Assembly (NCBI RefSeq): GCF_056712565.1
Contig: NZ_CM160072.1
Length of the DNA: 64,000 bases
Direction: 5' to 3' (one strand)
Shown here: positions 1 to 64,000 of the stretch, piece after piece
Position numbering within the stretch: position 1 is the stretch's first letter
Layout of the letters: each line of letters opens with the position of its first letter
Program-made: the position numbers and the translations under genes
The notes under the pieces: generated by a model
The model's input: only the letters and a program-made list of their open reading frames with translations
The model's database searches: none
What the model was told of the DNA's origin: nothing

Positions 1-12432: not shown

Positions 12433-13568
12433 CAGAACACCCTTTTACCCTGACGCCAGACGTGGTCGATATGAATGTGGTTGCCCTTGCGATGCGCCAG
12501 CACCAGGTCGGCGCGTTTGCCCTCGCCAATCACCCCGCGATCCTGAAGATTAAGCGCCTGCGCCGGATTTTTAGTCACCAGCTTCACCGCCTGCGGCAGC
12601 GTAAAGCGGTTGCTCTCGTCATCGGCGACGCGAAATGCCGCATCGAGCAGGCTGGCGGGGTAGTAGTCGGAAGAGAGGATATCCAGCAGGCCAAGCTGTG
12701 CCAGTTCACTGGCCGCCACGTTGCCGGAGTGCGAACCGCCGCGCACGATATTCGGCGCGCCCATCAGTACGTTCATGCCATGCTTGCGCGAGGCTTCTGC
12801 CGCTTCGAACGTGGTGGGAAATTCGGCGATCACGCTGCCAAGCTGGTGGGATTCGGCAACGTGGGCGTGCGTGGCGTCATCGTGGCTGGCGAGGGCAATG
12901 TGTCGCGCGCGGCACATTGCGGCGATAGTTTCGCGATTAGGCTGTGACCAGCGTGCGGCAAGCGCCAGTTGCTCCTCTTCGTACTGTTGCATCTGCGCAT
13001 CGGTGAGCGAGTATTTGCCCTGATAATATTCACGATATTTTTCGCGGTTGGCGAACTGGCGCTGGCCCGGTGAGTGATCCATCAGCGACACCAGCGTTAC
13101 CAGTTCGCGCTGTACCAGTTTTTCAAACAGCGGCAGCGTGGTGTGATGCGGCAGTTCGCAGCGTAGGTGCAGACGGTGCTCGGCACGGTTGACGCCGCGT
13201 TTCTGCGTCTCTTCGATGGCGTTGATCATCTTCTCCAGATTCTCCAGCCGATCGCCGCCGTCGCGTACATCACCAATCGCCACGGCGTCCAGCACGGTGG
13301 TGATGCCGCTCGCCACCATCAGCGCGTCGTGGCTGCTCATCGCCGAGTGGGCTGGCCAGTCAACTTTCGGGCGCGGGGTGAAGAATTTATCCAGATTATC
13401 GGTATGCAGCTCAATCAGCCCCGGTAGCAGCCAGCCGCCTTCGCCGTCCATTGCTTCTGACAGGTGACTCTGGCTTTCGGCAAAGGCGCGGATTTCGCCG
13501 TCCTGCATCTCCAGAGAACCGTGTACCACCTCGTTTTCCAGCACCAGTTTGACGTTATTGATAATCAT
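12432..13568 (-). CDS. phnM: Amidohydrolase-family PhnM (RPnTP diphosphatase)
   Basis: 378-aa ORF; metal-dependent hydrolase motifs; operon position. Confidence 0.92.
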
Positions 13569-14245
13569 GAAGAGACTCCCATTGGGTGCAGGCGGTCGGC
13601 GACTTGCTCGCGCACGGTTTCGTCATGGAAGATACCGACGATGGCCGCGCCGCGGGCTTTGGCTTCGCGGATCAGTTCCACTACGGCGGCGCTGTTTTTA
13701 GCGTCCAGCGAGGCGGTAGGTTCGTCGAGCAGCAGAATGGGGTAGTCGACGATAAAGCCACGGGCGATGTTGACACGCTGCTGTTCGCCGCCGGAGAAGG
13801 TCGATGGTGCCAGGTGCCACAGGCGTTCAGGCACGTTCAGGTGGGTGAGGAGACGCGCGGCTTTAGCGGCGCAGGCTTCACGCGGTACGCCGGTATCGAG
13901 CAGCGGCTGCATCACCACTTCCAGTGCCGAAATACGTGGGATGACGCGCAGAAACTGGCTTACCCAGCCGACAGTGGTTTTGCGGATCTCCACCACTTTG
14001 CGCGCTGGCGCGGTGACCAGGTCGACCCATTCATCACCGTGTTTGATCTGGATTTGCCCTTCGTCGGGTAGATAGTTGGCATACAGCGAGCGTAGCAGAG
14101 TTGATTTTCCACTGCCGGAATGGCCGTGGAGTACCACGCATTCGCCGGCGTTGACGGTGAGTGAGGCGCCTTGTAATACAGGCAGGCGCACGCCGTTTTG
14201 CTGGTGCAGGATGAAGGTTTTACTGACGTTTTGTACGTTAATCAT
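13565..14245 (-). CDS. phnL: C-P lyase ATP-binding subunit PhnL
   Basis: ORF 13565..14359; start at MINVQNVSK (cat at 14243-14245); ABC ATPase motifs. Confidence 0.9.
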
Positions 14246-14267
14246 TTTTCGCCTCGTGGTTCGGGTG

Positions 14268-14351
<84 letters not shown>

Positions 14352-14355
14352 CAGC

Positions 14356-15114
14356 TCAATTCTGCAAAACCGATGACACCAGCAACTGGGTATACGGATG
14401 GTGCGGGTCGTCGAGCACGCGGTCGGTTAACCCACTCTCCACCACTTTCCCTTGCTTCATTACCAGCAAACGGTCCGCCAGCAGACGGGCGACGCCTAAA
14501 TCGTGGGTGACAATCACCACCGCCAGGTTAAGCTCCATCACCAGACCGCGGAGCAGGTCCAGCAGGCGCGCCTGTACCGACACATCCAGCCCGCCAGTGG
14601 GTTCATCCATAAACACCAGCTTCGGATGCGTCACCAGGTTGCGGGCAATCTGCAAACGTTGCTGCATGCCGCCGGAAAAGGTGGTCGGCAGGTCGTCGAT
14701 CCGGTTGGCGGGAATCTCCACCTCTTCCAGCCATTTCTGCGCGGTGGCGCGAATATCGCCGTAATGACGCGCTCCGGTTGCCATCAACCGTTCGCCGATA
14801 TTGCCGCCTGCCGACACCTGGCGGCGCAGGCCGTCAAGCGGATGCTGATGCACCACACCCCATTCGGTGCGCAGCAGGCGACGGCGGTCGGCCTCGCTCA
14901 TCGCGTACAGCGAACGGTTCTCGTAGCGAATTTCCCCTTGCTGTGGTGTCAGGCGGGCGGAGATCGACTTCAGCAGCGTGGTCTTCCCGGAGCCGGACTC
15001 CCCAACAATGCCCAGAACTTCTCCCGGCCATAAATCAAAAGAGACATCGCTGAAGCCTTTGCCCGGGGCATAAAGGTGGGTCAGGTTATTGACCGAAAGT
15101 AACGGTTGATTCAT
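14356..15114 (-). CDS. phnK: C-P lyase ATP-binding subunit PhnK
   Basis: ORF 14356..15144; start at [11 protein letters not shown]; Walker [10 protein letters not shown]. Confidence 0.92.
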
Positions 15115-15956
15115 TGGCTTTTGGCCTCGTTCTGTTGGCGGCAATAATCGGTATCGGAGCAGACAAACATGCGGTTTCCGGCGTCATCCAGCACCACTTC
15201 GTCGAGGTAACTGTGGGTCGATCCGCAGATGGCGCATGGTTCATCCCACTGCTGGACGGTGAACGGATGATCATCGAAATCGAGGCTTTCCACGCGGGTA
15301 AACGGTGGCACGGCATAGATGCGCTTCTCGCGCCCCGCGCCAAACAGTTGCAGGGCGGGCATCATGTCCATTTTCGGGTTATCGAATTTCGGGATCGGCG
15401 ACGGGTCCATTACGTAGCGCCCGTTCACCTTCACCGGATAGGCGTAGGTGGTGGCGATATGACCGAAGCGGGCGATATCTTCATACAGTTTCACCTGCAT
15501 CACGCCGTACTCCTCCAGCGCGTGCATGGTGCGCGTTTCCGTCTCACGCGGCTCAATAAAGCGCAGCGGTTCGGGGATCGGCACCTGGAAGATAATGATC
15601 TGATCTTCGGTCAGCGGCGTTTCGGGTATGCGGTGACGCGTCTGGATAAGTGTCGCATCGTCCGTGCGCTCGGTGGTGTTCACCCCGGTCACGCGCTTAA
15701 AGAAGTTACGAATCGACACGGCGTTGGTGGTATCGTCTGCGCCCTGGTCAATCACCTTCAACACGTCGCTTTCGCCAATCACGCTGGCGGTGAGCTGAAT
15801 GCCGCCGGTTCCCCAGCCGTAGGGCATCGGCATCTCGCGTCCGCCAAACGGCACCTGATAACCGGGGATTGCCACCGCTTTTAAGATAGCGCGGCGGATC
15901 ATGCGTTTGGTCTGCTCGTCGAGGTAAGCAAAGTTGTAGCCGCTCAGATTAGCCAT
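15111..15956 (-). CDS. phnJ: C-P lyase catalytic subunit PhnJ (radical SAM-like)
   Basis: ORF 15111..16145; start at MANLSGYNFAYLDEQ; C-terminal Cys cluster CAICGSTHSYLDE. Confidence 0.92.
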   Translation of the reverse strand: MANLSGYNFAYLDEQTKRMIRRAILKAVAIPGYQVPFGGREMPMPYGWGTGGIQLTASVIGESDVLKVIDQGADDTTNAVSIRNFFKRVTGVNTTERTDDATLIQTRHRIPETPLTEDQIIIFQVPIPEPLRFIEPRETETRTMHALEEYGVMQVKLYEDIARFGHIATTYAYPVKVNGRYVMDPSPIPKFDNPKMDMMPALQLFGAGREKRIYAVPPFTRVESLDFDDHPFTVQQWDEPCAICGSTHSYLDEVVLDDAGNRMFVCSDTDYCRQQNEAKSQ

Positions 15957-17013
15957 GGTTCTGCTCCTGTTGCAGACGTTTGAGTAGCTCCAGTTCGGCC
16001 TGGAAATCGACGTAGTGCGGGAGTTTGAGATGCGAAACAAAGCCTGCGGCTTCGACGTTGTCGGCATGGGCCAGCACGAACTCTTCATCCTGTGCCGGAC
16101 CTGTTGCGTGCTCGCCGTATTCCGGTGCCTGCAACGCACGGTCAACCAGCGCCATCGCCATTGCTTTGCGCTCGCTCATGCCGAACACCAGCCCATAGCC
16201 GCGTGTAAAATGCGGTGGTTCATCCGGCGGGTCGATAAAACCGTTGACCATTTCACACTCGGTCATCAACAATTCGCCGACGTTCACCGCAAATCCCAGC
16301 TCTTCCGGCACAATAAATATATCGATATAGCCACTGCGAATTTCGCCTGCGAACGGGTGATTGCGCCCGTAACCGCGTTGGGTGGAGTAGGCCAGCGCCA
16401 ACAAATAGCCTTCGTCACCGCGCATTAATTGTTGTAGACGGGAAGAACGCGAACAGGGATAAACCGGCGGCGTGCGGGTGATGTCGTCCGGTTGTGCGCC
16501 GCTATCTTCTTCAAACTTCGCCAGCCCCTGACGCGCCAGCAGGCTGAAGACGTGTGGCGACGGTTGCTGTTCGCTGTCAGCGGTGGTCAGCGTTGGCGTT
16601 TCGCCGTTTGCCAGCAGGGTGAAATCGAGCAGGCGATGGGTGTAGTCGTAGGTGGGGCCAAGCAGTTGGCCGCCGGGAATGTCTTTATAAATTGCTGAAA
16701 TACGCCGTTCGAGACGCATCCCGGTGGTGTCGAGCGGCTCACTGACCGCCAGCTTCGCCAGCGTGGTGCGGTAGGCGCGCAACAGGAAAATCGCTTCGAC
16801 GTTATCGCCGCTGGCCTGTTTCAGCGCCAGCGCGGCCAGCTCGCGGTCGGCAATACCGCCTTCGGTCATCACGCGATCTACCGCGAGGTTAAGCTGCTGT
16901 TCAATCTGGGCGACGCTCAGTTCAGGCAAATCAGTATCGCCCCGGCGTCGGCTCTCTTGCAGGGCGTGGGCGGCGTCGATCGCCTTTTCGCCCCCTTTCA
17001 CGGCAACGTACAT
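15949..17013 (-). CDS. phnI: C-P lyase core subunit PhnI
   Basis: ORF 15949..17019; start at [16 protein letters not shown]. Confidence 0.92.
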   Translation of the reverse strand: MYVAVKGGEKAIDAAHALQESRRRGDTDLPELSVAQIEQQLNLAVDRVMTEGGIADRELAALALKQASGDNVEAIFLLRAYRTTLAKLAVSEPLDTTGMRLERRISAIYKDIPGGQLLGPTYDYTHRLLDFTLLANGETPTLTTADSEQQPSPHVFSLLARQGLAKFEEDSGAQPDDITRTPPVYPCSRSSRLQQLMRGDEGYLLALAYSTQRGYGRNHPFAGEIRSGYIDIFIVPEELGFAVNVGELLMTECEMVNGFIDPPDEPPHFTRGYGLVFGMSERKAMAMALVDRALQAPEYGEHATGPAQDEEFVLAHADNVEAAGFVSHLKLPHYVDFQAELELLKRLQQEQNHG

Positions 17014-17597
17014 CAGCACACCTCCACATGAGTGGTTCGCGGAATAGCCAGCAGGCGCTCGCCGCAGGTCAGGATCAGGTCGATGCCGAGCGGGAACGGG
17101 TGCGGGCGCTCGGTAAGTTCATGAAGAATGCACTTTGGCAGTTGCGGGGCGATCATCCGTTCTTCGGCAATACCTGCGCCGGTGAGGCGCAACATACGCC
17201 CACCGCTCAGGCTGGTGACCTGTAAAATCAGCGTTGCGCCCGCTTCTGGTGCAACGGCAGTGCCGGTGGAAAGGGCGTTGAGCTGCTCGCTGGAGATCGC
17301 CTCATCTGTTACCGCGAAGGTCGCCTGTTTCGGCTGATTAACCAGCGGCGCGTTGGTATGAAAACGCAGGCTCTGATTGACGATATCGTTGCTCAATGGC
17401 GCGGCAAGCCACACCGGCGTGTCGTTATCGGCCAGCGTCAGCAGCACGCTGGTGGTGGCGATATTCAGCGGCTGCCAGCCGCGCTTGAGCTGATGCAGGG
17501 CGACAATCACGCCCGGCTCGCTCATGGCCTTTAACAGGCGACGAAAACTGTGTTGGGCATCCTGCACGGGAAGCATAAAAGCGGTTTCCAGGGTCAT
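17013..17597 (-). CDS. phnH: C-P lyase core subunit PhnH
   Basis: 194-aa ORF; operon position. Confidence 0.9.
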
Positions 17598-18046
17598 GCG
17601 TTGTCTCCGCGAACCATCGTAAAGAAGTCGACCCGGCTGGCGTTCACTTCGGCCTGGCGCGCGGCAATGCGTGCCATACGGTCAGCGTCCAGCGGGGTGA
17701 TAAGGGTTTCTGATAAGTTTTGAAAGTGGCGGTTTTGCTGCATCAGCGCATCAATCAGCGCACAACGTTCGGCGTGCTGTTTGTCGCGCCCCAGCACCCA
17801 GCTATAGCCGAGCGTGCCGTCAGTCAGACGCACGGCGGCGCGGGTGAGCGTGGCGTCGCCAGCAAAAAAGCGTTCGCCGGTGCCGCCCATTCGCGCCTGA
17901 ATCTGCACCAGGCCAGTTTCAGCGGCGCGGATCACCTCATAATCGGCGTTGATGTTCAGCGCGTTCAGGCGGGCTGCCAGTTCAGCCGGTTGGCTGTGCG
18001 CCAGCACGGACATCCAGTGCTGGCGGGTCGCGGTATCTGCGTGCAT
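17594..18046 (-). CDS. phnG: C-P lyase core subunit PhnG
   Basis: 150-aa ORF; operon position. Confidence 0.9.
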
Positions 18047-18772
18047 TCAGTGCTCCATAGTGAATTCAATCATGTCGGCGCGCGTCAGGCTGACGGAGTA
18101 CTCCGCCGGGCTGCTTTCACCGTCACGGTGGTTAAGGGTGCGCACGCACAGCAGCGGCGACATATTCGGGATTTCAAGACGCTGGCACTCTTTGGCCTGG
18201 GCGCGGCGGGCGCTGATCCGCGTCTGGCTGCGTCGTAGCGTAATCCCCGTTTGCTCGCGCAGAAAATCGTGCAGCGAACCGCTGTCGAAACGTTGCAGCG
18301 TCGGCCAGAGGGTGAGGTCCGCAAAGTAGTGGTCGATTAAACAGAGCGCGACGCCGTTGACCCGACGCAGGGTGCGCAGGTGGATGACGTTCTCCCCCTC
18401 GGTTATCCCCAGCGCGTCAGCGACGTGACCGGAGGCGGGGCGCAGCACCGATAGCAATTTTTCGCTGGTGGGATGGCTGCCCTGGTCCAGCAGGTTCTGG
18501 CTAAAACGCGCCTGGGCGTTGAGCGGGTAATCGAACGGGCGCATCAGCACCAGTACGCCGACGCCCTGACGGCGCTGTACCCAGCCTTTTTCCACCAGTT
18601 GGTCGATGGCGCGGCGCAGGGTGTGGCGGTTCACCTCAAAGCGCGCCGCCAGTTGCTGCTCGGCGGGAAGATAGTCGCCGCAGCGGTAGTGTTGACGAAG
18701 CTCCTGCTCAAGTTTTGCGGCTATCTCCTGATAGCGTGTTGGGTAGCTGGTCGGATGTGTAGACAAGTGCAT
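18047..18772 (-). CDS. phnF: GntR-family repressor PhnF
   Basis: ORF 18047..18781; start at MHLSTHPTSYPTRYQEIAAKL; HTH + UTRA-like C-terminus. Confidence 0.9.
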   Translation of the reverse strand: MHLSTHPTSYPTRYQEIAAKLEQELRQHYRCGDYLPAEQQLAARFEVNRHTLRRAIDQLVEKGWVQRRQGVGVLVLMRPFDYPLNAQARFSQNLLDQGSHPTSEKLLSVLRPASGHVADALGITEGENVIHLRTLRRVNGVALCLIDHYFADLTLWPTLQRFDSGSLHDFLREQTGITLRRSQTRISARRAQAKECQRLEIPNMSPLLCVRTLNHRDGESSPAEYSVSLTRADMIEFTMEH

Positions 18773-18792
18773 AGCCATCAATGCCTCGCTTA

Positions 18793-19572
18793 TCAGATAA
18801 AGTGCTTACGCAACCGTTGAGAGAGGAAATCCAGCAGGCTGACCGTGACGATGATGAGCACCATCAGGGCGCAGGTTTGCTGGAACTGGAAACCGCGAAT
18901 CGCTTCCCACAGCGTGACGCCGATCCCGCTCGCGCCAACCATACCGACGACGGTCGCCGAGCGGACGTTGGATTCGAAGCGATAGAGAGAGTAGGAAATC
19001 AGCAGCGGCATGACCTGCGGTAGTACGCCGTAGAGGATCTCTTCCAGCTTGTTGGCACCGGTAGCGCGAATGCCCTCCACCGGGCCGGGTTCAATCGCTT
19101 CTACCGCTTCGGAAAGCAGTTTGGAAAGTACGCCGGTGGTGTGGATAAACAGCGCCAGCACGCCAGCGAACGGGCCGAGGCCGACGGCGACCACGAACAG
19201 CATGGCGAAGACTATTTCGTTAATGGCGCGGCAGGCGTCCATCAGGCGGCGTACAGGTTGGTAGACCCACCACGGTACCAGGTTTTCAGCGCTCATCAGG
19301 CCGAAGGGGATGGAGAGAACCACCGCCAGCGCGGTGCCCCAGACGGCGATTTGCAGCGTGACGGCCATTTCGGTGAGGTAATCCTGCCACTGGCTGAAAT
19401 CGGGCGGGAAGAAGTCGGCGGCGAACGTCGCCATGTTGCCGCCATCTTTAATCAGCGTAAGCGGTGCCATTTCCGCGCCCTGCCACGAGACGACCAGCAC
19501 GGCGATAACAACGGCCCAGCTCAGAAGCGAGAACCAGCTGCGCTTGGGTGGGGCGATGGTGATGGTTTGCAT
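18793..19572 (-). CDS. phnE: Phosphonate ABC transporter permease PhnE, apparently intact
   Basis: Continuous ORF 18793..19635 with hydrophobic segments; start taken at MQTITIAP (cat 19570-19572); no frameshift. Confidence 0.88.
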
Positions 19573-19587
19573 GTTTGGCTCCGGTCT

Positions 19588-19674
19588 GTAGGCCGGATAA
19601 GGTGCTTGCACCGCATCCGGCATCAACGTCTGCACATTGTCGGATGCGACGCCGGGGCGTCTTATCCGACCTAC
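19588..19674. repeat. BIME: two inverted REP units between phnE and phnD
   Basis: gtaggccggataaggtgcttgcaccgcatccggca and tcggatgcgacgccggggcgtcttatccgacctac. Confidence 0.8.
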
Positions 19675-19677
19675 GAT

Positions 19678-20694
19678 TTACTGCACCGCTTTACTCACCG
19701 AACTCATTGCGCTTAACGCGTTGTTCAGGCGGTCCAAATCATCCAGTTGCGCCTGAATGGCGGTGGTTTTTGCCAGCTTGTCCTGTTCGTTCAGCCCTTT
19801 GTTGTCCTTCACGCTTTGCATCTCTTTAAACAGCGCGAGCTGGCGAATCGGCACCAGTTGCAGGTCGCTGGAGGCGCGGAACGGCGCCCAGCCCAGGCGT
19901 TCCAGCACCGCTTTCTCTTCCGGCGTTTTGCCGTAGTTCATAAAGAAGTCGTAGATCTTGTCTTTGGTGGTTTCGGACAGATTTTTGCGCCAGACGATCG
20001 GATCGCCTGGGATCAGCGGCGATTTCCAGATCACCTTCAGTTCTTTGAGCTTCTCCGGCGCGGAGGTTTTCAGCTTGTCGAGGTTTTCGGTGTTATTGGT
20101 CGCCACATCCACTTGCTTGTTGGCGACGGCCAGCGCATTGGTTTCATGCCCGGCGTTGACGGTGCGCTTGAAGTCGCTGGCGGAGATATTGTTTTTAGCG
20201 AAGACGTAGTAACCGGGGACGAGGAAGCCGGAGGTAGAGTTAGGATCGCCATTGCCGAAGGTGAGATCTTTCCGCTTCGCCAGCAGATCGTTCAGGTTGT
20301 TGATCGGGCTATCTTTGTTGACGATCAACACGCTCCAGTAACCCGGCGATCCATCCGCCGCGACCGTCTGGGCGAAGACCTGGCCGTTGGCGCGATCCAC
20401 CGCTTCCATCGCCGACAGGTTGCCGTACCAGGCGATATCCACTTTATTGAAGCGCATCCCCTGGATAATGCCCGCGTAGTCCGGGGCAAAGAAGGCGTTG
20501 ACCTTTACGCCCAGCTTCTTCTCCATATCCTGTAAGAACGGCGTCCATTGCGGTTTCAGGTTTTGCTGTGATTCCGTTGAAATAATGCCGAAATTCAGCG
20601 CCTTTTCCTGCTCTTCGGCGTATGCCGGATTTAACAGGGTGCTGAGGCTGAACATGCTGGTGAAGGCCAGCGAGGCAATTATCTTAGCGTTCAT
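19678..20694 (-). CDS. phnD: Phosphonate ABC transporter periplasmic binding protein PhnD
   Basis: 338-aa ORF with signal peptide. Confidence 0.92.
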   Translation of the reverse strand: MNAKIIASLAFTSMFSLSTLLNPAYAEEQEKALNFGIISTESQQNLKPQWTPFLQDMEKKLGVKVNAFFAPDYAGIIQGMRFNKVDIAWYGNLSAMEAVDRANGQVFAQTVAADGSPGYWSVLIVNKDSPINNLNDLLAKRKDLTFGNGDPNSTSGFLVPGYYVFAKNNISASDFKRTVNAGHETNALAVANKQVDVATNNTENLDKLKTSAPEKLKELKVIWKSPLIPGDPIVWRKNLSETTKDKIYDFFMNYGKTPEEKAVLERLGWAPFRASSDLQLVPIRQLALFKEMQSVKDNKGLNEQDKLAKTTAIQAQLDDLDRLNNALSAMSSVSKAVQ

Positions 20695-20718
20695 TCGTTT
20701 TCCTCAATGATGGGGATG

Positions 20719-21507
20719 TCAGGCAGCTTTCGCGTTCTCTTCGACGCGGTTAATGCTGCGGTAGAGATGGTCAAAACGTTCGTTATCAAACTGTTGGCTG
20801 CAGCCGTCGTAGAAGACGTGCCCCTGGCGCAGGGCGACGATGCGTTCGCAGTAGCGCAGGGCGTAATCCACCTGATGCAGCGTGACGACCACGGTAATGC
20901 CGTCGTTCTGGTTGATGTCGCGCAGGGTGTCCATCACGATGCGTGCCGATTCCGGGTCCAGCGAGGCGATGGGTTCGTCAGCGAGAATGACCTTCGCCTG
21001 CTGCATCAGCGCGCGGGCAATCGCCACACGCTGTTGCTGGCCGCCGGAGAGTGTGGAAACGCGTTGATGGGCAAAGTGCACCATGCCAACGCGGGTCAGC
21101 GCCTGTAACGCGCGCTGTTTCTGCTCGCGGGTGAAGTAGCTAAAACAGGTTCGCCAGAATGGCGTGCTGCCGAGCGCGCCAATCAGCACGTTCTCCAGTA
21201 CGCTCAGGCGATTCACCAGGTTGAATTGTTGAAAGATGTAGCCGGTATGGGCGCGGCTTTTACGGATATCGCGGGCCAGACGGCCTTCGCGCTGGACAGT
21301 GCGGCCCAGCAGCTCGATATGGCTACCGACAGATTTATCGCCGGTAATCAAACCGCTTAAGTGACGTAAAAGGGTGGATTTTCCGGAACCCGACGGCCCA
21401 AGCAGAGCCACCATTTCACCATGATGAATGTTCAGATCAACCGCGTGCAGCGCCTGATGCTGATTGAAGGTTTTGGCGAGCTTCTCGACACGGATAATCG
21501 TTTGCAT
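20719..21507 (-). CDS. phnC: Phosphonate ABC transporter ATP-binding protein PhnC
   Basis: 262-aa ORF, Walker [10 protein letters not shown]; first gene of operon. Confidence 0.93.
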
Positions 21508-21544
21508 GATGCAGCCTCCCTAAAAAAGTGGCTCCATCGTGGCG

Positions 21545-21584
21545 GATTATTGTGACGATTTGGTTAATTAAAAGTGACTAACAG
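21545..21584 (-). promoter_or_regulatory. Putative PhoB-binding Pho box upstream of phnC
   Basis: On the minus strand CTGTTAG-TCAC-TTTTAAT-TAAC-CAAATCG-TCAC-AATAATC: 7-nt units spaced by 4 nt with ~11-bp periodicity, 40-80 nt upstream of the phnC ATG. Confidence 0.5.
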
Positions 21585-21639
21585 ATGAAGAGTTAACGGG
21601 AATTCGATGACAGTGCGGGAGGGTGGGCCTCCCGGCGGG

Positions 21640-22083
21640 TTATTGCGTTGGCTGTTGTTTGACGACATTAATCATCCACGGTACGCCAAATTTATCGGTG
21701 ACTTTGCCGAAGCCATGCGCCCAGAAAGTTTCCTGCCAGGCCATTTCGATTTTTCCGTTAGCGGCAAGGTTGTCAAACCAGCGTTTTCCTTCTTCGACCT
21801 GTTGCGAATCGAGCACCAGCGTAAAGCCGGAGTAGCTGGCTTTTCCTGACGGTATAGCATCGCTCATCATGATGTCGCTTCCTGCAATGCGCACGTTGGC
21901 ATGAGCGATGGCGGTATCGGGAAATTGCATTCCGGAAGGGCAGTTTTCGGCGCTGTCCTGCGCTGATTTCGGCATTTCGCCGAAGCTGATTTTATAGAGC
22001 AGTTCCGCGCCCAACGTACGTTGATAATAGGCAATCGCGTCGGAACAGTTACCGGCAAAAGAGAGGTAGGGACTTAACGGCAT
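21640..22083 (-). CDS. yjdN: PhnB-like / glyoxalase-fold protein YjdN
   Basis: 147-aa ORF MPLSPYLSFAGNCSDAIAYYQ... Confidence 0.85.
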   Translation of the reverse strand: MPLSPYLSFAGNCSDAIAYYQRTLGAELLYKISFGEMPKSAQDSAENCPSGMQFPDTAIAHANVRIAGSDIMMSDAIPSGKASYSGFTLVLDSQQVEEGKRWFDNLAANGKIEMAWQETFWAHGFGKVTDKFGVPWMINVVKQQPTQ

Positions 22084-22148
22084 GATGGTGACCTCAGTTA
22101 AGAGAAGCCCGTTAAGTGTAGTTCGAAATTTATACAGATGAGAGGGAA

Positions 22149-22228
<80 letters not shown>

Positions 22229-22242
22229 CGATCACAATACAA

Positions 22243-22578
22243 TCAGTTCTTTTTCACAAACTCAGATTTCAGTTTCATCGGACCAAAACCGTCGATTTTG
22301 CAATCGATGTTATGGTCGCCTTCAACCAGGCGGATGTTTTTCACTTTGGTGCCAATTTTCAGCATCGAAGAGCTACCTTTCACCTTCAGATCTTTAATGA
22401 TGGTCACGCTGTCGCCGTCAGCCAGCAGATTGCCGTTAGCATCTTTAACGATCAGCTCGTCGCTTTCCTGTGCAGGTTCTGCGTCGTTCCATTCGTAGGC
22501 ACATTCCGGGCAGATGTACATGCCGTTATCTTCGTAGGTGTATTCGGAGTTGCATTTTGGGCAGTGTGGTAATGACAT
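22243..22578 (-). CDS. yjdM: PhnA-family zinc-ribbon protein YjdM
   Basis: ORF 22243..22725; start at [30 protein letters not shown] (cat 22576-22578); CxxC...CxxC zinc ribbon. Confidence 0.88.
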
Positions 22579-22980
22579 GTGGATTTCCTCAAAAGTCAGC
22601 AGGGCAAAAGCGCCAAAAAACGGCAGATTGCCGAAAAAGGCCGCAATTATACACAAAATCCCTGAGTTTGTCGGGGGTACTGCTGATTTTAGACGACGAT
22701 CGTTTTCATTTGAAAGGAAACGCAAAAAGAAAATAATCTTTTTGCCTCCATTTATTATTTAAGATAAGGTTAATGCTCTACATGTTCTTTTTTTAATTCA
22801 AATGATATTTTTTATCTTTCTGACGTTTTAAACGTATCGGAAGACGTTATTTATTCTAATAAAAAACAACACTCTAAATATAAAATTATTTCTTGCAGTA
22901 ATTATAAAAGCCGAAAACAGAACTCAAAAACAATCTGGCTAAATAAAAGTAATAAAATTTGCTTTAAGGAAAAATTTTCT

Positions 22981-25209
22981 ATGTACACACAGACCCTGTA
23001 TGAGTTAAGTCAGGAGGCTGAACGCCTGTTACAGCTTTCTCGCCAACAGTTGCAGTTACTGGAAAAAATGCCTCTCTCTGTACCCGGAGACGATGCGCCA
23101 CAACTGGCTTTACCCTGGAGTCAGCCTAATATCGCCGAACGTCACGCGATGCTGAATAATGAGTTGCGTAAAATTTCCCGACTGGAAATGGTGCTGGCGA
23201 TTGCCGGTACTATGAAAGCAGGGAAATCAACCACCATTAATGCCATTGTTGGTACGGAGGTTCTGCCTAATCGCAATCGCCCAATGACTGCGCTGCCAAC
23301 GCTTATTCGCCATACGCCCGGGCAAAAAGAACCGGTACTGCATTTTTCACATGTCGCGCCAATCGACCATTTAATTCAACAATTACAACAGCGCCTGCGT
23401 GATTGCGATATTAAGCATCTGACCGATGTGCTGGAAATAGATAAAGATATGCGTGCGCTTATGCAGCGGATTGAAAATGGCATCGCTTTCGAAAAATATT
23501 ATCTGGGTGCTCAACCTATTTTTCATTGTCTGAAAAGTTTGAATGATTTGGTGCGACTGGCGAAGGCGCTGGACGTCGATTTTCCTTTTTCTGCTTACGC
23601 CGCCATTGAGCATATTCCCGTGATTGAAGTGGAGTTTGTCCATCTGGCGGGGCTGGAGAGTTATCCCGGTCAGTTGACGTTACTGGATACCCCCGGGCCA
23701 AATGAAGCCGGGCAACCGCATCTGCAAAAAATGCTTAACCAGCAGCTGGCACGCGCCTCGGCGGTACTGGCGGTGCTGGATTATACGCAACTGAAATCGA
23801 TCTCCGATGAAGAGGTCCGTGAGGCAATTTTGGCGGTGGGGCAATCGGTGCCGTTGTATGTGCTGGTCAATAAGTTCGATCAACAGGATCGTAACAGTGA
23901 CGACGCCGACCAGGTGCGGGCACTGATTTCCGGAACGCTGATGAAAGGCTGTATTACGCCACAGCAGATATTTCCGGTGTCGTCGATGTGGGGCTACCTG
24001 GCGAATCGGGCGCGCCATGAGTTAGCCAACAACGGTAAGTTACCACCGCCAGAGCAACAACGCTGGGTGGAAGATTTTGCCCATGCCGCGCTCGGCAGGC
24101 GCTGGCGTCATGCCGATCTGGCGGACCTCGAACATATTCGCCATGCTGCCGATCAGTTGTGGGAAGATTCGCTGTTCGCCCAGCCAATTCAGGCGTTGCT
24201 TCATGCCGCTTACGCTAACGCCTCGTTGTATGCTCTGCGATCTGCCGCGCATAAACTGTTGAATTACGCGCAGCAGGCGCGGGAATACCTGGATTTTCGT
24301 GCGCACGGGTTAAACGTCGCTTGTGAACAATTGCAGCAAAATATCCATCAGGTCGAAGAAAGTTTGCAGCTATTGCAACTCAATCAGGCGCAGGTGAGCG
24401 GCGAGATTAAACATGAAATCGAGTTGGCCCTGACCTCCACCAACCACTTTCTGCGTCAACAGCAAGATGCGGTGAATGCGCAGTTAGCCGCGTTGTTTCA
24501 GGATGATTCGGAGTCGTTAAGTGAGATGCGTACCCGCTGTGAGACACTGTTACAGACGGCGCAGAACACCATCAGTCGCGACTTTACGCTGCGCTTTGCC
24601 GAGCTTGAGTCCACCCTTTGCCGGGTGTTAACCGATGTTATTCGCCCCATTGAGCAACAAGTCAAAATGGAATTGAGTGAGTCTGGGTTTCGTCCTGGGT
24701 TTCATTTTCCTGTTTTTCACGGCGTAGTTCCCCACTTCAACACCCGCCAGCTGTTCAGCGATGCAATATCCCGTCAGGAAGCAACGGATGAGCAGATCAC
24801 CCGTTTTGGCGTTGTGCGTGAGATTTTTTCGCGCTGGTTGAATCAGCCCGACTGGGGACGGGGAAATGAGAAATTCCCGACAGAGACGGTTGATTACAGT
24901 GTGTTGCAACGAGCATTAAGCGCAGAAGTCGATCTTTATTGCCAACAAATGGCTAAAGTTATGGCAGAGCAGGTCGATGAATCTGTTACGGCAGGCATGA
25001 ATACTTTTTTCGCTGAGTTCGCTTCATGTTTGACGGAATTACAGACGCGTTTACGCGAAAGTCTGGCTCTGCGTCAACAAAATGAATCCGTGGTCAGGCT
25101 GATGCAACAGCAATTGCAGCAGACTGTGATGACTCACGGCTGGATTTACACCGACGCTCAGCTGTTACGCGATGATATTCAAACACTTTTCACGGCAGAA
25201 CGATATTGA
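22981..25209 (+). CDS. crfC: Dynamin-like GTPase CrfC (YjdA)
   Basis: 742-aa ORF; P-loop GTMKAGKST near N-terminus, long coiled-coil C-terminus. Confidence 0.9.
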   Translation: MYTQTLYELSQEAERLLQLSRQQLQLLEKMPLSVPGDDAPQLALPWSQPNIAERHAMLNNELRKISRLEMVLAIAGTMKAGKSTTINAIVGTEVLPNRNRPMTALPTLIRHTPGQKEPVLHFSHVAPIDHLIQQLQQRLRDCDIKHLTDVLEIDKDMRALMQRIENGIAFEKYYLGAQPIFHCLKSLNDLVRLAKALDVDFPFSAYAAIEHIPVIEVEFVHLAGLESYPGQLTLLDTPGPNEAGQPHLQKMLNQQLARASAVLAVLDYTQLKSISDEEVREAILAVGQSVPLYVLVNKFDQQDRNSDDADQVRALISGTLMKGCITPQQIFPVSSMWGYLANRARHELANNGKLPPPEQQRWVEDFAHAALGRRWRHADLADLEHIRHAADQLWEDSLFAQPIQALLHAAYANASLYALRSAAHKLLNYAQQAREYLDFRAHGLNVACEQLQQNIHQVEESLQLLQLNQAQVSGEIKHEIELALTSTNHFLRQQQDAVNAQLAALFQDDSESLSEMRTRCETLLQTAQNTISRDFTLRFAELESTLCRVLTDVIRPIEQQVKMELSESGFRPGFHFPVFHGVVPHFNTRQLFSDAISRQEATDEQITRFGVVREIFSRWLNQPDWGRGNEKFPTETVDYSVLQRALSAEVDLYCQQMAKVMAEQVDESVTAGMNTFFAEFASCLTELQTRLRESLALRQQNESVVRLMQQQLQQTVMTHGWIYTDAQLLRDDIQTLFTAERY

Positions 25210-26084
25210 CCAAGACGTTACTGGACGGCCCCGGTCGCGTGCTGGAGTCGGTTCATCCGCGCTTTTTAGTGGATCTGGCGCAGGGCGATGATGCCCGCCT
25301 TCCACAAGCCCATCAGCAGCAGTTTCGTGAACGACTGATGCAGGAACTTCTTGCGCGCGTGCAGCTTCAGACATGGACGAACGGCGGCATGTTAAATGCG
25401 CCGCTTAGCCTGCGTCTGACATTGGTGGAAAAACTGGCGTCGATGCTGGATCCCGGTCATCTGGCGCTGACGCAGATCGCGCAGCATCTGGCGCTGCTGC
25501 AAAAAATGGATCACCGCCAGCACTCTGCTTTCCCGGAGCTCCCCCAGCAAATTGTCGACTTGTATGAGTGGTTTTCAGCCCGTTGTCGCTGGAAGGAAAA
25601 GGCGTTAACGCAACGAGGCCTATTGGTGCAGGCGGGTGAACAGAGCGAGCAAATTTTTACCCGCTGGCGTGCTGGGGCGTATAACGCCTGGTCGTTGCCT
25701 GGGCGCTGCTTTATCGTTCTGGAGGAGTTGCGCTGGGGTGCATTTGGCGATGCCTGCCGTCTGGGAAGACCGCAAGCGGTGGCGTTGTTGCTGGGTGATT
25801 TGCGCGTGAAAGCGACACAACATTTGGCAGAGAGTATCAATGCGGCCCCGACCACGCGTCACTATTACCATCAGTGGTTTGCCTCTTCGACCGTTTCGAC
25901 GGGCGGGGAGCATGCTGATTTTTTAAGTTGGCTGGGAAAGTGGTCCACGGCAGATAAACAACCCGTTTGCTGGTCAGTGACCCAACGCTGGCGAACTGTC
26001 GCACTGGGGATGCCACGACTCTGTTCAGCGCAGCGTCTGGCGGGAGCAATGGTCGAGGAAATCTTCTCTGTAAATTTGGTGTAA
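25206..26084 (+). CDS. yjcZ: YjcZ, partner protein co-transcribed with crfC
   Basis: 292-aa ORF whose ATG overlaps the crfC stop (ATGA). Confidence 0.85.
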   Translation: MTKTLLDGPGRVLESVHPRFLVDLAQGDDARLPQAHQQQFRERLMQELLARVQLQTWTNGGMLNAPLSLRLTLVEKLASMLDPGHLALTQIAQHLALLQKMDHRQHSAFPELPQQIVDLYEWFSARCRWKEKALTQRGLLVQAGEQSEQIFTRWRAGAYNAWSLPGRCFIVLEELRWGAFGDACRLGRPQAVALLLGDLRVKATQHLAESINAAPTTRHYYHQWFASSTVSTGGEHADFLSWLGKWSTADKQPVCWSVTQRWRTVALGMPRLCSAQRLAGAMVEEIFSVNLV

Positions 26085-26347
26085 ATAATCAGTTACACCA
26101 ATGAGTCCTAAACGAAATACATGTGTGAAGTTGATCACAAATTTAAACACTGGTAGGGTAAAAAGGTCATTAACTGCTCAATTCAGGCGTCAACTGGTTT
26201 GATTGTACATTCCTTAACCGGAGGGTGTAAGCAAACCCGCTACGCTTGTTACAGAGATTGCATCCTGCAATTCCCGCTCCCCTTTTGCGGCCGTCGCGCT
26301 GATTTTTCTGGCGTTTGCGGAAATGGGCCAACTCTGCGAGGAAAGCT

Positions 26348-27850
26348 ATGCTGAAAAGGAAAAAAGTAAAACCGATTACCCTTCGTGATGTCACCATTAT
26401 TGATGACGGTAAACTGCGTAAAGCCATTACCGCAGCATCACTGGGTAATGCAATGGAATGGTTCGATTTTGGTGTTTATGGTTTTGTTGCTTACGCATTA
26501 GGTAAAGTTTTTTTCCCGGGGGCTGACCCCAGCGTGCAGATGGTTGCTGCACTCGCCACTTTCTCCGTTCCCTTTCTGATTCGACCGCTTGGCGGGCTCT
26601 TCTTTGGTATGTTGGGCGATAAATATGGTCGCCAGAAGATCCTCGCTATCACTATTGTGATTATGTCGATCAGTACGTTCTGTATTGGCTTAATACCGTC
26701 CTACGACACGATTGGTATTTGGGCACCGATTCTGCTGTTGATCTGTAAGATGGCACAAGGTTTCTCGGTCGGCGGTGAATATACCGGGGCGTCAATATTT
26801 GTTGCGGAATACTCCCCTGACCGTAAACGTGGCTTTATGGGCAGCTGGCTGGACTTTGGTTCTATTGCCGGGTTTGTGCTGGGAGCTGGCGTAGTGGTGT
26901 TAATTTCGACCATTGTCGGCGAAGAGAACTTCCTCGATTGGGGCTGGCGTATTCCGTTCTTTATCGCTCTGCCGTTAGGGATTATCGGGCTTTACCTGCG
27001 CCATGCGCTGGAAGAGACTCCGGCGTTCCAGCAGCATGTCGATAAACTGGAACAGGGCGACCGCGAAGGTTTGCAGGATGGCCCGAAAGTCTCGTTTAAA
27101 GAGATTGCCACCAAACACTGGCGCAGCCTGTTGACATGTATTGGTCTGGTAATTGCCACCAACGTGACTTACTACATGTTGCTGACCTATATGCCGAGTT
27201 ATTTGTCGCATAACCTGCATTACTCCGAAGACCACGGGGTGCTGATTATTATCGCCATTATGATCGGTATGCTGTTTGTTCAACCGGTGATGGGCTTGCT
27301 GAGTGACCGTTTTGGCCGTCGTCCGTTTGTGCTTCTTGGTAGTGTTGCACTGTTTGTGTTGGCGATCCCGGCGTTTATTCTGATTAACAGTAACGTCATC
27401 GGCCTGATTTTTGCCGGCTTATTGATGCTGGCGGTGATCCTTAACTGCTTTACGGGCGTTATGGCTTCTACCTTGCCTGCGATGTTCCCGACGCATATCC
27501 GTTACAGCGCGCTGGCGGCGGCATTTAATATTTCGGTGCTGGTTGCCGGTCTGACGCCAACGCTGGCGGCCTGGCTGGTCGAAAGCTCGCAGAATCTGAT
27601 GATGCCTGCCTATTACCTGATGGTAGTGGCGGTGGTTGGTTTAATCACCGGCGTAACCATGAAAGAGACGGCGAATCGACCGTTGAAAGGTGCGACACCA
27701 GCGGCGTCAGATATACAGGAAGCGAAGGAAATTCTCGTCGAGCATTACGATAATATCGAGCAGAAAATCGATGATATTGACCACGAGATTGCCGATTTGC
27801 AGGCGAAACGTACCCGCCTGGTGCAGCAACATCCGCGAATTGATGAATAA
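26348..27850 (+). CDS. proP: Proline/glycine betaine:H+ symporter ProP (MFS)
   Basis: ORF 26315..27850; start at MLKRKKVKPITLRDV (atg 26348); 12 TM segments and C-terminal coiled coil. Confidence 0.93.
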   Translation: MLKRKKVKPITLRDVTIIDDGKLRKAITAASLGNAMEWFDFGVYGFVAYALGKVFFPGADPSVQMVAALATFSVPFLIRPLGGLFFGMLGDKYGRQKILAITIVIMSISTFCIGLIPSYDTIGIWAPILLLICKMAQGFSVGGEYTGASIFVAEYSPDRKRGFMGSWLDFGSIAGFVLGAGVVVLISTIVGEENFLDWGWRIPFFIALPLGIIGLYLRHALEETPAFQQHVDKLEQGDREGLQDGPKVSFKEIATKHWRSLLTCIGLVIATNVTYYMLLTYMPSYLSHNLHYSEDHGVLIIIAIMIGMLFVQPVMGLLSDRFGRRPFVLLGSVALFVLAIPAFILINSNVIGLIFAGLLMLAVILNCFTGVMASTLPAMFPTHIRYSALAAAFNISVLVAGLTPTLAAWLVESSQNLMMPAYYLMVVAVVGLITGVTMKETANRPLKGATPAASDIQEAKEILVEHYDNIEQKIDDIDHEIADLQAKRTRLVQQHPRIDE

Positions 27851-27961
27851 GCTGAAACGGATGGCCTGATGTGACGCTGTCTAATCAGGTCAATTGAACT
27901 CTTAAGGTTCACTTAATCTCTGACGCGCATACTCTCCTCCAGGTTAACGGAGGAGAGTGCA

Positions 27962-28051
27962 ATGAAAAACCGTGTTTATGAAAGTTTAACTACCGTGTTC
28001 AGCGTGCTGGTGGTCAGCAGCTTTCTTTATATCTGGTTTGCCACGTACTGA
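27962..28051 (+). CDS. pmrR: Small membrane protein PmrR (29 aa)
   Basis: Short ORF MKNRVYESLTTVFSVLVVSSFLYIWFATY preceded by ggagga RBS; single hydrophobic helix; overlaps basS 3' end antisense. Below the 60-aa cutoff of the ORF track. Confidence 0.6.
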   Translation: MKNRVYESLTTVFSVLVVSSFLYIWFATY

Positions 28052-29118
28052 TCTTTTTTCAGCCGTATCCAGGCCCGCGTGCCGGAAGTCTCTTGCCGGT
28101 TTTGCAGGAAAAACTGCCCGTGATGCAACTGTGTAATGCGGCTGACAATACTTAACCCCAGACCAATCCCGCCATAACGGCTGTCCATTCGTACAAACGC
28201 TTTACTCAACTCCCCGCATTTACTCTCATCAATACCCGGCCCTTCATCTTCAACGGCCATGACCGCTCCGCCATCTTCTTGCAGCTTAATCATAATGTTG
28301 CTGCCTTGTGGGCTATAACGATGGGCGTTTTCTACCAGGTTTCGCAATAACATCCGCAGCAGGGTTGCATCACCCTGAACGGTGATGTCGGCGGCGCTCT
28401 CTGGCAATAGCAGGGTTTGCTGGCGCTGGTCGAGCATGGTACTAAGTTCGTCATACGAGGGGAGAATGACATCTTCCAGCAGTTTTACATGTTGATAATT
28501 ACCGGAAGAAAATGACTGTCCGGCACGCGCCAGTTGCAGCAGCTGGGAGACGCTCTCCATCATCTGATCAAGTCGTGCCACTAACGGTGCTACATCAATG
28601 TGATGCGTTTTCGCCAGCAGTTCCAGATGCAAACGCACCCCCGCCAGTGGTGTTCGCAGTTCGTGCGCGACGTCAGCGGTAAACAACCTTTCGTTATCCA
28701 GCGTGCTGGTCAGGCGACTGACCAGATCGTTTAACGCCGAAACCACCGCATCGATTTCGAGGGTGGCGCTATGAATGGCAATGGGCGTTAAGTTATCGGC
28801 GGTGCGCGCTTCCAGCTCTTTTTGCAGCTCCGCCAGCGGTCGGGTGATGCGGCGTACCGCCTGATAGCAGATAAATAGCGTCAGGCTAACCATAAAGACG
28901 CCGGGGACAATCAGGCTGGCGACCGCCTCGCGGATCTCACGCATGATGTGGCGATCGTTGTTGCGATTGTCGCGTAGCGCCTGCTCAAACAGCTGAATCT
29001 GCTCGGTACTTTCATGCCACAGCCAGAAGACGCTGATCAGCTCAAACACCAACAAAATGGCCCCGATGGTCAATATCAGCCGTTGGCGCAGCGATATTGG
29101 TCGGCGCAGAAAACGCAT
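28027..29118 (-). CDS. basS: Sensor histidine kinase BasS (PmrB)
   Basis: ORF 28027..29127; start at MRFLRRPISLRQRL; HAMP, H-box HELRTPL, ATPase domain. Confidence 0.92.
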   Translation of the reverse strand: MRFLRRPISLRQRLILTIGAILLVFELISVFWLWHESTEQIQLFEQALRDNRNNDRHIMREIREAVASLIVPGVFMVSLTLFICYQAVRRITRPLAELQKELEARTADNLTPIAIHSATLEIDAVVSALNDLVSRLTSTLDNERLFTADVAHELRTPLAGVRLHLELLAKTHHIDVAPLVARLDQMMESVSQLLQLARAGQSFSSGNYQHVKLLEDVILPSYDELSTMLDQRQQTLLLPESAADITVQGDATLLRMLLRNLVENAHRYSPQGSNIMIKLQEDGGAVMAVEDEGPGIDESKCGELSKAFVRMDSRYGGIGLGLSIVSRITQLHHGQFFLQNRQETSGTRAWIRLKKDQYVANQI

Positions 29119-29127
29119 CAGATTCAA

Positions 29128-29796
29128 TTAGTTTTCCTCATTTGCGACCAGCATATAGCCAAATCCGCGCACGGTGCGGATACGGGCTTTGCCCACTTTG
29201 TCGCGCAGGTTATGGATATGCACTTCCAGGGTGTTGGTCGAGGGCTCGTTGTCCCAGTTGTAGATATCGTTGTAGAGAATTTCCCGATGCACCGGGCTGC
29301 CTGCTTTAAGCATCAGGCGCGACAGCAGAGCATATTCTTTGGGCGTCAGAATCAGTTCTTCTCCGCTCATCCATACCTGGCGGCGACCCATATTCAGCGT
29401 CAGGTTGCCAACGTTCAGCTCACTTTCGCCCTGATTATTATGGCGTCGTAGCAGGGCGCGGATACGGGCGTGCAACTCTTCCAGCGCAAAAGGCTTCACC
29501 AGATAATCGTCGGCCCCGACATCCAGCCCGGCGATTTTGTCGGTAAGGGTATCGCGGGCGGTGAGAATTAACACCGGCAGAGTGTATTTTTTCTGCCGGA
29601 TACGGGCAAGAAAATGCAGCCCATCTTCATCGGGTAAGCCTAAATCCAGTACCACCAGGCTGTAATGACCGGCTTCAAGGCTTTGTTCCGCCATCCGCGC
29701 GGTGCTCACGCCATCGCACGCGTAGCCTTCGGTTTGCGCCGCCAGAATCAATCCCTGCAATAACAGCGTATCGTCTTCAACAATCAGAATTTTCAT
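29128..29796 (-). CDS. basR: OmpR-family response regulator BasR (PmrA)
   Basis: 222-aa [22 protein letters not shown]... Confidence 0.93.
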
Positions 29797-31436
29797 TCAC
29801 TCACTCTCCTGCAAGTTTGCAGAATATCATCCGCAGCCTGGTAATACTTCGTCTCAACGCCAGTCAGGCCCAATAAGGTTGAGAATAAGTTGTCTTGTGA
29901 ATAGTGTTGCGTTTGCGCCTGTTTTTGCAGGCAGTTCTGGTCAACCTGATACCGTTTTTGATAATCCTCCGATAGCCACAGCAGCATCGGCACCTGTTTT
30001 TGGCTATCCGGGGCGATGGCATAAGGCAGACCGTGCAGATAGATGCCATTTTCACCTAACGATTCACCGTGGTCAGAAAGATAAACCAGGCTGGTGGTAA
30101 ATTTATCCTGATGTTCTTTCAGCAGATTAATCGCTTTATCAACAATATAGTCGACGTAAACCAGCGTGTTGTCGTAAGTGTTCACCAGTTGCTCTTGGGT
30201 ACAGGTCTGGATCTCGTTAGTGTCGCAGGTTGGGGTAAATTTCCTGAACTGCGGCGGATAGCGGTTGTAATAGGTCGGGCCGTGGCTGCCGATAGTGTGT
30301 AATACAATGAGGCCATCGCTTTGCAGATTATTGATGTACTCTTCCAGCCCGTGGAACAGCACTTCGTCATAGCATTCGCCGTTGATGCACTGACCAGGCA
30401 GGTTCAGCGCGGTGACGTTCTGGTGAGGTACGCGATCGCAAACGCCTTTACAGCCGCCATCGTTGTCATTCCACAGCACGTTGATGCCCGCTCGCTGAAT
30501 GATATCCAGCACGCCTTCCTGGTGCTGTGCCAGCTCTTCTTTGTAGTGCTCACGCGGCATATCCGAGAACATGCACGGCACTGAGACGGCTGTTGCTGTG
30601 CCACAAGAGGCGGTATTAGGGAAATAGACCACGTTATCTTTTGCCAGGCGAGGATTGGTTTCGCGTGGATAACCATTCAGCGAGAAATTCTCTGCGCGCG
30701 ACGTTTCTCCGACGATCAAAATGGTCAGGTTTTTGCGTTTCCCATTTTGCATTAATGGGTTGCGGTGAGCATCTTCACCAATGCGTATCAGTGGCAGGTT
30801 GGCTGACCGCTGGTGAGAGTACCACGACCAGCTAGCAACAATGCTGTTGGACGGGCTTAAGGATTTCACCAGTTCTTTGTTGTTGCGAAACAGCGATGCA
30901 TAGTCTTTGTAGAACAGTGCGGCAACCAGCAGAATCAGCAGTACAGAAATCAGGATGTTGGCCCCGCGGAAAAGAACGCTGCGCAGGCGTGAGGTGGTGG
31001 GTTTGATTTTGATCCAGCAGGCAATCAGCGCAGCAAGCACGCCGCTGAATCCCAGCGTTAATAACATTTGCGGCGTCATCAACGCATAACTTTCTGCCGG
31101 AGTGGTATCAATAATATTGGCAATCATCGAGCGGTCGATGACGATGCCGTAAGTCATTATGAAATATTGTGCAGCCGCGCCAACCAGAATAAACAGGCAG
31201 GCCAGCGGTCGATTAAGCCACAAGAAAGAGCTTAGTGTCAGGACAATATTAATCACGCTGAAGGCGACGACCGGCATCGACAAGAAAACCAGTACGTTAT
31301 GCAGCGAGTCCAGCGGCAGCGCCTGCAACACCTGTTTAAAAAAGGCAATATTCAGGCAGATAGAGATATAAAAAGCGGCTAACAATAGCCAGGCGAGTAA
31401 ATTCAAAGAGGGTCTTTTTAGTAGGCGCTTCAACAT
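29793..31436 (-). CDS. eptA: Lipid A phosphoethanolamine transferase EptA (PmrC)
   Basis: ORF 29793..31481; start at [14 protein letters not shown] (cat 31434-31436); N-terminal TM segments plus sulfatase-like domain; overlaps basR. Confidence 0.92.
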
Positions 31437-31539
31437 CACGGTGTTTCCATCGAACAAAGTGCGCATATGCTCGCAAAGCAAAATTAAGCCAACCTTAAGT
31501 TCTTAAGGTTGGCTTTTATGTTTGCTTGATTAAGGGGAA

Positions 31540-32877
31540 TTAATCTTTGCTTATTGGTGCATCTAAGGGATACGGGTTTTTATGCAGCCGGTTGTAATTC
31601 AGCGCATACATGGCGGTGATTACCATCAGAGTGACAAATGACCACATAACCTCTTTCGCGCCGGACCCTACTACGGCCCAGATGCAGTAGAGGAAGGCAA
31701 TGGTAGTCACTGCCAGATATGCCGGGCGTGCTTTACCAAAGTGACCGTGGCCGAGCAGTAGTAACGCCGCACAGGTGTAAAGATATGGCACCAGTGTAAA
31801 GATGACCGACACGGAAGAAACCAGACCGAATTCTTTGGTCGCGTTTGGCGAAATGCTACTGAGCTGGAAGATGGTCATCAAAATACCGACGATAATCAGC
31901 CCCGCCACTGGCGTGCCCGCTTTATTTACACGGGCAAAAATCGGTGGGAACAGTCCGTCATCGGCAGCGGCTTTCGCCGTTTGACCCGCCAGCAACGTCC
32001 AGCCGCCCAGTGAACCTAAGCAACCCGCAGCTGCGCAGAAGGAAACAATGGCCCCGGCGGTGTCACCCAACGCCATCCGTGCGGCATCACCGAATGGCGA
32101 AGCAGAAACGCGCAGTGCGGCATTAGGGATCATCCCCATAATCGCGGTGGTAGAAAGTACATAGCAAACGGCAGCAATCAATACCCCGCCAATGGTGGCG
32201 ATAGGGACGTTGCGTTTCGGGTTTTTCACCACACCTGCGGCAACGGAGGCACTTTCCACACCGATGAACGACCACAGCGTAACGTTAAGGGTACTTTGAA
32301 TCGCACCGAAGGTGCCCAGGCCGCTGACGTTCCATGCCGCCATATAGGTTTCACCACGGAACCAGAACCAGCCAAATACGGCAATCCCGACGATGGGGAT
32401 CAGCGCCAGCACGGTAGCAACGGCCTGTACGCGGGTGATCATTTTCGGACCGACAATGTTCAGCAGGACGAAGATCCACAGCACCACGACGCAGGTGATG
32501 GTTAATACCAATGGATCTTTCAGAATCGGGAAGAAGTAACTTAAATATCCTACGCCAATGACCACCATAGCGATATTGCCGATCCAGCAGGCCAGCCAGT
32601 AGAGGACGTTGGTTTGATAACCGAGAAACGGGCCAAAGCAGCGGCGGGCGTAAGCGTAAGAACCACCAGGACTTGGGTCGAGGAACGACATTTTGGCGTA
32701 TACCATCGAGAGCCCCAGCGCACCGATAATCGTCACCAACCATCCATAAATGGCAATCCCGCCAGTGGAGGCCAGGTTTGCAGGTAACAGAAAAACACCT
32801 GACCCCATAATATTCCCCGACACCATCAGGGTGACGGGGATTAAGCCCACTTTGTGAGCATCAGCATCCGAAGACAT
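31540..32877 (-). CDS. adiC: Arginine:agmatine antiporter AdiC (APC family)
   Basis: 445-aa polytopic membrane ORF. Confidence 0.93.
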
Positions 32878-33013
32878 AATTAAACTCCTGCGAAGGCGAG
32901 CTTCGTGACAATAAATTACGTCATATCATACGCCTGCATTCGATAGTTGAATTATTATCGGCCGGGTTATCGCTGATGCCGTTATTAATATAGCTCTTCG
33001 TTAAGGTTAAAAA

Positions 33014-33775
33014 TCAGGCGACAGTGCGTTCTCTGTGCTGACTAACATAATGCAGCGGCGTCATACCGTAGAAGTCTTTAAAGACAGAAATAAAGTACGA
33101 CGTACTGTTGTAGCCGCAGGACTGTGATACCTGAGAGATATTTTTACCGTCCATCATTAATTCATTTACGGCATAACGCATGCGGCAGGTGGTGATTATT
33201 TGGCTATAACTGGTGTTTTCGCTTTTCAGCTTTTTCTTTAACAGACTTGGGCTAAGACATAAACAACTGGCTACCATACTAAGATTCCAGTCTTTGTGGA
33301 TATCGCTTTCAATAATTTGATAAACGCTGTCACTTACACAATTACGTAACATATACATCATTAGTGAAAGGAATTTTTTACTGTCGAGAAAACGGGATAG
33401 CACAGTGAATAATAATGCACGTGTTCGTTCCTTTTCTGACTCAGTTTCAGCGGGCATCATGCTATGCTGCGCGGCAACGCGAAAGACGTCTGGCGTCAGG
33501 CATGGCAGGGTGAGGATGGGCGTAGCGCTACGTTGCCATACTGGTATTTGCGAGAGATCTTTATTCAGAAACCGGAGGTAATCTTTGATGATGTCGTGAC
33601 TAATATGAGCAACCAAAGTGTTATTAAGAGAGGAGACGTCGATAATATTATTTTCACAATTTAATAACGCCATGTGGTTAGCTTTAAGGCTAATAGGTTC
33701 TTTCCCATTCACCCTTATCCAGACATCTTTTTCAGTCAATAAAACAATACAAGGTTGGTCGCTGCAAATCCTCAT
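33014..33775 (-). CDS. adiY: AraC-family regulator AdiY
   Basis: 253-aa ORF with C-terminal AraC HTH. Confidence 0.9.
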   Translation of the reverse strand: MRICSDQPCIVLLTEKDVWIRVNGKEPISLKANHMALLNCENNIIDVSSLNNTLVAHISHDIIKDYLRFLNKDLSQIPVWQRSATPILTLPCLTPDVFRVAAQHSMMPAETESEKERTRALLFTVLSRFLDSKKFLSLMMYMLRNCVSDSVYQIIESDIHKDWNLSMVASCLCLSPSLLKKKLKSENTSYSQIITTCRMRYAVNELMMDGKNISQVSQSCGYNSTSYFISVFKDFYGMTPLHYVSQHRERTVA

Positions 33776-34110
33776 ACATGTACTCCTGAGTGCGAATAAA
33801 AGACCAGTTCTCGCTAAAGCGAAGCGATACCGGGAAATGGTTATATAATTGTATGATGAATATAAACATGCATAAAAATAACGAGTTTTACTAATATTAC
33901 AAATTTTTATAGTAATTTCTCATGTACATATTTTTTTACAGGCTAAAAAAAGGATAAATAACAGGCAAAAAAAAGCGCGGGGTGGGACCGCGCAAAAAGC
34001 ATGACATTTTTTGTTTGCAGCAATTTTTATGAAAACGTTGCCATACTTAAAAGGCCTCAAGCCAGGCGGCGTAATGTTATTTAACAATTACGCCTTCAGC
34101 GGAATAGTGG

Positions 34111-36381
34111 TTACGCTTTCACACACATAACGTGGTAAATACCGTCAATAATTTCTGTCCCTTCTGTTTCGTGTTCAAATCCAGGGAAATGATGGTCCCA
34201 GGATTGCAGCGAGCGTAAATAACTTACTTGCGGACTGTTTTTATCGCCGAAGTTTTCACCAGACAGCAGCATCGGGATTCCTGGCGGATACGGGATAACT
34301 GAGTTTGCCGCGATACGTCCTGGCAGATTTTCAATGGATACCAGTTCGACATTGTTGTCGACAATCGCGTTGTACGCTTCACGCGGGGTGATTTCCGCCA
34401 CCGGTAGGCCGGAATAGGCTTCATTCAACCGTGCGCCAGGGTTGTTTTCTTTCAGCCAGGCAAACATGGTGTCACCCAGATCGTGAATCCCTATGTTCGC
34501 GTAAGTGTCAGGATATTGTTCAACAAGTTCCGGCATCACCTGCGCCAGCGGTGTGTTGGCATCATAGTGGCGTTTGAAGGAGCAAAGGGTGTTAACCAGA
34601 GTCCCCCATTTCCCACGGGTCACGCCCATAGAGAACAGGAACATAATCTGGAAGTCAGTGGTACGGGTAGGCACAATGCCGTGGCGACCAAGCCAGGCTG
34701 TGACCAGCGCCGCCGGAACACCGGTTTCTTCCAGTTCACCATCTTCACCCATTCCCGGAGCAAGGATGCTGACTTTAATCGGGTCGAGCATACTCCAGTT
34801 ATCCGGAATATCTTTGAAGCCGTGCCAGCTTTCGCCCGGATGCATGACCCAGCAGTCCTGAACGGTGGTCAGCAGTTTGGTTGGTGCGTCAGCAAAGTCA
34901 TAGGTTTTGCCGGTTTGTGGGTCGGTGACGACTTCTTTGTTCCACGGTTTGAAGAACCAGCTACCGTCAGCGGTGAACTCTTTATACAGCCGCGCCATCG
35001 CCTGACGGAAATCAACCGCTTCGTCGATCACTTCCTGGGTCAGTGACAGGCCGCTGTTGCCGTCCATCATCGACACTGCCACGTCGTTGGATGCGCAGAT
35101 GGCATACAGCGGGGAGGTGGTGGCATGCATCATGTAGGCCTGGTTGAAGCGGGAGAAGTTAATCGCCCCACGACCTTCACGTACATGAATATAAGAGGCC
35201 TGGGACAGCGCATTCAGCAGTTTGTGGGTGGAGTGGGTGGCGAAAACGGTAGGACCGTTGTGATCGCCAGGTTCGCCGCGCATGGCATAGTGATCGGCAT
35301 AGATCGGGTTGAAACGTGCATAGCCGTACCAGGCTTCGTCAAAGTGCAGACGATCGGAGGTTTTTTCCAGCAGATCCTGCGCTTCTTTAGCGTTATAACA
35401 CACGCCGTCATAGGTACAGTTGGTCACCACGCAGTAAGACGGTTTTTGCCCGACTTTGTCTTTGGTCAGCGGGCTTTCACTGATTTTCTTCTGCAAGGTT
35501 TCAGGTTGCATTTCCTGCGGATAGATTGGCCCGATAATGCCGTAGCGGTTGCGGCTTGGCACCATGTAGACCGGTTTCGCGCCTGTCAGCATCAAGCCTT
35601 GTTCGATGGATTTATGGCAGTTACGGTCAACGACCACGACATCGTTATCGGTCATGCAAGCCTGCATGATGGTGCGGTTAGAGCCGGAAGTACCGACGAC
35701 TACCGACCAGGAGCGATCGGCACCAAATACGCGTGCGGCATATCTTTCGCTTTCGCCAAATGCGCCAGTATGGTCAAGCAAAGAACCGAGGGAAGTGCGT
35801 TCGATGCCCATGTCGGTGCGGAACAGATTTTCACCATAGTAGTCATGGTAGAAACGTCCGGCGGGTGTTTTGGTAAAACCAACGCCGCCCTGGTGGCCTG
35901 GCGCTGCCCAGGAATATTCATGGATGTCGCTATATTTCATCAGCGCGCTGAACAGTGGCGGCAATAGCTGCTGGCGGTAGCGGGTCATCGCGGCAACGGC
36001 GCGTCCGGCGATAAAGTCGGCAGTATCTTCCAGAATCCAGGCGAATTCATCGACAAGCTCCAGCAGGTCGCGATCCATTGCGGCGAGGGCTTTTTCCCGA
36101 TCGCCCAACAGGAAGACCGGCACGTTTTGTTGGCGCTCATGAAGCTTACCGATCAATTGTCTGACGTTTTGATGTTCGTCCGGATGTTCCATTTGATAGC
36201 TGAACATCAGGCAGTCAATGGCTTCGTTTGAAGAGAGAATGGCAAAACCATCATCAAAGGAGGTGGATTTAATCACGGTAACATTTTGCTGGCTTAAAGC
36301 ATCTGCCAGACGCTCAACGGCGTTACCGACCCAGGTGTCTTGATGGAGAAACTCGCTTTCAACAATTAATACTTTCATCAT
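34111..36381 (-). CDS. adiA: Biodegradative arginine decarboxylase AdiA
   Basis: 756-aa ORF; fold-III PLP decarboxylase (STHKLL), same family as CadA. Confidence 0.93.
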   Translation of the reverse strand: MMKVLIVESEFLHQDTWVGNAVERLADALSQQNVTVIKSTSFDDGFAILSSNEAIDCLMFSYQMEHPDEHQNVRQLIGKLHERQQNVPVFLLGDREKALAAMDRDLLELVDEFAWILEDTADFIAGRAVAAMTRYRQQLLPPLFSALMKYSDIHEYSWAAPGHQGGVGFTKTPAGRFYHDYYGENLFRTDMGIERTSLGSLLDHTGAFGESERYAARVFGADRSWSVVVGTSGSNRTIMQACMTDNDVVVVDRNCHKSIEQGLMLTGAKPVYMVPSRNRYGIIGPIYPQEMQPETLQKKISESPLTKDKVGQKPSYCVVTNCTYDGVCYNAKEAQDLLEKTSDRLHFDEAWYGYARFNPIYADHYAMRGEPGDHNGPTVFATHSTHKLLNALSQASYIHVREGRGAINFSRFNQAYMMHATTSPLYAICASNDVAVSMMDGNSGLSLTQEVIDEAVDFRQAMARLYKEFTADGSWFFKPWNKEVVTDPQTGKTYDFADAPTKLLTTVQDCWVMHPGESWHGFKDIPDNWSMLDPIKVSILAPGMGEDGELEETGVPAALVTAWLGRHGIVPTRTTDFQIMFLFSMGVTRGKWGTLVNTLCSFKRHYDANTPLAQVMPELVEQYPDTYANIGIHDLGDTMFAWLKENNPGARLNEAYSGLPVAEITPREAYNAIVDNNVELVSIENLPGRIAANSVIPYPPGIPMLLSGENFGDKNSPQVSYLRSLQSWDHHFPGFEHETEGTEIIDGIYHVMCVKA

Positions 36382-36576
36382 TGCTTACCCGGTTATGAAG
36401 GAATCTTCGTTGCGGGCAAGTATCTTCCGGCCTTTTCGGGCTGTAAAGCGCGTGAAAAACAAACATTTTTGAAATATTTATTTTTATAAACAACACGTTA
36501 TGTGATTATTTTAAATTATTTTCACTGCTTATTATCGACGGCTAAACTATTTTTTTGGCTGATACTGATATCGTCT

Positions 36577-37485
36577 TTAGCCGGGAAACGTCTGGCGGCG
36601 CTGTTGGCTAAGTTTGCGGTATTGTTGCGGCGACATGCCGACATATTTGCCGAACGTGCTGTAAAAACGGCTACTCGAACGAAAGCCTGCCGTCAGGGCA
36701 ATATCGAGAATACTTTTATCGGTATCGCTCAGTAACGCGCGAACGTGGTTGATGCGCATCGCGGTAATGTACTGTTTCATCGTCAATTGCATGACCCGCT
36801 GGAATATCCCCATTGCATAGTTGGCGTTAAGTTTGACGTGCTCAGCCACATCGTTGATGGTCAGCGCCTGATCATAGTTTTCGGCAATAAAGCCCAGCAT
36901 CTGGCTGACATAAAATTGCGCATGGCGCGAGACGCTGTTTTTGTGTGTGCGCGAGGTTTTATTGACCAGAATCGGTTCCCAGCCAGAGAGGCTAAATCGC
37001 TTGAGCATCAGGCCAATTTCATCAATGGCGAGCTGGCGAATTTGCTCGTTCTGACTGTTTAATTCCTGCTGCCAGCGGCGCACTTCAAACGGGCTAAGTT
37101 GCTGTGTCGCCAGTGATTTGATCACCATGCCGTGAGTGACGTGGTTAATCAGGTCTTTATCCAGCGGCCAGGAGAGAAACAGATGCATCGGCAGATTAAA
37201 AATCGCCATGCTCTGACAGGTTCCGGTATCTGTTAGTTGGTGCGGTGTACAGGCCCAGAACAGCGTGATATGACCCTGATTGATATTCACTTTTTCATTG
37301 TTGATCAGGTATTCCACATCGCCATCGAAAGGCACATTCACTTCGACCTGACCATGCCAGTGGCTGGTGGGCATGATATGCGGTGCGCGAAACTCAATTT
37401 CCATCCGCTGGTATTCTGAATACAGCGACAGTGGGCTACGGGTCTGCTTTTCGTCGCTGCTGCACATAAACGTATCTGTATTCAT
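36577..37485 (-). CDS. melR: AraC-family melibiose operon activator MelR
   Basis: 302-aa ORF; divergent from melA. Confidence 0.92.
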   Translation of the reverse strand: MNTDTFMCSSDEKQTRSPLSLYSEYQRMEIEFRAPHIMPTSHWHGQVEVNVPFDGDVEYLINNEKVNINQGHITLFWACTPHQLTDTGTCQSMAIFNLPMHLFLSWPLDKDLINHVTHGMVIKSLATQQLSPFEVRRWQQELNSQNEQIRQLAIDEIGLMLKRFSLSGWEPILVNKTSRTHKNSVSRHAQFYVSQMLGFIAENYDQALTINDVAEHVKLNANYAMGIFQRVMQLTMKQYITAMRINHVRALLSDTDKSILDIALTAGFRSSSRFYSTFGKYVGMSPQQYRKLSQQRRQTFPG

Positions 37486-37767
37486 GGATGACTCTCTTTC
37501 CTGGAATATCAGAATTATGGCAGGAGTGAGGGAGGATGACTGCGAACAGGCGCACGGTTTTATTCCTCTCCCTGGAGGTGCGAGGAGAGCGGATGAGAAG
37601 ATTTGGGTCGATTATTCAGCTTTTCAGGTAATTTATTCCCATAAACTCAGATCTATTGATGTGCCACTTAGGATCTGAGTTTTCGGGAATGCTCAACCGG
37701 GAAACCGGAGGTTTTCTGCGATATCGCCTGCCATGATGAAGTTATTCAAGCAAGCCAGGAGATCTGC
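37486..37767. promoter_or_regulatory. melR-melA divergent promoter region
   Basis: 282-bp intergenic region between divergent melR and melA; individual sites not mapped here. Confidence 0.5.
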
Positions 37768-39123
37768 ATGATGTCTGCACCCAAAATTACATTTATCGGC
37801 GCTGGTTCGACGATTTTCGTTAAAAATATTCTTGGTGATGTGTTCCATCGAGAGGCGCTGAAAACGGCGCATATTGCCCTGATGGATATCGATCCCACCC
37901 GCCTGGAAGAGTCGCACATTGTGGTGCGTAAGCTGATGGATTCAGCAGGGGCCAGCGGCAAAATCACCTGCCACACCCAACAGAAAGAAGCCTTACAGGA
38001 TGCTGATTTTGTGGTGGTGGCATTTCAGATTGGCGGTTATGAACCTTGCACGGTGACTGATTTCGAGGTCTGTAAGCGGCATGGTCTGGAACAAACCATT
38101 GCCGATACGCTGGGGCCGGGCGGCATTATGCGTGCGCTACGTACCATTCCGCACCTGTGGCAGATTTGCGAGGACATGACGGAAGTCTGCCCCGATGCCA
38201 CCATGCTCAACTACGTTAATCCAATGGCGATGAATACCTGGGCGATGTATGCCCGCTATCCGCATATCAAGCAGGTAGGGCTGTGCCATTCGGTGCAGGG
38301 AACGGCGGAAGAGCTGGCGCGTGACCTCAATATCGACCCGGCTACGCTGCGTTACCGTTGCGCAGGTATCAACCATATGGCGTTTTACCTGGAACTGGAG
38401 CGCAAAACCGCCGACGGCAGTTACGTGAATCTCTACCCGGAACTGCTGGCGGCTTATGAAGCAGGGCAGGCACCGAAGCCAAATATTCATGGTAATACTC
38501 GCTGCCAGAATATTGTGCGTTACGAAATGTTCAAAAAGCTGGGCTACTTCGTCACAGAATCGTCAGAACATTTTGCTGAGTACACACCGTGGTTTATTAA
38601 GCCAGGTCGTGAGGATTTGATTGAGCGTTATAAAGTACCGCTGGATGAGTACCCGAAACGCTGCGTCGAGCAGCTGGCGAACTGGCATAAAGAGCTGGAG
38701 GAGTATAAAAACGCCTCCCGGATTGATATTAAACCGTCACGGGAATATGCCAGCACAATCATGAACGCTATCTGGACTGGCGAGCCGAGTGTGATTTATG
38801 GCAATGTCCGTAACGATGGCTTGATTGATAACCTGCCACAAGGATGTTGCGTGGAAGTGGCCTGTCTGGTTGATGCTAATGGCATTCAGCCGACCAAAGC
38901 CGGTACGCTACCTTCGCATCTGGCCGCCCTGATGCAAACCAACATCAACGTACAGACGCTGCTGACAGAAGCTATTCTTACGGAAAATCGCGACCGTGTT
39001 TACCACGCCGCGATGATGGACCCGCATACTGCCGCCGTGCTGGGCATTGACGAAATATATGCTCTTGTTGACGACCTGATTGCCGCCCACGGCGACTGGC
39101 TGCCAGGCTGGTTGCACCGTTAA
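37768..39123 (+). CDS. melA: Alpha-galactosidase MelA (GH4, NAD/Mn-dependent)
   Basis: 451-aa ORF MMSAPKITFIGAGSTIFVKNILGDV..., Rossmann GAGS motif. Confidence 0.93.
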   Translation: MMSAPKITFIGAGSTIFVKNILGDVFHREALKTAHIALMDIDPTRLEESHIVVRKLMDSAGASGKITCHTQQKEALQDADFVVVAFQIGGYEPCTVTDFEVCKRHGLEQTIADTLGPGGIMRALRTIPHLWQICEDMTEVCPDATMLNYVNPMAMNTWAMYARYPHIKQVGLCHSVQGTAEELARDLNIDPATLRYRCAGINHMAFYLELERKTADGSYVNLYPELLAAYEAGQAPKPNIHGNTRCQNIVRYEMFKKLGYFVTESSEHFAEYTPWFIKPGREDLIERYKVPLDEYPKRCVEQLANWHKELEEYKNASRIDIKPSREYASTIMNAIWTGEPSVIYGNVRNDGLIDNLPQGCCVEVACLVDANGIQPTKAGTLPSHLAALMQTNINVQTLLTEAILTENRDRVYHAAMMDPHTAAVLGIDEIYALVDDLIAAHGDWLPGWLHR

Positions 39124-39770
39124 GGGGTAATCGCTTCCGGCGCTCTGGTGATTAAGCCAAAGCGCCGTAGCTGGCGGCAATGAAAGCGGGCGAGGAATAT
39201 CACCGTCGTTAATGCGCCCAGTAGTGCGCAGAACATATCGGATTGCGTATCCCACGGGTCGCCTTGAGTACCGAGAAAATCATCTGCGCCCTGGCCCATT
39301 GCCAGCGCTGCCCACCACTCGATTAACTCATACATCGCGCTTATCGCCAGCGCGACACAACAGACCAGAAACGCCACCATTTTACGCCCGCGAACGTACA
39401 TCCCGCGCACGAGGATCTCTCGTGCCACCAGTGCAGGCACCAGCCCCTGGAAAAAATGCCCCAGTTTATCATACGGATTACGGCTCAACCCCAGCCATTC
39501 CTGCACCTCAAAACCAACGGGGACTTTCGCGTAGGTGTATTGCCCGCCGACCATCAGGATGATGGCGTGAAAGAAAATGAGCGTATAGAGCAGCGGCGTT
39601 AACGGGTAACGTTTAGCGGTGGCAAGCAGTAGCGGCACGACAATAATCACCGGTGTCACTTCCATCAGCCAGGTGAGTTTGTCATGGGCCGAAATGCCGG
39701 TATAAATCAGGATTAACGTTAGCGCCAGTGCGCCGGTGTTAAGAATTAACGGCTTGAGTGTGCGGGTCAT
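39120..39770 (-). CDS. yjdF: Inner membrane protein YjdF
   Basis: 216-aa hydrophobic ORF; its stop codon overlaps the melA stop; true start may be a few codons downstream. Confidence 0.8.
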   Translation of the reverse strand: MTRTLKPLILNTGALALTLILIYTGISAHDKLTWLMEVTPVIIVVPLLLATAKRYPLTPLLYTLIFFHAIILMVGGQYTYAKVPVGFEVQEWLGLSRNPYDKLGHFFQGLVPALVAREILVRGMYVRGRKMVAFLVCCVALAISAMYELIEWWAALAMGQGADDFLGTQGDPWDTQSDMFCALLGALTTVIFLARFHCRQLRRFGLITRAPEAITP

Positions 39771-39856
39771 GGTGAGTTCGCAAGTCAGGGAAAATACTGA
39801 CTATTGACCAGTAAGCGTGAAATTACAATCGCAAAAGAGGTGGCCCAGGGGGATCA

Positions 39857-39876
39857 CCTGGCAGCATGCTGCCAGG
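39857..39876 (-). terminator. Perfect 20-bp palindrome downstream of fumB, probable terminator
   Basis: cctggcagcatgctgccagg, 17 nt after the fumB stop. Confidence 0.45.
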
Positions 39877-39892
39877 CGCTGGGCCGAAGAGG

Positions 39893-41539
39893 TTACTTAG
39901 TGCAGTTCGCGCACTGTTTGTTGACGATCTGCTGGAAGAAGTCGTTACCTTTGTCATCGACCAGGATAAACGCCGGGAAATCTTCTACTTCGATTTTCCA
40001 GATAGCTTCCATACCCAGCTCCGGATAAGCGACGCATTCCAGATGCTTGATGCTCTGCTGCGCCAGTACCGCCGCCGGACCGCCGATGCTACCGAGGTAG
40101 AAGCCGCCGTGTTTATGGCACGCGTCGGTAACCTGCTGGCTGCGGTTACCTTTCGCCAGCATGATCATGCTGCCGCCGTGGGATTGCAGCAGATCCACGT
40201 AGGAGTCCATACGACCTGCGGTGGTTGGGCCAAGTGAACCTGATGGATAACCGGCAGGCGTTTTCGCCGGACCCGCGTAGTAGATCGGGTGATCTTTGAT
40301 GTACTGCGGCAGTTCTTTACCGGCGTCAATCAGCTCTTTCAGCTTGGCGTGTGCAATATCGCGACCCACGATAATGGTGCCGGTGAGCGACAAGCGGGTG
40401 GATACCGGGTATTGCGAAAGCTGGGCAAGGATCTCTTTCATCGGGCGGTTAAGGTCGACTTTCACTGCTTCGCCTTCACCTGCCTGACGCAGTTCTTCTG
40501 GAATGTACTGGCCTGGATTGTGTTCCAGTTTTTCGATCCAGATACCTTCGCGGTTGATTTTCGCTTTAATGTTACGGTCAGCGGAGCAGGAGACTCCCAT
40601 GCCTACCGGGCAGGATGCGCCGTGACGTGGCAGACGGATAACGCGGATGTCGTGCGCGAAGTATTTACCGCCAAACTGCGCGCCAAGACCGAGTTTCTGG
40701 GCCTCTTCCAGCAGTTCCTGTTCCAGCTGGATATCGCGGAACGCCTGACCATGTTCGTTCCCTTCCGTCGGCAGTTCATCGTAATAGTGAGCGCTTGCTA
40801 ACTTGACGGTTTTCAGGTTGGTTTCCGCAGACGTACCGCCAATCACAAACGCGATATGGTACGGCGGGCAGGCTGCAGTACCGAGGGTACGCATTTTCTC
40901 GACGAGGAAGTTTTTCAGTTTGCCGGGCGTCAGCAGGGCTTTGGTTTCCTGGTAGAGATACGTTTTGTTGGCAGAGCCGCCGCCTTTAGCGACACAGAGG
41001 AATTTGTACTCATCGCCATCTACCGCGTACAGGTCGATTTGCGCAGGCAGGTTCGTGCCGGTGTTGACCTCTTTATACATGTCCAGCGGCGCGTTCTGTG
41101 AATAGCGCAGGTTATCTTCGATATAGGTGTTATAGACGCCTTTCGACAGCGCTTCTTCATCACCGCCACCGGTCCACACGCGCTGACCTTTTTTACCGAC
41201 GATGATCGCGGTGCCGGTATCCTGGCAGGTCGGCAGCACGCCTTTAGCGGCGATTTCGGAGTTTCTTAAGAATTGCAGCGCCACGTACTTGTCGTTTTCG
41301 CTGGCTTCTGGATCGTGAAGAATAGCCGCAACCTGTTTCTGGTGTGCCGGGCGGAGCATGAAAGAAGCGTCGTGAAAGGCTTGCTGCGCCAGCAGGGTCA
41401 GGGCTTCTGGTTCCACTTTCAGGATGGTTTCGCCGTCGAAGTCGGCAACGCTAACGTAATCAGAAGTGAGTAGATAGTATTCGGTATTGTCTTTCCCCAT
41501 CGGGAAAGGTGCCTGGTAGATAAAGGGTTTGTTTGACAT
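39893..41539 (-). CDS. fumB: Class I fumarate hydratase FumB (Fe-S, anaerobic)
   Basis: 548-aa [27 protein letters not shown]... Confidence 0.93.
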
Positions 41540-41616
41540 AGCTTCCAGCCTGTAACTCTGTATTTGTTATTCGAAAATGGCGTGCCGCGTAGTCACGGGC
41601 GGCACGCAAAGTGCAT

Positions 41617-42957
41617 TTATAAGAACCCGTACATCGCGGCGAAGATCCAGCCGAAGACGCACGATACGCTCACACCAATCAACCCCGGCAGAATAAAGCT
41701 GTGGTTGATGACGAAGCGACCGATGTGGGTGGTGCCGGAACGGTCAAACTGAATCGCTGCCAGATCGCTCGGATAAGTCGGCAGGATGTAATAACCGTAG
41801 CAAGCCGGTGCTGAAGCCACGATGTATGCCGGATCAACGCCGATCGCCAGCGCGACCGGAACAATCGCCGCCAGCGCCGCAGCCTGAGAGTTTACAAACT
41901 TGGAAACCAGCAGCAGAACAATGGCATAGGCCCACGGATACTCTTTCACCATTTCACCCAGTACGCCCTGAATTTCAGACATATGCGCACCGAACATGGT
42001 TTCAGCCATCCATGCGATACCGTACACCGCCACGATGGCGATCATACCGGAACGGAAGACTTCGTTTTTTGAGATAGACGCGGGATTGGTTTTGGTCAGG
42101 ATAATAATCAGCGCCCCGGTCAGCAGCATAAACATCTGAATAACCAGTACCATCGACAGCGGTTTGCCGCCGAAGGATGGACGCAGGTCCGAATCAGCAC
42201 CAAGAAGGGCGACTACAGCGATTGCCCCGAGGAAGATCCACATTGCCAGCCAGTTGCTTTTCGGCAGTTTTTTATCCAGCAGCGTCGCGGTATCACCGTA
42301 AACATACTCACGGTTTTCCGGTACGGAGATGAATTTTTGGAACTCTTCGTCTTTATCCAGATCTTTACCGCGGAACCAGCTGAAGATACCGATCGCCAGG
42401 ATACCGATTAACGTCGATGGAATGGTGATTGCCAGCAGGTCGAGGAACTCAAGATGGCGACCATCAAAGGTGACATTACCCAGCATCGCAACCAAAGATA
42501 CGACCGCAACCGACACCGGACTGGCGATAATCCCCATCTGTGCACCGATAGAACTTGCCGCCATCGGACGTTCCGGACGGATGTTGTTCTTAATAGCAAC
42601 GTCGTAGATGATCGGCAGAATGGTGTAAACCACATGACCCGTACCGCAAAGAATGGTCAGCGTACAGGTCACAAACGGCGCGACAATTGAGACATATTTC
42701 GGGTTGCGACGCAGCAGCTTCTCGGCAATTTGCAGCATGACATCAAGACCGCCCGAAGCTTGCAAGGTCGCCGATGCCGCCACCACCGCAATGATAACCA
42801 GCATGACATCAACCGGTGGTTTACCTGGCTGAAGGTGGAAGACGAAGACCAGAATGACCAGACCGATACCGCCTAATAAACCCAGCGCGATACCCCCCTT
42901 TCTGGCACCATAAAACAGACATATCAGTATTATGATAAGTTGGATAGTAAATAACAT
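41617..42957 (-). CDS. dcuB: Anaerobic C4-dicarboxylate transporter DcuB
   Basis: 446-aa polytopic membrane ORF. Confidence 0.93.
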
Positions 42958-43527
42958 GTGTGAACCCTCGCGATAATCCTATTTAAATTTTTGCTGAATA
43001 GATCACAGTCACGTTCTGTTTTGTATGAACTGTTTTCAGAGCCTGACTAAATATCCGTTTGGTCGTTACCGGCTTGAGCAAATACCTCACAGTGAATATT
43101 GGCTGATTAAAGCAGCGGCAAATTTATGCACTGTGATAAGCGGCTTTTTCAGAGAGAAAGACTCTCTGGCGATGGGTTTATAGTTTGTACAGCGCAGATG
43201 TTAATGTTTTGTTTGCTGTTATCTTATTGATATTTATCGGTCTGTTTTTTGTTCTCAGGGCAGGTATCATTAGGTTTATAGATTAATCTGATCTACCCAT
43301 TTGTGGGTAAAAATACACATAATGTGGGTGACATAATAGTTAATTAACTTTTGTTAGCGTTTTGAAATTAAAAACACCGTTCATCTGAAGAGATATTAAT
43401 TTTTAGCGATGATGGAGGGATAATTATATTTGATCTGGCACAAGTTTTACTGATGAACGATGTAACTTGTGCCAGGGGGATTTTGCATTACGGTAATAAT
43501 TATTACTTACAGATAACCAGCGATCCG
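42958..43527 (-). promoter_or_regulatory. Long AT-rich dcuB upstream regulatory region
   Basis: 570-bp AT-rich non-coding stretch between dcuR stop and dcuB start; individual sites not mapped here. Confidence 0.5.
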
Positions 43528-44247
43528 TTATTGGCAATATTGTTTCAGTAGTGAGTAGTGTTCTGCCTGAATACGGTAACGGTAAACCGGACGCCCCGTG
43601 ACGCCATAATGGATACTGGTGAACAATATGTGGCAGTTGACCAGCCAGATAAGGTATTTACGGCAGGAAACACGCGAGATGTTAACCTCGTTAGCCAGCT
43701 CGTCGGTTGAAAACTCATAGTCCTGATGCGCGTCAATCCACTGGCACAGCGTGCGTAACGTCTGCGGCGTTAAGCCTTTTGGCAAGCGACGAGGATCCTG
43801 CTCGTTGGAGCTGCTGCCGTGGATTAGCTGATCAAGCTCGGCCTGGTCATAATACTGATGTTTTTCCAGCGCCATTTTCTTTTGCCGCCAGCCGGTGAGC
43901 GCCTCTTCAAAGCGGGAAGCCTGGAAGGGTTTGATCAGGTAATCCACAACACCGTAATGCAGCGAATCTTTAATGGTTACTGCATCGGCAGCGGAGGAGA
44001 TGACAATCACATCACTTTTGCAACGCGCGTTATGCAGGACAGGCAGTAAATCGAGCCCGTTCTCTTTTTGCATATAGATATCTAGCAATATCAGGTCGAT
44101 AGGCGTATCGCTATTGAAGATAATCTCTTTGGCTTTCTCCAGCGTCGAAGCCGTTCCACAGCATTGAAAGCCCGGGATTTGTGCCACGTATCGGCGATTC
44201 AGCTCCGCGACCATTGCGTCGTCATCGATAATTAATACATTGATCAT
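43528..44247 (-). CDS. dcuR: Response regulator DcuR (CitB family)
   Basis: 239-aa ORF MINVLIIDDDAMVAELNRRY... Confidence 0.93.
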   Translation of the reverse strand: MINVLIIDDDAMVAELNRRYVAQIPGFQCCGTASTLEKAKEIIFNSDTPIDLILLDIYMQKENGLDLLPVLHNARCKSDVIVISSAADAVTIKDSLHYGVVDYLIKPFQASRFEEALTGWRQKKMALEKHQYYDQAELDQLIHGSSSNEQDPRRLPKGLTPQTLRTLCQWIDAHQDYEFSTDELANEVNISRVSCRKYLIWLVNCHILFTSIHYGVTGRPVYRYRIQAEHYSLLKQYCQ

Positions 44248-45875
44248 CTGTTCGACCTCTCCCCGTCCCAGGGTATCTGGACAAAAAATTGTGTGAAAAT
44301 CCCGGGTTCCGATTCCACGGCGATGCTGCCGCCGAGATTTTCTACCTGTTGTTTGACAAGTGCTAAACCGACGCCTCGCTCGCTTCCTTTTGTCGAGACA
44401 CCTTTGTCAAAAATGTGATCGATTTTGTCGGGTGCGATCCCCGGTCCATCATCGTTAACTTCGCAGTGCAGCCAGCCGTGACGGTAGTGCAATGTTACGC
44501 TAATTTCGCCACCGGGTTCCGGTCCTAATGCCTCCAGCGCGTTTTCTATCAGATTTCCCAACGTGGTAATCAGCGTCGCGACCTGATCCTCACTACCGCT
44601 GTCTGGCAGCTGGCTTTCACTGTTTAAAATCAGCGTATGGCCTAAATCGGTCGCGCGGTTAATCTTGCTGATTAAAAAACCAGCGATAACCGGAGATTTG
44701 ATCTTACCCAGCAGAGAGCCAATCTCTTCCTGATAGTTATTGGCTGTTTTGAGAATGTAATCTTCCAACTGCTTATAACTCTTCAGATGCAATAATCCGA
44801 GAATCACATGCAATTTATTCATAAATTCGTGGGATCGTTCACGAAGTGCGTCAGCATAGTTGACCAGACCGTCGAGTCGCTGCATCAGTTTACGTACTTC
44901 AGTTTTGTCCCTGAAGGTTGAAATGGCACCGATGATAACGCCATTACTGCGCACCGGAACGGTGTTGATCAGTAATAGTCGGTCCTTAATCGTAATCTCT
45001 TCGTCGCGGCGTGGGGTTCCGTCGCGTAACACTTCCGAGACATCTACCACCTGTGACCACGAGTGGCTTAGCGTCGACAGTTTCTCATCGTCCTGCGACT
45101 TACGGTAATTCAGCAATTCTTGTGCGGCATCGTTGATCAGCGTGACCTCGCCGCGATCGTCCACGGCAACGACGCCTTCTTTGATGGACTGCAACATGGC
45201 CTGGCGTTGCTCAAACAGTGTGGAGATTTCGTAGGGTTCCAGGCCGAAAAGGATTTTTTTCAGTACGTTAACCAGAATGCATGTGCCGATCAGTCCGACC
45301 AGCATGCCAAATAGTACCGACCAGATAATGCTCCAGCGACTGTCATTGATCTGTTGGGTCACGCGGCTTAACTCAAGGCCGATCGCCACCACGCCAATTT
45401 GTTTATGATTTTCATCGTAGATGGGGGTAAATACGCGTAAAGCCTGCGCCAGAAAACCGCGATTGATAGCGACATTTTCTTCGCCATTCAGCGCTTTAAG
45501 GATGTCATCACCTTTAAATGGCTGACCAATACGCTGGGCTTCAGGATGCGAGTAGCGAAGGCTTTGCATATCGGTAACGACAATAAACAGCAGATCGTTG
45601 CGTTTGCGCACGGCTTCCGCGATGGCCTGGATTCCACTCTCCTGCGGTTTTTTCTGCAAGCCCTGACGGATTTCCGGCGAGTCGGCGAGGGTACGCGCTA
45701 CTGCCAGTGCCTTGTTAGCTAGCCCGTCTCGCGTCATATCACTGATTTGCGAGAAGTAAATCAGATGCACCACCAATAGCACCGAGAACAGTACCGCGCT
45801 GACCATTAAGATCACAGTGGTACTCAATTTCATCGGACGTTTGCGTAACATACGGTAGGGCAATGAATGTCTCAT
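44244..45875 (-). CDS. dcuS: Sensor histidine kinase DcuS
   Basis: 543-aa ORF; two TM segments, periplasmic PAS, kinase domain; overlaps dcuR start. Confidence 0.93.
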   Translation of the reverse strand: MRHSLPYRMLRKRPMKLSTTVILMVSAVLFSVLLVVHLIYFSQISDMTRDGLANKALAVARTLADSPEIRQGLQKKPQESGIQAIAEAVRKRNDLLFIVVTDMQSLRYSHPEAQRIGQPFKGDDILKALNGEENVAINRGFLAQALRVFTPIYDENHKQIGVVAIGLELSRVTQQINDSRWSIIWSVLFGMLVGLIGTCILVNVLKKILFGLEPYEISTLFEQRQAMLQSIKEGVVAVDDRGEVTLINDAAQELLNYRKSQDDEKLSTLSHSWSQVVDVSEVLRDGTPRRDEEITIKDRLLLINTVPVRSNGVIIGAISTFRDKTEVRKLMQRLDGLVNYADALRERSHEFMNKLHVILGLLHLKSYKQLEDYILKTANNYQEEIGSLLGKIKSPVIAGFLISKINRATDLGHTLILNSESQLPDSGSEDQVATLITTLGNLIENALEALGPEPGGEISVTLHYRHGWLHCEVNDDGPGIAPDKIDHIFDKGVSTKGSERGVGLALVKQQVENLGGSIAVESEPGIFTQFFVQIPWDGERSNR

Positions 45876-46055
45876 CAGCTTCCTTGTGTGACAAATTTCT
45901 TAAGCATTATCTCTGATGAGGCGGGTAATTCAAAGGGAGTAAGAATGATTGGCTATATAGGGGAAGAGACTCTGGCAACGGAAACTGCCAGTGCTGTATG
46001 AAGATTCCGGGGCTATGCTTATAGCGATAATCATACTGATGAGAGAGGGAAGGTC

Positions 46056-46286
46056 ATGGATCGGGCGCTACTGGACGGGGGTTATCGCTGTTATACCGGC
46101 GAAAATATCGATGTCTATTTTAACACTGCGATATGTCAGCATTCTGGCAATTGCGTACGTGGCAACGGCAAGTTATTTAATCTCAAACGAAAGCCGTGGA
46201 TCATGCCGGATGAAGTCGACGTTGCCACTGTGGTTAAAGTGATTGATACGTGCCCGAGTGGCGCGCTGAAATACCGTCATAAATAA
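46056..46286 (+). CDS. yjdI: Small Cys-rich protein YjdI
   Basis: 76-aa ORF with CxHxxxC...C pattern. Confidence 0.8.
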
Positions 46287-46297
46287 GCGAGGGTAAA

Positions 46298-46570
46298 ATG
46301 GAAATACGCGAAGGCCACAATAAATTTTACATTAATGACGAACAAGGCAAGCAAATCGCTGAAATTGTCTTTGTGCCGACCGGAGAGAATTTAGCGATTA
46401 TCGAACATACCGATGTCGATGAAAGCCTGAAAGGGCAAGGGATTGGTAAACAGCTGGTTGCGAAAGTCGTGGAAAAAATGCGTCGGGAAAAACGAAAAAT
46501 TATCCCACTATGCCCATTTGCGAAACACGAATTTGATAAAACACGGGAGTATGATGATATTCGCAGTTGA
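46298..46570 (+). CDS. yjdJ: Small GNAT-family acetyltransferase YjdJ
   Basis: 90-aa ORF with GQGIGKQL acetyl-CoA-binding motif. Confidence 0.8.
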
Positions 46571-46797
46571 TGGGAGAGTACAGAGTCACGATATTTTTCA
46601 TGCTCTCCGCGGTGTGATGCAGGAGAGCATCTGAAGGGTAGGGGGATGCACAAAGAATGGTCAGAGAGAGCGTTTTTTTGTCCCAAGTCATCCCCTTTAC
46701 TGAGCAAAAAAAAAGAATATCTCCTATATGAGAATCATCATTCGGGGTTAATAAGTTTTGCGTCCCCAGAGCGTTCAATATTGATAGGAGTCATATT

Positions 46798-47094
46798 ATG
46801 GAAGGTAAAAACAAGTTCAATACTTATGTTGTTTCTTTTGATTATCCATCATCTTATTCCTCAGTGTTCTTAAGGTTAAGATCATTGATGTATGATATGA
46901 ATTTCTCCTCTATCGTGGCTGATGAATATGGGATACCACGACAATTGAATGAAAACTCCTTCGCAATAACGACATCGTTAGCCGCAAGTGAAATCGAAGA
47001 TTTAATCAGGCTCAAATGCTTAGACTTACCGGATATTGATTTTGACCTCAGCATTATGACAGTTGATGACTATTTCCGTCAGTTTTACAAGTAG
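46798..47094 (+). CDS. ghoS: Type V antitoxin GhoS (endoribonuclease)
   Basis: 98-aa ORF MEGKNKFNTYVVSFDYPSSYSSVFLRL...; immediately upstream of ghoT. Confidence 0.85.
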   Translation: MEGKNKFNTYVVSFDYPSSYSSVFLRLRSLMYDMNFSSIVADEYGIPRQLNENSFAITTSLAASEIEDLIRLKCLDLPDIDFDLSIMTVDDYFRQFYK

Positions 47095-47121
47095 CCAGGA
47101 AGGATAAGAAGAACATAAAAA

Positions 47122-47295
47122 ATGGCACTATTCTCTAAAATATTAATTTTTTATGTGATTGGTGTGAACATATCCTTTGTCATTATCTGGTTTATCTCAC
47201 ATGAGAAAACACATATTCGTTTACTTAGTGCATTTCTGGTCGGAATAACCTGGCCAATGAGTCTTCCTGTGGCATTACTTTTTTCTCTCTTTTAG
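47122..47295 (+). CDS. ghoT: Small membrane toxin GhoT (57 aa)
   Basis: Short ORF MALFSKILIFYVIGVNISFVIIWFISHEKTHIRLLSAFLVGITWPMSLPVALLFSLF, two hydrophobic helices; below the ORF-track cutoff. Confidence 0.75.
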   Translation: MALFSKILIFYVIGVNISFVIIWFISHEKTHIRLLSAFLVGITWPMSLPVALLFSLF

Positions 47296-47370
47296 GAGCT
47301 GTAGTTGAGTGGACCCGCTGGTTATCTTGAAACGAAGCGTCTCTCCTCAAAACTGGATTTGCGGAATGAC

Positions 47371-47400
47371 GAACGAAGCAGTCGCCTGACTGCTTCGTTC
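47371..47400. terminator. 13-bp stem-loop between convergent ghoT and lysU
   Basis: gaacgaagcagtc / gactgcttcgttc with 4-nt loop; no clear T-tract. Confidence 0.35.
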
Positions 47401-47413
47401 ATTAAAGTGAAAT

Positions 47414-48931
47414 TTATTTCTGTGGGCGCATCGCCGGGAAGAGAATAACGTCGCGAATAGTATGACTGTTTGTAAACAGCATAATCATTCGGTCGATACC
47501 AATACCCAGACCAGCGGTTGGCGGCAGACCATATTCCAGCGCAGTCACGTAATCTTCGTCATAGAACATGGCTTCGTCGTCACCTGCAGCTTTAGCGTTA
47601 ACCTGTTCCTGGAAACGTTCAGCCTGATCTTCTGCGTCGTTTAATTCGCTAAAACCATTACCGATTTCACGACCACCGATGAAGAATTCAAAACGGTCGG
47701 TGATTTCCGGGTTAACATCATTACGGCGCGCCAGCGGGGACACTTCTGCCGGATATTCCGTAATAAAGGTTGGCTGAATCAGATGTGCTTCTGCCACTTC
47801 ATCAAAGATCTCCGTAACAATACGTCCCAGTCCCCAGCTTTTCTCTACCGTAATACCGATAGATTCAGCTAATGCTTTAGCAGCATCAAAATTATCCAGA
47901 TCCGCCATATCGGTTTCTGGACGATATTTTTTGATTGCTTCGCGCATGGTGAGTTTTTCAAACGGTTTGCCGAAATCAAACACATGCTCGCCATAAGTGA
48001 CTTTAGTGGTACCCAGTACCTCTTGTGCCAGGGTGCGGAACAGTGACTCCGTCAGTTCAATCAAATCGTGGTAATCCGCATATGCCATGTAGAGTTCCAT
48101 CATTGTGAACTCAGGATTATGGCGAACAGAAATACCTTCATTACGGAAGTTACGGTTGATTTCGAATACCCGTTCAAAACCGCCTACAACCAGACGTTTC
48201 AGATACAGCTCCGGCGCGATACGCAGGTACATATCTAAATCCAGAGCGTTATGATGGGTAATAAACGGGCGAGCAGATGCCCCACCTGGAATTACCTGCA
48301 TCATCGGGGTTTCTACTTCCATAAAGCCGCGCGCGACCATGAACTGACGGATAGCGGCCAGAATTTTTGAACGGACAACAAACGTTTGACGGGATTTATC
48401 GTTAGCGATGAGGTCCAGATAACGTTGACGATAACGGACTTCCTGATCCTGCAGACCATGGAATTTATCTGGTAAAGGACGTAGTGCTTTAGTCAGCAGG
48501 CGCAGCTCAGTACAGTGAATGGAAAGCTCACCCGTTTGCGTCTTAAACAGCGTACCGCGGGCACCGATAATGTCACCCAGATCCCATTTTTTAAACTGAT
48601 CGTTATAAACACCTTCTGGCAGGCTATCTCTTGCAACGTACAGTTGAATACGGCCACCGACATCCTGCAACGTTACAAAGGAGGCTTTCCCCATAATACG
48701 ACGGGTCATCATTCGGCCAGCAACCGAGACTTCAATGTTTAAGGATTCCAGTTCCTGGTTATCCTTCGCATCAAACTCTTCGTGCAACTGGTCAGAGGTA
48801 TGGTCGCGGCGAAAATCATTGGGAAACGCCACACCTTGCTGACGTAGTGCCGCCAGTTTTTCGCGGCGATTTCTCAGTTCATCGTTAAAATCAATAGCCT
48901 CATTGGCTCCCCGTGTTTCTCGTTCAGACAT
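47414..48931 (-). CDS. lysU: Lysyl-tRNA synthetase, inducible form LysU
   Basis: ORF 47414..48958; start at [12 protein letters not shown] (cat 48929-48931); class II aaRS. Confidence 0.93.
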
Positions 48932-49167
48932 TTTGGTTCCTCTAAATCCAGCTTTCAATTTAGCGTAGATAAAGAGACAGATCGGTACACTGTATTATCT
49001 GCCTCGACTATTAATAACTCAGTTTATCTTATCGAAACTAACGCTTACCTCAAGTTGATATCACTAATAAATAACCATAAAAATGGTTTAAATGACTTAT
49101 TAATCTCGATTTGCTAGTGTGATAAACTGAAAGTTATTTTATTCATAACCAATTGTTTTTACGACAG

Positions 49168-50625
49168 TTAATCGTTGCTCTCCTGTATCATATTCGTCGG
49201 CGTGCTAAACAGAAAACGGGTAGCAAAGGCCAATACCACGATGATCGCGACACAAGCCAACGTCCACTCTCCCATCTGAGAAAAGAATCGCTGGTAAGCG
49301 GCAATTGCCATACCGCTAATTTGCGACTCTGTCGTCTGCTGTGCCACGACGCCTGCCAGCCAGTTGGCGACTGCGCCTGTTGCCAGCATATAAATACCGG
49401 TTAATACGCCAGACATTTTCAGACGCGTGATTTGCGCAATCGCCACCGGGTCAATAAAGAGTTCAGCAAAGCCCATTAGCGCCAGCCCGGATATCATCAC
49501 GCCCATTGACGCTTGACCGCCAGCCGCTGCATGTCGGGCATCAAATGCCAGCAACATAAAGCCACAAGCCATCAGCAGTAAGCCAAAGGCAAACTTCAGC
49601 CAGACGCGCAATGCTGAATTGCCGCGGCTTTCTGGCGACGCCAGCCAGGCCAGAACAACCCCAGCGAGCATCACCGCAATGGCATTCACCGACTGGAATA
49701 GTGCTGTAGGTACTTCAATATTGAATGCCTGACGATTCACAAAGCGATCGATAAACAAGCTGATGGTACTGCCGCCCTGTTGTGCCAGTACCCAGAACAA
49801 CGTCCCGACAAACATCAACAATACAATTTGCCAAAGAGCACGGCGGTGTTCGGGGAATTTGATCATCATGCGGGCAATGATTTGTGCGGCAATGAGGCAA
49901 ACGATCGCCAGCAAATATCCGGACCAGTCGTTCTCCAGCAGCAGGGTAAAAAATACTGGGGCTAAACAGAGCATCACCACTAACCAGCTCCATACTGGTA
50001 AGGCAAATTTGACGCTTGTGAGCGCTTTTTTATCCATACTACGCGTGGACTGGAAATGACGATGACCACTTAAGAAAATCAACAAACCGATAAACATGCC
50101 GCCTCCCGCAAGGGCAAAGCCAACATGCCATCCATACCACTGAGCAGCCAGGCCGCAGGCGATGGGCGCGGCGATAGAACCGATATTGCCCGCAGCATAC
50201 AGCAGCGAAAAACCGCCATCACGTCGATGATCGTTCTCGTCGTAGAGCTCGCCAAGCAAACAGCTGATGTTTGATTTGAATAAACCGTAGCCACAAATAA
50301 TGATTGCCAGCGCCAGATACAGGCTAAAGGTTGAATTTGTATCAATGCCCAGCACCACATGGCCAAGGGTCATTAACAGCGCGCCGGCAATCACTGCAGT
50401 GCGGTTGCCGAGCAGGCGGTCGGCAAGCCAGCCGCCGAGAATAGGGGTAACGTAAACCAGAGAAGCATATGCGCTGAACAGGCTGATGGCATGGTTATCA
50501 TCAAAACCAAGCTGATGGGTGAGATAGAGAATGAGTAAGGCACGCATGCCGTAAAAACTGAAGTACTCCCAGATTTGGATCGCCACGATATAGTATATCG
50601 CGCGCGGCTGTGAGGGTGTTTTCAT
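49168..50625 (-). CDS. dtpC: Di/tripeptide permease DtpC (YjdL, POT family)
   Basis: 485-aa polytopic membrane [34 protein letters not shown]... Confidence 0.92.
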
Positions 50626-50683
50626 GTGTTCTCCTTATGAGCAAAAAAGGGAAGTGGCAAGCCACTTCCCTTGTACGAGCTAA

Positions 50684-52831
50684 TTATTTTTTGCTTTCTT
50701 CTTTCAATACCTTAACGGTATAGCGGCCATCAGCCTGACGGTATGCACCGTGAATATCGGTTTCAAAGCCCGGATAGTGAGCGCCGATTTCACACAGCAT
50801 CTGCAGGAACTCCAGAACCGGACGGCTTTCTTCGGTGATCATTTCACCCGGCATTACCAGAGGAACTCCCGGCGGATACGGAAGGATCATATTGGCGTTA
50901 ATACGACCTACCATTTCGTCGAGGTAAACTTCTTCGGTCATACCGTGCAGCTCTTTCTGGAACGCAGCATACGGAGTCATTACCATAGTCGGCAGAACTT
51001 CAAATGCGCGATACATCAGATCCGGCAGATTGTGGTGAACAATCAGTTTGTGGATATTCTGAGCCAGTTCCTGAATACGCATGTTTTCATAGAATTCAGG
51101 ATCTTCACGATACAGAGACGGCAGCATGTTTTTCACACGCAGGTTCAGATCGAACGCACGTTTGAAGTCAGTCAGAGCACGCAGCAGGCTCAGTGCTTTG
51201 GTCTTATCGATACCGATGCTGAACAGGAACAGCAGGTTATACGGACCGGTTTTCTCAACAACGATGCCATGTTCGTCGAGGTATTTCGCCACGATGCTGG
51301 CCGGAATACCAAAGTCGCTCATGGTGCCGTCTTTTTCCATCCCCGGAGTCAGCAGGGTGACTTTGATCGGGTCAAGATACATGTGCTCGTTATCGATGTT
51401 TTTGAAGCCGTGCCAGGTGCTGTCAGAACGCAGCGGCCAGCATTCAGTCGTATCGATATGATCCGGCTGCCATACATCAAAGAACCAGCCATCAGATTCC
51501 GTTCTCAGACGTTTGATCTCTTTACGGAATTTGATCGCACGTTCAATGGAACCATTGATCAGACGTTTACCTGCATTGCCTTTCATCATCGCCGCAGCGG
51601 TTTCAGTGGACGCCACGATACCGTAGTGCGGAGAGGTGGTGGTGTGCATCATGTAGGCTTCGTTAAAGGTTTCTTCGTTTACGTCACCTTTAACGTGGAT
51701 CATGGAAGCCTGAGAGAACGCCGCCAGCAGTTTGTGAGTAGACTGGGTTTCGTAAATCACTTTCCCTTCTACACGGCCACCGCTCATACCGCATTTACCT
51801 TCGTAAATCGGTGAGAAGTTGGTGTAAGGCACCCACGCGGAGTCAAAGTGGATGGATTTCACATCCAGTGTTTTCTTGATGAAGTCGGTGTTGTACAGCA
51901 GACCATCATAGGTAGAGTTGGTAATTACAGCATGTACCGGCCAGGTTGCGTTTGGTGTTTCTTTCACGCGCTTAGCAATGGTAGCGTGCTGGAATTCACT
52001 CTGTGGGATACCACCAAGAATACCGTAAGCGTTACGGGTCGGGCGGAAATAGATTGGCGTAACATCGCTCATCATCATCAGGTGGGTCAGCGATTTGTGG
52101 CAGTTACGGTCAATCAGAATGGTGCTGCCTGCCGGAGCAGAGTACATACCAACAATTTTGTTCGCAGTGGAAGTACCGTTGGTCACCATGTAGCTGCGGT
52201 CTGCGTTAAAGACGCGAGCGATATACTGTTCTGCTTCTTTGTGTGGACCACTGTGATCCAGCAGAGAACCCAATTCAGATACTGAAATGGAAATATCAGA
52301 TTTCATGGTGTTCGGACCAAAGAAATCATAGAACAGGCTACCTACCGGGCTTTTCTGGAATGCAGTACCACCCATGTGACCAGGAGTACAGAAAGTATAT
52401 TTACCTTCACGAACATATTTAAACAGTGCTTTGGTCAGCGGAGGCAGAATAGTGTTGATATATTCGTCAGTGGTCTGCTTGATCTTGTTAGCAATATCAT
52501 CAGCAGCACCCAGCGCATATTCAAAGAAGCTAATCTGTAAACGCAGGTCATTCAGGCTTACATCGAGAGTGGAATACGTATTAGCGAACGCGTACAACGG
52601 CAGGTTCTCGTTCATTTTGCTAATTTCTTCGCACAGCTCGAGATTATATTTATCCCAGTCAAAAATAACGCCGCACAGACGCGCATTGTTTTCGATCAGT
52701 TTTAATAAGTCGTCACGGTCGTTCGGGTAAACAATCTGGAAGTTCAGACGTTCAAGCGCGCGATGAAGTTCACGGATGGGTTCTTCTTTAAAATAAACCC
52801 CCATGTGATTCAATATTGCAATAACGTTCAT
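50684..52831 (-). CDS. cadA: Inducible lysine decarboxylase CadA
   Basis: ORF 50684..52870; start at MNVIAILNHMGVYF (cat 52829-52831), 715 aa. Confidence 0.95.
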   Translation of the reverse strand: MNVIAILNHMGVYFKEEPIRELHRALERLNFQIVYPNDRDDLLKLIENNARLCGVIFDWDKYNLELCEEISKMNENLPLYAFANTYSTLDVSLNDLRLQISFFEYALGAADDIANKIKQTTDEYINTILPPLTKALFKYVREGKYTFCTPGHMGGTAFQKSPVGSLFYDFFGPNTMKSDISISVSELGSLLDHSGPHKEAEQYIARVFNADRSYMVTNGTSTANKIVGMYSAPAGSTILIDRNCHKSLTHLMMMSDVTPIYFRPTRNAYGILGGIPQSEFQHATIAKRVKETPNATWPVHAVITNSTYDGLLYNTDFIKKTLDVKSIHFDSAWVPYTNFSPIYEGKCGMSGGRVEGKVIYETQSTHKLLAAFSQASMIHVKGDVNEETFNEAYMMHTTTSPHYGIVASTETAAAMMKGNAGKRLINGSIERAIKFRKEIKRLRTESDGWFFDVWQPDHIDTTECWPLRSDSTWHGFKNIDNEHMYLDPIKVTLLTPGMEKDGTMSDFGIPASIVAKYLDEHGIVVEKTGPYNLLFLFSIGIDKTKALSLLRALTDFKRAFDLNLRVKNMLPSLYREDPEFYENMRIQELAQNIHKLIVHHNLPDLMYRAFEVLPTMVMTPYAAFQKELHGMTEEVYLDEMVGRINANMILPYPPGVPLVMPGEMITEESRPVLEFLQMLCEIGAHYPGFETDIHGAYRQADGRYTVKVLKEESKK

Positions 52832-52910
52832 AGTCATATCTCCAGGTAAAAAAGGCCCCTCCCAACACATGGGACAAAATGAAAGGAGGAGCCTCGGAAA
52901 ATACTTTTAA

Positions 52911-54245
52911 TTAATGTGCGTTAGACGCTGTGTGGTTATCCATTGAGTGGCTCTGGCGCTCGTGCATTTTGCGAGCGTAGAACATCAGGATAATCAGGCT
53001 GACGATGAAGGTACCTGCCAGCTCGAAGGAGCTTGCGCCCATCAGCGCGATGAAGCAGAACACGCAACCCAGTACAGAGCAGATCAGGCTGACAAAGTTG
53101 CGGATGTTAACGCCTTCAAAACGAATCAGGTCAACGCAAGAGTAGAAGTACGGCAGCATAGTCAGCAGTACTGCGATACCGGTCAGTTCACCGAACAGGT
53201 CAGAGGCTTTACCACCGGCAGAGTTCATCAGAGTGATGAGGATCATCAGGGCAGTCATTTTCACTGCAGCCAGCAGCAGACCTTTTTTCGGAATACCGTT
53301 GCTGTCGACTTCACCATAAACTTTCGGGAAGTTACCGTCGTTAGCGGCACGTACACCTGCCTGGCCTACCAACATCATCCAGGAGCCCAGAGAAGTCAGG
53401 CACGCAAAGGCGGTGAATGCAGAAACCAGTGGCGCAGCCCAGTTACCGAGGATAGTTGAAGCACTGATTGCAAACGGAGCACCGGAAGCCGCCATTACAG
53501 AAGACGGATACATACCGGAAAGCACCTGAGTCGCAGCGATGTAAACAATACCTGCTAAACCAGTACCCAGCATGGTTGCCAGCGGAACGGTACGTTTCGG
53601 GTTTTTAACCATACCAGTACTTACTGCTGCGGATTCAACACCCACGAAGGCCCACAGGCAGAGCAGAATACTTTTAATGATCGCATGACCATCAGTGGTA
53701 TCCGCAGTATTCCAGTTAGCTGCATAAGTTGCTGCATCAAACCAATGCCAGCCAACAATAGCAGTCATCACCACAGGAATAAGAACCAGCACCAGACCAA
53801 TCGTGGTTAAACGGCTTACCCAGGTACCGCCGAGCATATTCACAAAGGTAAATACCCAGACGATAGCAATACAGGCGATACCCGCCGGAACAGGATCATT
53901 TAATACTGGGAAGAAGGTGGAAAGATAAGATACAGCGGTAATACCAATTGCCAGGTTACCAATCCAGTTAGCATGGTAATAAAGAACACCTGTCTGAAAA
54001 CCAAATGCAGGGGAAATTTCTCCGGCATACGCAATTGGGCCACCTTGTTGCGGGTTTTTTGTTGCCAGTCGGGCATATACATATGCCAGCGACATTGCAC
54101 CAATAATAGAGATAATCCAACCCCAGATAGCAATACCACCGATACTTGCTAGGTTCGCAGGTAATAATGCAATACCGCTCCCCATCATATTACCGGCAAC
54201 AACACCGGTACAGGCAAATAGCCCGATCTTCTTGGCAGAACTCAT
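52911..54245 (-). CDS. cadB: Lysine:cadaverine antiporter CadB
   Basis: 444-aa APC-family membrane ORF. Confidence 0.94.
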   Translation of the reverse strand: MSSAKKIGLFACTGVVAGNMMGSGIALLPANLASIGGIAIWGWIISIIGAMSLAYVYARLATKNPQQGGPIAYAGEISPAFGFQTGVLYYHANWIGNLAIGITAVSYLSTFFPVLNDPVPAGIACIAIVWVFTFVNMLGGTWVSRLTTIGLVLVLIPVVMTAIVGWHWFDAATYAANWNTADTTDGHAIIKSILLCLWAFVGVESAAVSTGMVKNPKRTVPLATMLGTGLAGIVYIAATQVLSGMYPSSVMAASGAPFAISASTILGNWAAPLVSAFTAFACLTSLGSWMMLVGQAGVRAANDGNFPKVYGEVDSNGIPKKGLLLAAVKMTALMILITLMNSAGGKASDLFGELTGIAVLLTMLPYFYSCVDLIRFEGVNIRNFVSLICSVLGCVFCFIALMGASSFELAGTFIVSLIILMFYARKMHERQSHSMDNHTASNAH

Positions 54246-54610
54246 GCTCTTCTCCTAATTTCATTTTTGAATTTGGAGTCCGGGTCATGATGTATAACTA
54301 TTTCCTGACCAGACCAAACTGGCGCTAAGATTACTCACGAAAAAAGGATTAATCCTAAAGATTAGGTGAAATAACACAAAAGTTTCTGTAAGTGAGAACT
54401 TGAGGTTTTTTATTAACACATCAGGATCGCAAGTTGATATCATGAAAAGATAAACATTCAATGTTTACAATGCATTGCGTGACATTCTCTGGTTAAATTT
54501 ATGTAATAAAAATTATGCGGCAAATAAATTGCCGCAACATATTATACCAACGGGAACATACAAAAACTCAACAACAAATATTCCCGAGCATGAATCAACC
54601 CGGGAGTTAC
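54246..54610 (-). promoter_or_regulatory. cadBA promoter region (Pcad)
   Basis: 365-bp AT-rich intergenic region between cadC stop and cadB start; CadC-binding sites not mapped here. Confidence 0.55.
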
Positions 54611-56149
54611 TTATTCTGAAGCGAGAAATTTGTCGAGATAAGGTACAACATAAGGAACAGAAGTCTGGAATATACCATTTTCAATCCAGTAAAGGGTGTT
54701 TGCCCCTGGGCGTAAATTAAAGGCGGTGAGATATGCATCAGCTGCTTCCCGGTTCATCCCCTTCATTTCATAAACCTTGCCAAGCAACACATAATTTAGC
54801 CAGGACATTTCAAGATCAATGCCGGTATTTATCGCCTGATAAGACTCATCTGTTTTACCTTTTACCAGGGCACTGACCGCTTTTATTTGATATATAATGG
54901 ACAGGTTGTTCAATTCCGGCAGTGTAACAATGTTATCTATTTCTGTGTTCAGTGCTGCTAATTGTTTTTCGTCTAAAGGATGTTGAGAATGGCGCACGAT
55001 ATCAACTAATGCTTTTTCTGCTCTCGCGTAGGTAAATTCTGGGGATGATTGAACAATCTCACCTAATAATTCACTGGCACGATCCAATGATTTATCATCA
55101 CCATGCAGTAAATAATCATGTGCCTGATAAAAATTAGTTAATAACGCACCACGATGCGGCAAAATTTGCTGGAGCATCTCCTGCATTCGTTGTGGCCACG
55201 GTTGGTTTAACGCTTTTGATAAACTCTGGAGCAAATCATTTTGAATCGCCAGCTGATTACCGTTAGTGATGACATAACGTTTATCCAGCATGGTTGAACC
55301 ATCTGCATTGTCTACCAATTTTACCGACATAAAGCATTGTTGAGCACGGTATTGGCGCTGATTAACAAACGCAATAGATAATGTTTTACCGGAACTGCTC
55401 GGTTCATCAATGTTGTAGTTGATTTTGTCATGCACCATAAAGGTGGAGAAGGTGTTAAGTGATGTCGCCACCAAATCACCCACGCCTATCGCGTAAGAGA
55501 GCTGATACGGAGAACTCCAGCTGTTACAACTCTTATTAACCATATTAATGTCAATATCGCGTGGATTGAGCAAAATGCGCGATTTACTCATAGGAAGACG
55601 TGTTTCAAGACTTGAAAACGCTACCAGTGCGACACAGATACCTAACGACAACAGGAAAAAAAACCATACCCAAAAGGTAGTGAATCGTTTGCTTTTAACT
55701 GGGGATTGTTCAGGTGGCGTTGTGGTGTTTTGAATGTTAAGACTGTGGGAGGGAGAATCTGTGGCAGGAACCGCCTCTGGTATAGGGGGAGGCGAAGATA
55801 GCATTATTTCCTCTCCCTCTTCTTCGCTGTACCAGATAACCGGCACCATTAATTTATAGCCGCGCTTTGGTACAGTAGCGATATAGACAGGACTATCTTC
55901 ATCATTATCTTTTAATGACTTACGTAGTTCTGAGATACTCTGCGTCACAACGTGATTGGTGACAATACTTCTCTTCCAGACATTATCGATAAGTTCATCC
56001 CTGCTAAGTACTTCGCCACTGTGTTGAGCAAAGAAAACCAGAAGATCGATTAATCTCGGCTCAAGGGTAAGTTGACGCCCATTGCGGCTAATTTGGTTTA
56101 TGGACGGAGTAACAAGCCATTCGCCAACGCGAACTACAGGTTGTTGCAT
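54611..56149 (-). CDS. cadC: Membrane-integrated ToxR-like activator CadC
   Basis: 512-aa ORF; N-terminal winged-helix domain, one TM, periplasmic sensor. Confidence 0.94.
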   Translation of the reverse strand: MQQPVVRVGEWLVTPSINQISRNGRQLTLEPRLIDLLVFFAQHSGEVLSRDELIDNVWKRSIVTNHVVTQSISELRKSLKDNDEDSPVYIATVPKRGYKLMVPVIWYSEEEGEEIMLSSPPPIPEAVPATDSPSHSLNIQNTTTPPEQSPVKSKRFTTFWVWFFFLLSLGICVALVAFSSLETRLPMSKSRILLNPRDIDINMVNKSCNSWSSPYQLSYAIGVGDLVATSLNTFSTFMVHDKINYNIDEPSSSGKTLSIAFVNQRQYRAQQCFMSVKLVDNADGSTMLDKRYVITNGNQLAIQNDLLQSLSKALNQPWPQRMQEMLQQILPHRGALLTNFYQAHDYLLHGDDKSLDRASELLGEIVQSSPEFTYARAEKALVDIVRHSQHPLDEKQLAALNTEIDNIVTLPELNNLSIIYQIKAVSALVKGKTDESYQAINTGIDLEMSWLNYVLLGKVYEMKGMNREAADAYLTAFNLRPGANTLYWIENGIFQTSVPYVVPYLDKFLASE

Positions 56150-56720
56150 AATAGAAACTCATTCGAAAAGGGAATGATGCAATGATAATTGCCATAACCT
56201 ATTTTTTCCATCTATAGATGGGTTTATTTACATATTATTGGTGAATGTAGGACGTTATTTTTACCCGCCATAAACTTCTTGATTACATAGTATTACGAAA
56301 GGATTTTACTGAGAACCAGAAGTAATTTTCCTTACCATCAAAATTCATCATCTTTGCCAAAGAAAAATGTTCAGAAAATAATCCATGAAAAATTGTCCGG
56401 AGCGCTTACTATTTTAATGGATTGTTAGTCTTTGCATGAGCAAACGGACTGATACATTTCTCTTTGTTCTCATTCAGAAAATCTCATCAGTTGGCGTTCT
56501 GCCCGATGTTGTGCTTTATGGGTGCGTTACGCTCCTGATGACGTCATTTGACGTTCAACAGCATCACGGGGCCGCACGACATTTCACGTCAGTCAGCGCT
56601 ATAGCTCAGAAACAAATTTTCCCGAATTGGGATATGCCCGCAAATTGCTGGTGATGTGGGGAGAATCTGGTTGAGTTCGGTAGAATTGATTTGGCGGCAG
56701 GACGCTTAAATCGTGGCGTC

Positions 56721-56756
56721 CTGAAACGAAAAACGGACCTCCGTGGAGGTCCGTTT
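56721..56756 (-). terminator. Rho-independent terminator native to the tRNA-Phe locus
   Basis: Minus-strand AAACGGACCTCC-AC-GGAGGTCCGTTT followed by TTTTTCGTTT; lies just 3' of the tRNA-Phe 3'-end copy. Confidence 0.65.
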
Positions 56757-56765
56757 ATATGAATT

Positions 56766-56787
56766 TGGTGCCGGACTCGGAATCGAA
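56766..56787 (-). repeat. Degenerate copy of the 3' end of tRNA-Phe: att-site direct repeat marking the island boundary
   Basis: tggtgccggactcggaatcgaa is the reverse complement of the last 23 nt of E. coli tRNA-Phe (TTCGATTCCGAGTCCGGGCACCA) with one C missing; no upstream tRNA body follows. Confidence 0.75.
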
Positions 56788-56980
56788 TATTTTATTTATC
56801 ATATTGATATTGATGTGATTTATTTGGTTTGGTGAAAAATGTACCCTCTTTTGTACCCTCAGTCCCTTTTGCTGTGAAAAAGGAATCAAACCCGGGAGTT
56901 GGAAGATGAGGTGAAAAGGGGGACGCATAAAGGGATTCACCTTAACAGCGTACTACTGTTAAGGTGGGAGGACCATCTCA

Positions 56981-57544
56981 TTATCCCCACCGGTCCCATC
57001 TCACCAGGTTGTTGATGATAATTTTATTACTAAATTTGCAGGGCGGCCTGGTTTTGTAATCCCGGCTCAGTCCTCTGAAGGCATTGATCTCCCCCCGCTC
57101 AAACAGCTCATCCTTATTCTGGTGCAGTTGTTTAAATGTGCTCAGAATGTTCGCTTCGCTGATTTCCGGAAAATTATCATATTCCAGTGACCTGAACCCT
57201 GTATCACGTGCCTGTGCATCCATTAAGGAAAACATCCCGGAACGCTGCATCAGGTTACGCCAGATTTCGCGCTCAAGATTCCGGGTAATGGCTTTCATTG
57301 CTGTTTCTGGTTTCTCCATCATCCAGCAACCACAGCGAAAATTCTGTTTCATCGCCCAGTCCGGGGCGGCTTTACCGCCAATATTTTCCGTCAGTGCTGA
57401 GATTTCTGTCAGTTGCCGGATAAGCGTGTCGATTTGCAGTAGTGTACTCTTTCGTACAGCCAGGATGTGTCTGATACTTGTGGAACAGATAACGGCTGTA
57501 TGCCCGTTGACCGCGTTCGGGTGGGGGATTGTGATATCTGACAT
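56981..57544 (-). CDS. Hypothetical island-terminal protein (possibly DUF4942-like)
   Basis: 187-aa ORF, last gene before the island boundary; family assignment uncertain. Confidence 0.45.
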   Translation of the reverse strand: MSDITIPHPNAVNGHTAVICSTSIRHILAVRKSTLLQIDTLIRQLTEISALTENIGGKAAPDWAMKQNFRCGCWMMEKPETAMKAITRNLEREIWRNLMQRSGMFSLMDAQARDTGFRSLEYDNFPEISEANILSTFKQLHQNKDELFERGEINAFRGLSRDYKTRPPCKFSNKIIINNLVRWDRWG

Positions 57545-57628
57545 TATGAGGTTTCCTTTCTGTTTATAAACGAAAACGCCAGCCCTGTTCAGGCTGGCGT
57601 CAGGAGAATGGAGTCTGGTGAGTGAGAT

Positions 57629-58051
57629 TCACCGGTTCTGGTGCATAAGTTGCAGTTGGTGCAGGGTACGGATATCCTCCCTGGCCTGTTCAATACAGGG
57701 CAGCAGTGCTGCCGAATCCGTTTTATCCTCATCGTTGTCGAAAATAATTCCGGACCCGCAGTCGATATTGTCCTGCAGCCACGCAATGAGGATATCCAGC
57801 GCTGTTTCAGTGGTTAATGGCATCACGCTCTGTATCACTGTATTGTCTTCCGGCAACTGATGAGGGCTGGCATAAGTTGCCGGTGTTTCGGTAGAGTCAC
57901 GGTCATCCACCACGCGGAGTGAATCACCGTTTTCAGCGGCCTTATTAATCAGTTCAGCGAGATTAACACCATCAATGTCAACGACAATTCGCCCCATATT
58001 CAGTGCCTGTACGTTAACGCTGTCGGCTTCCGGCGTCAGGGAAAGTTTCAT
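57629..58051 (-). CDS. YeeW-like protein
   Basis: 140-aa ORF immediately downstream of, and overlapping by 4 nt, the CbtA-like toxin gene. Confidence 0.6.
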   Translation of the reverse strand: MKLSLTPEADSVNVQALNMGRIVVDIDGVNLAELINKAAENGDSLRVVDDRDSTETPATYASPHQLPEDNTVIQSVMPLTTETALDILIAWLQDNIDCGSGIIFDNDEDKTDSAALLPCIEQAREDIRTLHQLQLMHQNR

Positions 58052-58425
58052 TGTTTCACCTCCGGGTGCTTACCCAGGATAATATTATTTACCGTTCTGT
58101 AATTGTCGCGGGTCATCAGGCCGGTCGCCCTGCGAGCCCGGAGGATATCAATACTGTTTATTAACTGAGAACGGGTACAGGCGCTGAATCCCGGCTGGTC
58201 GGTACGTACCAGTGCGTATTTTTCAACGAGAAAGTTCACCGCATCGCACAGTGAAATGCCTGCCTCAATATGCTGCTCAATCACACGTTCATCAGCGAAC
58301 GGTGTGTCATTCAGCGTAAGGCCGTAGTGCTGATCCAGCAGTCGGGTGAGCAGTGTCTGCCAGATTTCAACCGGAGACGGGCGTGAACTGGCCGCCTGCC
58401 CGGGTAATACAGGTAATGTTTTCAT
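58048..58425 (-). CDS. CbtA-family toxin (YeeV/YkfI/YpjF-like, type IV TA)
   Basis: 125-aa ORF MKTLPVLPGQAASSRPSPVEIWQTLLTRLLDQHYGLTLNDTPFADERVI... Confidence 0.8.
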   Translation of the reverse strand: MKTLPVLPGQAASSRPSPVEIWQTLLTRLLDQHYGLTLNDTPFADERVIEQHIEAGISLCDAVNFLVEKYALVRTDQPGFSACTRSQLINSIDILRARRATGLMTRDNYRTVNNIILGKHPEVKQ

Positions 58426-58513
58426 ACTGAAGATTTTCCTGATATGCAGAGATGAAAAATGGAAAAGTGGCGTGGTGAAAGCACCAGGCCGAGCAGAAGG
58501 TTATTCTGGAGAG

Positions 58514-58882
58514 TTACTTTTTCGTTTCGGGCGTCGGATAAACAGCCATATAAACGTAGCCACAACTGCCGAGGGTGTCGGCTTCGCAGGTCAGCCCTTT
58601 TGCATACAGCGTGACGGTATGCTGATGGCGGGGATTCAGTTCACCGCTGGTGAGCATGAGTTCCAGTTGTTTCATCAGCAGCGGAAAGGCCTGGTCCAGG
58701 TGGTACGAATCCGCGTCGCTGAACCGCCCTCTGATACCGGCGCGGTCGGCAAGGTAATGCAACCGGTTGCCTTCCTGTACCAGACGGGCACCAAAACAGG
58801 GCGTCACGGTGCAGGGCAGTCCCCACCAGGTACGGTCGTTATTGTCGTCGGGAAGCGTTGTCCCGGGGAGTGTGTCTGACAC
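58514..58882 (-). CDS. CbeA-family antitoxin (YeeU/YafW/YfjZ-like)
   Basis: 122-aa ORF MSDTLPGTTLPDDNNDRTWWGLPCTVTPCFGARLVQEGNRLHYLADRAGI..., immediately upstream of the toxin. Confidence 0.8.
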   Translation of the reverse strand: MSDTLPGTTLPDDNNDRTWWGLPCTVTPCFGARLVQEGNRLHYLADRAGIRGRFSDADSYHLDQAFPLLMKQLELMLTSGELNPRHQHTVTLYAKGLTCEADTLGSCGYVYMAVYPTPETKK

Positions 58883-58961
58883 GATAAAATCCTCACAGAA
58901 AATTGGTTAAGAATGGTCCGGTGGTGGCGATAATTCTGCTCTTCTGAATGCCCTTCCAGAC

Positions 58962-59183
58962 TCAGTTCAGGGTGACGCTCATCAGCCGGACATACGGACC
59001 AAAACTGTCCTTCCGGCGTTCTGCAAACACGGCCAGCACACAGGGAATATCCTGTACTTCACGGCCGGTATATGTATCCGTGCTACCGTGCCAGCGGTAT
59101 TTACCGGTACAGAACGGAAAAAGACGGGATGCAGGATGCTGACGGTGAATACGCATGGCTTCACCACGGGTGATGATTTTCAT
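58962..59183 (-). CDS. DUF987 protein (YeeT-like)
   Basis: 73-aa ORF in the conserved position between the RadC-like and CbeA genes. Confidence 0.65.
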   Translation of the reverse strand: MKIITRGEAMRIHRQHPASRLFPFCTGKYRWHGSTDTYTGREVQDIPCVLAVFAERRKDSFGPYVRLMSVTLN

Positions 59184-59269
59184 GAGAATAGTCCTCCTGA
59201 ATGTGAAAGTAAGAAACAGCTGAGAAAGAGAAACTGAAGTGATATGAAGGTGATTGTGACGGTGACGGG

Positions 59270-59746
59270 TTAAAGCAGACCGTGTTCCGCAAAGGAGAAA
59301 ACCTGGCTGCCACCGACTATCAGATGGTCCGGCACCCGGATATCCACCAGGCCCAGTGCCTGTACCAGACGTTCCGTGATAAGGCGGTCTGCCTTGCTGG
59401 GTGTGACTTCACCGGACGGGTGATTGTGTGCCAGCACCACAGCAGCGGCATTGTGATACAGGGCGCGTTTAATCACTTCCCGGGGATGGACTTCCGTGCG
59501 GTTGATGGTGCCGGTGAAGAGGGTTTCACCGGCAATCAGCTGATTCTGGTTGTTCAGATACAGCACCCGGAACTCTTCCCGCTCCAGTCCCGCCATGTTC
59601 AGAATCAGCCATTCTCGTGCCGCACGGGTGGAGGTGAAGGCCACGCCGGGTTCATGAAGATGGCGGTCCAGGGTTTTCAGGGCCCGTTGAATGAGGCTGC
59701 GCTCACCGGGCGTCATTTCTCCGGGCAGAAAGGAAATCTGTTGCAT
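59270..59746 (-). CDS. RadC-like JAB-domain protein (YeeS/YkfG/YfjY-like)
   Basis: 158-aa ORF with JAMM/MPN motif HNHPSGEVTPSKAD. Confidence 0.8.
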   Translation of the reverse strand: MQQISFLPGEMTPGERSLIQRALKTLDRHLHEPGVAFTSTRAAREWLILNMAGLEREEFRVLYLNNQNQLIAGETLFTGTINRTEVHPREVIKRALYHNAAAVVLAHNHPSGEVTPSKADRLITERLVQALGLVDIRVPDHLIVGGSQVFSFAEHGLL

Positions 59747-59760
59747 TGTTCCGGCCCCTT

Positions 59761-60240
59761 TCAGTCAATGATGCGCATAATGGCGCTGCATTCCGGATGC
59801 TGCAGGGCGTAATCCCGCAGCCGGTAATAATGGACCGTCATGGCATAACATTCCGTACGACAGGCATGATGGCTGTACGTCATCAGACAGGCGGCAATAC
59901 CGGCAGCTTCCGGACTCATTTCAGCGCGGTTACCGTTCATGGCATTGAACAGTACCCATGTTTCGTCATCATCGTCATCCGGTTCAGGTGCCATAAATGC
60001 GCCACCGTTGTTCAGGGTGTACAGATTCCAGATGCCCCCGCAGTAGTCTTCGCACAGACGGTCCATCCAGCCGAAGACACGGGGCTCCAGGGTCACCCAC
60101 TGTGGAATGAGGCCAAAATGCTGCGGCCAGAAGCTGATACGTTGTTCATCAGGGACGGGAGTAGCAACCAGTTGGGGCTGGTTATTCCCTGGTGCTGTGG
60201 CTGAAGAAAGAGCAGTTGTGTTCTGAGAAACGATTTTCAT
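59761..60240 (-). CDS. Antirestriction protein (ArdB/KlcA-like)
   Basis: ORF 59761..60312; start at MKIVSQNTT (cat 60238-60240); ISFWPQHFGLIPQWVTLEP...GGIWNLYTLNNGGAFMAPE. Confidence 0.75.
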   Translation of the reverse strand: MKIVSQNTTALSSATAPGNNQPQLVATPVPDEQRISFWPQHFGLIPQWVTLEPRVFGWMDRLCEDYCGGIWNLYTLNNGGAFMAPEPDDDDDETWVLFNAMNGNRAEMSPEAAGIAACLMTYSHHACRTECYAMTVHYYRLRDYALQHPECSAIMRIID

Positions 60241-60505
60241 GAGTGAAATCCTTACAATGTGTATAAATGAGAGGAAATAAAGGCCGGGGGCTGACAACAT
60301 CACGTTCATCACTGACCGTGAGACCCGGCAATATCAGGGATGAATGATATTCGGCTGAAATTCCGGACAGCCGTACGCGTAACCGTTCCGGTCACAGACG
60401 GATGGCCAGAAGATGCCATTGCCTGTACTCAGTCTGCACAGACTGAGTTCTCCGGGGCGTCGGGTGATTCTGGTGCCTGAATCACGCCTTCAGGGACAGA
60501 TTGCA

Positions 60506-61324
60506 TCAGCGCAGGCTCTCCAGTAGCGTTTCTGCCATCACCCACAATGCGCGATTGAGCTTAATGCCGGTGTCGATGCTGTGAATGGCACGGGTGTGGA
60601 TACGTTTTCCTCTGGCACTGCGACCGGAAATTCCGCCTTTTAGCATATTCTCCTGGATGGTCTGATAAGTACTCCACAGGTCCTTACCGTAATCCTCCCG
60701 GCGTCGTGGCGTCAGAATGTCGGCGGTGGTGACGGGCTGATGTTCGTCACCATAACGGTAAGTCAGTGCCGCCTGTGCCAGCGCCTGGCGTGTCGGTGGC
60801 GGCAGGACCAGCGACTGCATGGCATCACGCTTCTCCTCTATCCGGTCAAACACGCCCACCACCTCGTAAGCCCCTTCAATAACTTTCTCCACCACATTTC
60901 CCCGGTGTGGAACACGCAATTCTCCCAGAGACTGACCGCAGACCAGTCCATTGGTACAAATGGCACGAAAATATCCGGGTAACATCTGGTAGCTGGATGA
61001 ACCGTCATGGGAGTTGAGCAGAATAATTTCAGGCACATGCTGACCGGTTATCTGTCCGGCCCGCCGCAGACGCAGCATATGTTTGGTATATTCCCGGCGG
61101 CTCTGGTCGCGCACACGGGTCTGGCAGGCGAAGAACGGCTGAAAGCCTTCCCGCTGCAGATTTTCCAGGACGGTGATGGTGGGAATGTACGCATACCGTT
61201 CACTGCGGGAGGTGTGCCGGTCTTCTCCAAAAATACTCGGGACGTGGTACATCAGTTCTTCGCGTGTCAGTGGGCGCTCCCGACGGATCTGATTTACATG
61301 ACCAAAACGACTGGCTAATTGCAT
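60506..61324 (-). CDS. DUF932-family protein (YfjQ/YafZ-like)
   Basis: 272-aa ORF; length and position typical of CP4-type islands. Confidence 0.65.
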   Translation of the reverse strand: MQLASRFGHVNQIRRERPLTREELMYHVPSIFGEDRHTSRSERYAYIPTITVLENLQREGFQPFFACQTRVRDQSRREYTKHMLRLRRAGQITGQHVPEIILLNSHDGSSSYQMLPGYFRAICTNGLVCGQSLGELRVPHRGNVVEKVIEGAYEVVGVFDRIEEKRDAMQSLVLPPPTRQALAQAALTYRYGDEHQPVTTADILTPRRREDYGKDLWSTYQTIQENMLKGGISGRSARGKRIHTRAIHSIDTGIKLNRALWVMAETLLESLR

Positions 61325-61413
61325 ACTTTGCTCCTTATGAATGAATTAGCGGTATAAACGAAAAGGCCGCGTCTCCCGGAGAAGACGCGGCCTGATGGAT
61401 GAAATGAAGACGT

Positions 61414-61647
61414 TTATTGCCTGAGAATTCCCTCACTGGCGAGATACGAATTTAGCTGTTTTCCGGCATCAGGTTCAAAATTCCAGCACCGCCAGCGTAG
61501 CTGCCCTTCGGCATTGCGGATAACCAGCCGGAAATGCGTTCCCTGGTCATCTTCAATAAGCACATTGCGGTAAGCTGTTGTGATGACAACCGCCTGTTCG
61601 CGTGAGAAAGGGCCTTCGGGCAATAAAACAGGGCGACAGTCCAACAT
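61414..61647 (-). CDS. DUF905-like small protein
   Basis: 77-aa [62 protein letters not shown]... Confidence 0.55.
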
Positions 61648-61652
61648 ACCGG

Positions 61653-62330
61653 CTATTTTCCGATAAATTCAACGCTGGCGCCGGTGGCATTACCGTCAGC
61701 ACCAACCGTGACGGTCACTTTGTCGTACGCACGGTCTTCAGGATTGAATACTTCAAACTCAACCTTATTGCCTTTTACTTCGTAAGAGCCAAAATCAGCG
61801 GTTTCTGTTGTTTCCTCGTCGTATTTCCGGGCGTATGCCTGTCGGGCAGCCTGCAGTACGGAGTCTTTATTAATAGTGGTCGTCTGTTTCGGGGAAAAAA
61901 CGGCAAGTGATGTGACAAATTTCGGACAGACCTTCAGCATATCACCGCGGGTGAATTCCATTCGTACACCAAATGCCTGTAAAACGGACACATCACGCTC
62001 TGCTATGGAGTGAACGGCTTTTTTGACCATTTCCGACGCCTGTTCGGCTTCCACCTCAACAGCCCTGAATCCCGTCTGCTGATTACACATTTGTGATGTG
62101 GGGATCAGGTTACCGTTAATACTGATACGGCTGCCCAGGAGCGTCTGTACGCCATTCGGGCATCCCTGCATCAGGCCGGTAATACCAATCGTGCCATTTT
62201 TCAGCATTACCAGCGCCTGACCATCTTCCGTCATGGTCTGGCACCAGCCGTTTTTGACAGCCCAGTTACCGGCGGAGGCGGAGAAGGATGCAACAGTGAA
62301 AAGCAGGGGAAAAAGAGTTCTGGTATTCAT
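61653..62330 (-). CDS. Putative secreted/periplasmic protein of unknown function
   Basis: ORF 61653..62438; start at [20 protein letters not shown] (cat 62328-62330), a signal peptide. Confidence 0.55.
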
Positions 62331-62480
62331 GACTGACCTCTGAAATGAACGTACGGTGTTATTGATAATGATGGAAGGTATGCAGTGACTGTTCAGGAAA
62401 TGACGTAATAGCCATATATTTAGTTTTCTGTTCAACATATTGTCTCCATACCTGTCGGGACGGCTTTGGCAGGCCGGCGA

Positions 62481-63161
62481 TCACAGGTTAAAGGTGTTGA
62501 TAAGTTTATGGATGAAAGAGAAATGTGGCAGGGCGGAGATAAAACGCTCTTCAGCGACCAGATTGTGGATGTGGCCTCTCCGTTCAAACCGTTCTGATGT
62601 CAGGCTGACTGATTTGATATCTGCCAGGGGAAAGACCTGCAGTTTTCCCTTCTGTAACGCGATCAGATACCAGCTTCCGCTGTAATAAATGAGCCGGCAG
62701 GGCTCCAGTGACGTATACCATCGCTCAGTCATCAGCGAGATGTGGATACACTGTTTTATTGCCAGGATGAGTTGCGAGAAACACTCGGGGAACGTTGCAG
62801 TGATATCCGGCGCCGGTAGCCAGATAAGGCAGGGAGAGGGCTCCTGGTTGTCGGTAAGACAGGTTATCAGTCGTCCGTTCCGGAGCGGAAGTATCCGTGC
62901 GATCCCGGTATTCTGTATAAAAGAAAGCATTTCAGGGATCGCACACGGGCTGCTCTGTCGTCTGAGGCTGTACCTGCCATTTCTGTACTCTAAATCCAGG
63001 TGAACCAGACGCTGATGAAAATCGCGCTGTAAAGTACGTTCTGTAACGCCAAATTCATCTGACAGTGTCTTTAGTGACAGAGATTCTCCGGCCATCAGTC
63101 GGCTGATAATGAGTGATAAGCGAACCGCCAGACGATCATGCCGGGAACGATCATCAGACAT
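62481..63161 (-). CDS. HTH + WYL-domain transcriptional regulator (YfjR-like)
   Basis: 226-aa ORF; N-terminal HTH and WYL signature IYYSGSWYLIA. Confidence 0.7.
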   Translation of the reverse strand: MSDDRSRHDRLAVRLSLIISRLMAGESLSLKTLSDEFGVTERTLQRDFHQRLVHLDLEYRNGRYSLRRQSSPCAIPEMLSFIQNTGIARILPLRNGRLITCLTDNQEPSPCLIWLPAPDITATFPECFSQLILAIKQCIHISLMTERWYTSLEPCRLIYYSGSWYLIALQKGKLQVFPLADIKSVSLTSERFERRGHIHNLVAEERFISALPHFSFIHKLINTFNL

Positions 63162-63363
63162 AGATGTGTACTCCGTAAGAAAACATCTTTTATTTCATGA
63201 TGTTATTATGCCTCATGGTGTTGAAAGGATGTGTCGTATCTGAATAATCAGGAATAAAATGCAGCAGAAAAAATATTCCTTTAATTATCTGATTTTTAAT
63301 GATGATTTCATAAAAAGAAGAATACTCGTTAATCCAGCGACACATCCTGTCGGCGTGAGTGTG

Positions 63364-64000
63364 TCAGAACAGACGATCCCACAGTGTTTCCAGCAGGCGG
63401 ATAATGCGGTCCCGGGCTTTACGCAGAAGCTGTAACATCCAGACCGGAAAAGTGAACCGGGCAACGGCGTCGTCAAAACTTTTCCCGATGGCGTCACCAA
63501 AAGTCTGTTGTGCGTGTTTCTGGGCCTGTTCAGAGCGGTTTTCCCCCCGGATATGTGAATAAACCGCACTGGTTGCCTGCGGTGGCAGGGCGTGGATCAT
63601 CAGCGACACAAACGCCGGAAGATTCCAGCCGACAGGCGCAGCAACGGGGAGTACCGGAAATGATGACGGGAACAGGGTTGCCACCCTGGCTGTAACAGTT
63701 GCCAGTGAGAGTTCCTGGTGACGGGATGGGCATTTTTCTGTGGCATTCCATTCTTCAGCAGGAAACACGCGATCGGCATGGCTGAGAACAAACAGAAAAC
63801 GCGAGGGATCTGCACCTTCATTCAGTAAAAACTGATGCATGGCAATATCGGCAGCATACGCACGTTCATCAGCCCGCAGGATCCAGATAATCAGATCCAG
63901 TTCCGGCAGTAACTGACGGTAAATCTCCCGGTATTCCTGATCATGCTGCGGTGTCTCACCAATGCCGGGCAGATCGACCAGCGTCATTCTGCGTTCACCA
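63364..64000 (-). CDS. YeeP/YkfA/YfjP-like GTPase, C-terminal part; 5' end lies beyond the window
   Basis: Minus-strand frame open to the window edge; contains DLPG (G3-like) motif, but the N-terminal P-loop would lie upstream. Confidence 0.6.
   Translation of the reverse strand, partial: GERRMTLVDLPGIGETPQHDQEYREIYRQLLPELDLIIWILRADERAYAADIAMHQFLLNEGADPSRFLFVLSHADRVFPAEEWNATEKCPSRHQELSLATVTARVATLFPSSFPVLPVAAPVGWNLPAFVSLMIHALPPQATSAVYSHIRGENRSEQAQKHAQQTFGDAIGKSFDDAVARFTFPVWMLQLLRKARDRIIRLLETLWDRLF

Follow-up and report, generated by a model that had tools for sequence, protein, structure and literature searches.

The analyzed stretch of DNA, referred to here as the window, is 64 kb in length and contains a phnCDEFGHIJKLMNOP operon that runs on the minus strand from position 21507 down to 10694. 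All 14 genes from phnC to phnP are found on the one strand and in the same canonical order as in Escherichia coli K-12, and each begins with an ATG, terminates with exactly one stop codon, and is free of frameshifts and internal stops. Each gene is also 100% identical at the DNA level to its annotated counterpart in strain Z0117EC0054 (NZ_CP098206.1), a canine isolate from South Korea. Apart from phnE, the genes have the same lengths as in K-12, and their 13 products show 96.2–99.6% protein identity to those of K-12.

The products of the operon were assigned by comparison to protein family models, with 12 of them (PhnC, D, E, F, G, H, K, L, M, N, O, and P) scoring above the NCBIfam equivalog cut-offs. 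NCBIfam offers no model for PhnI or PhnJ, and for these the Pfam gathering score was used instead and was exceeded by a wide margin. The operon opens with phnC (20719..21507, this and the other gene coordinates being on the minus strand), which encodes a phosphonate ABC transporter ATPase of 262 amino acids with 98.9% amino acid identity to K-12 (NF007438, 605 bits against a cut-off of 365), followed by phnD (19678..20694), encoding a periplasmic phosphonate-binding protein of 338 amino acids with 98.5% identity (TIGR03431, 374.7 bits, cut-off 261.1). Downstream of phnE lies phnF (18047..18772), which encodes a GntR-family regulator of 241 amino acids with 99.6% identity to K-12 (NF007486, 518 bits, cut-off 363). 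The following ten genes are likewise intact. Subunits of the C-P lyase core are encoded by phnG (17594..18046, 150 amino acids; TIGR03293, 180.4 bits, cut-off 89) and phnH (17013..17597, 194 amino acids; TIGR03292, 205.3 bits, cut-off 91.5), and a subunit of ribose 1-methylphosphonate 5-triphosphate synthase by phnI (15949..17013, 354 amino acids; PF05861, 511 bits, cut-off 34.5). The C-P bond-cleaving enzyme is encoded by phnJ (15111..15956, 281 amino acids; PF06007, 502 bits), an ABC-type ATPase of the C-P lyase complex by phnK (14356..15114, 252 amino acids; TIGR02323, 411 bits, cut-off 302.85), and an ABC-type ATPase by phnL (13565..14245, 226 amino acids; TIGR02324, 370.8 bits, cut-off 256.3). 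The operon is completed by phnM for ribose 1-methylphosphonate 5-triphosphate diphosphatase (12432..13568, 378 amino acids; NF011981, 806.7 bits, cut-off 375), phnN for ribose 1,5-bisphosphokinase (11875..12432, 185 amino acids; NF007485, 356.5 bits, cut-off 153), phnO for aminoalkylphosphonate N-acetyltransferase (11454..11888, 144 amino acids; NF007530, 315 bits, cut-off 142), and phnP for a cyclic phosphodiesterase of the MBL fold (10694..11452, 252 amino acids; TIGR03307, 428.5 bits, cut-off 272.25).

Along its entire length, PhnJ matched the chains of the E. coli C-P lyase for which structures have been solved (PDB 7z15_D and 4xb6_D), with an E-value of approximately 1e-194. It retains G32, C241, C244, C266, and C272, all five at their expected positions; we take Gly32 and Cys272 to be the catalytic residues and Cys241, Cys244, and Cys266 to be ligands of the Fe-S cluster. 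With phnE set aside, the remaining 13 genes differ from K-12 at 550 nucleotides (5.6%) but at only 64 amino acid positions (2.0%), and this combination of few amino acid changes with many nucleotide changes indicates that the genes have probably been held under purifying selection. The nucleotide divergence reaches 7–7.6% in phnH, phnI, phnL, and phnN, and such values look high for E. coli core genes.

Seven of the 13 junctions between the genes overlap (G-H by 4 nt, H-I by 1, I-J by 8, J-K by 4, L-M by 4, M-N by 1, and N-O by 14), the F-G junction abuts with a spacing of 0, and the remaining five have gaps (C-D of 24 nt, D-E of 105, E-F of 20, K-L of 110, and O-P of 1). The original prediction, which was made from the sequence of the window, held that phnC through phnP are all full length and that they are joined by overlapping stop/start junctions. 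The first part is borne out for all 14 genes, each with its one terminal stop and 13 of them at K-12 length; the second part applies to the seven overlapping junctions and not to the one that abuts or the five with gaps.

The phnE gene occupies 18793..19572 on the minus strand and is a single open reading frame of 259 codons, running from an ATG at 19572 to a TGA at 18793–18795 with zero internal stops. The longest frame found mechanically at this position, as given in the open reading frame list with its translation, is 18793..19635, which has 280 codons and starts from a GTG at 19635. We rejected the GTG as the start of phnE on three grounds: the extension of 21 codons overlaps a REP element, RefSeq places the start at the ATG at 19572 in the identical sequence of Z0117EC0054, and a GGAG is positioned 6 nt 5′ of this ATG. 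The 259-codon version is therefore the right gene model. The REP/BIME element is located at 19591..19671 on the plus strand, within the 105-nt spacer between phnD and phnE, and was recognized as Rfam RF02564 (naRNA4, REP-derived) with 68.7 bits against a gathering score of 59.5; palindromic GCCGGATAAGG and CTTATCCG units are visible in it. RefSeq annotates the phnE of Z0117EC0054, which is 100% identical to the 780-bp phnE of the window, as an intact 'phosphonate ABC transporter, permease protein PhnE'. The predicted protein of 259 amino acids matches the PhnE equivalog model TIGR01097 with 308.2 bits (cut-off 216.7) over profile positions 8–251 of 252, and its residues 88–258 make up a Pfam BPD_transp_1 domain, the transmembrane domain of ABC permeases. 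MetI permease structures were found as a distant match.

Comparison with K-12 MG1655 identified what distinguishes the two versions of phnE. The K-12 gene is 788 bp long and is listed in RefSeq as a 'frameshifted' pseudogene, whereas that of the window is 780 bp. In a pairwise alignment, the window lacks eight bases at phnE nt 406–413, which is the sole indel and corresponds to one GCTGGCGT unit fewer than in K-12. The tract in the window consists of two units, GCTGGCGT-GCTGGCGC, at 19152..19167 on the minus strand (phnE nt 406–421), and the gene is in frame ('ON'). The K-12 tract consists of three units, GCTGGCGT-GCTGGCGT-GCTGGCGC, and the first stop is encountered at codon 190. Phn+ revertants of K-12 have 5′-GCTGGCGT deleted at phnE positions 407–414 (PMC6469041), and the unit absent from the window matches this published K-12 lesion (GCTGGCGT, nt 407–414). 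We suggest that the third unit of K-12 was gained by strand slippage, and that it would shift the frame after approximately codon 141 such that translation ends at codon 190. The two-unit tract would represent the in-frame state, from which a full-length PhnE permease could be made. When one unit was removed in silico from the K-12 gene, the product differed from that of the window at 3 of 259 residues (I23L, I120M, and S215G). The original prediction had described phnE as one continuous frame of about 260–280 codons that lacks the frameshifting 8-bp repeat of K-12. This holds at 259 codons from the ATG or 280 from the GTG, the range given there reflecting the two possible starts, and the alignment that had been proposed as a check shows one octamer fewer than in K-12 and no internal frameshift.

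We also examined the region upstream of the operon. The 143 nt 5′ of phnC match K-12 MG1655 at all but one position, which falls in a stem-loop after yjdN, 117 nt upstream of the start codon. The 116 bases that adjoin the start codon are identical to K-12 and include a Pho-box-like sequence, CTGTTAGTCACTTTTAATTAAC, read directly from the minus strand at 21563..21584. The phn operon of K-12 is part of the Pho regulon (PMC3463581). A scan of 10200..22200 for sigma-70 promoters and intrinsic terminators found such sites to be no more numerous than in shuffled sequences; this is expected of the sigma-70 search because the promoter would be PhoB-activated and without a −35 hexamer, and the null result adds no support. 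In K-12, the phnC promoter is reportedly PhoB-dependent. An Rfam scan of the whole window returned only the REP-derived naRNA4 and STnc630, and thus no phn-linked regulatory RNA. The former was found in the phnD-phnE spacer and in a second REP/BIME element between yjdN (phnB) and yjdM (phnA) at 22148..22225 on the minus strand (RF02564, 96 bits), and the latter is an enterobacterial sRNA with a full-length match near proP at 27893..28058 on the plus strand (RF02052, 182 bits).

The locus thus described resembles those already known from E. coli. It shares its 14 genes, with their order, strand, and lengths, with the functional phn(EcoB)/phn(EcoK+) operon, from which it differs by allelic divergence only (5.6% of nucleotides and 2.0% of amino acids from K-12), and it has the two-unit phnE tract of the functional K-12 revertant, phn(EcoK+). 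With the cryptic phn(EcoK0) locus of K-12, which carries three GCTGGCGT units, it shares its location, its promoter, and the neighbors that were compared, alsR-rpiB-yjdP on one side and yjdN-yjdM-crfC on the other. The phnE of phn(EcoK0) differs in being frameshifted, with its stop at codon 190, where that of the window stays in frame throughout its 780 bp.

To place the two alleles within the species, phnE and its octamer tract were compared across 5,426 complete E. coli genomes. The 780-bp phnE of the window found a match in 5,394 of these genomes, as is expected of a conserved gene cluster rather than a chance pattern, and the identity was at least 99% in 316 records. An 84-nt probe carrying the three-unit tract of K-12 identified approximately 1,009 three-unit records (at least 95% identity) and approximately 3,857 two-unit records (matches spanning 76 nt); the reciprocal 76-nt probe from the window gave 998 three-unit and 3,254 two-unit matches. 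The two-unit allele accounts for about 80% of the probe-matched complete genomes. The three-unit allele is found in approximately 1,000 of the 5,426, wild isolates among them. In RM10410, from a crow, and in 300709, from human stool in Mozambique, phnE has three units, is 788 bp long, and is designated 'frameshifted' in RefSeq, as in K-12. The tract has expanded further in 2013C-4974, a human stool isolate (NZ_CP027587.1), the phnE of which contains ten tandem GCTGGCGT/C units and is 844 bp long and frameshifted; this ten-unit tract shows the octamer to be apparently prone to slippage in nature. An intact phnE is the species norm, as also reported elsewhere (PMC6469041), and neither allele defines K-12. 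The three-unit signal may in part reflect shared ancestry within phylogroup A and the over-sampling of laboratory strains.

These frequencies bear upon the origin of the window. The original prediction took the intact phnE as a mark of a non-K-12 strain. The strain is a non-K-12 E. coli, but the intact phnE is not what identifies it as such: the two-unit allele is that of the majority, about 1,000 genomes have the three-unit allele, and K-12 itself readily sheds the extra octamer under selection (PMC6469041, PMC4759930, PMC3463581). With the three-unit allele common outside K-12 and reversion of K-12 so easy, phnE is unfit as a marker to distinguish K-12 from other strains. A potential concern is that the window derives from a K-12 derivative that became Phn+ through the loss of one octamer, rather than from a separate lineage, such revertants arising readily and carrying exactly the two-unit tract found here (PMC6469041, PMC4759930). 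A revertant should still have flanks nearly identical to those of K-12. Instead, 36 of the 780 nucleotides of phnE differ from the in silico revertant and 5.6% of nucleotides differ across the other 13 phn genes, melB is absent, a CP4-like island remnant lies beside cadC by the annotation of the matching strain, and the whole 64-kb window is 99.99–100% identical to Z0117EC0054. We rejected descent from K-12 on the basis of this divergence, and consider that it has practically no chance of being correct. The sole two base differences from Z0117EC0054 are at window positions 25450 and 29889, which by position fall in rdcB and eptA; with only these two differences, the window is from a near-clonal relative of Z0117EC0054 or from another assembly of that strain.

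The reading that we prefer, and hold with high confidence, is that the phnCDEFGHIJKLMNOP operon of the window is an ordinary, intact one from a non-K-12 E. coli, coding for a full-length PhnE and for phosphonate uptake and C-P lyase that are predicted to be PhoB-dependent. The operon is complete and its promoter region is identical to that of K-12, and Pho-controlled use of phosphonates is therefore predicted. Based on the roles described for the Phn proteins (PMC3463581, PMC6469041), phosphate starvation would lead PhoB to activate the phnC promoter, and the ATPase PhnC, the binding protein PhnD, and PhnE would together import phosphonates, and by published evidence phosphate as well. PhnG, H, I, J, K, L, and M, along with PhnN and PhnP, would then run the C-P lyase pathway by way of ribosyl intermediates, with PhnJ expected to perform the cleavage of the C-P bond; PhnO would acetylate aminoalkylphosphonates and PhnF would serve as a regulator. 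The K-12 phn genes work once phnE reverts (PMC3463581, PMC6469041). The strain should express the operon and grow on phosphonates; when starved of phosphate it should, as most E. coli do, take them up and break their C-P bonds.

Two alternatives to an ordinary functional operon need to be considered. One is that the genes look intact in the sequence while the pathway itself is defective, owing to missense changes, altered regulation, or a defect in a trans-acting Pho gene; the genes required in trans for Pho control, phoBR and pstSCAB-phoU, lie outside the 64-kb window. The 64 amino acid differences from K-12 across 13 proteins leave room for such a defect, and the decay of nearby operons (a frameshift in alsB, a stop in alsC, and the deletion of melB) suggests that gene loss is active in the strain. 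Against this, the ratio of amino acid to nucleotide changes is low, every product scores well above its family cut-off over its full length, the key PhnJ residues are kept, and the phnC promoter is identical to that of K-12; furthermore, all of the operon genes are 100% identical in DNA to those of Z0117EC0054, and phnE has 316 matching records at 99% identity or more. We judge a defective pathway to be very improbable. The other alternative concerns the culture rather than the pathway: the two-unit state could be a snapshot of a mixed population, in which two-unit cells are ON and three-unit or other cells are OFF, with the assembly giving the majority. The occurrence of 2, 3, and 10 units among strains is consistent with such a mixture, as is the high-frequency slippage between direct repeats demonstrated in K-12 (PMC4759930). 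Slippage should, however, be rarer with two units than with three, and two independent sequences, those of the window and of Z0117EC0054, both have two. A mixed culture is unlikely, though somewhat less so than a defective pathway. Reversible phase variation of this kind has reportedly been observed in K-12.

The same features of the tract raise a question about the E. coli population, not about the window itself, this being whether the octamer of phnE is a natural contingency switch found throughout the species instead of a laboratory oddity of K-12. The window would then represent the ON state. In its organization, phnE is like the known loci that vary in phase by slipped-strand mispairing, having a tandem octamer inside the reading frame, the copy number of which sets the frame. 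The copy number is polymorphic among E. coli genomes and toggles the frame, two units being in frame and three or ten frameshifted. The three-unit OFF allele is present in roughly a fifth of complete E. coli genomes, and at least one strain has expanded the tract to ten units. Differences from the slipped-strand loci are that the tract in the window is a minimal one of two units, and that the products of the classic contingency loci are surface antigens, whereas that of phnE is a nutrient transporter. The literature was also searched for phase variation of phnE in isolates from nature, with no specific result. We regard a species-wide switch as a tentative proposal, somewhat more doubtful than probable. 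Were it correct, the locus would be one that lineages repeatedly switch off, perhaps owing to the additional import of phosphate or of toxic analogues through PhnCDE. The intact phnE and the complete phn operon of the window are real and ordinary, are known from earlier publications, and matter little beyond their correct annotation. The K-12 phnE defect is to be seen as a lineage-level allele and not as the norm for the species, and the only mildly interesting thread is the frequency and phylogenetic spread of OFF alleles in natural isolates.

Several other features of the window lie outside the phn operon. The D-allose transporter genes beside phn are decayed, with both alsB and alsC flagged as pseudogenes by RefSeq in the identical strain. 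In alsB (7577..8511, minus strand), one base pair is deleted following an A6 run near nt 133, which shifts the frame and leaves the gene at 935 bp compared to 936 in K-12, and alsC (4959..5939, minus strand) is interrupted by a stop at codon 81. The gene for the melibiose permease, melB, is absent from 37768..39770; K-12 has a 1,422-bp melB between melA and yjdF, and in the window the stop of melA (39123) overlaps that of yjdF (39120) by 4 nt. A CP4-like genomic island has left a remnant beside cadC at approximately 56400..64000, as judged from how the identical strain is annotated. This remnant contains genes for a GTPase, a WYL-domain protein, a DUF932 protein, an antirestriction protein, and a JAB-domain protein, as well as a YeeU/CbtA toxin-antitoxin pair and a truncated integrase.

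Follow-up and report, generated by a model that had tools for sequence, protein, structure and literature searches.

PhoB~P dimers bind direct repeats head-to-tail, contact region 4 of sigma-70 and recruit RNA polymerase to promoters that have no -35 element. A two-box arrangement is found at the pstS promoter. For the phn operon of Escherichia coli, PhoB control has been textbook knowledge since about 1990, and the original paper mapping the phnC promoter is reportedly that of Makino et al. in J Bacteriol, 1991. According to published work, the phn operon forms a single transcription unit under phosphorus starvation. A Pho box is defined as at least two 11-bp direct repeats, each with a CTGTCAT-like 7-nt core and an A/T-rich 4-nt spacer (PMC3465305, PMC4447250).

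In E. coli K-12, the binding of PhoB upstream of phnC has been located by two genome-wide studies. ChIP-seq places the peak centre at position 4325211, which is position 21553 of the window (the whole stretch of 64,000 nt analysed here), and calls the site ATTAACCAAATCGTCACA (Fitzgerald et al., 2023; PMC10294691). The ChIP-chip call, AATTAACCAAATCGTCAC, lies at -53.5 relative to the start codon and shows a log2 change of 8.26 (Yang et al., 2012; PMC3465305). In low phosphate, the phnC RNA value is 32,470 in the wild type and 13 in the delta-phoB mutant, and loss of phoB also lowers the occupancy of phnC by sigma-70 more than 2-fold (PMC10294691). This PhoB-dependent occupancy is consistent with the recruitment model. 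In gel shifts, PhoB~P binds a phnC promoter fragment with a KD of 1.7 uM, about 7-fold more weakly than the phoB promoter (Gao and Stock, 2015, 2018; PMC4447250, PMC6194859). Of five Pho promoters, that of phnC shows the fastest off-rate and is the last to switch on, and the output of a phnC-yfp reporter climbs with the PhoB level (PMC4447250, PMC6194859). PhoB control of the phn operon through this site is already known, and nothing reported here is new in kind. Binding, PhoB dependence, affinity and sigma-70 occupancy come from this literature; our analysis provides the register of the repeats, their statistics and their conservation.

The window belongs to an E. coli chromosome. A 601-nt query around the site matches E. 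coli ATCC 11775 at 100% identity and is found in 5414 of 5426 complete E. coli genomes. The 40 nt flagged by an earlier, sequence-only reading sit in the 132-bp spacer between yjdN and phnC, 38-77 nt upstream of the phnC ATG (21507). The genes and signals that bear on this spacer are the following.

20719..21507, minus strand: phnC, the phosphonate ABC transporter ATP-binding subunit and first gene of phnCDEFGHIJKLMNOP (262-aa ORF; RefSeq annotation of the identical ATCC 11775 sequence).
21640..22083, minus strand: yjdN, the annotated upstream neighbour of phnC.
21515..21521, minus strand: the Shine-Dalgarno sequence AGGGAGG of phnC, read from the sequence, 7 nt ahead of the ATG.
18793..19635, minus strand: phnE, intact, with two tandem GCTGGCGT units here and three in K-12.

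On the minus strand, the promoter sequence is ...CACTGTCATCGAATTCCCGTTAACTCTTCATCTGTTAGTCACTTTTAATTAACCAAATCGTCACAATAATCCGCCACGATGGAGCCACTTTTTTAGGGAGGCTGCATCATG. Window positions were converted to K-12 coordinates as x = MG1655 4325165 + (x - 21507). The repeat array is the same base for base in K-12 MG1655, and the whole 132-bp spacer differs at 2 nt. Since both of these lie upstream of the array, the K-12 literature on the phnC promoter applies here. The ChIP-seq site ATTAACCAAATCGTCACA is present verbatim at 21568..21551 and the ChIP-chip site AATTAACCAAATCGTCAC at 21569..21552, and the published position of -53.5 is the exact centre of the latter interval. The sequence-only reading had proposed that the operon is under Pho-regulon control through a Pho box. 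Because the published K-12 binding and expression data (ChIP-seq, ChIP-chip, gel shift, RNA and reporter) concern an identical array, they bear this proposal out. We also notice that the spacer between yjdN and yjdM (22084..22242) is 159 bp here and 657 bp in K-12 MG1655, which carries about 500 bp extra.

We conclude that the site is very probably the PhoB-dependent promoter of the E. coli phn operon, which encodes phosphonate uptake and C-P lyase, and that it contains two tandem Pho boxes. The repeats had first been drawn on the minus strand from 21584 to 21545 as 7-nt units (CTGTTAG, TTTTAAT, CAAATCG and AATAATC) separated by 4-nt spacers (TCAC, TAAC and TCAC). These letters and coordinates are right, and the periodicity of about 11 bp is real (0 of 5000 shuffles), whereas the frame is 4 nt off by both matrix and conservation. 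In the true frame, minus strand 21591..21548 reads TCTTCAT-CTGT, TAGTCAC-TTTT, AATTAAC-CAAA and TCGTCAC-AATA. The half-site cores are exactly 11 bp apart, namely cTTCAT (21590), aGTCAC (21579), aTTAAC (21568) and cGTCAC (21557), and span 21590..21551. Each correct 7-nt core consists of a former 'spacer' (TCAC, TAAC or TCAC) and the 3 nt preceding it, which is the source of the periodic signal. The spacers become CTGT, TTTT, CAAA and AATA, which are mostly A/T-rich. The first base of the array is 21591, which means that the flagged interval opens 6-7 nt too far downstream. The CTGT at 21584..21581, which had been taken as the expected start of a PhoB unit, is instead the spacer of the distal box; its likeness to the consensus is coincidental, and it is poorly conserved between genera. 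Repeats of the kind that define a Pho box are therefore found in the shifted frame and not in the frame first drawn. A generic repeat finder did not detect the 11-bp units at this locus and reported only unrelated short repeats and palindromes, because the units are too degenerate. In the classical 7-4-7 frame, the two boxes are as follows.

21552..21569, minus strand: proximal Pho box, AATTAAC-CAAA-TCGTCAC, the main PhoB dimer site, in the -35 region (matrix score 12.86 bits; called by ChIP in K-12).
21574..21591, minus strand: distal Pho box, TCTTCAT-CTGT-TAGTCAC, a weaker and putative second dimer site, 22 bp upstream and in phase (matrix score 6.64 bits at 21590..21573).

We scored these sequences with an 18-position PhoB matrix, for which the ChIP-seq table of Fitzgerald et al. 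(their Table 1) supplied 58 sites; phnC's own entry was withheld so that the test would not be circular. In the frame first drawn, the three overlapping 18-mers score -0.25, -15.2 and -29.4 bits; shifted by 4 nt, they score 6.64, 5.53 and 12.86 bits. The weight-matrix check that the sequence-only reading had suggested is thus positive only after the shift and negative in the frame as drawn. The best dimer in the spacer (21568..21551, minus strand, 12.86 bits) ranks 6th of about 128,000 window positions, and its score is attained by 13 of 5000 dinucleotide shuffles of the spacer. Among the ChIP-bound sites, it falls in the lower quarter (12 of the 58 score lower). By matrix score alone the proximal site is unremarkable, and one dimer alone is only moderately convincing; the modest score fits the measured low affinity. 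In contrast to the single dimer, the four phased half-sites together (21590..21551) sum to 18.19 bits, a value reached in 0 of 5000 shuffles and the top of the 64-kb window, where the next best sum is 10.42.

Dimer matches as strong as the proximal site turn up in the window at a rate of about one per 10 kb. Five positions outscore it, within 3088..3153 (plus strand) and at 4847..4864 (minus), 33334..33351 (plus) and 57014..57031 (minus). A weak cluster of phased half-sites also occurs at 3066..3153. With collinearity between the window and K-12 assumed, Table 1 of the ChIP-seq study lists no peak at any of the five higher-scoring positions (PMC10294691). Between 4,245,063 and 4,459,250, phnC is the sole entry of that table (PMC10294691). 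The five positions are probably chance matches in A/T-rich DNA.

In order to map conservation, we compared the array within E. coli and across genera. Eight E. coli alleles (95-100% identity) all keep the four cores, except that one allele has C for T within its TTCAT core. CTGT has become CCGT in three of the eight alleles sampled, and the rest of the changes affect either spacers or the first position of a core, which carries little information. For the cross-genus set, a 17-residue PhnC peptide was back-translated with degenerate codons, and this DNA pattern, scanned against reference genomes, matched 82 loci. Enterobacterial phnC orthologues with 150 nt or more of upstream sequence account for 62 of them (78-95% amino-acid identity). 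They represent about 15 genera, including Citrobacter, Enterobacter, Kluyvera, Buttiauxella, Leclercia, Lelliottia, Cedecea, Pseudocitrobacter and Yokenella, as well as Salmonella enterica subsp. arizonae and diarizonae. Because the exact peptide is required, the retrieval favours close relatives, and because the sequences are mutually related, their agreement is a conservation map and not 62 independent observations.

In 61 of the 62 orthologues, the best matrix match is the aligned proximal box. Its position relative to the ATG is -59 to -63 in 60 of them and, owing to a longer leader, -72 in Enterobacillus. The exception is Salmonella arizonae, where the orthologous ATTAACCAGAGCGTCACA is still present. 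The proximal box has the form yTTAAC-N5-yG(T/A)CAy in all regions, so that a Pho box is conserved at the orthologous position among these 62 enterobacterial relatives. In a genus-weighted alignment, TTCA (21589-86), G21578, A21575, TTAAC (21567-63), AA (21560-59) and GTCA (21556-53) are invariant or nearly so, whereas the columns between the conserved cores vary freely. Within GTCA, the G, C and A are invariant across 63 enterobacterial regions and the T reaches 91%. The CTGT columns carry only 1.08, 0.43, 0.84 and 0.26 bits in the same alignment.

The same 63 regions separate the two frames. Once the frame is shifted, conservation averages 1.45 bits in the units and 0.80 bits in the spacers; in the frame first drawn, the 'units' have 0.86 bits and the 'spacers' 1.64. 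A scan of the 11 possible unit phases has its maximum at a unit start of 21590/21591 and its minimum at 21585 (0.83 bits), next to the 21584 of the earlier frame (0.86). Of 29 diverse gammaproteobacteria compared by Fitzgerald et al., only a few conserve the phnC site (PMC10294691). Those species are more distant, and our enterobacterial map does not contradict that result.

We notice that the TTAAC core at 21563..21567 (minus strand; consensus TGTCA) is invariant in 63 of 63 enterobacterial regions, and versions closer to the consensus never appear. An invariant core of non-consensus sequence suggests either that selection keeps the site weak or that the -35 region imposes an overlapping constraint.

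Downstream of the proximal box, two further elements can be assigned from their spacing and conservation.

21536..21541, minus strand: CACGAT, a putative -10 hexamer, 10 nt downstream of the proximal box, a layout as at phoB.
21529, minus strand: A, the probable transcription start, 7 nt past the -10-like hexamer and invariant in 63 regions.

Across genera, CACGAT varies to CAGCAT, CACCAT and CACTAT, with positions 1-2 (C, A) and 5-6 (A, T) invariant. With a start near A21529, the leader would measure about 21 nt and include AGGGAGG (21521..21515). Our full-text literature search returned no start-site data for the phnC promoter, and a search for the box sequences led to no paper beyond those cited here. 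If CACGAT is indeed the -10, the proximal box takes the place of the -35 element and ends about 10 bp before the -10. A scan of 21400..21750 found no sigma-70 promoter with consensus -35 and -10 elements, as expected because the promoter is activator-dependent. TTAACC matches the -35 consensus TTGACA at 4 of 6 positions, but its spacer to CACGAT would be 20 nt, and it was rejected as a -35. A terminator scan gave only one terminator-like match, on the other strand and at chance level.

We propose the following mechanism. Under phosphate limitation, PhoR would phosphorylate PhoB, and PhoB~P dimers would bind head-to-tail on the 11-bp direct repeats, each made up of an A/T-rich spacer and, in the major groove, a TGTCA-like core. 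The proximal box would occupy the place of a -35 element and end 10 nt before the weak -10 CACGAT (21541..21536). Since there is no -35 match, sigma-70 RNA polymerase could not use the promoter unaided; bound PhoB would recruit it, so that transcription from phnC onward would be switched on. Because its cores are non-consensus, we regard phnC as a low-affinity, late-switching Pho promoter, and both the strictly conserved TTAAC and the weakness of the distal box are in keeping with its low measured affinity and its late onset.

Upstream of the array lies one further element.

21607..21613, minus strand: CTGTCAT, a lone consensus half-site in phase with the array (half-site score 8.89 bits), with columns more conserved than the flanks.

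In 47 of 63 enterobacterial regions, exactly 55 bp (5 x 11) separate its TGTCA core from the GTCAC core of the proximal box downstream. These 47 come from Escherichia, Citrobacter, Salmonella, Kluyvera, Enterobacter, Leclercia, Lelliottia and others; the half-site is absent from Buttiauxella, Cedecea, Dryocola and Yokenella. The position where a dimer partner would be (21602..21596) is not half-site-like. This CTGTCAT may serve as an auxiliary PhoB contact. It lies outside the published 18-mer site calls, is the sole element here for which we found no description, and is apparently unreported. In the accessible literature, we found no footprint showing occupancy of the distal box. We tentatively speculate that the array spans six phased 11-bp positions (21613..21548), in which the upstream half-site and the distal box would nucleate cooperative loading of two to three PhoB dimers and so tune a low-affinity promoter to fire late; this is a possibility that we hold with some reserve.

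Several other readings of these repeats have to be weighed. The register first drawn (21584..21545) has in its favour that its first unit opens with CTGT like the consensus CTGTCAT, and that the 18-mer at this place, TGTTAGTCACTTTTAATT, is the least bad of its three at -0.25 bits. Older reviews may, we presume, also have drawn the phnC box from CTGTTAG. However, the remaining two 18-mers are strongly negative (-15.2 and -29.4 bits), its 'spacers' are about twice as conserved as its 'units' (1.64 and 0.86 bits), and the minimum of the phase scan is only one position away. CTGT itself is replaced by CTTT, CATC, CTTC, CGCC or ACTC in other genera and by CCGT within E. coli, and the spacers of this frame would contain G/C instead of being A/T-rich. 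Both genome-wide studies place the site in the shifted frame (PMC10294691, PMC3465305), and we consider the first register very unlikely to be the true one. A role for another regulator, such as the operon's GntR-family PhnF, seems just as improbable for the conserved blocks. The short palindromes TTAATTAA (21564..21571) and GTTAAC (21592..21597) could suggest such an operator, and PhnF represses phnDCE in Mycobacterium smegmatis, as a passage of PMC10574752 cites. But only E. coli has the TTAATTAA palindrome; the CCTTAAC or ACTTAAC of other genera keeps just one arm, and we reject the idea because the local palindromes are not conserved as palindromes. What is conserved is a set of 11-bp direct repeats, not inverted repeats, and both PhoB binding and near-total PhoB dependence are documented. 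These arguments concern this array, and an additional PhnF site elsewhere would be compatible with them.

A chance resemblance in A/T-rich DNA, with no regulatory role, could be argued from the frequency of dimer matches of this strength (about one per 10 kb) and from the five better matches that have no listed ChIP-seq peak, collinearity assumed. We give it practically no credence: ChIP-seq, ChIP-chip, gel-shift, RNA-seq and reporter data exist for the identical K-12 sequence, conservation is position-specific over about 15 genera, and the array is matched in 0 of 5000 shuffles. A further reading is that the proximal box (21569..21552) alone is functional for PhoB, with the distal repeats and the far-upstream CTGTCAT incidental or otherwise used. 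ChIP-seq motif calling and ChIP-chip each give one 18-mer (PMC10294691, PMC3465305), the distal dimer has just 6.6 bits and the overlapping middle dimer 5.5 bits, and the conserved block AACTCTTCA (21594..21586) exceeds the length of a half-site. On the other side, TTCA, G21578 and A21575 stay conserved at distances of exactly 33 and 22 bp from the proximal core amid freely varying bases, and neither the rest of the window nor the shuffles match the four-repeat sum. Other Pho promoters, for example phoB, have also been reported with more than one PhoB site (PMC10294691). A proximal box acting alone is, in our view, rather unlikely, and two tandem Pho boxes remain the preferred reading.

We notice two further features in the spacer. 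A G+C-rich hairpin (21616..21634, minus strand; CGGGAGG / CCTCCCG with a 5-nt loop) lies a few nt past the yjdN stop codon. Its folding energy is -12.9 kcal/mol with a z-score of -2.1, it has no U tract and is not called as a terminator, and its loop differs among E. coli alleles. The hairpin may insulate phnC from yjdN read-through. The second feature, AGCCACTTTT (21524..21533, minus strand), which lies over the probable start, is a 9/10 copy of AGTCACTTTT (21570..21579, minus strand), which covers a distal-box half-site and its spacer. The two are 46 bp apart and out of the 11-bp phase, and GCCAC...TTT is kept across genera. Their likeness may simply be a start-site or leader constraint.

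Our analysis adds little to the control of phn by PhoB, which ChIP-seq, RNA-seq and biophysics have already re-confirmed. For studies of the Pho regulon, the conservation map of the phnC promoter over about 15 enterobacterial genera and the invariant non-consensus TTAAC core are of minor value. The conserved, phased upstream half-site might help to account for the low affinity and late onset of this promoter. In a wider sense, a true regulatory site was located from raw sequence but was mis-framed by anchoring on a coincidental CTGT, and matrix scoring together with cross-genus conservation corrects framing errors of this kind.

Compared with the phnC Pho box of K-12, the site is the same locus, with no promoter difference except the 2 nt upstream of the array. 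The operon behind it differs: phnE is a pseudogene in K-12 through an extra 8-bp GCTGGCGT unit, whereas it is intact in this strain, and the phn operon should therefore be functional here. The pstS promoter of E. coli resembles phnC in having several phased 11-bp repeats upstream of the -10, where PhoB recruits sigma-70 RNA polymerase (PMC10294691). In contrast to phnC, its cores are near-perfect TGTCAT, and its ChIP score is 38 compared with 2 for phnC (PMC10294691). The E. coli phoB promoter is alike in its layout, with an 18-bp 7-4-7 box, a 10-nt gap and a -10 hexamer of the form CA...AT. It can be written as TTTTCATAAATCTGTCAT + AAATCTGACG + CATAAT, and phnC as AATTAACCAAATCGTCAC + AATAATCCGC + CACGAT; CATAAT at phoB has been treated as the -10 region (Gao and Stock, PMC6194859). 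The phnC cores are further from the consensus than those of phoB, with TTAAC instead of TGTCA. The KD is 1.7 uM for phnC and 0.25 uM for phoB, and phnC is induced later (PMC4447250, PMC6194859). Unlike at the phoB promoter, no auto-repression by PhoB is seen at phnC (PMC4447250, PMC6194859).

Follow-up and report, generated by a model that had tools for sequence, protein, structure and literature searches.

The 402 bp that separate yjdM from crfC in Escherichia coli very probably constitute the shared control region of these two divergent genes, of which crfC (rdcA) is the first gene of rdcA-rdcB. The left edge of the region (22579-22700) would hold the sigma70 promoter of yjdM together with a leader of about 60 nt, intrinsically curved by in-phase A-tracts, and the AT-rich core (22701-22980) most likely holds the crfC promoter and a long A/U-rich leader. 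The core is most likely also a nucleation site for H-NS, through which crfC expression would be held low. Transcription of crfC from a candidate promoter named P3 would produce a leader of about 200 nt that contains a hairpin, a conserved block (22888-22919) and an A-rich segment adjoining the ribosome-binding site. That an AT-rich, H-NS-repressed divergent promoter region lies at this position is already known, as it is documented for the same locus in K-12. Added here are a map that separates the AT-rich part, the curved part and the conserved promoter-like elements, a caution regarding sigma28 promoters listed in databases, and comparative evidence for a reduced ancestral region.

Location, base composition and predicted curvature

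The window, i.e. the whole stretch of 64,000 nucleotides that was analysed, is E. coli ATCC 11775, with 100% identity in a comparison to the ATCC 11775 record. As yjdM ends at 22578 and crfC begins at 22981, the 402 bp between them coincide exactly with 22579-22980, and the gene order 3' of crfC continues with rdcB (yjcZ) and then proP. The genes and the large-scale features of the region are as follows:

22243-22578, minus strand: yjdM (formerly phnA), from open reading frames and the RefSeq annotation of the identical ATCC 11775 record
From 22981, plus strand: crfC (= yjdA, rdcA), from open reading frames and RefSeq annotation
22579-22980, no strand: yjdM-crfC (rdcA) intergenic region, 402 bp, 31% GC, from open reading frames, annotation and composition
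22701-22980, no strand: AT-rich core, 24% GC, counterpart of the K-12 crfC promoter region reported to be bound by H-NS (PMC6374313)
22580-22752, no strand: phased A-tracts with the strongest predicted intrinsic curvature of the region, from a wedge model and a phasing score

No annotated feature lies inside 22579-22980 in either the ATCC 11775 record or the K-12 RefSeq record. No Rfam family matched the intergenic region at E values up to 1, nor did any match the intergenic region in a scan of nine orthologous loci. The sole strong Rfam match was found downstream of yjdM, where the REP-type element naRNA4 (nucleoid-associated ncRNA 4, CssrE) occupies 22148-22225 on the minus strand of the yjdN/yjdM gap with 96 bits against a gathering score of 59.5.

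Of 5426 complete E. coli genomes, 5411 carry the region, with identities of 96-100%; five of the 5420 places matching this chromosomal region stand in records labelled plasmid. K-12 differs from the window at 11 positions (nine substitutions and two one-base gaps), all of them within 22749-22972. Identity to K-12 is 97.3% for the AT-rich core, equal to that of crfC itself, and 99.7-100% for yjdM and its promoter. Copies of IS1A were found in the AT-rich spacer of two unrelated E. coli strains, 503025 and 3908. In strain 503025, crfC is annotated as incomplete and is split by a second IS1A. In strain 3908, 85 bp of the 351-bp spacer query still match, and crfC is annotated as incomplete with its N-terminus absent.

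The sequence-only reading had described the entire gap of about 400 bp as strongly AT-rich, with long A/T runs. The GC content of 22579-22980 is indeed 31.1%, compared to 51.0% for the 64-kb window, and at scan sizes of 200, 280 and 402 bp it is here that the GC content of the 64 kb is lowest. At 280 bp the minimum GC fraction is 0.236, about 4 standard deviations below the mean (mean 0.51, sd 0.067). A/T tracts occur at 90 per kb in the region and at 21 per kb in the window, and the run that had been quoted, TTTTTTAATTCAAATGATATTTTTTATC, is located at 22789-22816. This composition is uneven, however, so that the description of the whole gap as AT-rich holds for 22701-22980 (24.3% GC) but not for the 122 yjdM-proximal bp at 22579-22700 (46.7% GC). 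When the 27 crude inter-ORF gaps of 80 bp or more in the window are ranked, the region has the second-lowest GC content, and as ten of the 27 have a GC content of 37% or less, the yjdM-crfC gap is the extreme of a common class rather than a separate kind of sequence. Other intergenic gaps of the window also contain very AT-rich 100-bp spots (17-20% GC), at 33841-33940, 36455-36554 and 9538-9637.

Curvature was predicted by a wedge-model path calculation in 120-bp windows over the 64 kb and by an A-tract phasing score that is independent of the wedge model. The wedge model ranks the 120-bp window that begins at 22578 second in curvature within the 64 kb (z = -6.3), followed by moderate curvature at 22700-22780 and none at 22800-22980 (z about 0). 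The phasing score reaches its top value of the whole window at 22627-22752. The suggestion that the gap might be curved was therefore borne out at 22580-22752 by two calculations, but not for the most AT-rich, crfC-proximal part. By these models, curvature would reside in the promoter and leader of yjdM and in the adjoining upstream sequence, and not in the most AT-rich half. Elsewhere in the 64 kb, the wedge model places the most curved 120-bp window at 29898-30017 (z = -6.7), which exceeds the maximum of the region.

Conserved elements on the yjdM and crfC sides

Searching one genome per species with the N-terminus of CrfC yielded 80 Enterobacteriaceae loci, and at 77 of these yjdM and crfC lie next to each other in divergent orientation. 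Between them, the spacer ranges from 323 to 1397 bp with a GC content of 33-45%, in every case below that of the flanks. The Escherichia spacer is among the shortest and is the most AT-rich (396-402 bp, 31-33% GC), compared to mostly 520-610 bp and 34-43% GC in other genera. Five conserved islands could be aligned, namely the yjdM promoter, P3, the hairpin, the block at 22888-22919 and a start-codon block, and the sequence between them is poorly conserved and rich in indels. As the AT-rich core is indel-rich between genera, much of it may be unconstrained. In Cedecea and allied genera (five loci), an additional plus-strand ORF of 238 aa lies between yjdM and crfC, in a spacer of about 1182 bp. 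Three features were located on the yjdM side:

22646-22674, minus strand: predicted sigma70 promoter of yjdM, from consensus scans and conservation
22615-22633, minus strand: small hairpin (CGGCAAUCUGCCG) and then a U6 run, where the predicted yjdM leader begins, from a terminator scan and folding
22647-22655, plus strand: exact match (TTATACACA) to the DnaA-box consensus TTWTNCACA, overlapping the yjdM -10, from a motif scan

The predicted yjdM promoter consists of a -35 element CCGACA (22674-22669), a 17-bp spacer and a -10 element TATAAT (22651-22646), with a predicted start at about 22639. Its hexamers are invariant and its spacer is variable in an alignment of 12 genera, and the motif CCGACA-N17-TATAAT is present in 57 of 78 species. 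This conserved and well-predicted promoter sits in the GC-normal edge of the region, outside the AT-rich part. The predicted leader of about 60 nt would begin with the small hairpin and U-run, which resemble a terminator or an element stabilising the 5' end; the GGCnnnnnGCC core of the hairpin is kept across genera with few compensatory changes. The exact DnaA box TTATACACA occurs only in Escherichia, C. amalonaticus, C. koseri and Cedecea colo. An inverted repeat, TGACAG-N4-5-TGTCA, which precedes the yjdM -35 by about 40-50 bp in Enterobacter, Kosakonia and Lelliottia (seven loci and others) and is lacking in E. coli, looks like the binding site of a regulator.

Two coding readings of this edge were rejected. 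The yjdM frame contains no stop in the 49 codons that precede its ATG (22579-22725, minus strand) and would encode a hydrophobic stretch, but the conserved promoter falls inside this extension, which is therefore probably never translated. A plus-strand ORF of 44 aa that clusters in 55 regions likewise overlaps the conserved yjdM promoter, and the invariant hexamers with a variable spacer in this stretch are the pattern of a promoter and not of a coding sequence.

On the crfC side, the following elements were found:

22710-22737, plus strand: best crfC-strand sigma70 consensus match, TTGAAA-16-AATAAT (10/12), from scans; conserved only within Escherichia
22742-22770, plus strand: P3, a conserved promoter-like element TTGCCT-N17-TAAGGT with a predicted start at about 22777, from the cross-genus pattern
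22815-22844, plus strand: hairpin UCUUUC..ACGUU-UUA-AACGU..GGAAGA, equivalent in E. coli to a covarying hairpin of other genera
22888-22919, plus strand: conserved block TTTCTTGCAGTAATTATAAAAGCCGAAAAC, from an alignment of 78 species and counts
22937-22980, plus strand: near-invariant A-rich segment adjoining the ribosome-binding site, from alignments

P3 is the best-supported candidate for the crfC promoter and would imply a leader of about 204 nt. Its pattern, TTGCnn-N17-TAnGGT (TTGCYA-N17-TAWGGT), keeps its spacing while the spacer sequence varies, and it recurs in 59 of 79 regions, including two from E. coli. The -10 element (TAAGGT) is weak, the weight-matrix score is 8.3, and the P3 of K-12 differs by one substitution in the -10 (TAATGT) and hence fails the search pattern. 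A conserved -35/-10 pair was thus found upstream of each gene, invariant for yjdM and a weak match on the crfC side. This arrangement resembles other divergent sigma70 regions in that the genes lie 402 bp apart and a crfC-strand pair is found about 138 bp away from the conserved yjdM -35/-10. It differs from them in the weak consensus match on the crfC side and in an implied leader that is unusually long and A/U-rich, and all start sites given here, as well as the roles of the conserved blocks, are inferred from sequence. Divergent promoters had been expected within the AT-rich gap; a conserved predicted yjdM promoter and a candidate for crfC were both found, the former outside the AT-rich part.

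A hairpin located about 200 nt upstream of the crfC ATG in other genera differs in sequence between genera while its pairing is kept. In the alignment used, 90% of cells are paired and eight of nine pairs show compensatory changes, counts that are inflated as the alignment was fitted to the model's own structure. All five hairpin measures beat 500 of 500 shuffles and every slid control, and a covariance model of the hairpin matched 58 loci. This model found no match in the E. coli window, so that the E. coli hairpin rests on its position and its own weak fold (-7.3 kcal/mol, not significant by itself at z = -0.7). Many of the pairs are U-G, so only the plus-strand RNA can fold, and the plus-strand fold is more stable than the minus-strand fold in 58 of 72 species. 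Together with continuous conservation from P3 to the ATG, a hairpin restricted to the plus strand favours a long transcript in the sense of crfC. Directly preceding the covarying hairpin in most genera, about 200 nt upstream of the crfC ATG, is AAATGnGCTACGCT, which fits a sigmaS-type -10 (pattern KCTAYRCT). Citrobacter, Enterobacter, Kosakonia, Trabulsiella and Yokenella are among the genera that keep it, and Escherichia has a T-run in its place at the equivalent positions 22802-22812.

Conservation is unbroken from 22888 to the crfC ATG. The block at 22888-22919 contains the octamer GCCGAAAA at 22910-22917 and two overlapping -10-like hexamers, TATAAT on the minus strand (22906-22901) and AATTAT on the plus strand (22900-22905). 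Across species it takes the form TTTTCCACACGTAATTATAAAAGCCGAAA, about 75-95 nt upstream of the ATG, with TTGCAG replacing CACACG in E. coli. An exact DnaA box, TTTTCCACA, lies inside the conserved block about 93-96 nt upstream of the crfC ATG in 26-28 species, including Kosakonia, Enterobacter and Phytobacter; it is degenerate in Escherichia, with no exact match. Closer to the gene, TTTGNGTTARGG lies within 45 nt of the crfC ATG in 75 of 78 species, and the segment 22937-22980 contains five consecutive A-R-N triplets (22942-22956) and a Shine-Dalgarno sequence AAGGA (22966-22970). A search for conserved structure in the 95 nt upstream of the ATG returned a consensus fold of -2.3 kcal/mol with a 3-bp stem and nothing convincing, and a structured RNA element next to the ATG was rejected on this basis. 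The rpoS gene has a long 5' leader whose A-R-N repeats bind Hfq. The crfC leader is similar in that its five A-R-N triplets stand 10-25 nt 5' of the Shine-Dalgarno sequence and are nearly invariant across genera; it differs in that the run is here a sequence feature, and one not improbable by chance in A-rich DNA. In published RIL-seq data, a GlnZ signal is described near the ribosome-binding site of rdcB and not at the crfC leader.

H-NS binding and alternative explanations

The gap had been proposed as a candidate for binding by nucleoid proteins, a proposal that finds support in published H-NS work on K-12. The K-12 crfC promoter region is reported to be bound by H-NS in ChIP-chip (Oshima 2006) and SELEX (Shimada 2011) experiments, as cited in PMC6374313. 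In the same paper, Taniguchi et al. showed by RT-qPCR that deletion of hns markedly raises crfC mRNA at 30 and 42 °C, and they noted sequences resembling DnaA boxes and, at 42 °C, a two-fold rise that depends on DnaA (PMC6374313). In the window, 24% GC over 280 bp matches the AT-richness of H-NS-bound and H-NS-repressed regions, and curvature of the kind seen in such regions was predicted at 22580-22752 and not at 22800-22980. Consensus scans of the region for H-NS, IHF, Fis and CRP revealed no enrichment. The high-affinity H-NS motif (TCGATAAATT-like) had no match in the region with up to two mismatches, and a degenerate H-NS motif had two matches, not above the window-wide rate. The high-affinity motif is not obligatory for H-NS binding.

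At the AT-rich regulatory regions of proU (proV) and bgl, H-NS represses the promoters of core genes of E. coli. The yjdM-crfC region is like them in being AT-rich and dense in A-tracts over several hundred bp, in the H-NS binding and derepression upon hns deletion reported for it, and in predicted curved DNA adjoining promoters. Unlike proU and bgl, it lacks a defined pair of upstream and downstream H-NS elements as well as a match to the high-affinity motif, and its target is a conserved core operon with islands conserved family-wide within the AT-rich DNA.

It could be argued that the AT-richness has no function, the weakly constrained core having drifted towards A+T in Escherichia after the loss of elements and H-NS binding being passive. 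Such an explanation is rather unlikely, even if it accords with a short and most AT-rich Escherichia spacer and with the fate of GCTACGCT, TTTTCCACA, GATATATCCTG and the first hairpin, which are kept elsewhere and gone or decayed in E. coli. The core also diverges from K-12 at the rate of crfC, and IS1 insertions are found here in at least two strains. Several islands within the core are nevertheless still conserved across genera, and as crfC mRNA is markedly altered by the loss of H-NS, binding affects regulation irrespective of how it arose. Drift after the loss of ancestral elements in Escherichia may still account for some of the AT-richness. A more radical version, in which the AT-rich stretch is horizontally acquired DNA or the remnant of a mobile element, would fit a very low GC content typical of H-NS-silenced DNA, but has next to no probability. 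The core is present in nearly all E. coli genomes (5411 of 5426), sequence islands and gene order are conserved family-wide, and this conserved synteny excludes horizontal acquisition. The flanking genes are of normal GC content, and a repeat search of the region returned only short matches of chance size, with no terminal repeats and no repeat family.

Two further explanations assign other transcription signals to the core. Two sigma28 promoters, yjdAp2 and yjdAp1, are entered in RegulonDB with start sites that correspond to 22909 and 22924 of the window, and they are the only promoters on record in the AT-rich core. Were they class-3 promoters, crfC-yjcZ would form a single operon of the flagellar regulon. 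Like a FliA class-3 promoter, the region possesses, besides the RegulonDB entries, the octamer GCCGAAAA, a 7/8 match to the sigma28 -10 GCCGATAA and identical to the octamer of the tsr promoter, in a stretch that reads AAGCC or AAACC in 67 of 78 species. In addition, the normalised RNA value of yjdA falls from 111 to 11 upon deletion of fliA, although reads downstream of an internal promoter could explain this drop. The evidence code of both entries covers human inference of position alone (PMC4183435 supplement), and the -35 is effectively absent, as TCTTGCAG matches TAAAGTTT at two of eight positions at the required 11-bp spacing and at one of eight at 10 or 12 bp. No FliA ChIP-seq peak is reported for the region; both the ChIP-seq site, which drives yjcZ, and a genomic SELEX peak of the sigma28 holoenzyme lie inside yjdA, and Fitzgerald et al. 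2014 termed the upstream promoter incorrectly predicted. The motif of that site was located in the window:

24954-24981, plus strand: intragenic FliA (sigma28) promoter inside crfC, driving yjcZ/rdcB, from the ChIP-seq motif

Promoter activity has been reported for this intragenic promoter, and it is intact in ATCC 11775, with octamer matches of 7/8 and 6/8 and a -35 one base off that of K-12 (TAAAGTTA vs TAAAGTTC). The FliA promoter of the operon is thus intragenic. Sigma28 promoters upstream of crfC are accordingly improbable; the database entries are unsupported, and interpreting the region in terms of sigma28 should be abandoned. Of the promoter for crfC-yjcZ that had been placed in the gap, what stands is a candidate for crfC in P3, as the FliA promoter for yjcZ lies 2 kb downstream. 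About equally improbable is a small RNA on the minus strand, 'Ssr28' of Shigella, which was predicted from a promoter and a terminator in the yjdA/phnA spacer of S. flexneri 301 as 328 nt in the direction of phnA and was positive by RT-PCR. The minus strand does offer a perfect TATAAT at 22906-22901, conserved as TATNAT in 68 of 78 species, and a terminator-like hairpin with a U-run at 22633-22615. Conservation is poor downstream of this -10 in the minus direction, however, and the hairpin lies downstream of the conserved yjdM promoter and so fits better as part of the yjdM leader. The spacer is also devoid of an Rfam family and of a feature in the K-12 RefSeq record. In the accessible text of the Ssr28 study, northern blots of 18 candidates are mentioned in the Methods and the Results give northern blots and 5' RACE for Ssr1 only; that text contains neither a discrete Ssr28 band nor a mapped end. 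The small RNA reading is therefore weak, and a shared control region with an H-NS-bound core is preferred here.

Implications for the control of crfC

The comparison across genera suggests that the ancestral control region was richer and that E. coli retains a reduced form of it. Elements conserved elsewhere and decayed or missing in E. coli comprise GCTACGCT (near -200), TTTTCCACA (near -95), GATATATCCTG and the first hairpin, of which GCTACGCT is the sigmaS-type -10 carried by most genera. Perhaps, and this is put forward tentatively and as a possibility with the odds against it, the conserved distal promoter TTGCYA-N17-TAWGGT and a leader of 200-340 nt constitute an undescribed post-transcriptional control point of crfC/rdcA in Enterobacteriaceae. 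Such a leader would contain the hairpin, the conserved block and the A-R-N repeat, along with GCTACGCT and TTTTCCACA in other genera, both of which would have been lost in the shortened, AT-rich and H-NS-controlled version of Escherichia.

The product of crfC/rdcA is a dynamin-like GTPase for which two roles are reported, binding to the replication clamp and, jointly with RdcB, activation of DgcE, the top-level trigger of biofilm matrix production. Overexpression of CrfC delocalises the protein (PMC6374313). The dosage of crfC therefore matters; its level is set in this region, and H-NS silencing via AT-rich DNA is a documented mechanism for doing so. The current understanding of the locus is not overturned by these results, and the comparative details represent a modest lead. 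If the proposed leader is real, it would place the GTPase that activates DgcE, a master diguanylate cyclase, under post-transcriptional control.

Follow-up and report, generated by a model that had tools for sequence, protein, structure and literature searches.

The closest described system is the RdcA/RdcB pair of E. coli K-12. The dynamin-like GTPase YjdA and its partner YjcZ received these names from Pfiffer, Sarenko, Possling and Hengge (2019, PLoS Genet, PMC6510439), who found by two-hybrid analysis that RdcA binds RdcB as well as the MASE1 domain of DgcE. Deletion of rdcA, of rdcB or of both genes resulted in the same, non-additive phenotypes, which copied those of a dgcE knockout (PMC6510439). 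In the same work the RdcA allele K82A, which is defective in GTP binding, was active and the GTP-locked allele T103D was inactive; GTP thus acts as an inhibitor. In K-12, RdcA has been shown to be soluble, to associate with itself and to bind RdcB. When free of nucleotide, the complex of RdcA and RdcB docks on MASE1, a membrane-embedded domain of the diguanylate cyclase DgcE, and activates this enzyme; the resulting increase in c-di-GMP switches on csgD, curli and cellulose via PdeR, DgcM and MlrA. The proposed signal is the fall of GTP at the entry into stationary phase. For RdcB, a role as GTPase-activating or nucleotide-release factor was suggested by Pfiffer et al. (PMC6510439). Furthermore, a transposon screen from 2026 (Tn-seq/FRET) recovered both rdcA and rdcB as positive regulators of c-di-GMP (PMC13031359). 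In one study the single deletion of yjcZ showed no motility phenotype.

The same GTPase has also been described as the nucleoid partition factor CrfC (Ozaki et al. 2013; Taniguchi et al. 2019, PMC6374313), in work that does not mention YjcZ once. More distant counterparts are the paired bacterial dynamins, i.e. DynA of B. subtilis, LeoABC of ETEC, DLP1/DLP2 of Campylobacter and IniA/IniC of mycobacteria, which share with RdcA/RdcB a large self-associating GTPase whose gene forms a tight operon with that of a partner.

The locus analyzed here lies in a stretch of 64,000 nucleotides of contig NZ_CM160072.1 (RefSeq assembly GCF_056712565.1), which is referred to as the window. The features of the locus are as follows.

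22579..22980, no strand assigned: AT-rich intergenic region between the divergent genes yjdM and crfC (GC 0.26 over 22700-22999), putative site of the crfC promoter or promoters
22981..25209, plus strand: crfC, also named yjdA or rdcA, encoding a dynamin-like GTPase of 742 aa, ATG start (open reading frame, RefSeq annotation)
23101..23115, plus strand: β-clamp-binding motif 41-QLALP of CrfC (motif as defined in PMC6374313, read in the translation)
23197..23811, plus strand: GTPase (G) domain of RdcA, residues 73-277 (Pfam Dynamin_N)
24954..24981, plus strand: intragenic FliA (σ28) promoter of rdcB, TAAAGTTA-N11-GTCGATGA, 252 nt before the rdcB start
25206..25209, plus strand: 4-nt TTGA overlap, with the TGA stop of crfC at 25207-25209 and the TTG start of rdcB at 25206-25208 (read from the sequence)
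25206..26084, plus strand: yjcZ, also named rdcB, encoding the all-alpha RdcA partner protein of 292 aa (open reading frame, Pfam, RefSeq)

Both open reading frames had been called with these coordinates and lengths in a first-pass annotation of the DNA, and the RefSeq coordinates agree, being identical for crfC and rdcB in a genome of 100% identity. The genes are flanked by yjdM and proP in the same order as in K-12, and the locus also shares with K-12 the TTGA junction and the internal σ28 promoter. CrfC is 97% identical to K-12 RdcA (b4109; 19 substitutions) and YjcZ is 96% identical to K-12 RdcB (b4110; 13 substitutions); together with one base in the promoter spacer, these are the differences from the K-12 system, and none is of substance. 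All functional evidence comes from K-12 and is carried over to the B2-type strain studied here on the basis of this identity of 96-97%; the gene for DgcE is located outside the window. The intergenic region between yjdM and crfC is 99% identical to that of K-12. A consensus scan of 22579..22980 for a σ70 promoter of crfC returned weak matches, none of them convincing, and the same kind of scan yielded no convincing terminator 3' of rdcB; in both cases the counts were at the level of shuffled sequence. A FliA promoter once predicted in this intergenic region is incorrect according to Fitzgerald et al.

Thus, we regard it as very probable that the locus is the E. coli operon rdcA(crfC/yjdA)-rdcB(yjcZ), that it encodes a signalling module which senses GTP, and that rdcB is expressed by two routes. 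The GTPase gene is directly followed by a PF13990 gene, as in the RdcA/RdcB-DgcE system, and rdcAB belongs to the core genome, being present in 5414 of 5426 complete E. coli genomes. The two genes had been proposed as a candidate two-component machine, with interaction studies and a comparison of single and double deletions as checks. They do form one machine, and both checks had already been carried out in 2019, with binding observed and non-additive phenotypes (PMC6510439). The partnership is therefore already known, and the view of YjcZ as essentially uncharacterised is out of date; in RefSeq the gene is called rdcB and its product a 'diguanylate cyclase regulator RdcB family protein', and the K-12 genes carry the names rdcA and rdcB.

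The junction between the two genes reads GAA CGA TAT TGA CCA AG, so that crfC ends in TAT-TGA. It had been described as an ATGA overlap. The overlap of 4 nt is indeed present, whereas its sequence is TTGA and rdcB starts with TTG. The junction TATTGACC is the same in K-12, and 5131 of the 5426 complete E. coli genomes contain an identical 41-mer. Among the loci of 80 enterobacterial species, ATGA was found in 70, TTGA in three, all of them Escherichia, and a spacer of 2 nt or another short overlap in the remaining seven. In E. coli an ATG start here would change the final Tyr codon of crfC to TAA, which explains the use of TTG. The position of the TTG start is supported by the N-terminus of YjcZ, which is conserved across genera from residue 1. 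The first 50 kb of the window contain 49 pairs of neighbouring coding sequences, and six of these pairs overlap by 4 nt (phnM/L, phnK/J, phnH/G, crfC/rdcB, basR/eptA and dcuR/S). Such an overlap is thus ordinary by itself, and it is its conservation that exceeds chance.

Upstream of rdcB the best pairing with the anti-Shine-Dalgarno sequence amounts to only -2.8 kcal/mol, compared with -6.1 for crfC and -5.9 for proP. A start-masking RNA structure was not found at the junction (minimum free energy -31 kcal/mol versus an average of -30.85 for shuffled sequences, z = -0.05). Since rdcB has no usable Shine-Dalgarno sequence, coupling to crfC is a plausible mode of its translation, to which the 4-nt overlap and the TTG start likewise point. 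Ribosomes that finish crfC at UAU-UGA on a read-through crfC-rdcB mRNA would then re-initiate at the overlapping UUG.

A second route to RdcB would start from the σ28 promoter inside crfC and yield a transcript that is independent of the translation of full-length crfC. In K-12, rdcB has its own FliA promoter within crfC (PMC4183435), which was shown to be FliA-dependent by RNA-seq and a lacZ fusion, with further support from FliA ChIP-seq (PMC4183435). The element at 24954-24981 differs from the K-12 ChIP-seq motif TAAAGTTCTGGCAGAGCAGGTCGATGAA by a single mismatch, located in the spacer. An in-frame AUG of crfC (M673) is present at 24997 and may be used on the σ28 transcript. In the K-12 RNA-seq data, deletion of fliA lowered the rdcB mRNA from 52 to 1 and that of yjdA from 111 to 11. 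A FliA motif with a score of at least 12 out of 16 at exactly -252 is present in 63 of 80 species, versus one of 632 control windows, and the five synonymous positions of the promoter rank third among 729 equivalent sets. By these sequence comparisons, the internal σ28 promoter is conserved and its synonymous sites are constrained. A similar arrangement is known from the σ28 promoter of motAB-cheAW (Fitzgerald et al. 2014, 2017), which is likewise embedded in the 3' portion of the preceding gene, in this case flhC, and drives the gene downstream. Both promoters are conserved across genera and constrain synonymous sites. Fitzgerald et al. single out only the flhC promoter as broadly conserved, and their text does not take up the conservation of the promoter within yjdA, which was found here in the 63 species mentioned above.

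These findings bear on the proposal that the overlap is a coupling device which enforces equimolar amounts of CrfC and YjcZ in a two-subunit machine of fixed stoichiometry. The overlap is kept in most of about 160 loci, rdcB lacks a Shine-Dalgarno sequence and RdcA binds RdcB, all of which would fit such a device. However, the start codon in Escherichia is TTG, 4-nt overlaps are routine in the window, the conserved promoter in crfC provides rdcB with a transcript of its own, and the RNA levels of crfC and rdcB differ and respond differently to the deletion of fliA. We therefore consider a device of this kind unlikely. The locus has the stop/start overlap of a coupled pair and no independent ribosome-binding site for rdcB, but owing to the internal promoter at 24954-24981 there is no single obligatory transcript. 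If this promoter supplies most of the rdcB mRNA, coupling to the translation of full-length crfC may contribute little. The overlap is thus an ordinary operon junction that permits coupling and not a device that fixes a ratio of 1:1, and the stoichiometric co-expression suggested by the first-pass annotation finds no support. Independent expression and a lack of physical interaction had been named as findings that would speak against the pair; crfC and rdcB are at least partly expressed independently, whereas a lack of interaction is contradicted by the two-hybrid data.

The GTPase itself matches the NCBIfam equivalog NF007368 over residues 1-742 of 742 (1586.7 bits, cut-off 1146) and Pfam PF00350 (Dynamin_N) over residues 73-277 (63.7 bits, cut-off 27, E 2.9e-17). 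In its translation the G1 motif G76-TMKAGKS-T84 including K82, T103 of G2, the G3 motif D236-TPG and the G4 motif N297-KFD can be read. Across 79 orthologues, G1 and G2 show no or almost no variation, with both K82 and T103 being invariant. Neither a membrane-binding paddle nor a hydrophobic insertion was detected in RdcA (maximal Kyte-Doolittle value of a 19-residue window 1.21), and CrfC has been reported to be soluble and without a membrane-binding motif (PMC6374313, PMC6510439).

According to a different reading, CrfC is primarily a β-clamp-associated factor of the replication fork and of nucleoid partition, and YjcZ is a co-transcribed passenger without a role in this process. The motif 41-QLALP is present, as is the GTPase domain, in the protein encoded here, 'clamp-binding protein CrfC' is the NCBI product name, and anucleate cells and localisation phenotypes have been published for crfC deletion and Q41A mutants (PMC6374313). 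QLALP with its critical Q41 is, however, confined to Escherichia, and more than 70 orthologues from other genera read VLPLHFS, VQPLHFS or similar at this site, whereas the GTPase motifs and the pairing with YjcZ are conserved throughout the family. In addition, clamp binding is GTP-independent, the in vivo evidence derives mostly from plasmid expression and the deletion causes no growth defect (PMC6510439). The invariant linkage of the GTPase gene to yjcZ argues against YjcZ being a passenger, and we judge this reading to be quite improbable.

This linkage extends well beyond E. coli. The YjcZ-family gene immediately follows a gene for a dynamin-like GTPase in 80 of 80 genome loci and in all 79 metagenome YjcZ-family loci with room upstream, and the same order is seen at L175, a divergent locus of two genes. 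Members of a second YjcZ clade are part of a cassette in which the GTPase and YjcZ genes are followed by a gene for a patatin-like phospholipase, an architecture found in 77 of 77 informative metagenome loci. The GTPase of the cassette is a paralogue of CrfC (42% identity over 484 aa), its YjcZ protein is 30% identical to YjcZ over the full length, and the phospholipase is catalytically intact as judged from its sequence. The cassette keeps the gene order and the 4-nt overlap of rdcAB; it differs from rdcAB in having a third gene, in being mobile or accessory instead of core, and in its wider phyletic spread, which includes Pectobacterium, Yersinia, Pseudomonas, Methylomonas and purple sulfur bacteria. 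In E. coli it is located in islands that carry an integrase, with antirestriction, toxin-antitoxin and type III R-M genes as neighbours; one copy spans 4914127-4918480 of NC_017651.1. A single partial match was obtained in viral contigs; the cassette is thus not phage-borne. Against PADLOC v2, its GTPase and YjcZ proteins gave no match and its patatin only a weak match to a phospholipase effector. In the literature we found no description of the cassette apart from a passing listing in an island of E. coli O118 (PMC13182975), and it appears to be new. Its neighbours in the islands suggest that it may be a stress or anti-phage system.

It is conceivable that rdcAB has kept the function of these mobile relatives, i.e. 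a stress- or phage-triggered control of a membrane-acting effector, with the regulation of DgcE being secondary. The consistent presence of an intact patatin beside the CrfC paralogue and the genomic surroundings of the cassette in E. coli are in line with this possibility. On the other hand, a patatin gene is found in none of the 80 chromosomal rdcAB loci, rdcAB is part of the core genome and under the control of the flagellar regulon, the cassette is all but missing from viral contigs and has hardly any counterpart in PADLOC v2, and a defence phenotype is not known. We consider a retained function of this kind rather remote. More readily, though still tentatively, rdcAB could be viewed as a domesticated, patatin-less core-genome branch of a widespread and, it appears, undescribed GTPase/YjcZ/patatin module, in which YjcZ would be the conserved subunit that passes the nucleotide state of the GTPase to a membrane-acting effector. 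In the mobile cassette this effector may be the lipase, and in Enterobacteriaceae it may be DgcE, the cyclase with the MASE1 domain.

YjcZ itself matches Pfam PF13990 over residues 21-287 (472.7 bits, cut-off 27, E 4.4e-142), and its AlphaFold2 model is confident and all-helical (pLDDT 92.3, pTM 0.91). In the family alignment the residues W154, G157, W177-G178, G181, W224, P253 and R277 are invariant. No solved structural relative of the model was found and no structural match to dynamin-like proteins; when the PDB was searched with a sequence profile of the family, only coiled-coil-like noise was returned (e.g. spike HR1, designed coils). YjcZ gave no GTPase match in Pfam or NCBIfam and no match in PADLOC-DB v2. 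Without a GTPase profile match, a match to the fold of dynamin-like proteins or a membrane segment, YjcZ was rejected as a degenerate dynamin and as a membrane protein. It is therefore highly improbable that the locus encodes a classical membrane-remodelling dynamin pair like DynA, LeoABC, Cj-DLP1/2 or IniA/IniC in which YjcZ would be the second, degenerate subunit, even though pairing within an operon is seen for many bacterial dynamin genes (PMC6104087) and CrfC has weak PADLOC matches to LeoBC (E 5e-6) and LeoA (E 1.5e-4) as well as sequence matches at the P-loop to Nostoc BDLP (2J68) and a Campylobacter DLP (5OWV): the similarity to the paired dynamins in the G domain is weak, their partner is itself a dynamin whereas RdcB is not, and they remodel membranes whereas the output of RdcA/RdcB is the activation of a diguanylate cyclase.

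Overall, the reading of the locus as the rdcAB signalling operon has consequences for the regulation of c-di-GMP in E. coli. Given the TTGA junction with its weak TTG start and a conserved promoter of its own for rdcB, the ratio of RdcA to RdcB is probably set by FliA and the flagellar regulon instead of being fixed, which bears on the timing of the switch from motility to biofilm formation. The YjcZ model, together with the family alignment, provides a basis for the mutagenesis of RdcB, and the patatin-containing cassette provides another system in which the role of YjcZ can be studied by experiment. With regard to the family as a whole, the cassette indicates that the GTPase/YjcZ pair is an ancient and portable unit of control to which different effectors can be coupled.

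The gene pair occupies the following positions in the window:

22981-25209, + strand: crfC (yjdA, rdcA), ORF of 742 aa with an ATG start
25206-26084, + strand: yjcZ (rdcB), ORF of 292 aa, on the same strand as crfC

These coordinates and lengths are exactly those proposed by the first-pass annotation, and RefSeq annotates the same two CDS at the same coordinates. Over 3.6 kb, the region matches the E. coli ATCC 11775, NU14 and APEC O18-type chromosomes with 100% identity, and it was found in 5414 of the 5426 complete E. coli genomes. CrfC aligns along its whole length with the NCBIfam CrfC equivalog (1586.7 bits, cut-off 1146), matches Pfam Dynamin_N at residues 73-277 and contains the GTPase motifs G1 (GTMKAGKST, with K82), G2 (T103), G3 (DTPG) and G4 (NKFD). 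YjcZ itself hits the Pfam YjcZ family (E 4e-142). The K-12 counterparts b4109 and b4110, now named rdcA and rdcB in RefSeq, share 97% and 96% identity with CrfC and YjcZ, respectively. Scanning of both sequences revealed a hydrophobic segment in neither protein. CrfC comprises 742 aa in Escherichia versus 770-789 aa in orthologues from other genera (comparison loci L006-L083). The divergent yjdM–crfC intergenic region (22579-22980, 400 bp) is very AT-rich, with 26% GC at 22700-22999, and no convincing sigma-70 consensus promoter was found within it. Elsewhere in the window (1-50000), the annotation of the identical RefSeq genome NZ_CP020545.1 marks alsC and alsB as pseudogenes (internal stop, frameshift).

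The RdcA–RdcB partnership is already known, since exactly this pair was studied by Pfiffer, Sarenko, Possling and Hengge (PLoS Genet 2019, PMC6510439). As recounted there, insertions in yjdA and yjcZ suppress the motility defect of pdeH, phenocopying dgcE (Girgis et al. 2007). Strains lacking rdcA, rdcB or both lose CsgD, curli, cellulose and c-di-GMP in the same way as a dgcE deletion strain, without additive effects, and in two-hybrid assays RdcA self-associates and binds RdcB as well as the MASE1 domain of the diguanylate cyclase DgcE (PMC6510439). The RdcA-K82A variant, which does not bind GTP, is active; RdcA-T103D, which does not hydrolyze it, is inactive and has lost DgcE binding while keeping RdcB binding (PMC6510439). 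According to the model of these authors, nucleotide-free RdcA/RdcB would activate DgcE, and the drop in GTP on entering stationary phase would serve as the input signal (PMC6510439). Independently, a 2026 transposon screen based on FRET sorting identified rdcA, rdcB and ynjH as positive c-di-GMP regulators (PMC13031359). Thus, the reading of the pair as a candidate two-component machine was correct, yet already published, and the interaction and single versus double deletion experiments suggested for it had been done in K-12; the description of YjcZ as essentially uncharacterized is outdated (PMC6510439).

The crfC/rdcB junction reads GAA CGA TAT TGA CCA AGA, where crfC terminates with TAT-TGA and rdcB starts with the TTG at 25206, one base ahead of the crfC stop codon. 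Of the ATGA overlap originally noted, the two genes and the 4-nt overlap therefore stand, while the sequence is TTGA and the start codon TTG. The annotated rdcB start is supported by the conservation of YjcZ from residue 1 onward. The K-12 junction is identical (TATTGACC), and a 41-mer spanning it has an identical copy in 5131 of 5426 E. coli genomes. A 4-nt overlap by itself is not unusual; within the first 50 kb of the window, 6 of 49 neighboring CDS pairs show one. Three of these six lie in the phn operon (phnM/L, phnK/J and phnH/G).

With a YjcZ-homologue profile, 80 species loci were gathered from Escherichia, Citrobacter, Enterobacter, Kosakonia, Leclercia, Lelliottia, Phytobacter, Trabulsiella, Atlantibacter, Franconibacter and other genera, and in every one a CrfC orthologue lies immediately upstream of the yjcZ gene. 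An ATGA overlap is found in 70 of these loci, TTGA in the three from Escherichia, a 2-nt spacer in four and another short overlap in three. CrfC of Escherichia ends with the codon TAT (Tyr), where an A in third position would give TAA; this accounts for the non-ATG start of rdcB in this genus.

The best upstream anti-Shine-Dalgarno pairing amounts to -2.8 kcal/mol for rdcB compared with -6.1 for crfC and -5.9 for proP, and the predicted RNA folding of the junction does not differ from that of shuffled sequence (z = -0.05). From the sequence, termination-reinitiation coupling from crfC to rdcB is plausible, with a reinitiation efficiency that is likely low. Furthermore, a FliA (sigma-28) ChIP-seq site lies within yjdA and was concluded to drive yjcZ (Fitzgerald et al. 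2014, PMC4183435). Normalized RNA levels in motile MG1655 were 111 for yjdA and 52 for yjcZ, falling to 11 and 1 upon fliA deletion (PMC4183435). The FliA-dependent activity of this internal promoter was confirmed by a lacZ fusion. The corresponding element in the window is:

24954-24981, + strand: intragenic FliA (sigma-28) promoter in crfC, K-12 ChIP-seq motif with a single mismatch (in the spacer), 252 nt upstream of the rdcB start

In 63 of the 80 species loci, a sigma-28-like element with a score of 12 or more (of 16) lies at exactly -252; only one of 632 control windows elsewhere in crfC reached a score of 12. The five synonymous codon positions within both promoter elements show a mean conservation of 0.87 versus a gene-wide third-position mean of 0.61, ranking third among 729 equivalent position sets. 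Therefore, rdcB has its own evolutionarily maintained promoter. A published conservation analysis of FliA promoters had singled out the flhC-internal promoter only. The RdcA:RdcB ratio likely depends on FliA activity. Given the TTG start, the weak Shine-Dalgarno pairing, the conserved promoter and the unequal RNA response to fliA deletion, stoichiometric co-expression cannot be concluded from the overlap. Of the original interpretation, the partnership holds and the enforced stoichiometry is not supported.

An in-frame ATG (CrfC M673, 24997-24999) lies about 16 nt beyond the sigma-28 -10 element, and the position is Met in 75 of 79 orthologues. Purely as an idea, ribosomes on the sigma-28 transcript might translate a 70-codon CrfC tail from M673 and then couple into rdcB; M673 may also be conserved for protein reasons.

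An exhaustive profile search yielded 262 cluster representatives of the YjcZ family. Distant members (about 30% identity) form a second clade located in accessory regions of E. coli and also found in Pectobacterium, Klebsiella, Morganella, Yersinia, Plesiomonas, Providencia, Pantoea, Pseudomonas, Allochromatium, Thiodictyon, Methylomonas and Budvicia. In this clade, a dynamin-family GTPase of about 805 aa is encoded first, then a YjcZ-like protein of about 300 aa and finally a patatin-like phospholipase of about 340-357 aa. Examples of this cassette from the compared genomes and metagenomes are:

L087:6578-10928
L093:6564-10917 (NC_017651.1 4914127-4918480)
L095-L174

The cassette GTPase is 42% identical to CrfC across 484 aa and collinear up to the C-terminus. 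The full order was present in all 77 metagenome loci (of 80) with room on both sides, with 4-nt overlaps at 65 of 79 GTPase/YjcZ and 60 of 78 YjcZ/patatin junctions, and the oxyanion-hole, GxSxG and DGG motifs of the patatin were intact in 68 of 68. Cassettes of E. coli reside in integrase-bearing islands at differing chromosomal insertion sites, with neighbors such as AlpA, Ag43, antirestriction, RadC and CbtA/YeeU genes and a type III R-M system. At a further locus, an SNF2 helicase gene and a P4-type integrase gene border the cassette. No PADLOC v2 system matched the cassette, it was essentially absent from viral contigs, and the searchable literature contained only a passing list of island genes and no description. 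None of the 80 chromosomal rdcAB loci carries a patatin gene.

Variants of these arrangements were also observed. Methylomonas-type cassettes have a 99-aa ORF with no Pfam match between the GTPase and YjcZ-like genes (L091:8617-8916; L092:1774-2073). One lineage, seen at locus L085 (5001-7630), encodes a 532-aa fusion of a chaperone-like N-terminus (DUF3944 and Ubiq_cyt_C_chap-like) to a YjcZ domain, with an overlapping patatin gene downstream, parE/parC adjoining and no dynamin-like gene; it is a YjcZ-patatin unit without the GTPase. Locus L175 (691-3917) lacks a patatin gene and encodes a divergent GTPase (782 aa) and a YjcZ protein (292 aa, 32% identical to that of the window) whose genes overlap by 1 nt; downstream lies an ABC-3 permease gene in convergent orientation. 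The two-gene form thus reaches well beyond close E. coli relatives.

AlphaFold2 modeling of YjcZ was mediocre with 20 close homologues (pLDDT 67.7) and confident with a 116-sequence alignment over both clades (pLDDT 92.3, pTM 0.91), giving an all-alpha model in which about twelve helices are accompanied by two short beta bridges. A Foldseek search with this model returned nothing at E <= 0.001 (best TM 0.22), and a profile-sequence search of the PDB returned coiled-coil noise only. As these searches gave no relative, YjcZ is neither a degenerate dynamin nor a recognizable GAP or GEF fold. Among the PDB entries searched there was no CrfC or RdcB structure; the nearest sequences to CrfC were Nostoc BDLP and Campylobacter DLP, matching in the P-loop only.

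Separate work on the same protein, under the name CrfC, described it as a nucleoid partition factor that binds the clamp (PMC6374313). The motif reported there is present in the translation:

23101-23115, + strand: beta-clamp-binding motif QLALP, CrfC residues 41-45

Only Escherichia carries QLALP and with it the essential Q41, while other genera have VLPLHFS or VQPLHFS without the Gln; G1 and G2 are essentially invariant across CrfC orthologues. This distribution fits a clamp-binding function added in one lineage, with the GTPase-YjcZ unit as the conserved core.

Wherever a YjcZ-family gene with a GTPase neighbor was examined, order and tight spacing were identical, which gives strong comparative support to GTPase and YjcZ being an obligate functional pair. 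The comparisons further suggest a portable GTPase/YjcZ control unit of which rdcAB is a core-genome branch. More tentatively, rdcAB could be a domesticated relative of an apparently undescribed module of GTPase, YjcZ and patatin, where YjcZ would couple the state of the GTPase to a membrane-acting effector, a possibility we consider rather doubtful at present.

Follow-up and report, generated by a model that had tools for sequence, protein, structure and literature searches.

pmrR, a known PmrA-activated gene convergent to basS, and a conserved leader hairpin that may insulate it from read-through transcription

What is the short open reading frame (ORF) that shares its last bases with the convergent sensor kinase gene basS (pmrB), and does this sharing matter for basS expression? 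In the 64,000-nt stretch of DNA analyzed here (the window), the plus strand carries proP and, after it, the ORF in question; convergent to this ORF, on the minus strand, come basS/pmrB, basR, and eptA. A sequence-only reading of the window had described a 29-codon ORF with a single hydrophobic helix and a good ribosome binding site, overlapping the last ca. 25 nt of basS, had matched it to PmrR of the PmrA regulon, and had suggested that the overlap may allow transcriptional interference with basS. Coordinates and sequence agree with the description (the overlap is exactly 25 nt), and the match to PmrR is borne out by the protein family profile, the RefSeq annotation, and a PmrA box. The features on which the following analysis relies are these:

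27901 to 27917, plus strand: PmrA (BasR) box CTTAAG-GTTCA-CTTAAT (CTTAAGGTTCACTTAAT) of the pmrR promoter, a perfect match to the consensus, 44 nt upstream of the ATG
27928 to 27933, plus strand: predicted -10 hexamer CATACT, placed by conservation and by its distance from the box
27940 to 27942, plus strand: predicted PmrA-dependent transcription start, placed by promoter geometry, 7 to 9 nt past the -10 hexamer
27949 to 27955, plus strand: pmrR Shine-Dalgarno sequence GGAGGAG, read directly, 6 to 8 nt before the ATG
27962 to 28051, plus strand: pmrR coding sequence, ATG start and TGA stop, 29 aa, from the ORF list and the annotation
28027 to 28051: coding overlap of pmrR and basS, 25 nt including both stop codons (PmrR ending in YIWFATY* on the plus strand, BasS ending in YVANQI* on the minus strand)
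28027 to 29127, minus strand: basS/pmrB, the convergent sensor kinase gene, last of eptA-basRS (annotation)
31483 to 31499, minus strand: second PmrA box (CTTAAGGTTGGCTTAAT), a consensus match upstream of eptA, in the promoter of the convergent eptA-basRS
27893 to 28058, plus strand: match to Rfam RF02052, "Enterobacterial sRNA STnc630" (182 bits against a gathering score of 55, model positions 1 to 166 of 166)

A short reading frame between proP and basS

The translation of 27962 to 28051 on the plus strand is MKNRVYESLTTVFSVLVVSSFLYIWFATY, of which residues 9 to 29 (LTTVFSVLVVSSFLYIWFATY) form one single hydrophobic stretch. ORFs of 20 aa or more that fall at least partly within the 6-kb stretch around pmrR number 88, so that a 29-codon ORF is uninformative by its size, and the case was built on other evidence. 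A 270-nt query around the ORF was present in 5,408 of the 5,426 complete Escherichia coli genomes, with the RefSeq annotation “pmrR: LpxT activity modulator PmrR”; the earlier reading had called it easily missed, which is outdated, because present-day pipelines annotate pmrR. The RefSeq product class (WP_000797657.1) is identical to the window peptide, and the MG1655 counterpart is b4703 (4332116 to 4332205). MG1655 coordinates were transferred to the window by a gap-free alignment with an offset of 4,304,154, and the few substitutions between the two strains all fall outside pmrR. Against NCBIfam NF033224 (PmrR), the peptide scored 74.2 bits (cutoff, 30), with residues 1 to 29 on profile positions 1 to 29 of 29, and it has the features of that family, that is, a length of ca. 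29 to 30 aa, one hydrophobic helix, and a location convergent to the 3′ end of pmrB. Pfam holds no family for this peptide, the best match reaching 11.9 bits against a cutoff of 25.

Relatives were gathered through PmrB loci, using one genome per species. The scan returned 80 loci, in all of which pmrA lies directly upstream, and 54 of them, from ca. 15 genera, carry a hydrophobic ORF of 28 to 33 aa convergent to the end of pmrB. Together with the window, this makes 55 loci with an intact ORF of 28 to 33 aa at the same place. The genera include Escherichia, Citrobacter, Yokenella, Raoultella, Klebsiella, Pseudocitrobacter, Phytobacter, Kosakonia, Trabulsiella, Enterobacter, Kluyvera, Pluralibacter, and Superficieibacter-like organisms. 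Among the same 80 loci, the ORF was missing from eight of Enterobacteriaceae and from every locus of Pectobacterium, Rahnella, Serratia, Rouxiella, and related genera. Pairwise differences among 43 distinct 93-nt ORFs were distributed over codon positions 1, 2, and 3 as 33, 22, and 45%, and F21 and W25 were invariant among the PmrR peptides. Outside Escherichia, the peptides mostly scored 0 to 18 bits against NF033224; most of them are therefore divergent and lie under the naming cutoff.

As a check, the sequence-only reading had proposed a PmrA box upstream of 27962, and one is found at 27901 to 27917. Matches to YTTAAK-N5-YTTAAK number two in the 64-kb window, against 0.09 expected, and all of the 55 pmrR loci (the window and the 54 fetched) have a box with at most one mismatch, 40 to 46 nt ahead of the start codon. 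The stretch from the box to the Shine-Dalgarno sequence has as its most conserved element, in 52 sequences, a -10-like hexamer with the consensus NANACT, in which the final T is invariant and A2, A4, and C5 are each conserved in at least 90%; a hexamer of the form xAxxxT lies 10 ± 1 nt past the PmrA box in all 52 leaders. A spacing of 10 nt between box and -10 element fits the geometry of OmpR/PhoB-type activators, where the activator replaces the -35 element. With this geometry, a promoter using the box at 27901 to 27917 should have no possible start upstream of ca. 27940, the position at which the 5′ arm of the hairpin described below ends. The literature that we searched, whose coverage of primary pmrR studies is incomplete, yielded no published start-site data for pmrR.

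Profile match, annotation, conservation, codon-position signature, and PmrA box together rule out a chance ORF. A longer form of 42 aa, starting from an upstream ATG, was rejected as it is present in two Escherichia loci only. The ORF is pmrR, a gene already known, annotated, and experimentally studied in E. coli. At the gene level, there is no difference from the known PmrR of Salmonella enterica and E. coli (NF033224): it is the same gene, in the same position (proP, pmrR, and convergent basS), with the same PmrA box and 25-bp overlap.

Published work on E. coli covers its transcription, translation, and function, so that the finding that would have spoken against the gene, a lack of transcription or translation under induction, is not what has been reported. 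Deletion of the PmrA box of pmrR abolished PmrR function and, in a pmrA-constitutive strain, made cells polymyxin sensitive and deoxycholate resistant, the polymyxin sensitivity being undone by deletion of lpxT or by pmrR in trans (PMC8129183). Ribo-RET detected translation initiation at pmrR, and PmrR-6xHis was recovered in the membrane fraction (PMC11429745). In the same study, a pmrR deletion caused a growth defect in low Mg2+ that was rescued by wild-type pmrR but not by an ATG-to-TAA variant, overexpression of PmrR was harmful, and part of the phenotypes, growth included, were lpxT independent, which means that LpxT may not be the sole target of PmrR. A transcriptional reporter of pmrR was without activity in low Mg2+ (preprint PMC11429745), and Fe(III) induces pmrR along with eptA, arn, and basR (PMC13405929). 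Binding and inhibition of LpxT by PmrR are credited to Kato 2012 in later papers (PMC8004244, PMC8129183, and PMC11429745). No evidence of any weight stands against the identity and function of pmrR.

The explanation that we hold with high confidence is therefore that of a known PmrA-activated gene encoding an LpxT-inhibiting peptide, whose 25-nt overlap with basS is most likely incidental. The functional steps come from the literature, and the sequence anatomy was checked in this analysis. BasS/PmrB would sense Fe3+ or mild acid, and phosphorylated BasR/PmrA would bind the direct-repeat box at 27901 to 27917, which, once occupied, would stand in for a -35 element and activate the promoter with the -10 hexamer CATACT (27928 to 27933). 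The short mRNA would then be translated from its strong Shine-Dalgarno sequence into a 29-residue single-pass inner membrane peptide that would bind and inhibit the lipid A 1-phosphotransferase LpxT, so that position 1 would stay open to the phosphoethanolamine added by EptA; the expected outcome is an increase in polymyxin resistance and a decrease in deoxycholate resistance. In this, PmrR is like MgrB and MgtS, which also have ca. 30 to 50 aa and one transmembrane helix, are induced by two-component systems, and modulate an inner membrane protein (PMC11429745); unlike them in sequence, it acts on LpxT, whereas MgrB acts on PhoQ and MgtS on MgtA/PitA.

Rfam files the same region as the gene of a small RNA. 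If the locus were the noncoding RNA STnc630, the ORF would be incidental, and the full-length match at the pmrR coordinates speaks for that. However, the RF02052 model spans the PmrA box, which is promoter DNA, the leader hairpin, and the whole pmrR ORF, so that what is filed as an sRNA gene is a protein-coding mRNA with its promoter, the hairpin over the Shine-Dalgarno sequence being part of the consensus structure. The ORF is, moreover, intact in the 55 loci with the codon-position bias given above, F21 and W25 do not vary, and initiation, a tagged membrane protein, and the loss of complementation upon changing the start codon to a stop have all been published (PMC11429745). We consider a purely noncoding role highly improbable. 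STnc630 is thus an earlier name under which the pmrR locus was taken for an “sRNA”; the region is coding and should be filed as mRNA, and the pmrR transcript may be a dual-function RNA.

As stated, then, the finding of pmrR holds nothing new, since gene, PmrA box, function, and 25-bp overlap are already annotated and published.

The overlap with basS

The 25-bp overlap of pmrR and pmrB has been described before (PMC8004244 and PMC8129183). Its length varies across genera from -8 to +57 nt: Escherichia has 25 nt, while other genera have 4, 0, 22, 57, 42, 29, or 11 nt or a gap of 1 to 8 nt. On the basS side, tblastn matches of PmrB between genera end at residue 354 to 358 of 366, and the overlapped end of BasS (YVANQI*) therefore belongs to a nonconserved tail. 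Judging from these comparisons of sequences, the conserved trait is the tight tail-to-tail packing and not the overlap itself, and the overlap is most likely incidental, a product of close packing against the variable C-terminal tail of BasS. At the level of RNA, one more feature has to be considered:

28146 to 28158, plus strand: published RNA 3′ terminus, with its peak at MG1655 4332305, equivalent to 28151 of the window (PMC10687069, Supplementary Data 2 and 4)

This terminus is 100 nt beyond the stop codon of pmrR, which puts it 125 nt into basS, and the 107 nt preceding it fold with -34.4 kcal/mol (z = -2.3). Given these plus-strand 3′ ends within basS, the pmrR and basS transcripts appear to overlap, and the pair could in principle work as a convergent excludon, in which pmrR antisense RNA would lower BasS through polymerase collision or RNase III and provide a PmrA-dependent negative feedback. 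Along similar lines, the coding sequences share 25 nt, the tail-to-tail arrangement is kept in 54 loci of other species, both promoters have PmrA boxes, and pmrR-basS figures among the convergent pairs listed by ExcludonFinder from RNA-seq coverage (PMC12288877). Nevertheless, a regulatory overlap is hard to reconcile with the variation of its length among genera and with its location on a tail of BasS that is not conserved. Like convergent excludons, these are convergent genes with apparently overlapping transcripts, but the literature does not point to the mutually exclusive expression of such pairs: both units are PmrA boxed, and pmrR, eptA, and basR are induced together by Fe(III) (PMC13405929), which speaks against mutual exclusion of the two units. 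Induction of arnT was the same (50-fold) without the PmrA box of pmrR, although in a strain that was pmrA constitutive (PMC8129183), which makes this test insensitive to the level of BasS, and in the constructs of Xu et al. 2021, considered below, those including the pmrR promoter gave a higher, not lower, pmrB signal. That pmrR interferes with basS is an idea which the literature already records, in the form of a list entry; it is possible but not favored by the comparative data, and we regard it, as well as a PmrA-dependent feedback through antisense RNA, as improbable.

A hairpin over the Shine-Dalgarno sequence

The only point at this locus that is possibly new is a hairpin in the pmrR leader.

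27931 to 27958, plus strand: leader hairpin with a perfect 10-bp stem and an 8-nt loop, the arms being ACTCTCCTCC (27931 to 27940) and GGAGGAGAGT (27949 to 27958)
27963 to 27964, plus strand: published RNA 3′ terminus, MG1655 4332117/8, 5 to 6 nt past the hairpin (PMC10687069, Supplementary Data 2)

The hairpin has a folding energy of -19.9 kcal/mol (z = -3.8). Its 3′ arm contains the pmrR Shine-Dalgarno sequence, which is buried in the stem, and on the 5′ side, the stem shares bases with both the -10 hexamer and the predicted start. When RNA of the window was folded from 27941, the Shine-Dalgarno sequence was unpaired, while in RNA folded from 27893, it was closed.

The structure is shared by most of the relatives. 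Across 52 leaders, 81% of the helix cells form standard pairs, against 36 to 49% when the partner is slid, and there are compensatory double changes at several stem pairs, one of which is AU in 17 leaders, CG in 15, GC in 6, and GU in 6. Stem covariation amounts to 0.25, compared with 0.136 in shuffles, and none of the 500 shuffles reached 0.25; these shuffle controls are lenient and overstate the significance, since the leader sequences are related. RNAalifold on a MAFFT alignment recovered 6 of 10 to 13 pairs, a low figure that results from variable loop lengths, and counts on the named structure were used in its place. The z score is below -2 in 47 of the 52 leaders, the tetramer of the Shine-Dalgarno sequence is fully paired in 41 of 52 and paired in 41 to 46 of 52, and the -10-like hexamer overlaps the 5′ arm in every one of them. 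Genes upstream of pmrR are codirectional in four unrelated contexts (proP, uvrB, a transporter-like protein, and one other protein). The sole locus with a divergent upstream gene (L057) has the sole leader without any indication of a stable hairpin (z = +0.36), a contrast that amounts to one case; a further four leaders fold weakly, with z scores between -2 and 0.

A tract of U residues after the stem is lacking (none of the 52 leaders has more than three T among the 8 nt that follow; the tail in the window is GCAATGAA), and the hairpin is therefore not a canonical intrinsic terminator. Along the same lines, a terminator scan of the window did not call it. A terminator-like hairpin inside pmrR (28005 to 28019) was set aside, since it folds no better than shuffles and no published 3′ end lies there.

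As an inverted repeat, the sequence could fold in RNA of either strand. The folding energy of the whole segment does not tell the strands apart (means of -15.2 and -14.6 kcal/mol; P = 0.71). In the inner stem, 34 cells hold wobble pairs that form only in plus-strand RNA, versus 8 that form only in minus-strand RNA.

Which RNA the hairpin may act in

An mRNA initiated at the PmrA-dependent promoter should be without the 5′ arm, because its start would not lie upstream of ca. 27940, and the hairpin would therefore act in some other RNA. Our preferred reading, tentative and with somewhat less than an even chance of being right, is that the hairpin is an insulator, at which RNA reading through from the upstream gene ends or past which it stays untranslated, so that PmrA-initiated RNA alone is translated. 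In transcripts coming from proP (in the window) or from uvrB (in most other genera), the 5′ arm, which runs from the last bases of the -10 element up to the start site and hence lies upstream of the predicted PmrA-dependent start, would pair with the Shine-Dalgarno sequence and either close the ribosome binding site or end the RNA at the hairpin. Transcripts from the PmrA promoter, devoid of the 5′ arm, would be translated. The existence of read-through transcripts is supported by the published 3′ ends downstream of the hairpin. As for the start site on which this scheme depends, its position comes from promoter geometry.

Fold-back inhibition of this kind has been described for transposase translation in IS10/Tn10 and IS200 (Davis, Simons & Kleckner 1985, pmid 2416461; Beuzon et al. 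1999, PMC148624). In these elements, a stretch that precedes the element's own start base pairs with the ribosome binding site, so that only read-through from outside promoters folds and is silent. The pmrR leader would share this geometry, its 5′ arm overlapping the -10 element and the predicted start. Unlike IS10 and IS200, however, pmrR is a chromosomal regulon member and not a mobile element; the likeness, which depends on a start deduced from the promoter, is one of mechanism and not of membership. By this analogy, a chromosomal regulon gene would be under fold-back control in the style of IS10, conserved over ca. 15 genera of Enterobacteriaceae, a suggestion for which we see nearly, though not quite, as much in favor as against.

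Two other explanations have to be weighed against insulation. The hairpin might be a mere terminator or 3′ stabilizer of proP or uvrB that overlaps the Shine-Dalgarno sequence by coincidence. K-12 plus-strand 3′ ends 5 to 6 nt past the stem fit this well, as does the statement of the SEnd-seq authors that the gene upstream of pmrR terminates within pmrR (PMC10687069). It is at odds, however, with the lack of a U tract in all 52 leaders and the silence of the terminator scan, as well as with the fact that the hairpin accompanies pmrR across four unrelated upstream genes and is apparently absent, at a cursory look, where uvrB adjoins pmrB without pmrR in between. Termination overlaps with the insulator model and does not exclude it; as a full account of the hairpin, with the Shine-Dalgarno overlap left to chance, it seems to us unlikely. 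The alternative on the opposite strand is that the hairpin serves as a 3′-end structure of the eptA-basRS mRNA and sets the level of basS mRNA, following Xu et al. 2021, whose truncation endpoints were placed on the window by their primer sequences:

27940, endpoint of construct DS86: without the -10 element and without the 5′ arm; colistin MIC of 0.5
27923, endpoint of construct DS103: with the -10 element and the whole hairpin, without the PmrA box; colistin MIC of 4
27901, endpoint of construct DS126: reaching the first base of the PmrA box; colistin MIC of 16

Truncation at 27940, by which half of the hairpin is gone, led to a loss of colistin resistance and a decrease in the pmrB signal of ca. 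315-fold, while DS103 and DS126 brought both back, and the inverted repeat folds with equal overall energies on either strand. Against this, DS103 and DS126 each carry the hairpin in full and yet differ four-fold in MIC, the part that distinguishes them being the PmrA box. The wobble pairs of the inner stem (34 versus 8) favor the plus strand, the Shine-Dalgarno sequence of pmrR invariably makes up the 3′ arm, and the locus L057 has a convergent pmrB without the hairpin. Furthermore, the 3′ ends at the foot of the hairpin are on the plus strand, with none listed on the minus strand, although basS expression was low in those libraries (PMC10687069). The qRT-PCR method of Xu et al., as described, gives no sign of strand specificity, and their data cannot tell an effect of the pmrB 3′ untranslated region (UTR) from effects of the pmrR promoter, of PmrR, or of the hairpin. 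Action on the minus strand appears to us a rather weak candidate, slightly behind plain termination. The inverted repeat would nevertheless fold in the basS 3′ UTR as well, to which Xu et al. credit the effects that they observed, and this is to be kept in mind when the hairpin is read as an insulator.

Two aspects of the locus reach beyond the window. Box-preceded, syntenic PmrR-like peptides in Klebsiella, Raoultella, Kosakonia, Kluyvera, and other genera fall under the NCBIfam cutoff and may lack annotation in genomes for which polymyxin resistance has clinical relevance. The insulating hairpin, if confirmed, would correct both the Rfam “sRNA” reading of STnc630 and the “pmrB 3′-UTR” reading of colistin resistance at this locus, and it would keep a small, dose-sensitive membrane peptide, encoded between two transcription units, strictly under the control of one regulator.

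Truncation endpoints and the Rfam label at the pmrR promoter

Xu et al. (2021) credited to the pmrB 3'-UTR the effect of a set of truncation constructs downstream of pmrB. When placed on the window, the endpoints of these constructs fell at the positions listed here.

Endpoints of the truncation constructs of Xu et al. (2021) and their colistin MICs
27901: DS126, first base of the PmrA box; colistin MIC of 16
27923: DS103, just upstream of the predicted -10 hexamer; colistin MIC of 4
27940: DS86, last base of the 5' arm of the leader hairpin; colistin MIC of 0.5

What was ascribed to the pmrB 3'-UTR may in fact come from the pmrR promoter or hairpin. The pmrR locus (27893-28058, plus strand) corresponds to Rfam RF02052, "sRNA STnc630," the model of which takes in the whole pmrR coding sequence along with its PmrA box and leader hairpin, and this family looks like an mRNA plus its promoter under the wrong label.

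Sequences flanking pmrR and the PmrA box of eptA

An imperfect REP-like palindrome (TGGCCTGATGTGAC / GTCTAATCAGGTCA, 27862-27892) lies 12 nt past the proP stop; two of its positions differ in MG1655, whose copy is nearer to the canonical REP. At the other end, a T6 run (28053-28058) immediately 3' of the pmrR stop, which encodes Lys-Lys of BasS on the opposite strand, is also where the Rfam model ends. MG1655 carries TTTCTT in its place, a change that is synonymous in BasS. Among complete E. coli genomes, the match of a 270-nt query around pmrR in NZ_CP074033.1 (E. coli PI7) extended only to base 206 (window position 28056), with pmrR as the sole gene annotated under it; in this strain, basS appears to be interrupted or deleted right after pmrR.

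A second PmrA box, CTTAAGGTTGGCTTAAT, was found upstream of eptA (31483-31499, minus strand), and there was no third in the window. Inspection of the eptA leader by eye revealed no hairpin comparable to that of pmrR.

PmrR-like peptides in other genera

Among the PmrB-containing loci of other species, two pmrR-like ORFs had the coordinates given here.

L022 (Klebsiella pneumoniae), 3640-3702, minus strand: PmrR-like peptide
L057 (Pantoea sp. A4), 3589-3654, minus strand: pmrR-like ORF

Of all the pmrR-like loci, only the Pantoea one, with an atypical peptide of 33 aa, lacks a co-directional gene upstream, and its leader is the only one folding no better than shuffled sequences (z = +0.36); four other leaders fold only weakly (z between -2 and 0). 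No pmrR-like ORF was present in the Enterobacteriaceae pmrAB loci L009, L016, L018, L032, L035, L047, L048, and L081, and no fewer than five of these loci (L009, L016, L018, L035, and L081) have the end of uvrB directly adjoining that of pmrB, 17 to 38 nt apart. The record titled "Chryseobacterium sp. 18061" (CACSKA010000002.1) contains an Enterobacteriaceae pmrAB-pmrR locus (L045) nearly identical to that of "Citrobacter sp. 18056" (L040), and the assembly is probably mislabelled or contaminated.

Syntenic PmrR-like peptides (loci L010 to L062) from Klebsiella, Raoultella, Kosakonia, Kluyvera, Phytobacter, Pseudocitrobacter, and others, each preceded by a PmrA box, gave scores of 0 to 18 bits with the NCBIfam PmrR model. 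The sole residues invariant across the PmrR-like peptides are F21 and W25. Since these scores fall under the model cutoff of 30, the peptides of Klebsiella, Raoultella, and the other genera may be left unannotated.

Follow-up and report, generated by a model that had tools for sequence, protein, structure and literature searches.

The mel locus of the window

The window, by which we mean the whole 64-kb stretch of DNA analyzed, encodes a melibiose (mel) locus in which melR is divergent from melA, a K-12-type layout seen directly in the window ORFs, and in which melA runs into the convergent gene yjdF. In a complete melRAB locus, the gene for the MelB symporter is expected directly 3' of melA, and it is missing here. 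The features of the locus are as follows:

36577–37485, minus strand: melR, AraC-family activator of the mel promoter, an intact 302-aa ORF
37486–37767, unstranded: melR-melA divergent regulatory region, with two inverted MelR-type repeats kept (ttcccataaactcagat and atctgagttt..gggaa)
37768–39123, plus strand: melA, alpha-galactosidase, full length at 451 aa, with a TAA stop at 39121–39123
39120–39770, minus strand: yjdF, DUF2238 inner-membrane protein, in a 216-aa form, convergent with melA
39120–39146, minus strand: altered yjdF 3' end, with Arg for Gly209, seven added codons (APEAITP) and a new stop overlapping the melA stop
39124–39143, unstranded: junction filler of 20 nt, GGGGTAATCGCTTCCGGCGC, standing in place of 1,665 bp of K-12
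39138–39167, unstranded: junction-spanning hairpin with a 7+4 bp stem, one arm made of filler and the first yjdF-homologous bases, the other of native yjdF coding sequence
39893–42957, minus strand: fumB and dcuB, the collinear right-hand context

Each protein of the core locus matches its expected family. MelR belongs to the NCBIfam equivalog NF007693 (635 bits against a cutoff of 253), MelA to NF011657 (734 bits against a cutoff of 486) and YjdF to NF007369 (467 bits), a model that spans only residues 1–208. The melA sequence is identical to that of UTI89, where it carries the RefSeq label melA. The initial annotation had proposed that the enzyme and its activator are retained, and both are intact and full length by ORF and family match. 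It had also described overlapping melA and yjdF stop codons; the ORF listing and translation place these exactly where it did, in the tetranucleotide TTAA at 39120–39123, the yjdF stop reading TTA on the plus strand at 39120–39122.

We determined the breakpoints by BLAST and manual alignment against K-12 MG1655 (NC_000913.3, 4339000–4349000). Apart from melB, the order adiA-melR-melA-yjdF-fumB-dcuB is collinear with K-12, and the BLAST alignments bear out what had been claimed of the surrounding genes. The left alignment covers 37500–39123 of the window and ends exactly at the melA stop; the right alignment covers 39144–40000, starting one base past the yjdF stop. The breakpoints, which the initial annotation had left to a reference alignment, are thus fixed at 39123 and 39144, bounding the 20-nt filler. 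The 1,665 bp of K-12 replaced by the filler comprise a 102-bp melA-melB spacer with a hairpin, melB itself (1,422 bp), a REP-containing melB-yjdF spacer and the yjdF stop, for a net loss of 1,645 bp. The absence of melB is borne out both by this alignment and by tblastn, which found no MelB-like coding sequence in the 64-kb window (best E = 0.36). The locus had been described as a clean deletion of about 1.5 kb. A genuine deletion it is, by the outgroup polarity given below, and of about 1.65 kb, but it is not clean, as it left filler behind and removed the yjdF stop.

Since the native yjdF stop is deleted, YjdF reads on and gains a seven-residue tail. The K-12 protein ends in ..GLITG at 209 aa and the window protein in ..GLITRAPEAITP at 216 aa; aligned at the common residues, the window ending is ..LITRAPEAITP and its K-12 counterpart ..LITG. 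The final eight residues fall outside the NCBIfam family model. Among the outgroup and Escherichia loci compared, the 216-aa tail was seen only in melB-less Escherichia.

At the junction, the filler bases CCGGCGC and the first yjdF-homologous bases pair with native yjdF codons, and the region 39095–39185 has a predicted fold of -43.6 kcal/mol (z = -3.55). The hairpin is kept in 7/7 melB-less Escherichia sequences. Covariation analysis of these seven sequences found 0 compensatory pairs, and the hairpin has no T-run, which rules out a canonical intrinsic terminator; we thus see no evidence for a selected structure or a terminator at this site. As to the origin of the filler, it matches the deleted K-12 DNA solely at a 9-mer, TTCCGGCGC, which lies within the 3' arm of that DNA's spacer hairpin. 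A match of this length was reached by 50 of 500 shuffles and is not significant, leaving derivation of the filler from the K-12 spacer hairpin unsupported; for a microhomology- or hairpin-mediated deletion, too, this 9-mer is the sole breakpoint match.

The junction is typical of phylogroup B2

A contiguous melA-yjdF junction, at 95–100% identity, is present in 1,263 of 5,426 complete E. coli genomes. UTI89, S88, APEC O1, IHE3034, NU14 and the type strain ATCC 11775 match positions 38300–39900 at 100% identity, and LF82 is junction-positive as well. These named strains are classical members of phylogroup B2. The window itself very probably comes from a phylogroup-B2 E. coli and is 100% identical to ATCC 11775 at both stretches tested. 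The junction share (23%) is in line with the share of B2; EC19 and E67, also melB-less, have K-12-like promoter and yjdF alleles. DNA of melB is present in 4,137 other complete E. coli genomes. Together, the two classes account for 5,400 of the 5,413 genomes in which melA or yjdF gave a match, and the junction genomes therefore carry no melB elsewhere. With nothing found by tblastn in the window either, relocation of melB is ruled out.

The absence of melB from B2 has already been published. Table 5 of Touchon et al. (2009, PLoS Genet, PMC2617782) names melB as one of the genes that group B2 specifically lacks, and the pathway associations given by Touchon et al. (2020, PMC7314097) include a negative one between B2 and genes of melibiose degradation. 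The observation that melB is lost is thus correct but ordinary: the loss is real and no assembly error, but it does not belong to this strain, as it is B2-wide and is also found in non-coli Escherichia. The initial annotation had named native adjacency of melA and yjdF as grounds against its reading, and the two genes are indeed neighbors throughout B2 and in several non-coli Escherichia lineages. As a fixed metabolic difference between the mostly extraintestinal-pathogenic B2 strains and other E. coli, melB absence can serve to mark the lineage and to inform metabolic models.

The regulatory region between melR and melA has a distribution of its own. The MelR-type inverted repeats are conserved relative to K-12, one of them with 2 substitutions. 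A central block (~37545–37720) shows 79.4% identity to K-12 over 201 nt; the adjoining melR differs by 1.1%. This allele occurs at 95% identity or more in ~1,030 genomes, including Nissle 1917, ATCC 25922, ST131 and ATCC 11775, and a K-12-like block is found in melB-less EC19 and E67 and in the non-coli Escherichia lineages. With a promoter allele ~20% diverged from K-12 over 200 nt, regulation of mel may differ in most B2 strains.

Some of the melB-positive E. coli carry an inactivated melB. We observed insertions of IS5 (ISEc35), IS1A and IS3 (ISEc52) in the gene and an internal stop in melB of a strain labeled 042 (CP042934).

Polarity of the deletion and independent losses of melB

We assessed polarity in one genome per species with MelA, a total of 80 loci in which gene order was determined by tblastn. 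The order melR-melA-melB-yjdF is found in C. gillenii, C. amalonaticus, C. portucalensis, C. braakii and Kluyvera, and in Salmonella the order is melA-melB-fumB. YjdF of Citrobacter and Kluyvera is 205–210 aa long with a K-12-like end. As these outgroups have both melB and a K-12-like YjdF end, the window shows a derived state, reached by a deletion that included the yjdF stop. The melB-less state is, to judge by gene order, a true deletion and not a primitive absence. We also considered whether the mel flanks are an unusually divergent import. This is ruled out, as they differ from K-12 by 2.7–5.3% per kb, within a range of 0.6–9.5% for the window.

Loss of melB has also occurred outside Escherichia. 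In five Citrobacter genomes (C. youngae and spp. MGH106, Res13, Cu233 and wls619), melR-melA is followed by yjdF-fumB-dcuB. The junctions in these loci (L014, L023, L028, L029 and L074, at ~7350–7430) are of two types, each with a REP-like palindrome, and the native 210-aa YjdF end is kept. Because the junctions are different and the YjdF end is native, these are separate events, and on this comparison Citrobacter has lost melB independently, at least twice. Near melR-melA, we found no MelB-like gene in Raoultella or Klebsiella oxytoca-group genomes. Loss of MelB is evidently easy and common.

The same junction in other Escherichia lineages

Three further Escherichia genomes share both the gene order and the junction of the window: E. 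whittamii Sa2BVA5, SCPM-O-B-8794 (labeled 'E. coli' but a separate species representative) and Escherichia sp. E1V33. Each aligns as a single HSP over 31766–45116 of the window at 91–93% identity, making these lineages 7–9% diverged from it. Their filler is that of the window with 1–2 substitutions, and their YjdF is 216 aa long. Since lineages this diverged carry the junction, the deletion took place before E. coli diversified. The window differs by 1.8% from K-12 in the 3' half of melA, versus 8.4–9.0% from the three other lineages, which argues against recent transfer of the junction from them; the flanking genes of the window likewise cluster with other E. coli.

A fourth lineage carries a derivative of the junction. 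In 19KM2326N (NZ_CP151038.1, L091, 5700–6100; also L093–L097), adiA lies directly beside yjdF. This genome lacks melR and most of melA but keeps the last ~33 nt of melA, its stop, a more diverged filler and the 216-aa YjdF. The lineage is ~8–12% diverged from E. coli and has many public assemblies. Twelve RefSeq records labeled E. coli match at only 80–90%, and the one examined, 19KM2326N, has the adiA-yjdF arrangement. The record GCA_000155105.1 holds a protein identical to that of the 19KM2326N-like lineage; we take this record to be E. albertii TW07627, so the lineage is possibly E. albertii. The melA relic, the junction and the long YjdF together imply that melB was deleted first and that melR and most of melA followed. 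On this evidence, 19KM2326N shows a stepwise loss of the whole mel locus. The occurrence of the same junction in three lineages, and of a derivative in a fourth, is new here.

Retention or re-introduction of melB in E. coli

The melB segment itself has moved between strains. In MOD1-EC7003 (L008, 1490–3154), it is 99.3% identical to K-12 and the flanking genes are 2–4% diverged, which indicates, as judged from these distances, a recent recombinational exchange with E. coli.

An ancient junction in several lineages raises the question of whether polarity within E. coli runs the other way. Under this alternative, which we consider possible but doubtful, the ancestor of E. coli was already melB-less, B2 kept that state and non-B2 strains acquired melB anew through homologous recombination, with a melB-positive Escherichia as donor; in a variant, both alleles persisted as a trans-species polymorphism. 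The junction appears identical by descent in four non-coli Escherichia lineages and B2, as this account expects, and melB is mobile by recombination (dS of 0.015 between K-12 and MOD1-EC7003, against 0.085–0.148 for the flanks). Among the melB-positive E. coli compared, melB differs by no more than 0.9%. Beside the indel, yjdF is unusually diverged, with a dS of 0.22 between B2 and K-12 where its neighbors have 0.04–0.10. However, B2 and K-12 are only 1.8% apart in the melA 3' half that abuts the junction, and this side of it thus lacks a divergent introgressed tract. Moreover, yjdF is hypervariable in melB-positive strains too, and yjdF of melB-less E67 is closer to that of K-12 than to that of B2, indicating that yjdF alleles are shuffled across melB-positive and melB-negative backgrounds. 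Among the lineages compared, a set without E. fergusonii, E. marmotae and E. ruysiae, we recognized no donor. The distance of K-12 melB to Citrobacter, Salmonella and Kluyvera is that expected of a native Escherichia gene. We regard the wider proposition, that presence and absence of melB form an ancient polymorphism across Escherichia in which non-B2 melB was restored or maintained by inter-lineage recombination, as tentative and rather unlikely. If true, it would make the textbook melAB operon a re-introduced state within E. coli.

A source outside Escherichia was considered separately. K-12 melB is 24–26% diverged from the genes of Citrobacter, Salmonella and Kluyvera alike, ruling out acquisition of E. 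coli melB from any of the three. The ratio of melB to melA distance is 1.47–1.60 for K-12 and 1.30–1.51 among the other genera.

MelR and MelA remain under selection without MelB

We next turn to the genes that the deletion left in place. Between melB-less lineages, dN/dS is 0.012–0.026 for melA (dS 0.22–0.45) and 0.017–0.039 for melR (dS 0.2–0.45), strong purifying selection on a par with that on fumB and dcuB. Such low values in the melB-less lineages imply that melA and melR stayed useful without melB, and the mel system is probably still working there. The most likely importer of melibiose in melB-less strains is LacY. The lacY gene is present at 80% coverage or more in 5,278 of 5,426 E. 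coli genomes (97%), including CFT073, and the host routinely used as transport-negative in MelB studies has to carry delta-lacZY in addition to delta-melB (PMC8437787). The initial annotation had concluded that the strain lost its dedicated melibiose transporter. This is right insofar as melB is gone, but melibiose use need not have been lost with it, given this second route. In the searchable literature, we found no direct test of the melibiose phenotype of B2 strains, and one isolate survey was uninformative, as B2 was rare in it. According to one quoted figure, 75% of E. coli are melibiose-positive, which resembles the proportion of genomes with melB; the correspondence proves nothing.

These rates also bear on whether the locus is simply decaying, with melA and melR as functionless remnants of melB loss on their way to deletion. 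There are precedents for such a course: melR and the bulk of melA later disappeared from one junction-bearing Escherichia lineage, melB of melB-positive E. coli is itself found broken by IS5, IS1, IS3 or an internal stop, and point mutations abolished melibiose use in invasive Salmonella Typhimurium ST313 lineage 2 (PMC6333337). The 19KM2326N-type loss of melR-melA shows that MelA without MelB can become dispensable. Nevertheless, melA and melR are full length, and a dN/dS of 0.01–0.04 over a dS of up to 0.45, as low as for fumB and dcuB, is unlike that of neutral remnants, making decay very improbable for the locus as it stands. An assembly error, or a recent deletion confined to this strain, has next to no probability as the source of the junction, since nothing beyond the missing intergenic space speaks for either and the junction stands at 95–100% identity in 1,263 independently assembled complete genomes and, with substitutions, in other Escherichia lineages.

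We thus favor, with a probability of roughly 90%, the reading that the B2-typical mel locus arose by one old inherited deletion predating E. coli diversification and that MelR and MelA still work there, presumably via LacY. According to this model, a single deletion would have taken the melA-melB spacer, melB, the downstream spacer and the yjdF stop, leaving the 20-nt filler. Translation of yjdF would then have run seven codons further and ended at a stop overlapping that of melA, and the allele would have been passed on by descent from before E. coli diversified. In present-day strains, a different galactoside carrier, most probably LacY, would bring in the melibiose; with the melA promoter switched on by MelR, MelA would cleave the sugar to galactose and glucose. 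What was lost would be the dedicated Na+/H+-coupled uptake, and not necessarily the catabolic ability. Metabolic models should accordingly not score B2 as melibiose-negative from melB absence alone. Beyond what was published, the added value of the analysis is modest: the junction is defined exactly, the YjdF C-terminus is altered, the deletion is much older than B2, and the enzyme and regulator are still under selection.

Other features of the window

Homology to K-12 stops inside pheU, of which only the 3' 22–23 nt of tRNA-Phe are left (56767–56788), and ARAGORN found no tRNA genes in the whole window. The DNA past pheU encodes DUF932, WYL, GTPase-family and DUF4942 genes, and 56767–64000 occurs at 100% identity in ATCC 11775 and in several human, poultry and other animal isolates. 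This region is one end of a pheU-inserted genomic island.

Elsewhere, the phn (carbon-phosphorus lyase) operon at 11000–18000 differs from K-12 by 5.2–7.6% per kb, 2–3 times the value of most of the window. The most diverged kilobase, at 9.5%, is 30001–31000, which by coordinate offset lies in eptA (pmrC). Two spacers differ from K-12. The yjdN-yjdM spacer (22149–22232) has a ~80-bp unit once, with five K-12 matches ~100 bp apart (4325906–4326390), and the yjdP-phnP spacer (10666–10694) has ~27 bp in place of ~146 bp.

Comparison with known systems

The closest known system is the K-12 melR/melAB locus, with which the window shares MelR, MelA, a divergent promoter with MelR-type repeats, adiA upstream and yjdF-fumB-dcuB downstream. 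Unlike the window, K-12 has melB, the spacer hairpin and the REP spacer, its YjdF is seven residues shorter, and its promoter is ~20% different over 200 nt. The data taken from Touchon et al. (2009, 2020) agree with ours in that melB is absent from all B2 genomes compared and the association of B2 with the melibiose pathway is negative. Those data concern gene presence and absence; the breakpoints, the YjdF tail, the junction in other lineages and the selection tests come from the present analysis.

The laboratory host DW2 (PMC8437787) has the same melA-positive, melB-negative genotype as B2, but it is also without lacY and hence transport-negative, whereas B2 strains generally keep lacY. The Citrobacter, Raoultella and Klebsiella oxytoca-group genomes resemble the window in having melR-melA without a nearby melB; in Citrobacter, unlike the window, the junctions are REP-like and YjdF is the native 210-aa form. 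Finally, Salmonella ST313 lineage 2 (PMC6333337) is, like B2, a mainly extraintestinal or invasive lineage with an impaired mel system. There, three point mutations, in melB and melR, are the cause, and experiments demonstrated the phenotypic loss; the window, as far as its sequence tells, has the melB deletion only.

Follow-up and report, generated by a model that had tools for sequence, protein, structure and literature searches.

In the window, by which we mean the whole stretch of 64,000 nucleotides that was analysed, the genes dcuB, fumB and yjdF follow one another on the minus strand, and a short palindrome lies in the 130-nt spacer between fumB and yjdF. The genes and the palindrome are placed as follows.

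41617-42957, minus strand: dcuB, upstream of fumB
39893-41539, minus strand: fumB, encoding a 548-aa class I fumarate hydratase
39895-39893, minus strand: fumB stop codon TAA, 7 nt before the base of the hairpin described below
39857-39876: perfect palindrome CCTGGCAGCATGCTGCCAGG of 20 bp, with two 10-nt arms 0 nt apart, which makes up the tip of the hairpin (inner 8-bp stem and CAUG loop)
39120-39770, minus strand: yjdF, encoding a DUF2238 membrane protein

The genes dcuB and fumB are described as a bicistronic operon (PMC6393394). The window is E. coli DNA: a 261-nt query across the site matched 5401 of 5426 complete E. coli genomes, in which the flanks are annotated as fumB and yjdF, in agreement with the gene names given in a preliminary description of this DNA; the RefSeq annotation holds no entry for the hairpin site. 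The yjdF start codon ATG (39770) lies 86 nt beyond the palindrome, and the distance from the hairpin to the start of yjdF is about 70 nt. Compared with K-12 (L001 2240-2500), a REP-containing segment of about 120 nt between the convergent genes melB and yjdF is missing at 39060-39200 of the window. The yjdF stop here overlaps that of melB (39120-39123), and the yjdF reading frame comprises 216 aa, a form also present in other Escherichia (L006-L008), versus 209 aa in K-12.

A check of the sequence bore out the perfect 20-bp palindrome at 39857-39876 that had been reported in the preliminary description, together with its spacing of 17 nt from fumB, in the sense that 16 nt stand between the TAA and the palindrome, which begins at the 17th nucleotide. 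Perfect palindromes of at least 20 bp occurred in 17 of 200 first-order Markov randomisations of the window, and their analytic expectation is 0.06 per 64 kb. By itself, the 20-bp palindrome is just marginally non-random; its length alone being marginal, the case for its reality comes from context and conservation. A further perfect palindrome of 16 bp, CAGCATGATCATGCTG, lies at 40157-40172 inside the fumB coding sequence, where it encodes SMIML, and has CAGCATG in common with the 20-bp palindrome. It is probably due to chance, since 16 bp was the commonest length of the longest palindrome in shuffled windows.

Structure of the hairpin and its place after fumB

The preliminary description had covered just the inner part of the structure, as the palindrome is nested in an outer inverted repeat, GGCCCAG/CTGGGCC. 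Read on the fumB sense strand, the complete hairpin starts 7 nt past the fumB stop and is composed of the following parts.

39842..39885, minus strand: complete hairpin GGCCCAG-CG-CCUGGCAGCAUGCUGCCAGG-UG-AUCCCC-CUGGGCC, 44 nt, with 17 bp, a 4-nt loop, a 6-nt 3' bulge and about -31 kcal/mol
39879..39885, minus strand: 5' arm of the outer stem, GGCCCAG, conserved more widely than any other part (Escherichia, Citrobacter, Salmonella)
39842..39848, minus strand: 3' arm of the outer stem, CUGGGCC (CTGGGCC in the DNA)
39849..39854, minus strand: unpaired 3' bulge AUCCCC, within the conserved UGAUCCCC(C), which holds a GATC site
39833..39841, minus strand: weak, interrupted U-tract ACCUCUUUU after the hairpin, with a tail score of 0.57

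The inner stem of the E. coli hairpin is formed by CCUGGCAG and CUGCCAGG around the CAUG loop, and the sequence right after the hairpin reads ACCUCUUUUGCGAUUG. Folding of the 130-nt spacer gave an energy of -43.5 kcal/mol (z = -4.1), and none of 200 shuffles was as stable.

A scan for YjdF over the genomes of 100,044 species yielded 57 loci, among which the order dcuB-fumB-yjdF was found only in Escherichia, Citrobacter and S. enterica subsp. arizonae. All loci with this order show a hairpin with a GGCCCRG/CYGGGCC base directly after the fumB stop. The same architecture after fumB was observed in five Escherichia, ten Citrobacter and two Salmonella lineages, with z values from -2.2 to -7.1, and the distance from the stop to the hairpin is 7-10 nt across the three genera. 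S. enterica subsp. enterica (L063 4148-4235) has no yjdF, and its fumB is followed by GGCCCGG-CGUUCUC-CCGGGCC, a REP element and the convergent melB; subsp. arizonae (L017) retains yjdF. In about 30 non-syntenic loci of Klebsiella, Raoultella, Enterobacter, Kluyvera, Lelliottia, Buttiauxella, Serratia and others, where unrelated genes precede yjdF, the hairpin is absent upstream of yjdF. Being present without yjdF in S. enterica and absent before the non-syntenic yjdF genes, the hairpin is a property of the fumB 3' end and not of yjdF. The fumarase paralogues of Klebsiella and Enterobacter stand in a different operon context and were used as contrast only.

A GGCCCGG hairpin before yjdF in one Klebsiella metagenome-assembled genome was examined as a candidate and rejected, as it is the U-tailed terminator of an unrelated gene; the 506-aa membrane protein encoded there would, as read from its sequence, be a TctA-type transporter. 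With the yjdF riboswitch (the Rfam yjdF motif, Bacillus), the E. coli site has the gene name alone in common: an Rfam scan of 39000-40500 at E-values up to 10 returned no relevant match, just a chance hit elsewhere, the E. coli YjdF is a DUF2238 membrane protein, and the hairpin is that of fumB.

Compensatory changes and growth of the hairpin

Seventeen sequences were aligned, and the 17-pair structure was tested on 268 stem cells, 98.9% of which hold standard pairs, versus 20-45% when the 3' partners were slid by 1-3 columns. Changes on both sides were found in 6 of the 17 pairs (5 of 10 for the inner helix), and none of 500 shuffles reached the observed pairing or covariation score. In the same columns, the inner stem reads CCUGGCAG/CUGCCAGG in Escherichia and CUGGACUGAC/GUCAGUCCAG in Citrobacter. 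Compensation is also seen within genera, with an outer-stem A-U pair of E. coli being replaced by G-C in E. albertii and E. whittamii, and one Citrobacter pair varying by species between U-A, C-G, A-U and U.G. The 12 non-Watson-Crick cells are all transitions, 9 of them giving G.U on the fumB sense strand and 3 on the antisense strand, an asymmetry that comes down to about four events versus two or three and is thus made up of too few independent events to assign the strand. Judging from these alignments, the hairpin behaves as a conserved structured RNA would be expected to, its pairs apparently being kept via compensatory substitutions, a pattern that template switching can mimic.

The conserved UGAUCCCC(C) is kept in Escherichia and Citrobacter, and its counterpart is the loop UGAUCUUA of the short S. 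arizonae hairpin. Owing to this match, the long inner stem looks as if it had been added within, or lost from, an ancestral loop. In many Citrobacter, the bulge sequence is repeated as AUCCCCCC directly after the hairpin.

Compensatory changes in DNA inverted repeats can come from template switching without selection on RNA (PMC8794818), and one alternative, therefore, is a neutral DNA quasi-palindrome, in which an ancestral small hairpin has grown and has been kept symmetric by replication template-switching, the covariation being mutational and not selective. Template switching is known to create and maintain hairpins (PMC8794818) and to operate in E. coli (PMC7202029), and several features of the locus would fit it well. 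Every base pair between the E. coli arms is a Watson-Crick pair, and the tip shows nested additions by lineage, from a 7-bp stem in S. enterica over 10 bp in S. arizonae and 17 bp in E. coli to about 20-30 bp in Citrobacter. Two of 5385 E. coli records, STLEFF_47 (L002 443-480) and one other, carry a variant in which UGAUCCCC is changed to CG by a T-to-C exchange and a 6-nt deletion; the hairpin is thereby turned in its entirety into a perfect 38-bp palindrome of -40.6 kcal/mol, which has the signature of a templated correction. This allele probably arose by a quasi-palindrome template-switch event, as we infer from the two genomes.

As an account of why the structure is there, a purely neutral quasi-palindrome is nevertheless unlikely. 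The hairpin is kept at the same spot, 7-10 nt past the stop, in three genera, despite the proneness of long palindromes to deletion, and of 5413 E. coli records, 5008 have its 58-nt segment with an identity of 99% or more, whereas the adjacent spacer shows several polymorphisms among six strains. Template switching thus explains the perfect tip palindrome of E. coli, but not the retention of the hairpin in the three genera. The fumB site resembles the described quasi-palindrome template-switch hotspots (PMC7202029; PMC8794818) in being an imperfect inverted repeat with a natural variant that was perfected in one multi-nucleotide step. Unlike an explanation of the site, however, such hotspots concern the evolution of a sequence and not its function, and the event proposed here is derived from two genomes. 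A mutational origin and a function of the RNA are not mutually exclusive, and the perfect symmetry is most simply viewed as a by-product of the evolution of a DNA inverted repeat, with template switching homogenising the arms, and not as a code for recognition by a protein.

Two further variants concern the arms and the tip. In the K-12 hairpin, one G of the outer 3' arm is missing, and in Citrobacter sp. MGH106 (L016 2848-2919) an extra nested palindrome, CCCAAUAGUUGG...CCAACCAUUGGGG, is found at the tip of a 72-nt structure, an apparent further step of growth at the apex.

Symmetry, promoter-like motif and repeats upstream of yjdF

Between the hairpin and yjdF, the spacer holds one more element, which belongs to the context and is no part of the hairpin.

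39800..39828, minus strand: putative promoter-like motif of yjdF, TTGTAA-17 nt-AATAGT, with its start 14 nt past the hairpin

The motif TTGAAT/TTGTAA-17 nt-(A/G)ATAGT, with UUUUCC behind it, recurs upstream of yjdF in most of the about 30 non-syntenic enterobacterial loci, where the genes ahead of it vary (serA-like, tRNA and transporter genes) and where it is located about 35-40 nt before the yjdF start (about 35-70 nt in L022-L061). A consensus promoter scan called no promoter in the spacer, the yjdF motif reaching 8 of 12 with a cut-off of 9. From the sequence comparison, TTGTAA-17 nt-AATAGT is likely to be the promoter or a regulatory site of yjdF, and yjdF appears to have a promoter of its own, independent of fumB.

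Overlapping the putative -10 element of yjdF, a small hairpin, AGUCAG-UAUUUUCC-CUGACU, was noted at 39783-39802 (minus strand). It is possible only in transcripts begun upstream of it, for example in read-through from fumB. Its Citrobacter version, AGUAAU...AUUACU, differs by two compensatory pairs; in K-12, one of the pairs is a G.U.

The preliminary description had suggested that the palindrome could be a dimeric protein-binding site for yjdF, a proposal that the comparison of loci does not sustain. A symmetric DNA operator for a dimeric regulator of yjdF would agree with the perfect two-fold symmetry and with the centre of the palindrome, about 73 bp upstream of the putative yjdF start site, a distance from which an upstream activator could work. 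On the other hand, about 30 non-syntenic yjdF loci lack the palindrome and yet have the promoter-like motif, and the palindrome is present after fumB where yjdF is missing. The sequence of the arms has been replaced by compensatory substitutions, half of the inner-helix pairs being changed on both sides, and a half-site that is not conserved because its pairs show compensatory changes argues against an operator. In addition, the symmetry of the DNA is broken by a G.T position in E. albertii and E. whittamii, and a site with a single copy in the E. coli genomes marks no regulon. We therefore regard this alternative as very unlikely. In an unsystematic comparison, we know of no operator consensus that the palindrome fits. 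A sigma-54 reading of TGGCA..TGC was rejected, the spacing from GG to GC being one base short of the -24/-12 consensus.

Still less probable, to a degree that makes it hardly credible, is an origin from a dispersed repeat or mobile element (a REP/BIME-like unit, for instance, or the end of a transposon), of which the site would be a copy or remnant. Like REP/BIME units, the fumB hairpin is a GC-rich extragenic palindrome able to act as an exonuclease barrier at mRNA 3' ends, and a true REP adjoins the small hairpin in S. enterica; unlike them, however, it occurs in a single copy and does not resemble the REP consensus. The genome search for the same palindrome, which the preliminary description had proposed, gave one site per E. 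coli genome (a median of one place with megablast, and two with sensitive BLAST, which we take for the two strands of the same palindrome), and in the 64-kb window no second copy was found, even at three mismatches. Neither 50,697 phage records nor 2.9 million viral contigs contained a match, the "plasmid" matches were only non-mobilizable E. coli records of 0.09-4.9 Mb, and Rfam gave no match.

The 3' end of the dcuB-fumB message

As the first of its two suggestions for the palindrome, the preliminary description had named a terminator hairpin of fumB, and this stands in part: position, strand, stability and conservation after fumB in three genera are in its favour, but the canonical U-tract is missing. 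Of the two elements of an intrinsic terminator, the GC-rich stem-loop past the stop codon is present on the sense strand (17 bp, about -31 kcal/mol), and the U-tract of about 7-8 nt abutting the stem is not (tail ACCUCUUUUGCG, score 0.57). The bases abutting the stem are A, C and C, and the U-tract is displaced by 3 nt. With a tail score and a combined discriminant of the d'Aubenton-Carafa type, all ten fumB hairpin variants had tail scores of 0.4-1.1, whereas three canonical terminators of these loci scored 4.0-5.5; the discriminant was negative in all ten and positive in all three controls. A consensus terminator scan did not call the fumB hairpin. A CUUU(U) patch, 3-9 nt past the stem, is semi-conserved, being found in nearly all Escherichia and Citrobacter sequences; after the Salmonella hairpins (GCGUUAUCGG, GUUCCGAUCC) no U patch is present. 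The 3' end of the fumA type and the Klebsiella paralogue have textbook terminators composed of a hairpin and U7.

In spite of this, the hairpin might act as a non-canonical yet effective Rho-independent terminator of dcuB-fumB, in which the strong 17-bp stem offsets the short displaced U-tract and release takes place at UCUUUU, 4-9 nt past the stem, perhaps with NusA or NusG. We consider this possible but rather improbable. The correct position and strand, the great stability of the hairpin and the CUUU(U) patch of nearly all Escherichia and Citrobacter sequences speak for it, and Dar and Sorek note that mixed or transitional terminators with reduced U content are likely to exist (PMC6061677). 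Against it stand the A, C and C next to the stem, with a tail score far below those of the controls, the negative discriminant in every variant, the failure of the consensus scan to detect the hairpin, the Salmonella versions without a U patch, and the U7 terminators of the fumA-type and Klebsiella paralogues, which show what the canonical form looks like in this gene family. Similar to a canonical Rho-independent terminator, the fumB hairpin is GC-rich, lies after the last gene of the operon and is followed by a few U residues; it differs in that its U-tract is short and 3 nt off the stem and that it fails the tail-score discriminant and the scan in every species. Some intrinsic termination may still be left room for by the semi-conserved CUUU(U) patch, and the term "terminator" should be read loosely here, for a stem-loop that defines or protects a 3' end and is at best a weak terminator.

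For E. coli transcripts ended by Rho, it has been described that steady-state 3' ends lie just past stable stem-loops without U-rich tails, with a mild enrichment of C over G downstream and trimming by PNPase and RNase II (PMC6061677). Being stable, placed at the end of the coding region and devoid of a U-rich tail, the fumB hairpin has the traits of such protective stem-loops (PMC6061677). Over 70-80 nt downstream, the C/G ratio of the RNA is 1.45-1.9 for Escherichia and Citrobacter, the latter with C6 runs, and 1.05 for S. enterica, where a REP follows; the composition in the first two genera is suggestive of a rut-like region. Along with the protective stem-loops of Dar and Sorek 2018 (PMC6061677), the fumB hairpin is stable, GC-rich, situated just past the stop and U-poor, and the mild C-over-G downstream in Escherichia and Citrobacter may be a further resemblance; unlike typical ones, it is longer (17 bp plus a bulge) and has the next promoter within 14 nt, and Rho dependence and trimming would here be deduced from these resemblances.

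The reading that we favour, and hold to be probable, is that the palindrome represents the apex of an RNA stem-loop, 44 nt long, within the 3' UTR of dcuB-fumB, and that this stem-loop sets the end of the message and protects it, perhaps with some weak intrinsic termination. From the sequence, the transcript is predicted to fold into a very stable hairpin as RNA polymerase exits fumB. The U-poor ACCUCUUUU would then lead to an inefficient release of the polymerase, if to any, and polymerases reading through would be halted further on, plausibly by Rho on C-rich, G-poor RNA. PNPase and RNase II might subsequently trim the RNA in the 3'-to-5' direction up to the hairpin, by which the steady-state 3' end would be set and the fumB message protected. 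At the same time, the hairpin would separate the transcription of fumB from that of yjdF, whose apparent promoter begins 14 nt further on. With about 70 nt to the yjdF start, a Rho-dependent stop must fall in yjdF or its promoter, which is awkward for this proposal.

Published 3'-end data were searched as well. The Adams 2021 Term-seq supplements have no entry for the 3' ends of fumB, yjdF, dcuB and melB, and the TERMITe supplements have none for fumB and yjdF, probably because dcuB-fumB is an anaerobic operon. A literature search on fumB with yjdF, terminator or ProQ yielded nothing on the fumB 3' end.

A bolder extension, which we regard as quite doubtful, takes the conserved UGAUCCCC(C) bulge to be specifically recognised, by a 3'-UTR-binding protein (ProQ, for example) or in the loading of Rho, and would have it tune the stability of the fumB mRNA or gate read-through into yjdF under anaerobiosis, the locus being in parallel a datable series of a hairpin built from the tip outward by template switching. 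The idea is suggested by the retention of UGAUCCCC(C) from Escherichia to Citrobacter while the surrounding stem turns over.

The hairpin is real, conserved and of an ordinary kind. With it, the dcuB-fumB operon gains a defined, conserved structure at its 3' end, and a likely independent promoter of yjdF is placed just downstream; the idea of a yjdF operator at the palindrome is corrected as well. Beyond annotation, the finding has little import. As a worked example, the site illustrates a U-poor 3' stem-loop that is conserved across three genera with compensatory changes, and the natural "perfecting" variant is a reminder that covariation in inverted repeats may be mutational as well as selective. 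Mildly unusual are only the conserved C-rich bulge and the visible evolution of the hairpin by template switching.

A different arrangement was encountered on a metagenome contig of 556 kb (L067), which carries dcuB and a fumarase gene with 93% identity to FumB; behind them come a U-rich terminator, fumC and tus. This gene order is presumably that of the fumA side in E. coli, and the contig is a recombinant between the fumB and fumA loci or else a chimera assembled from the paralogues.
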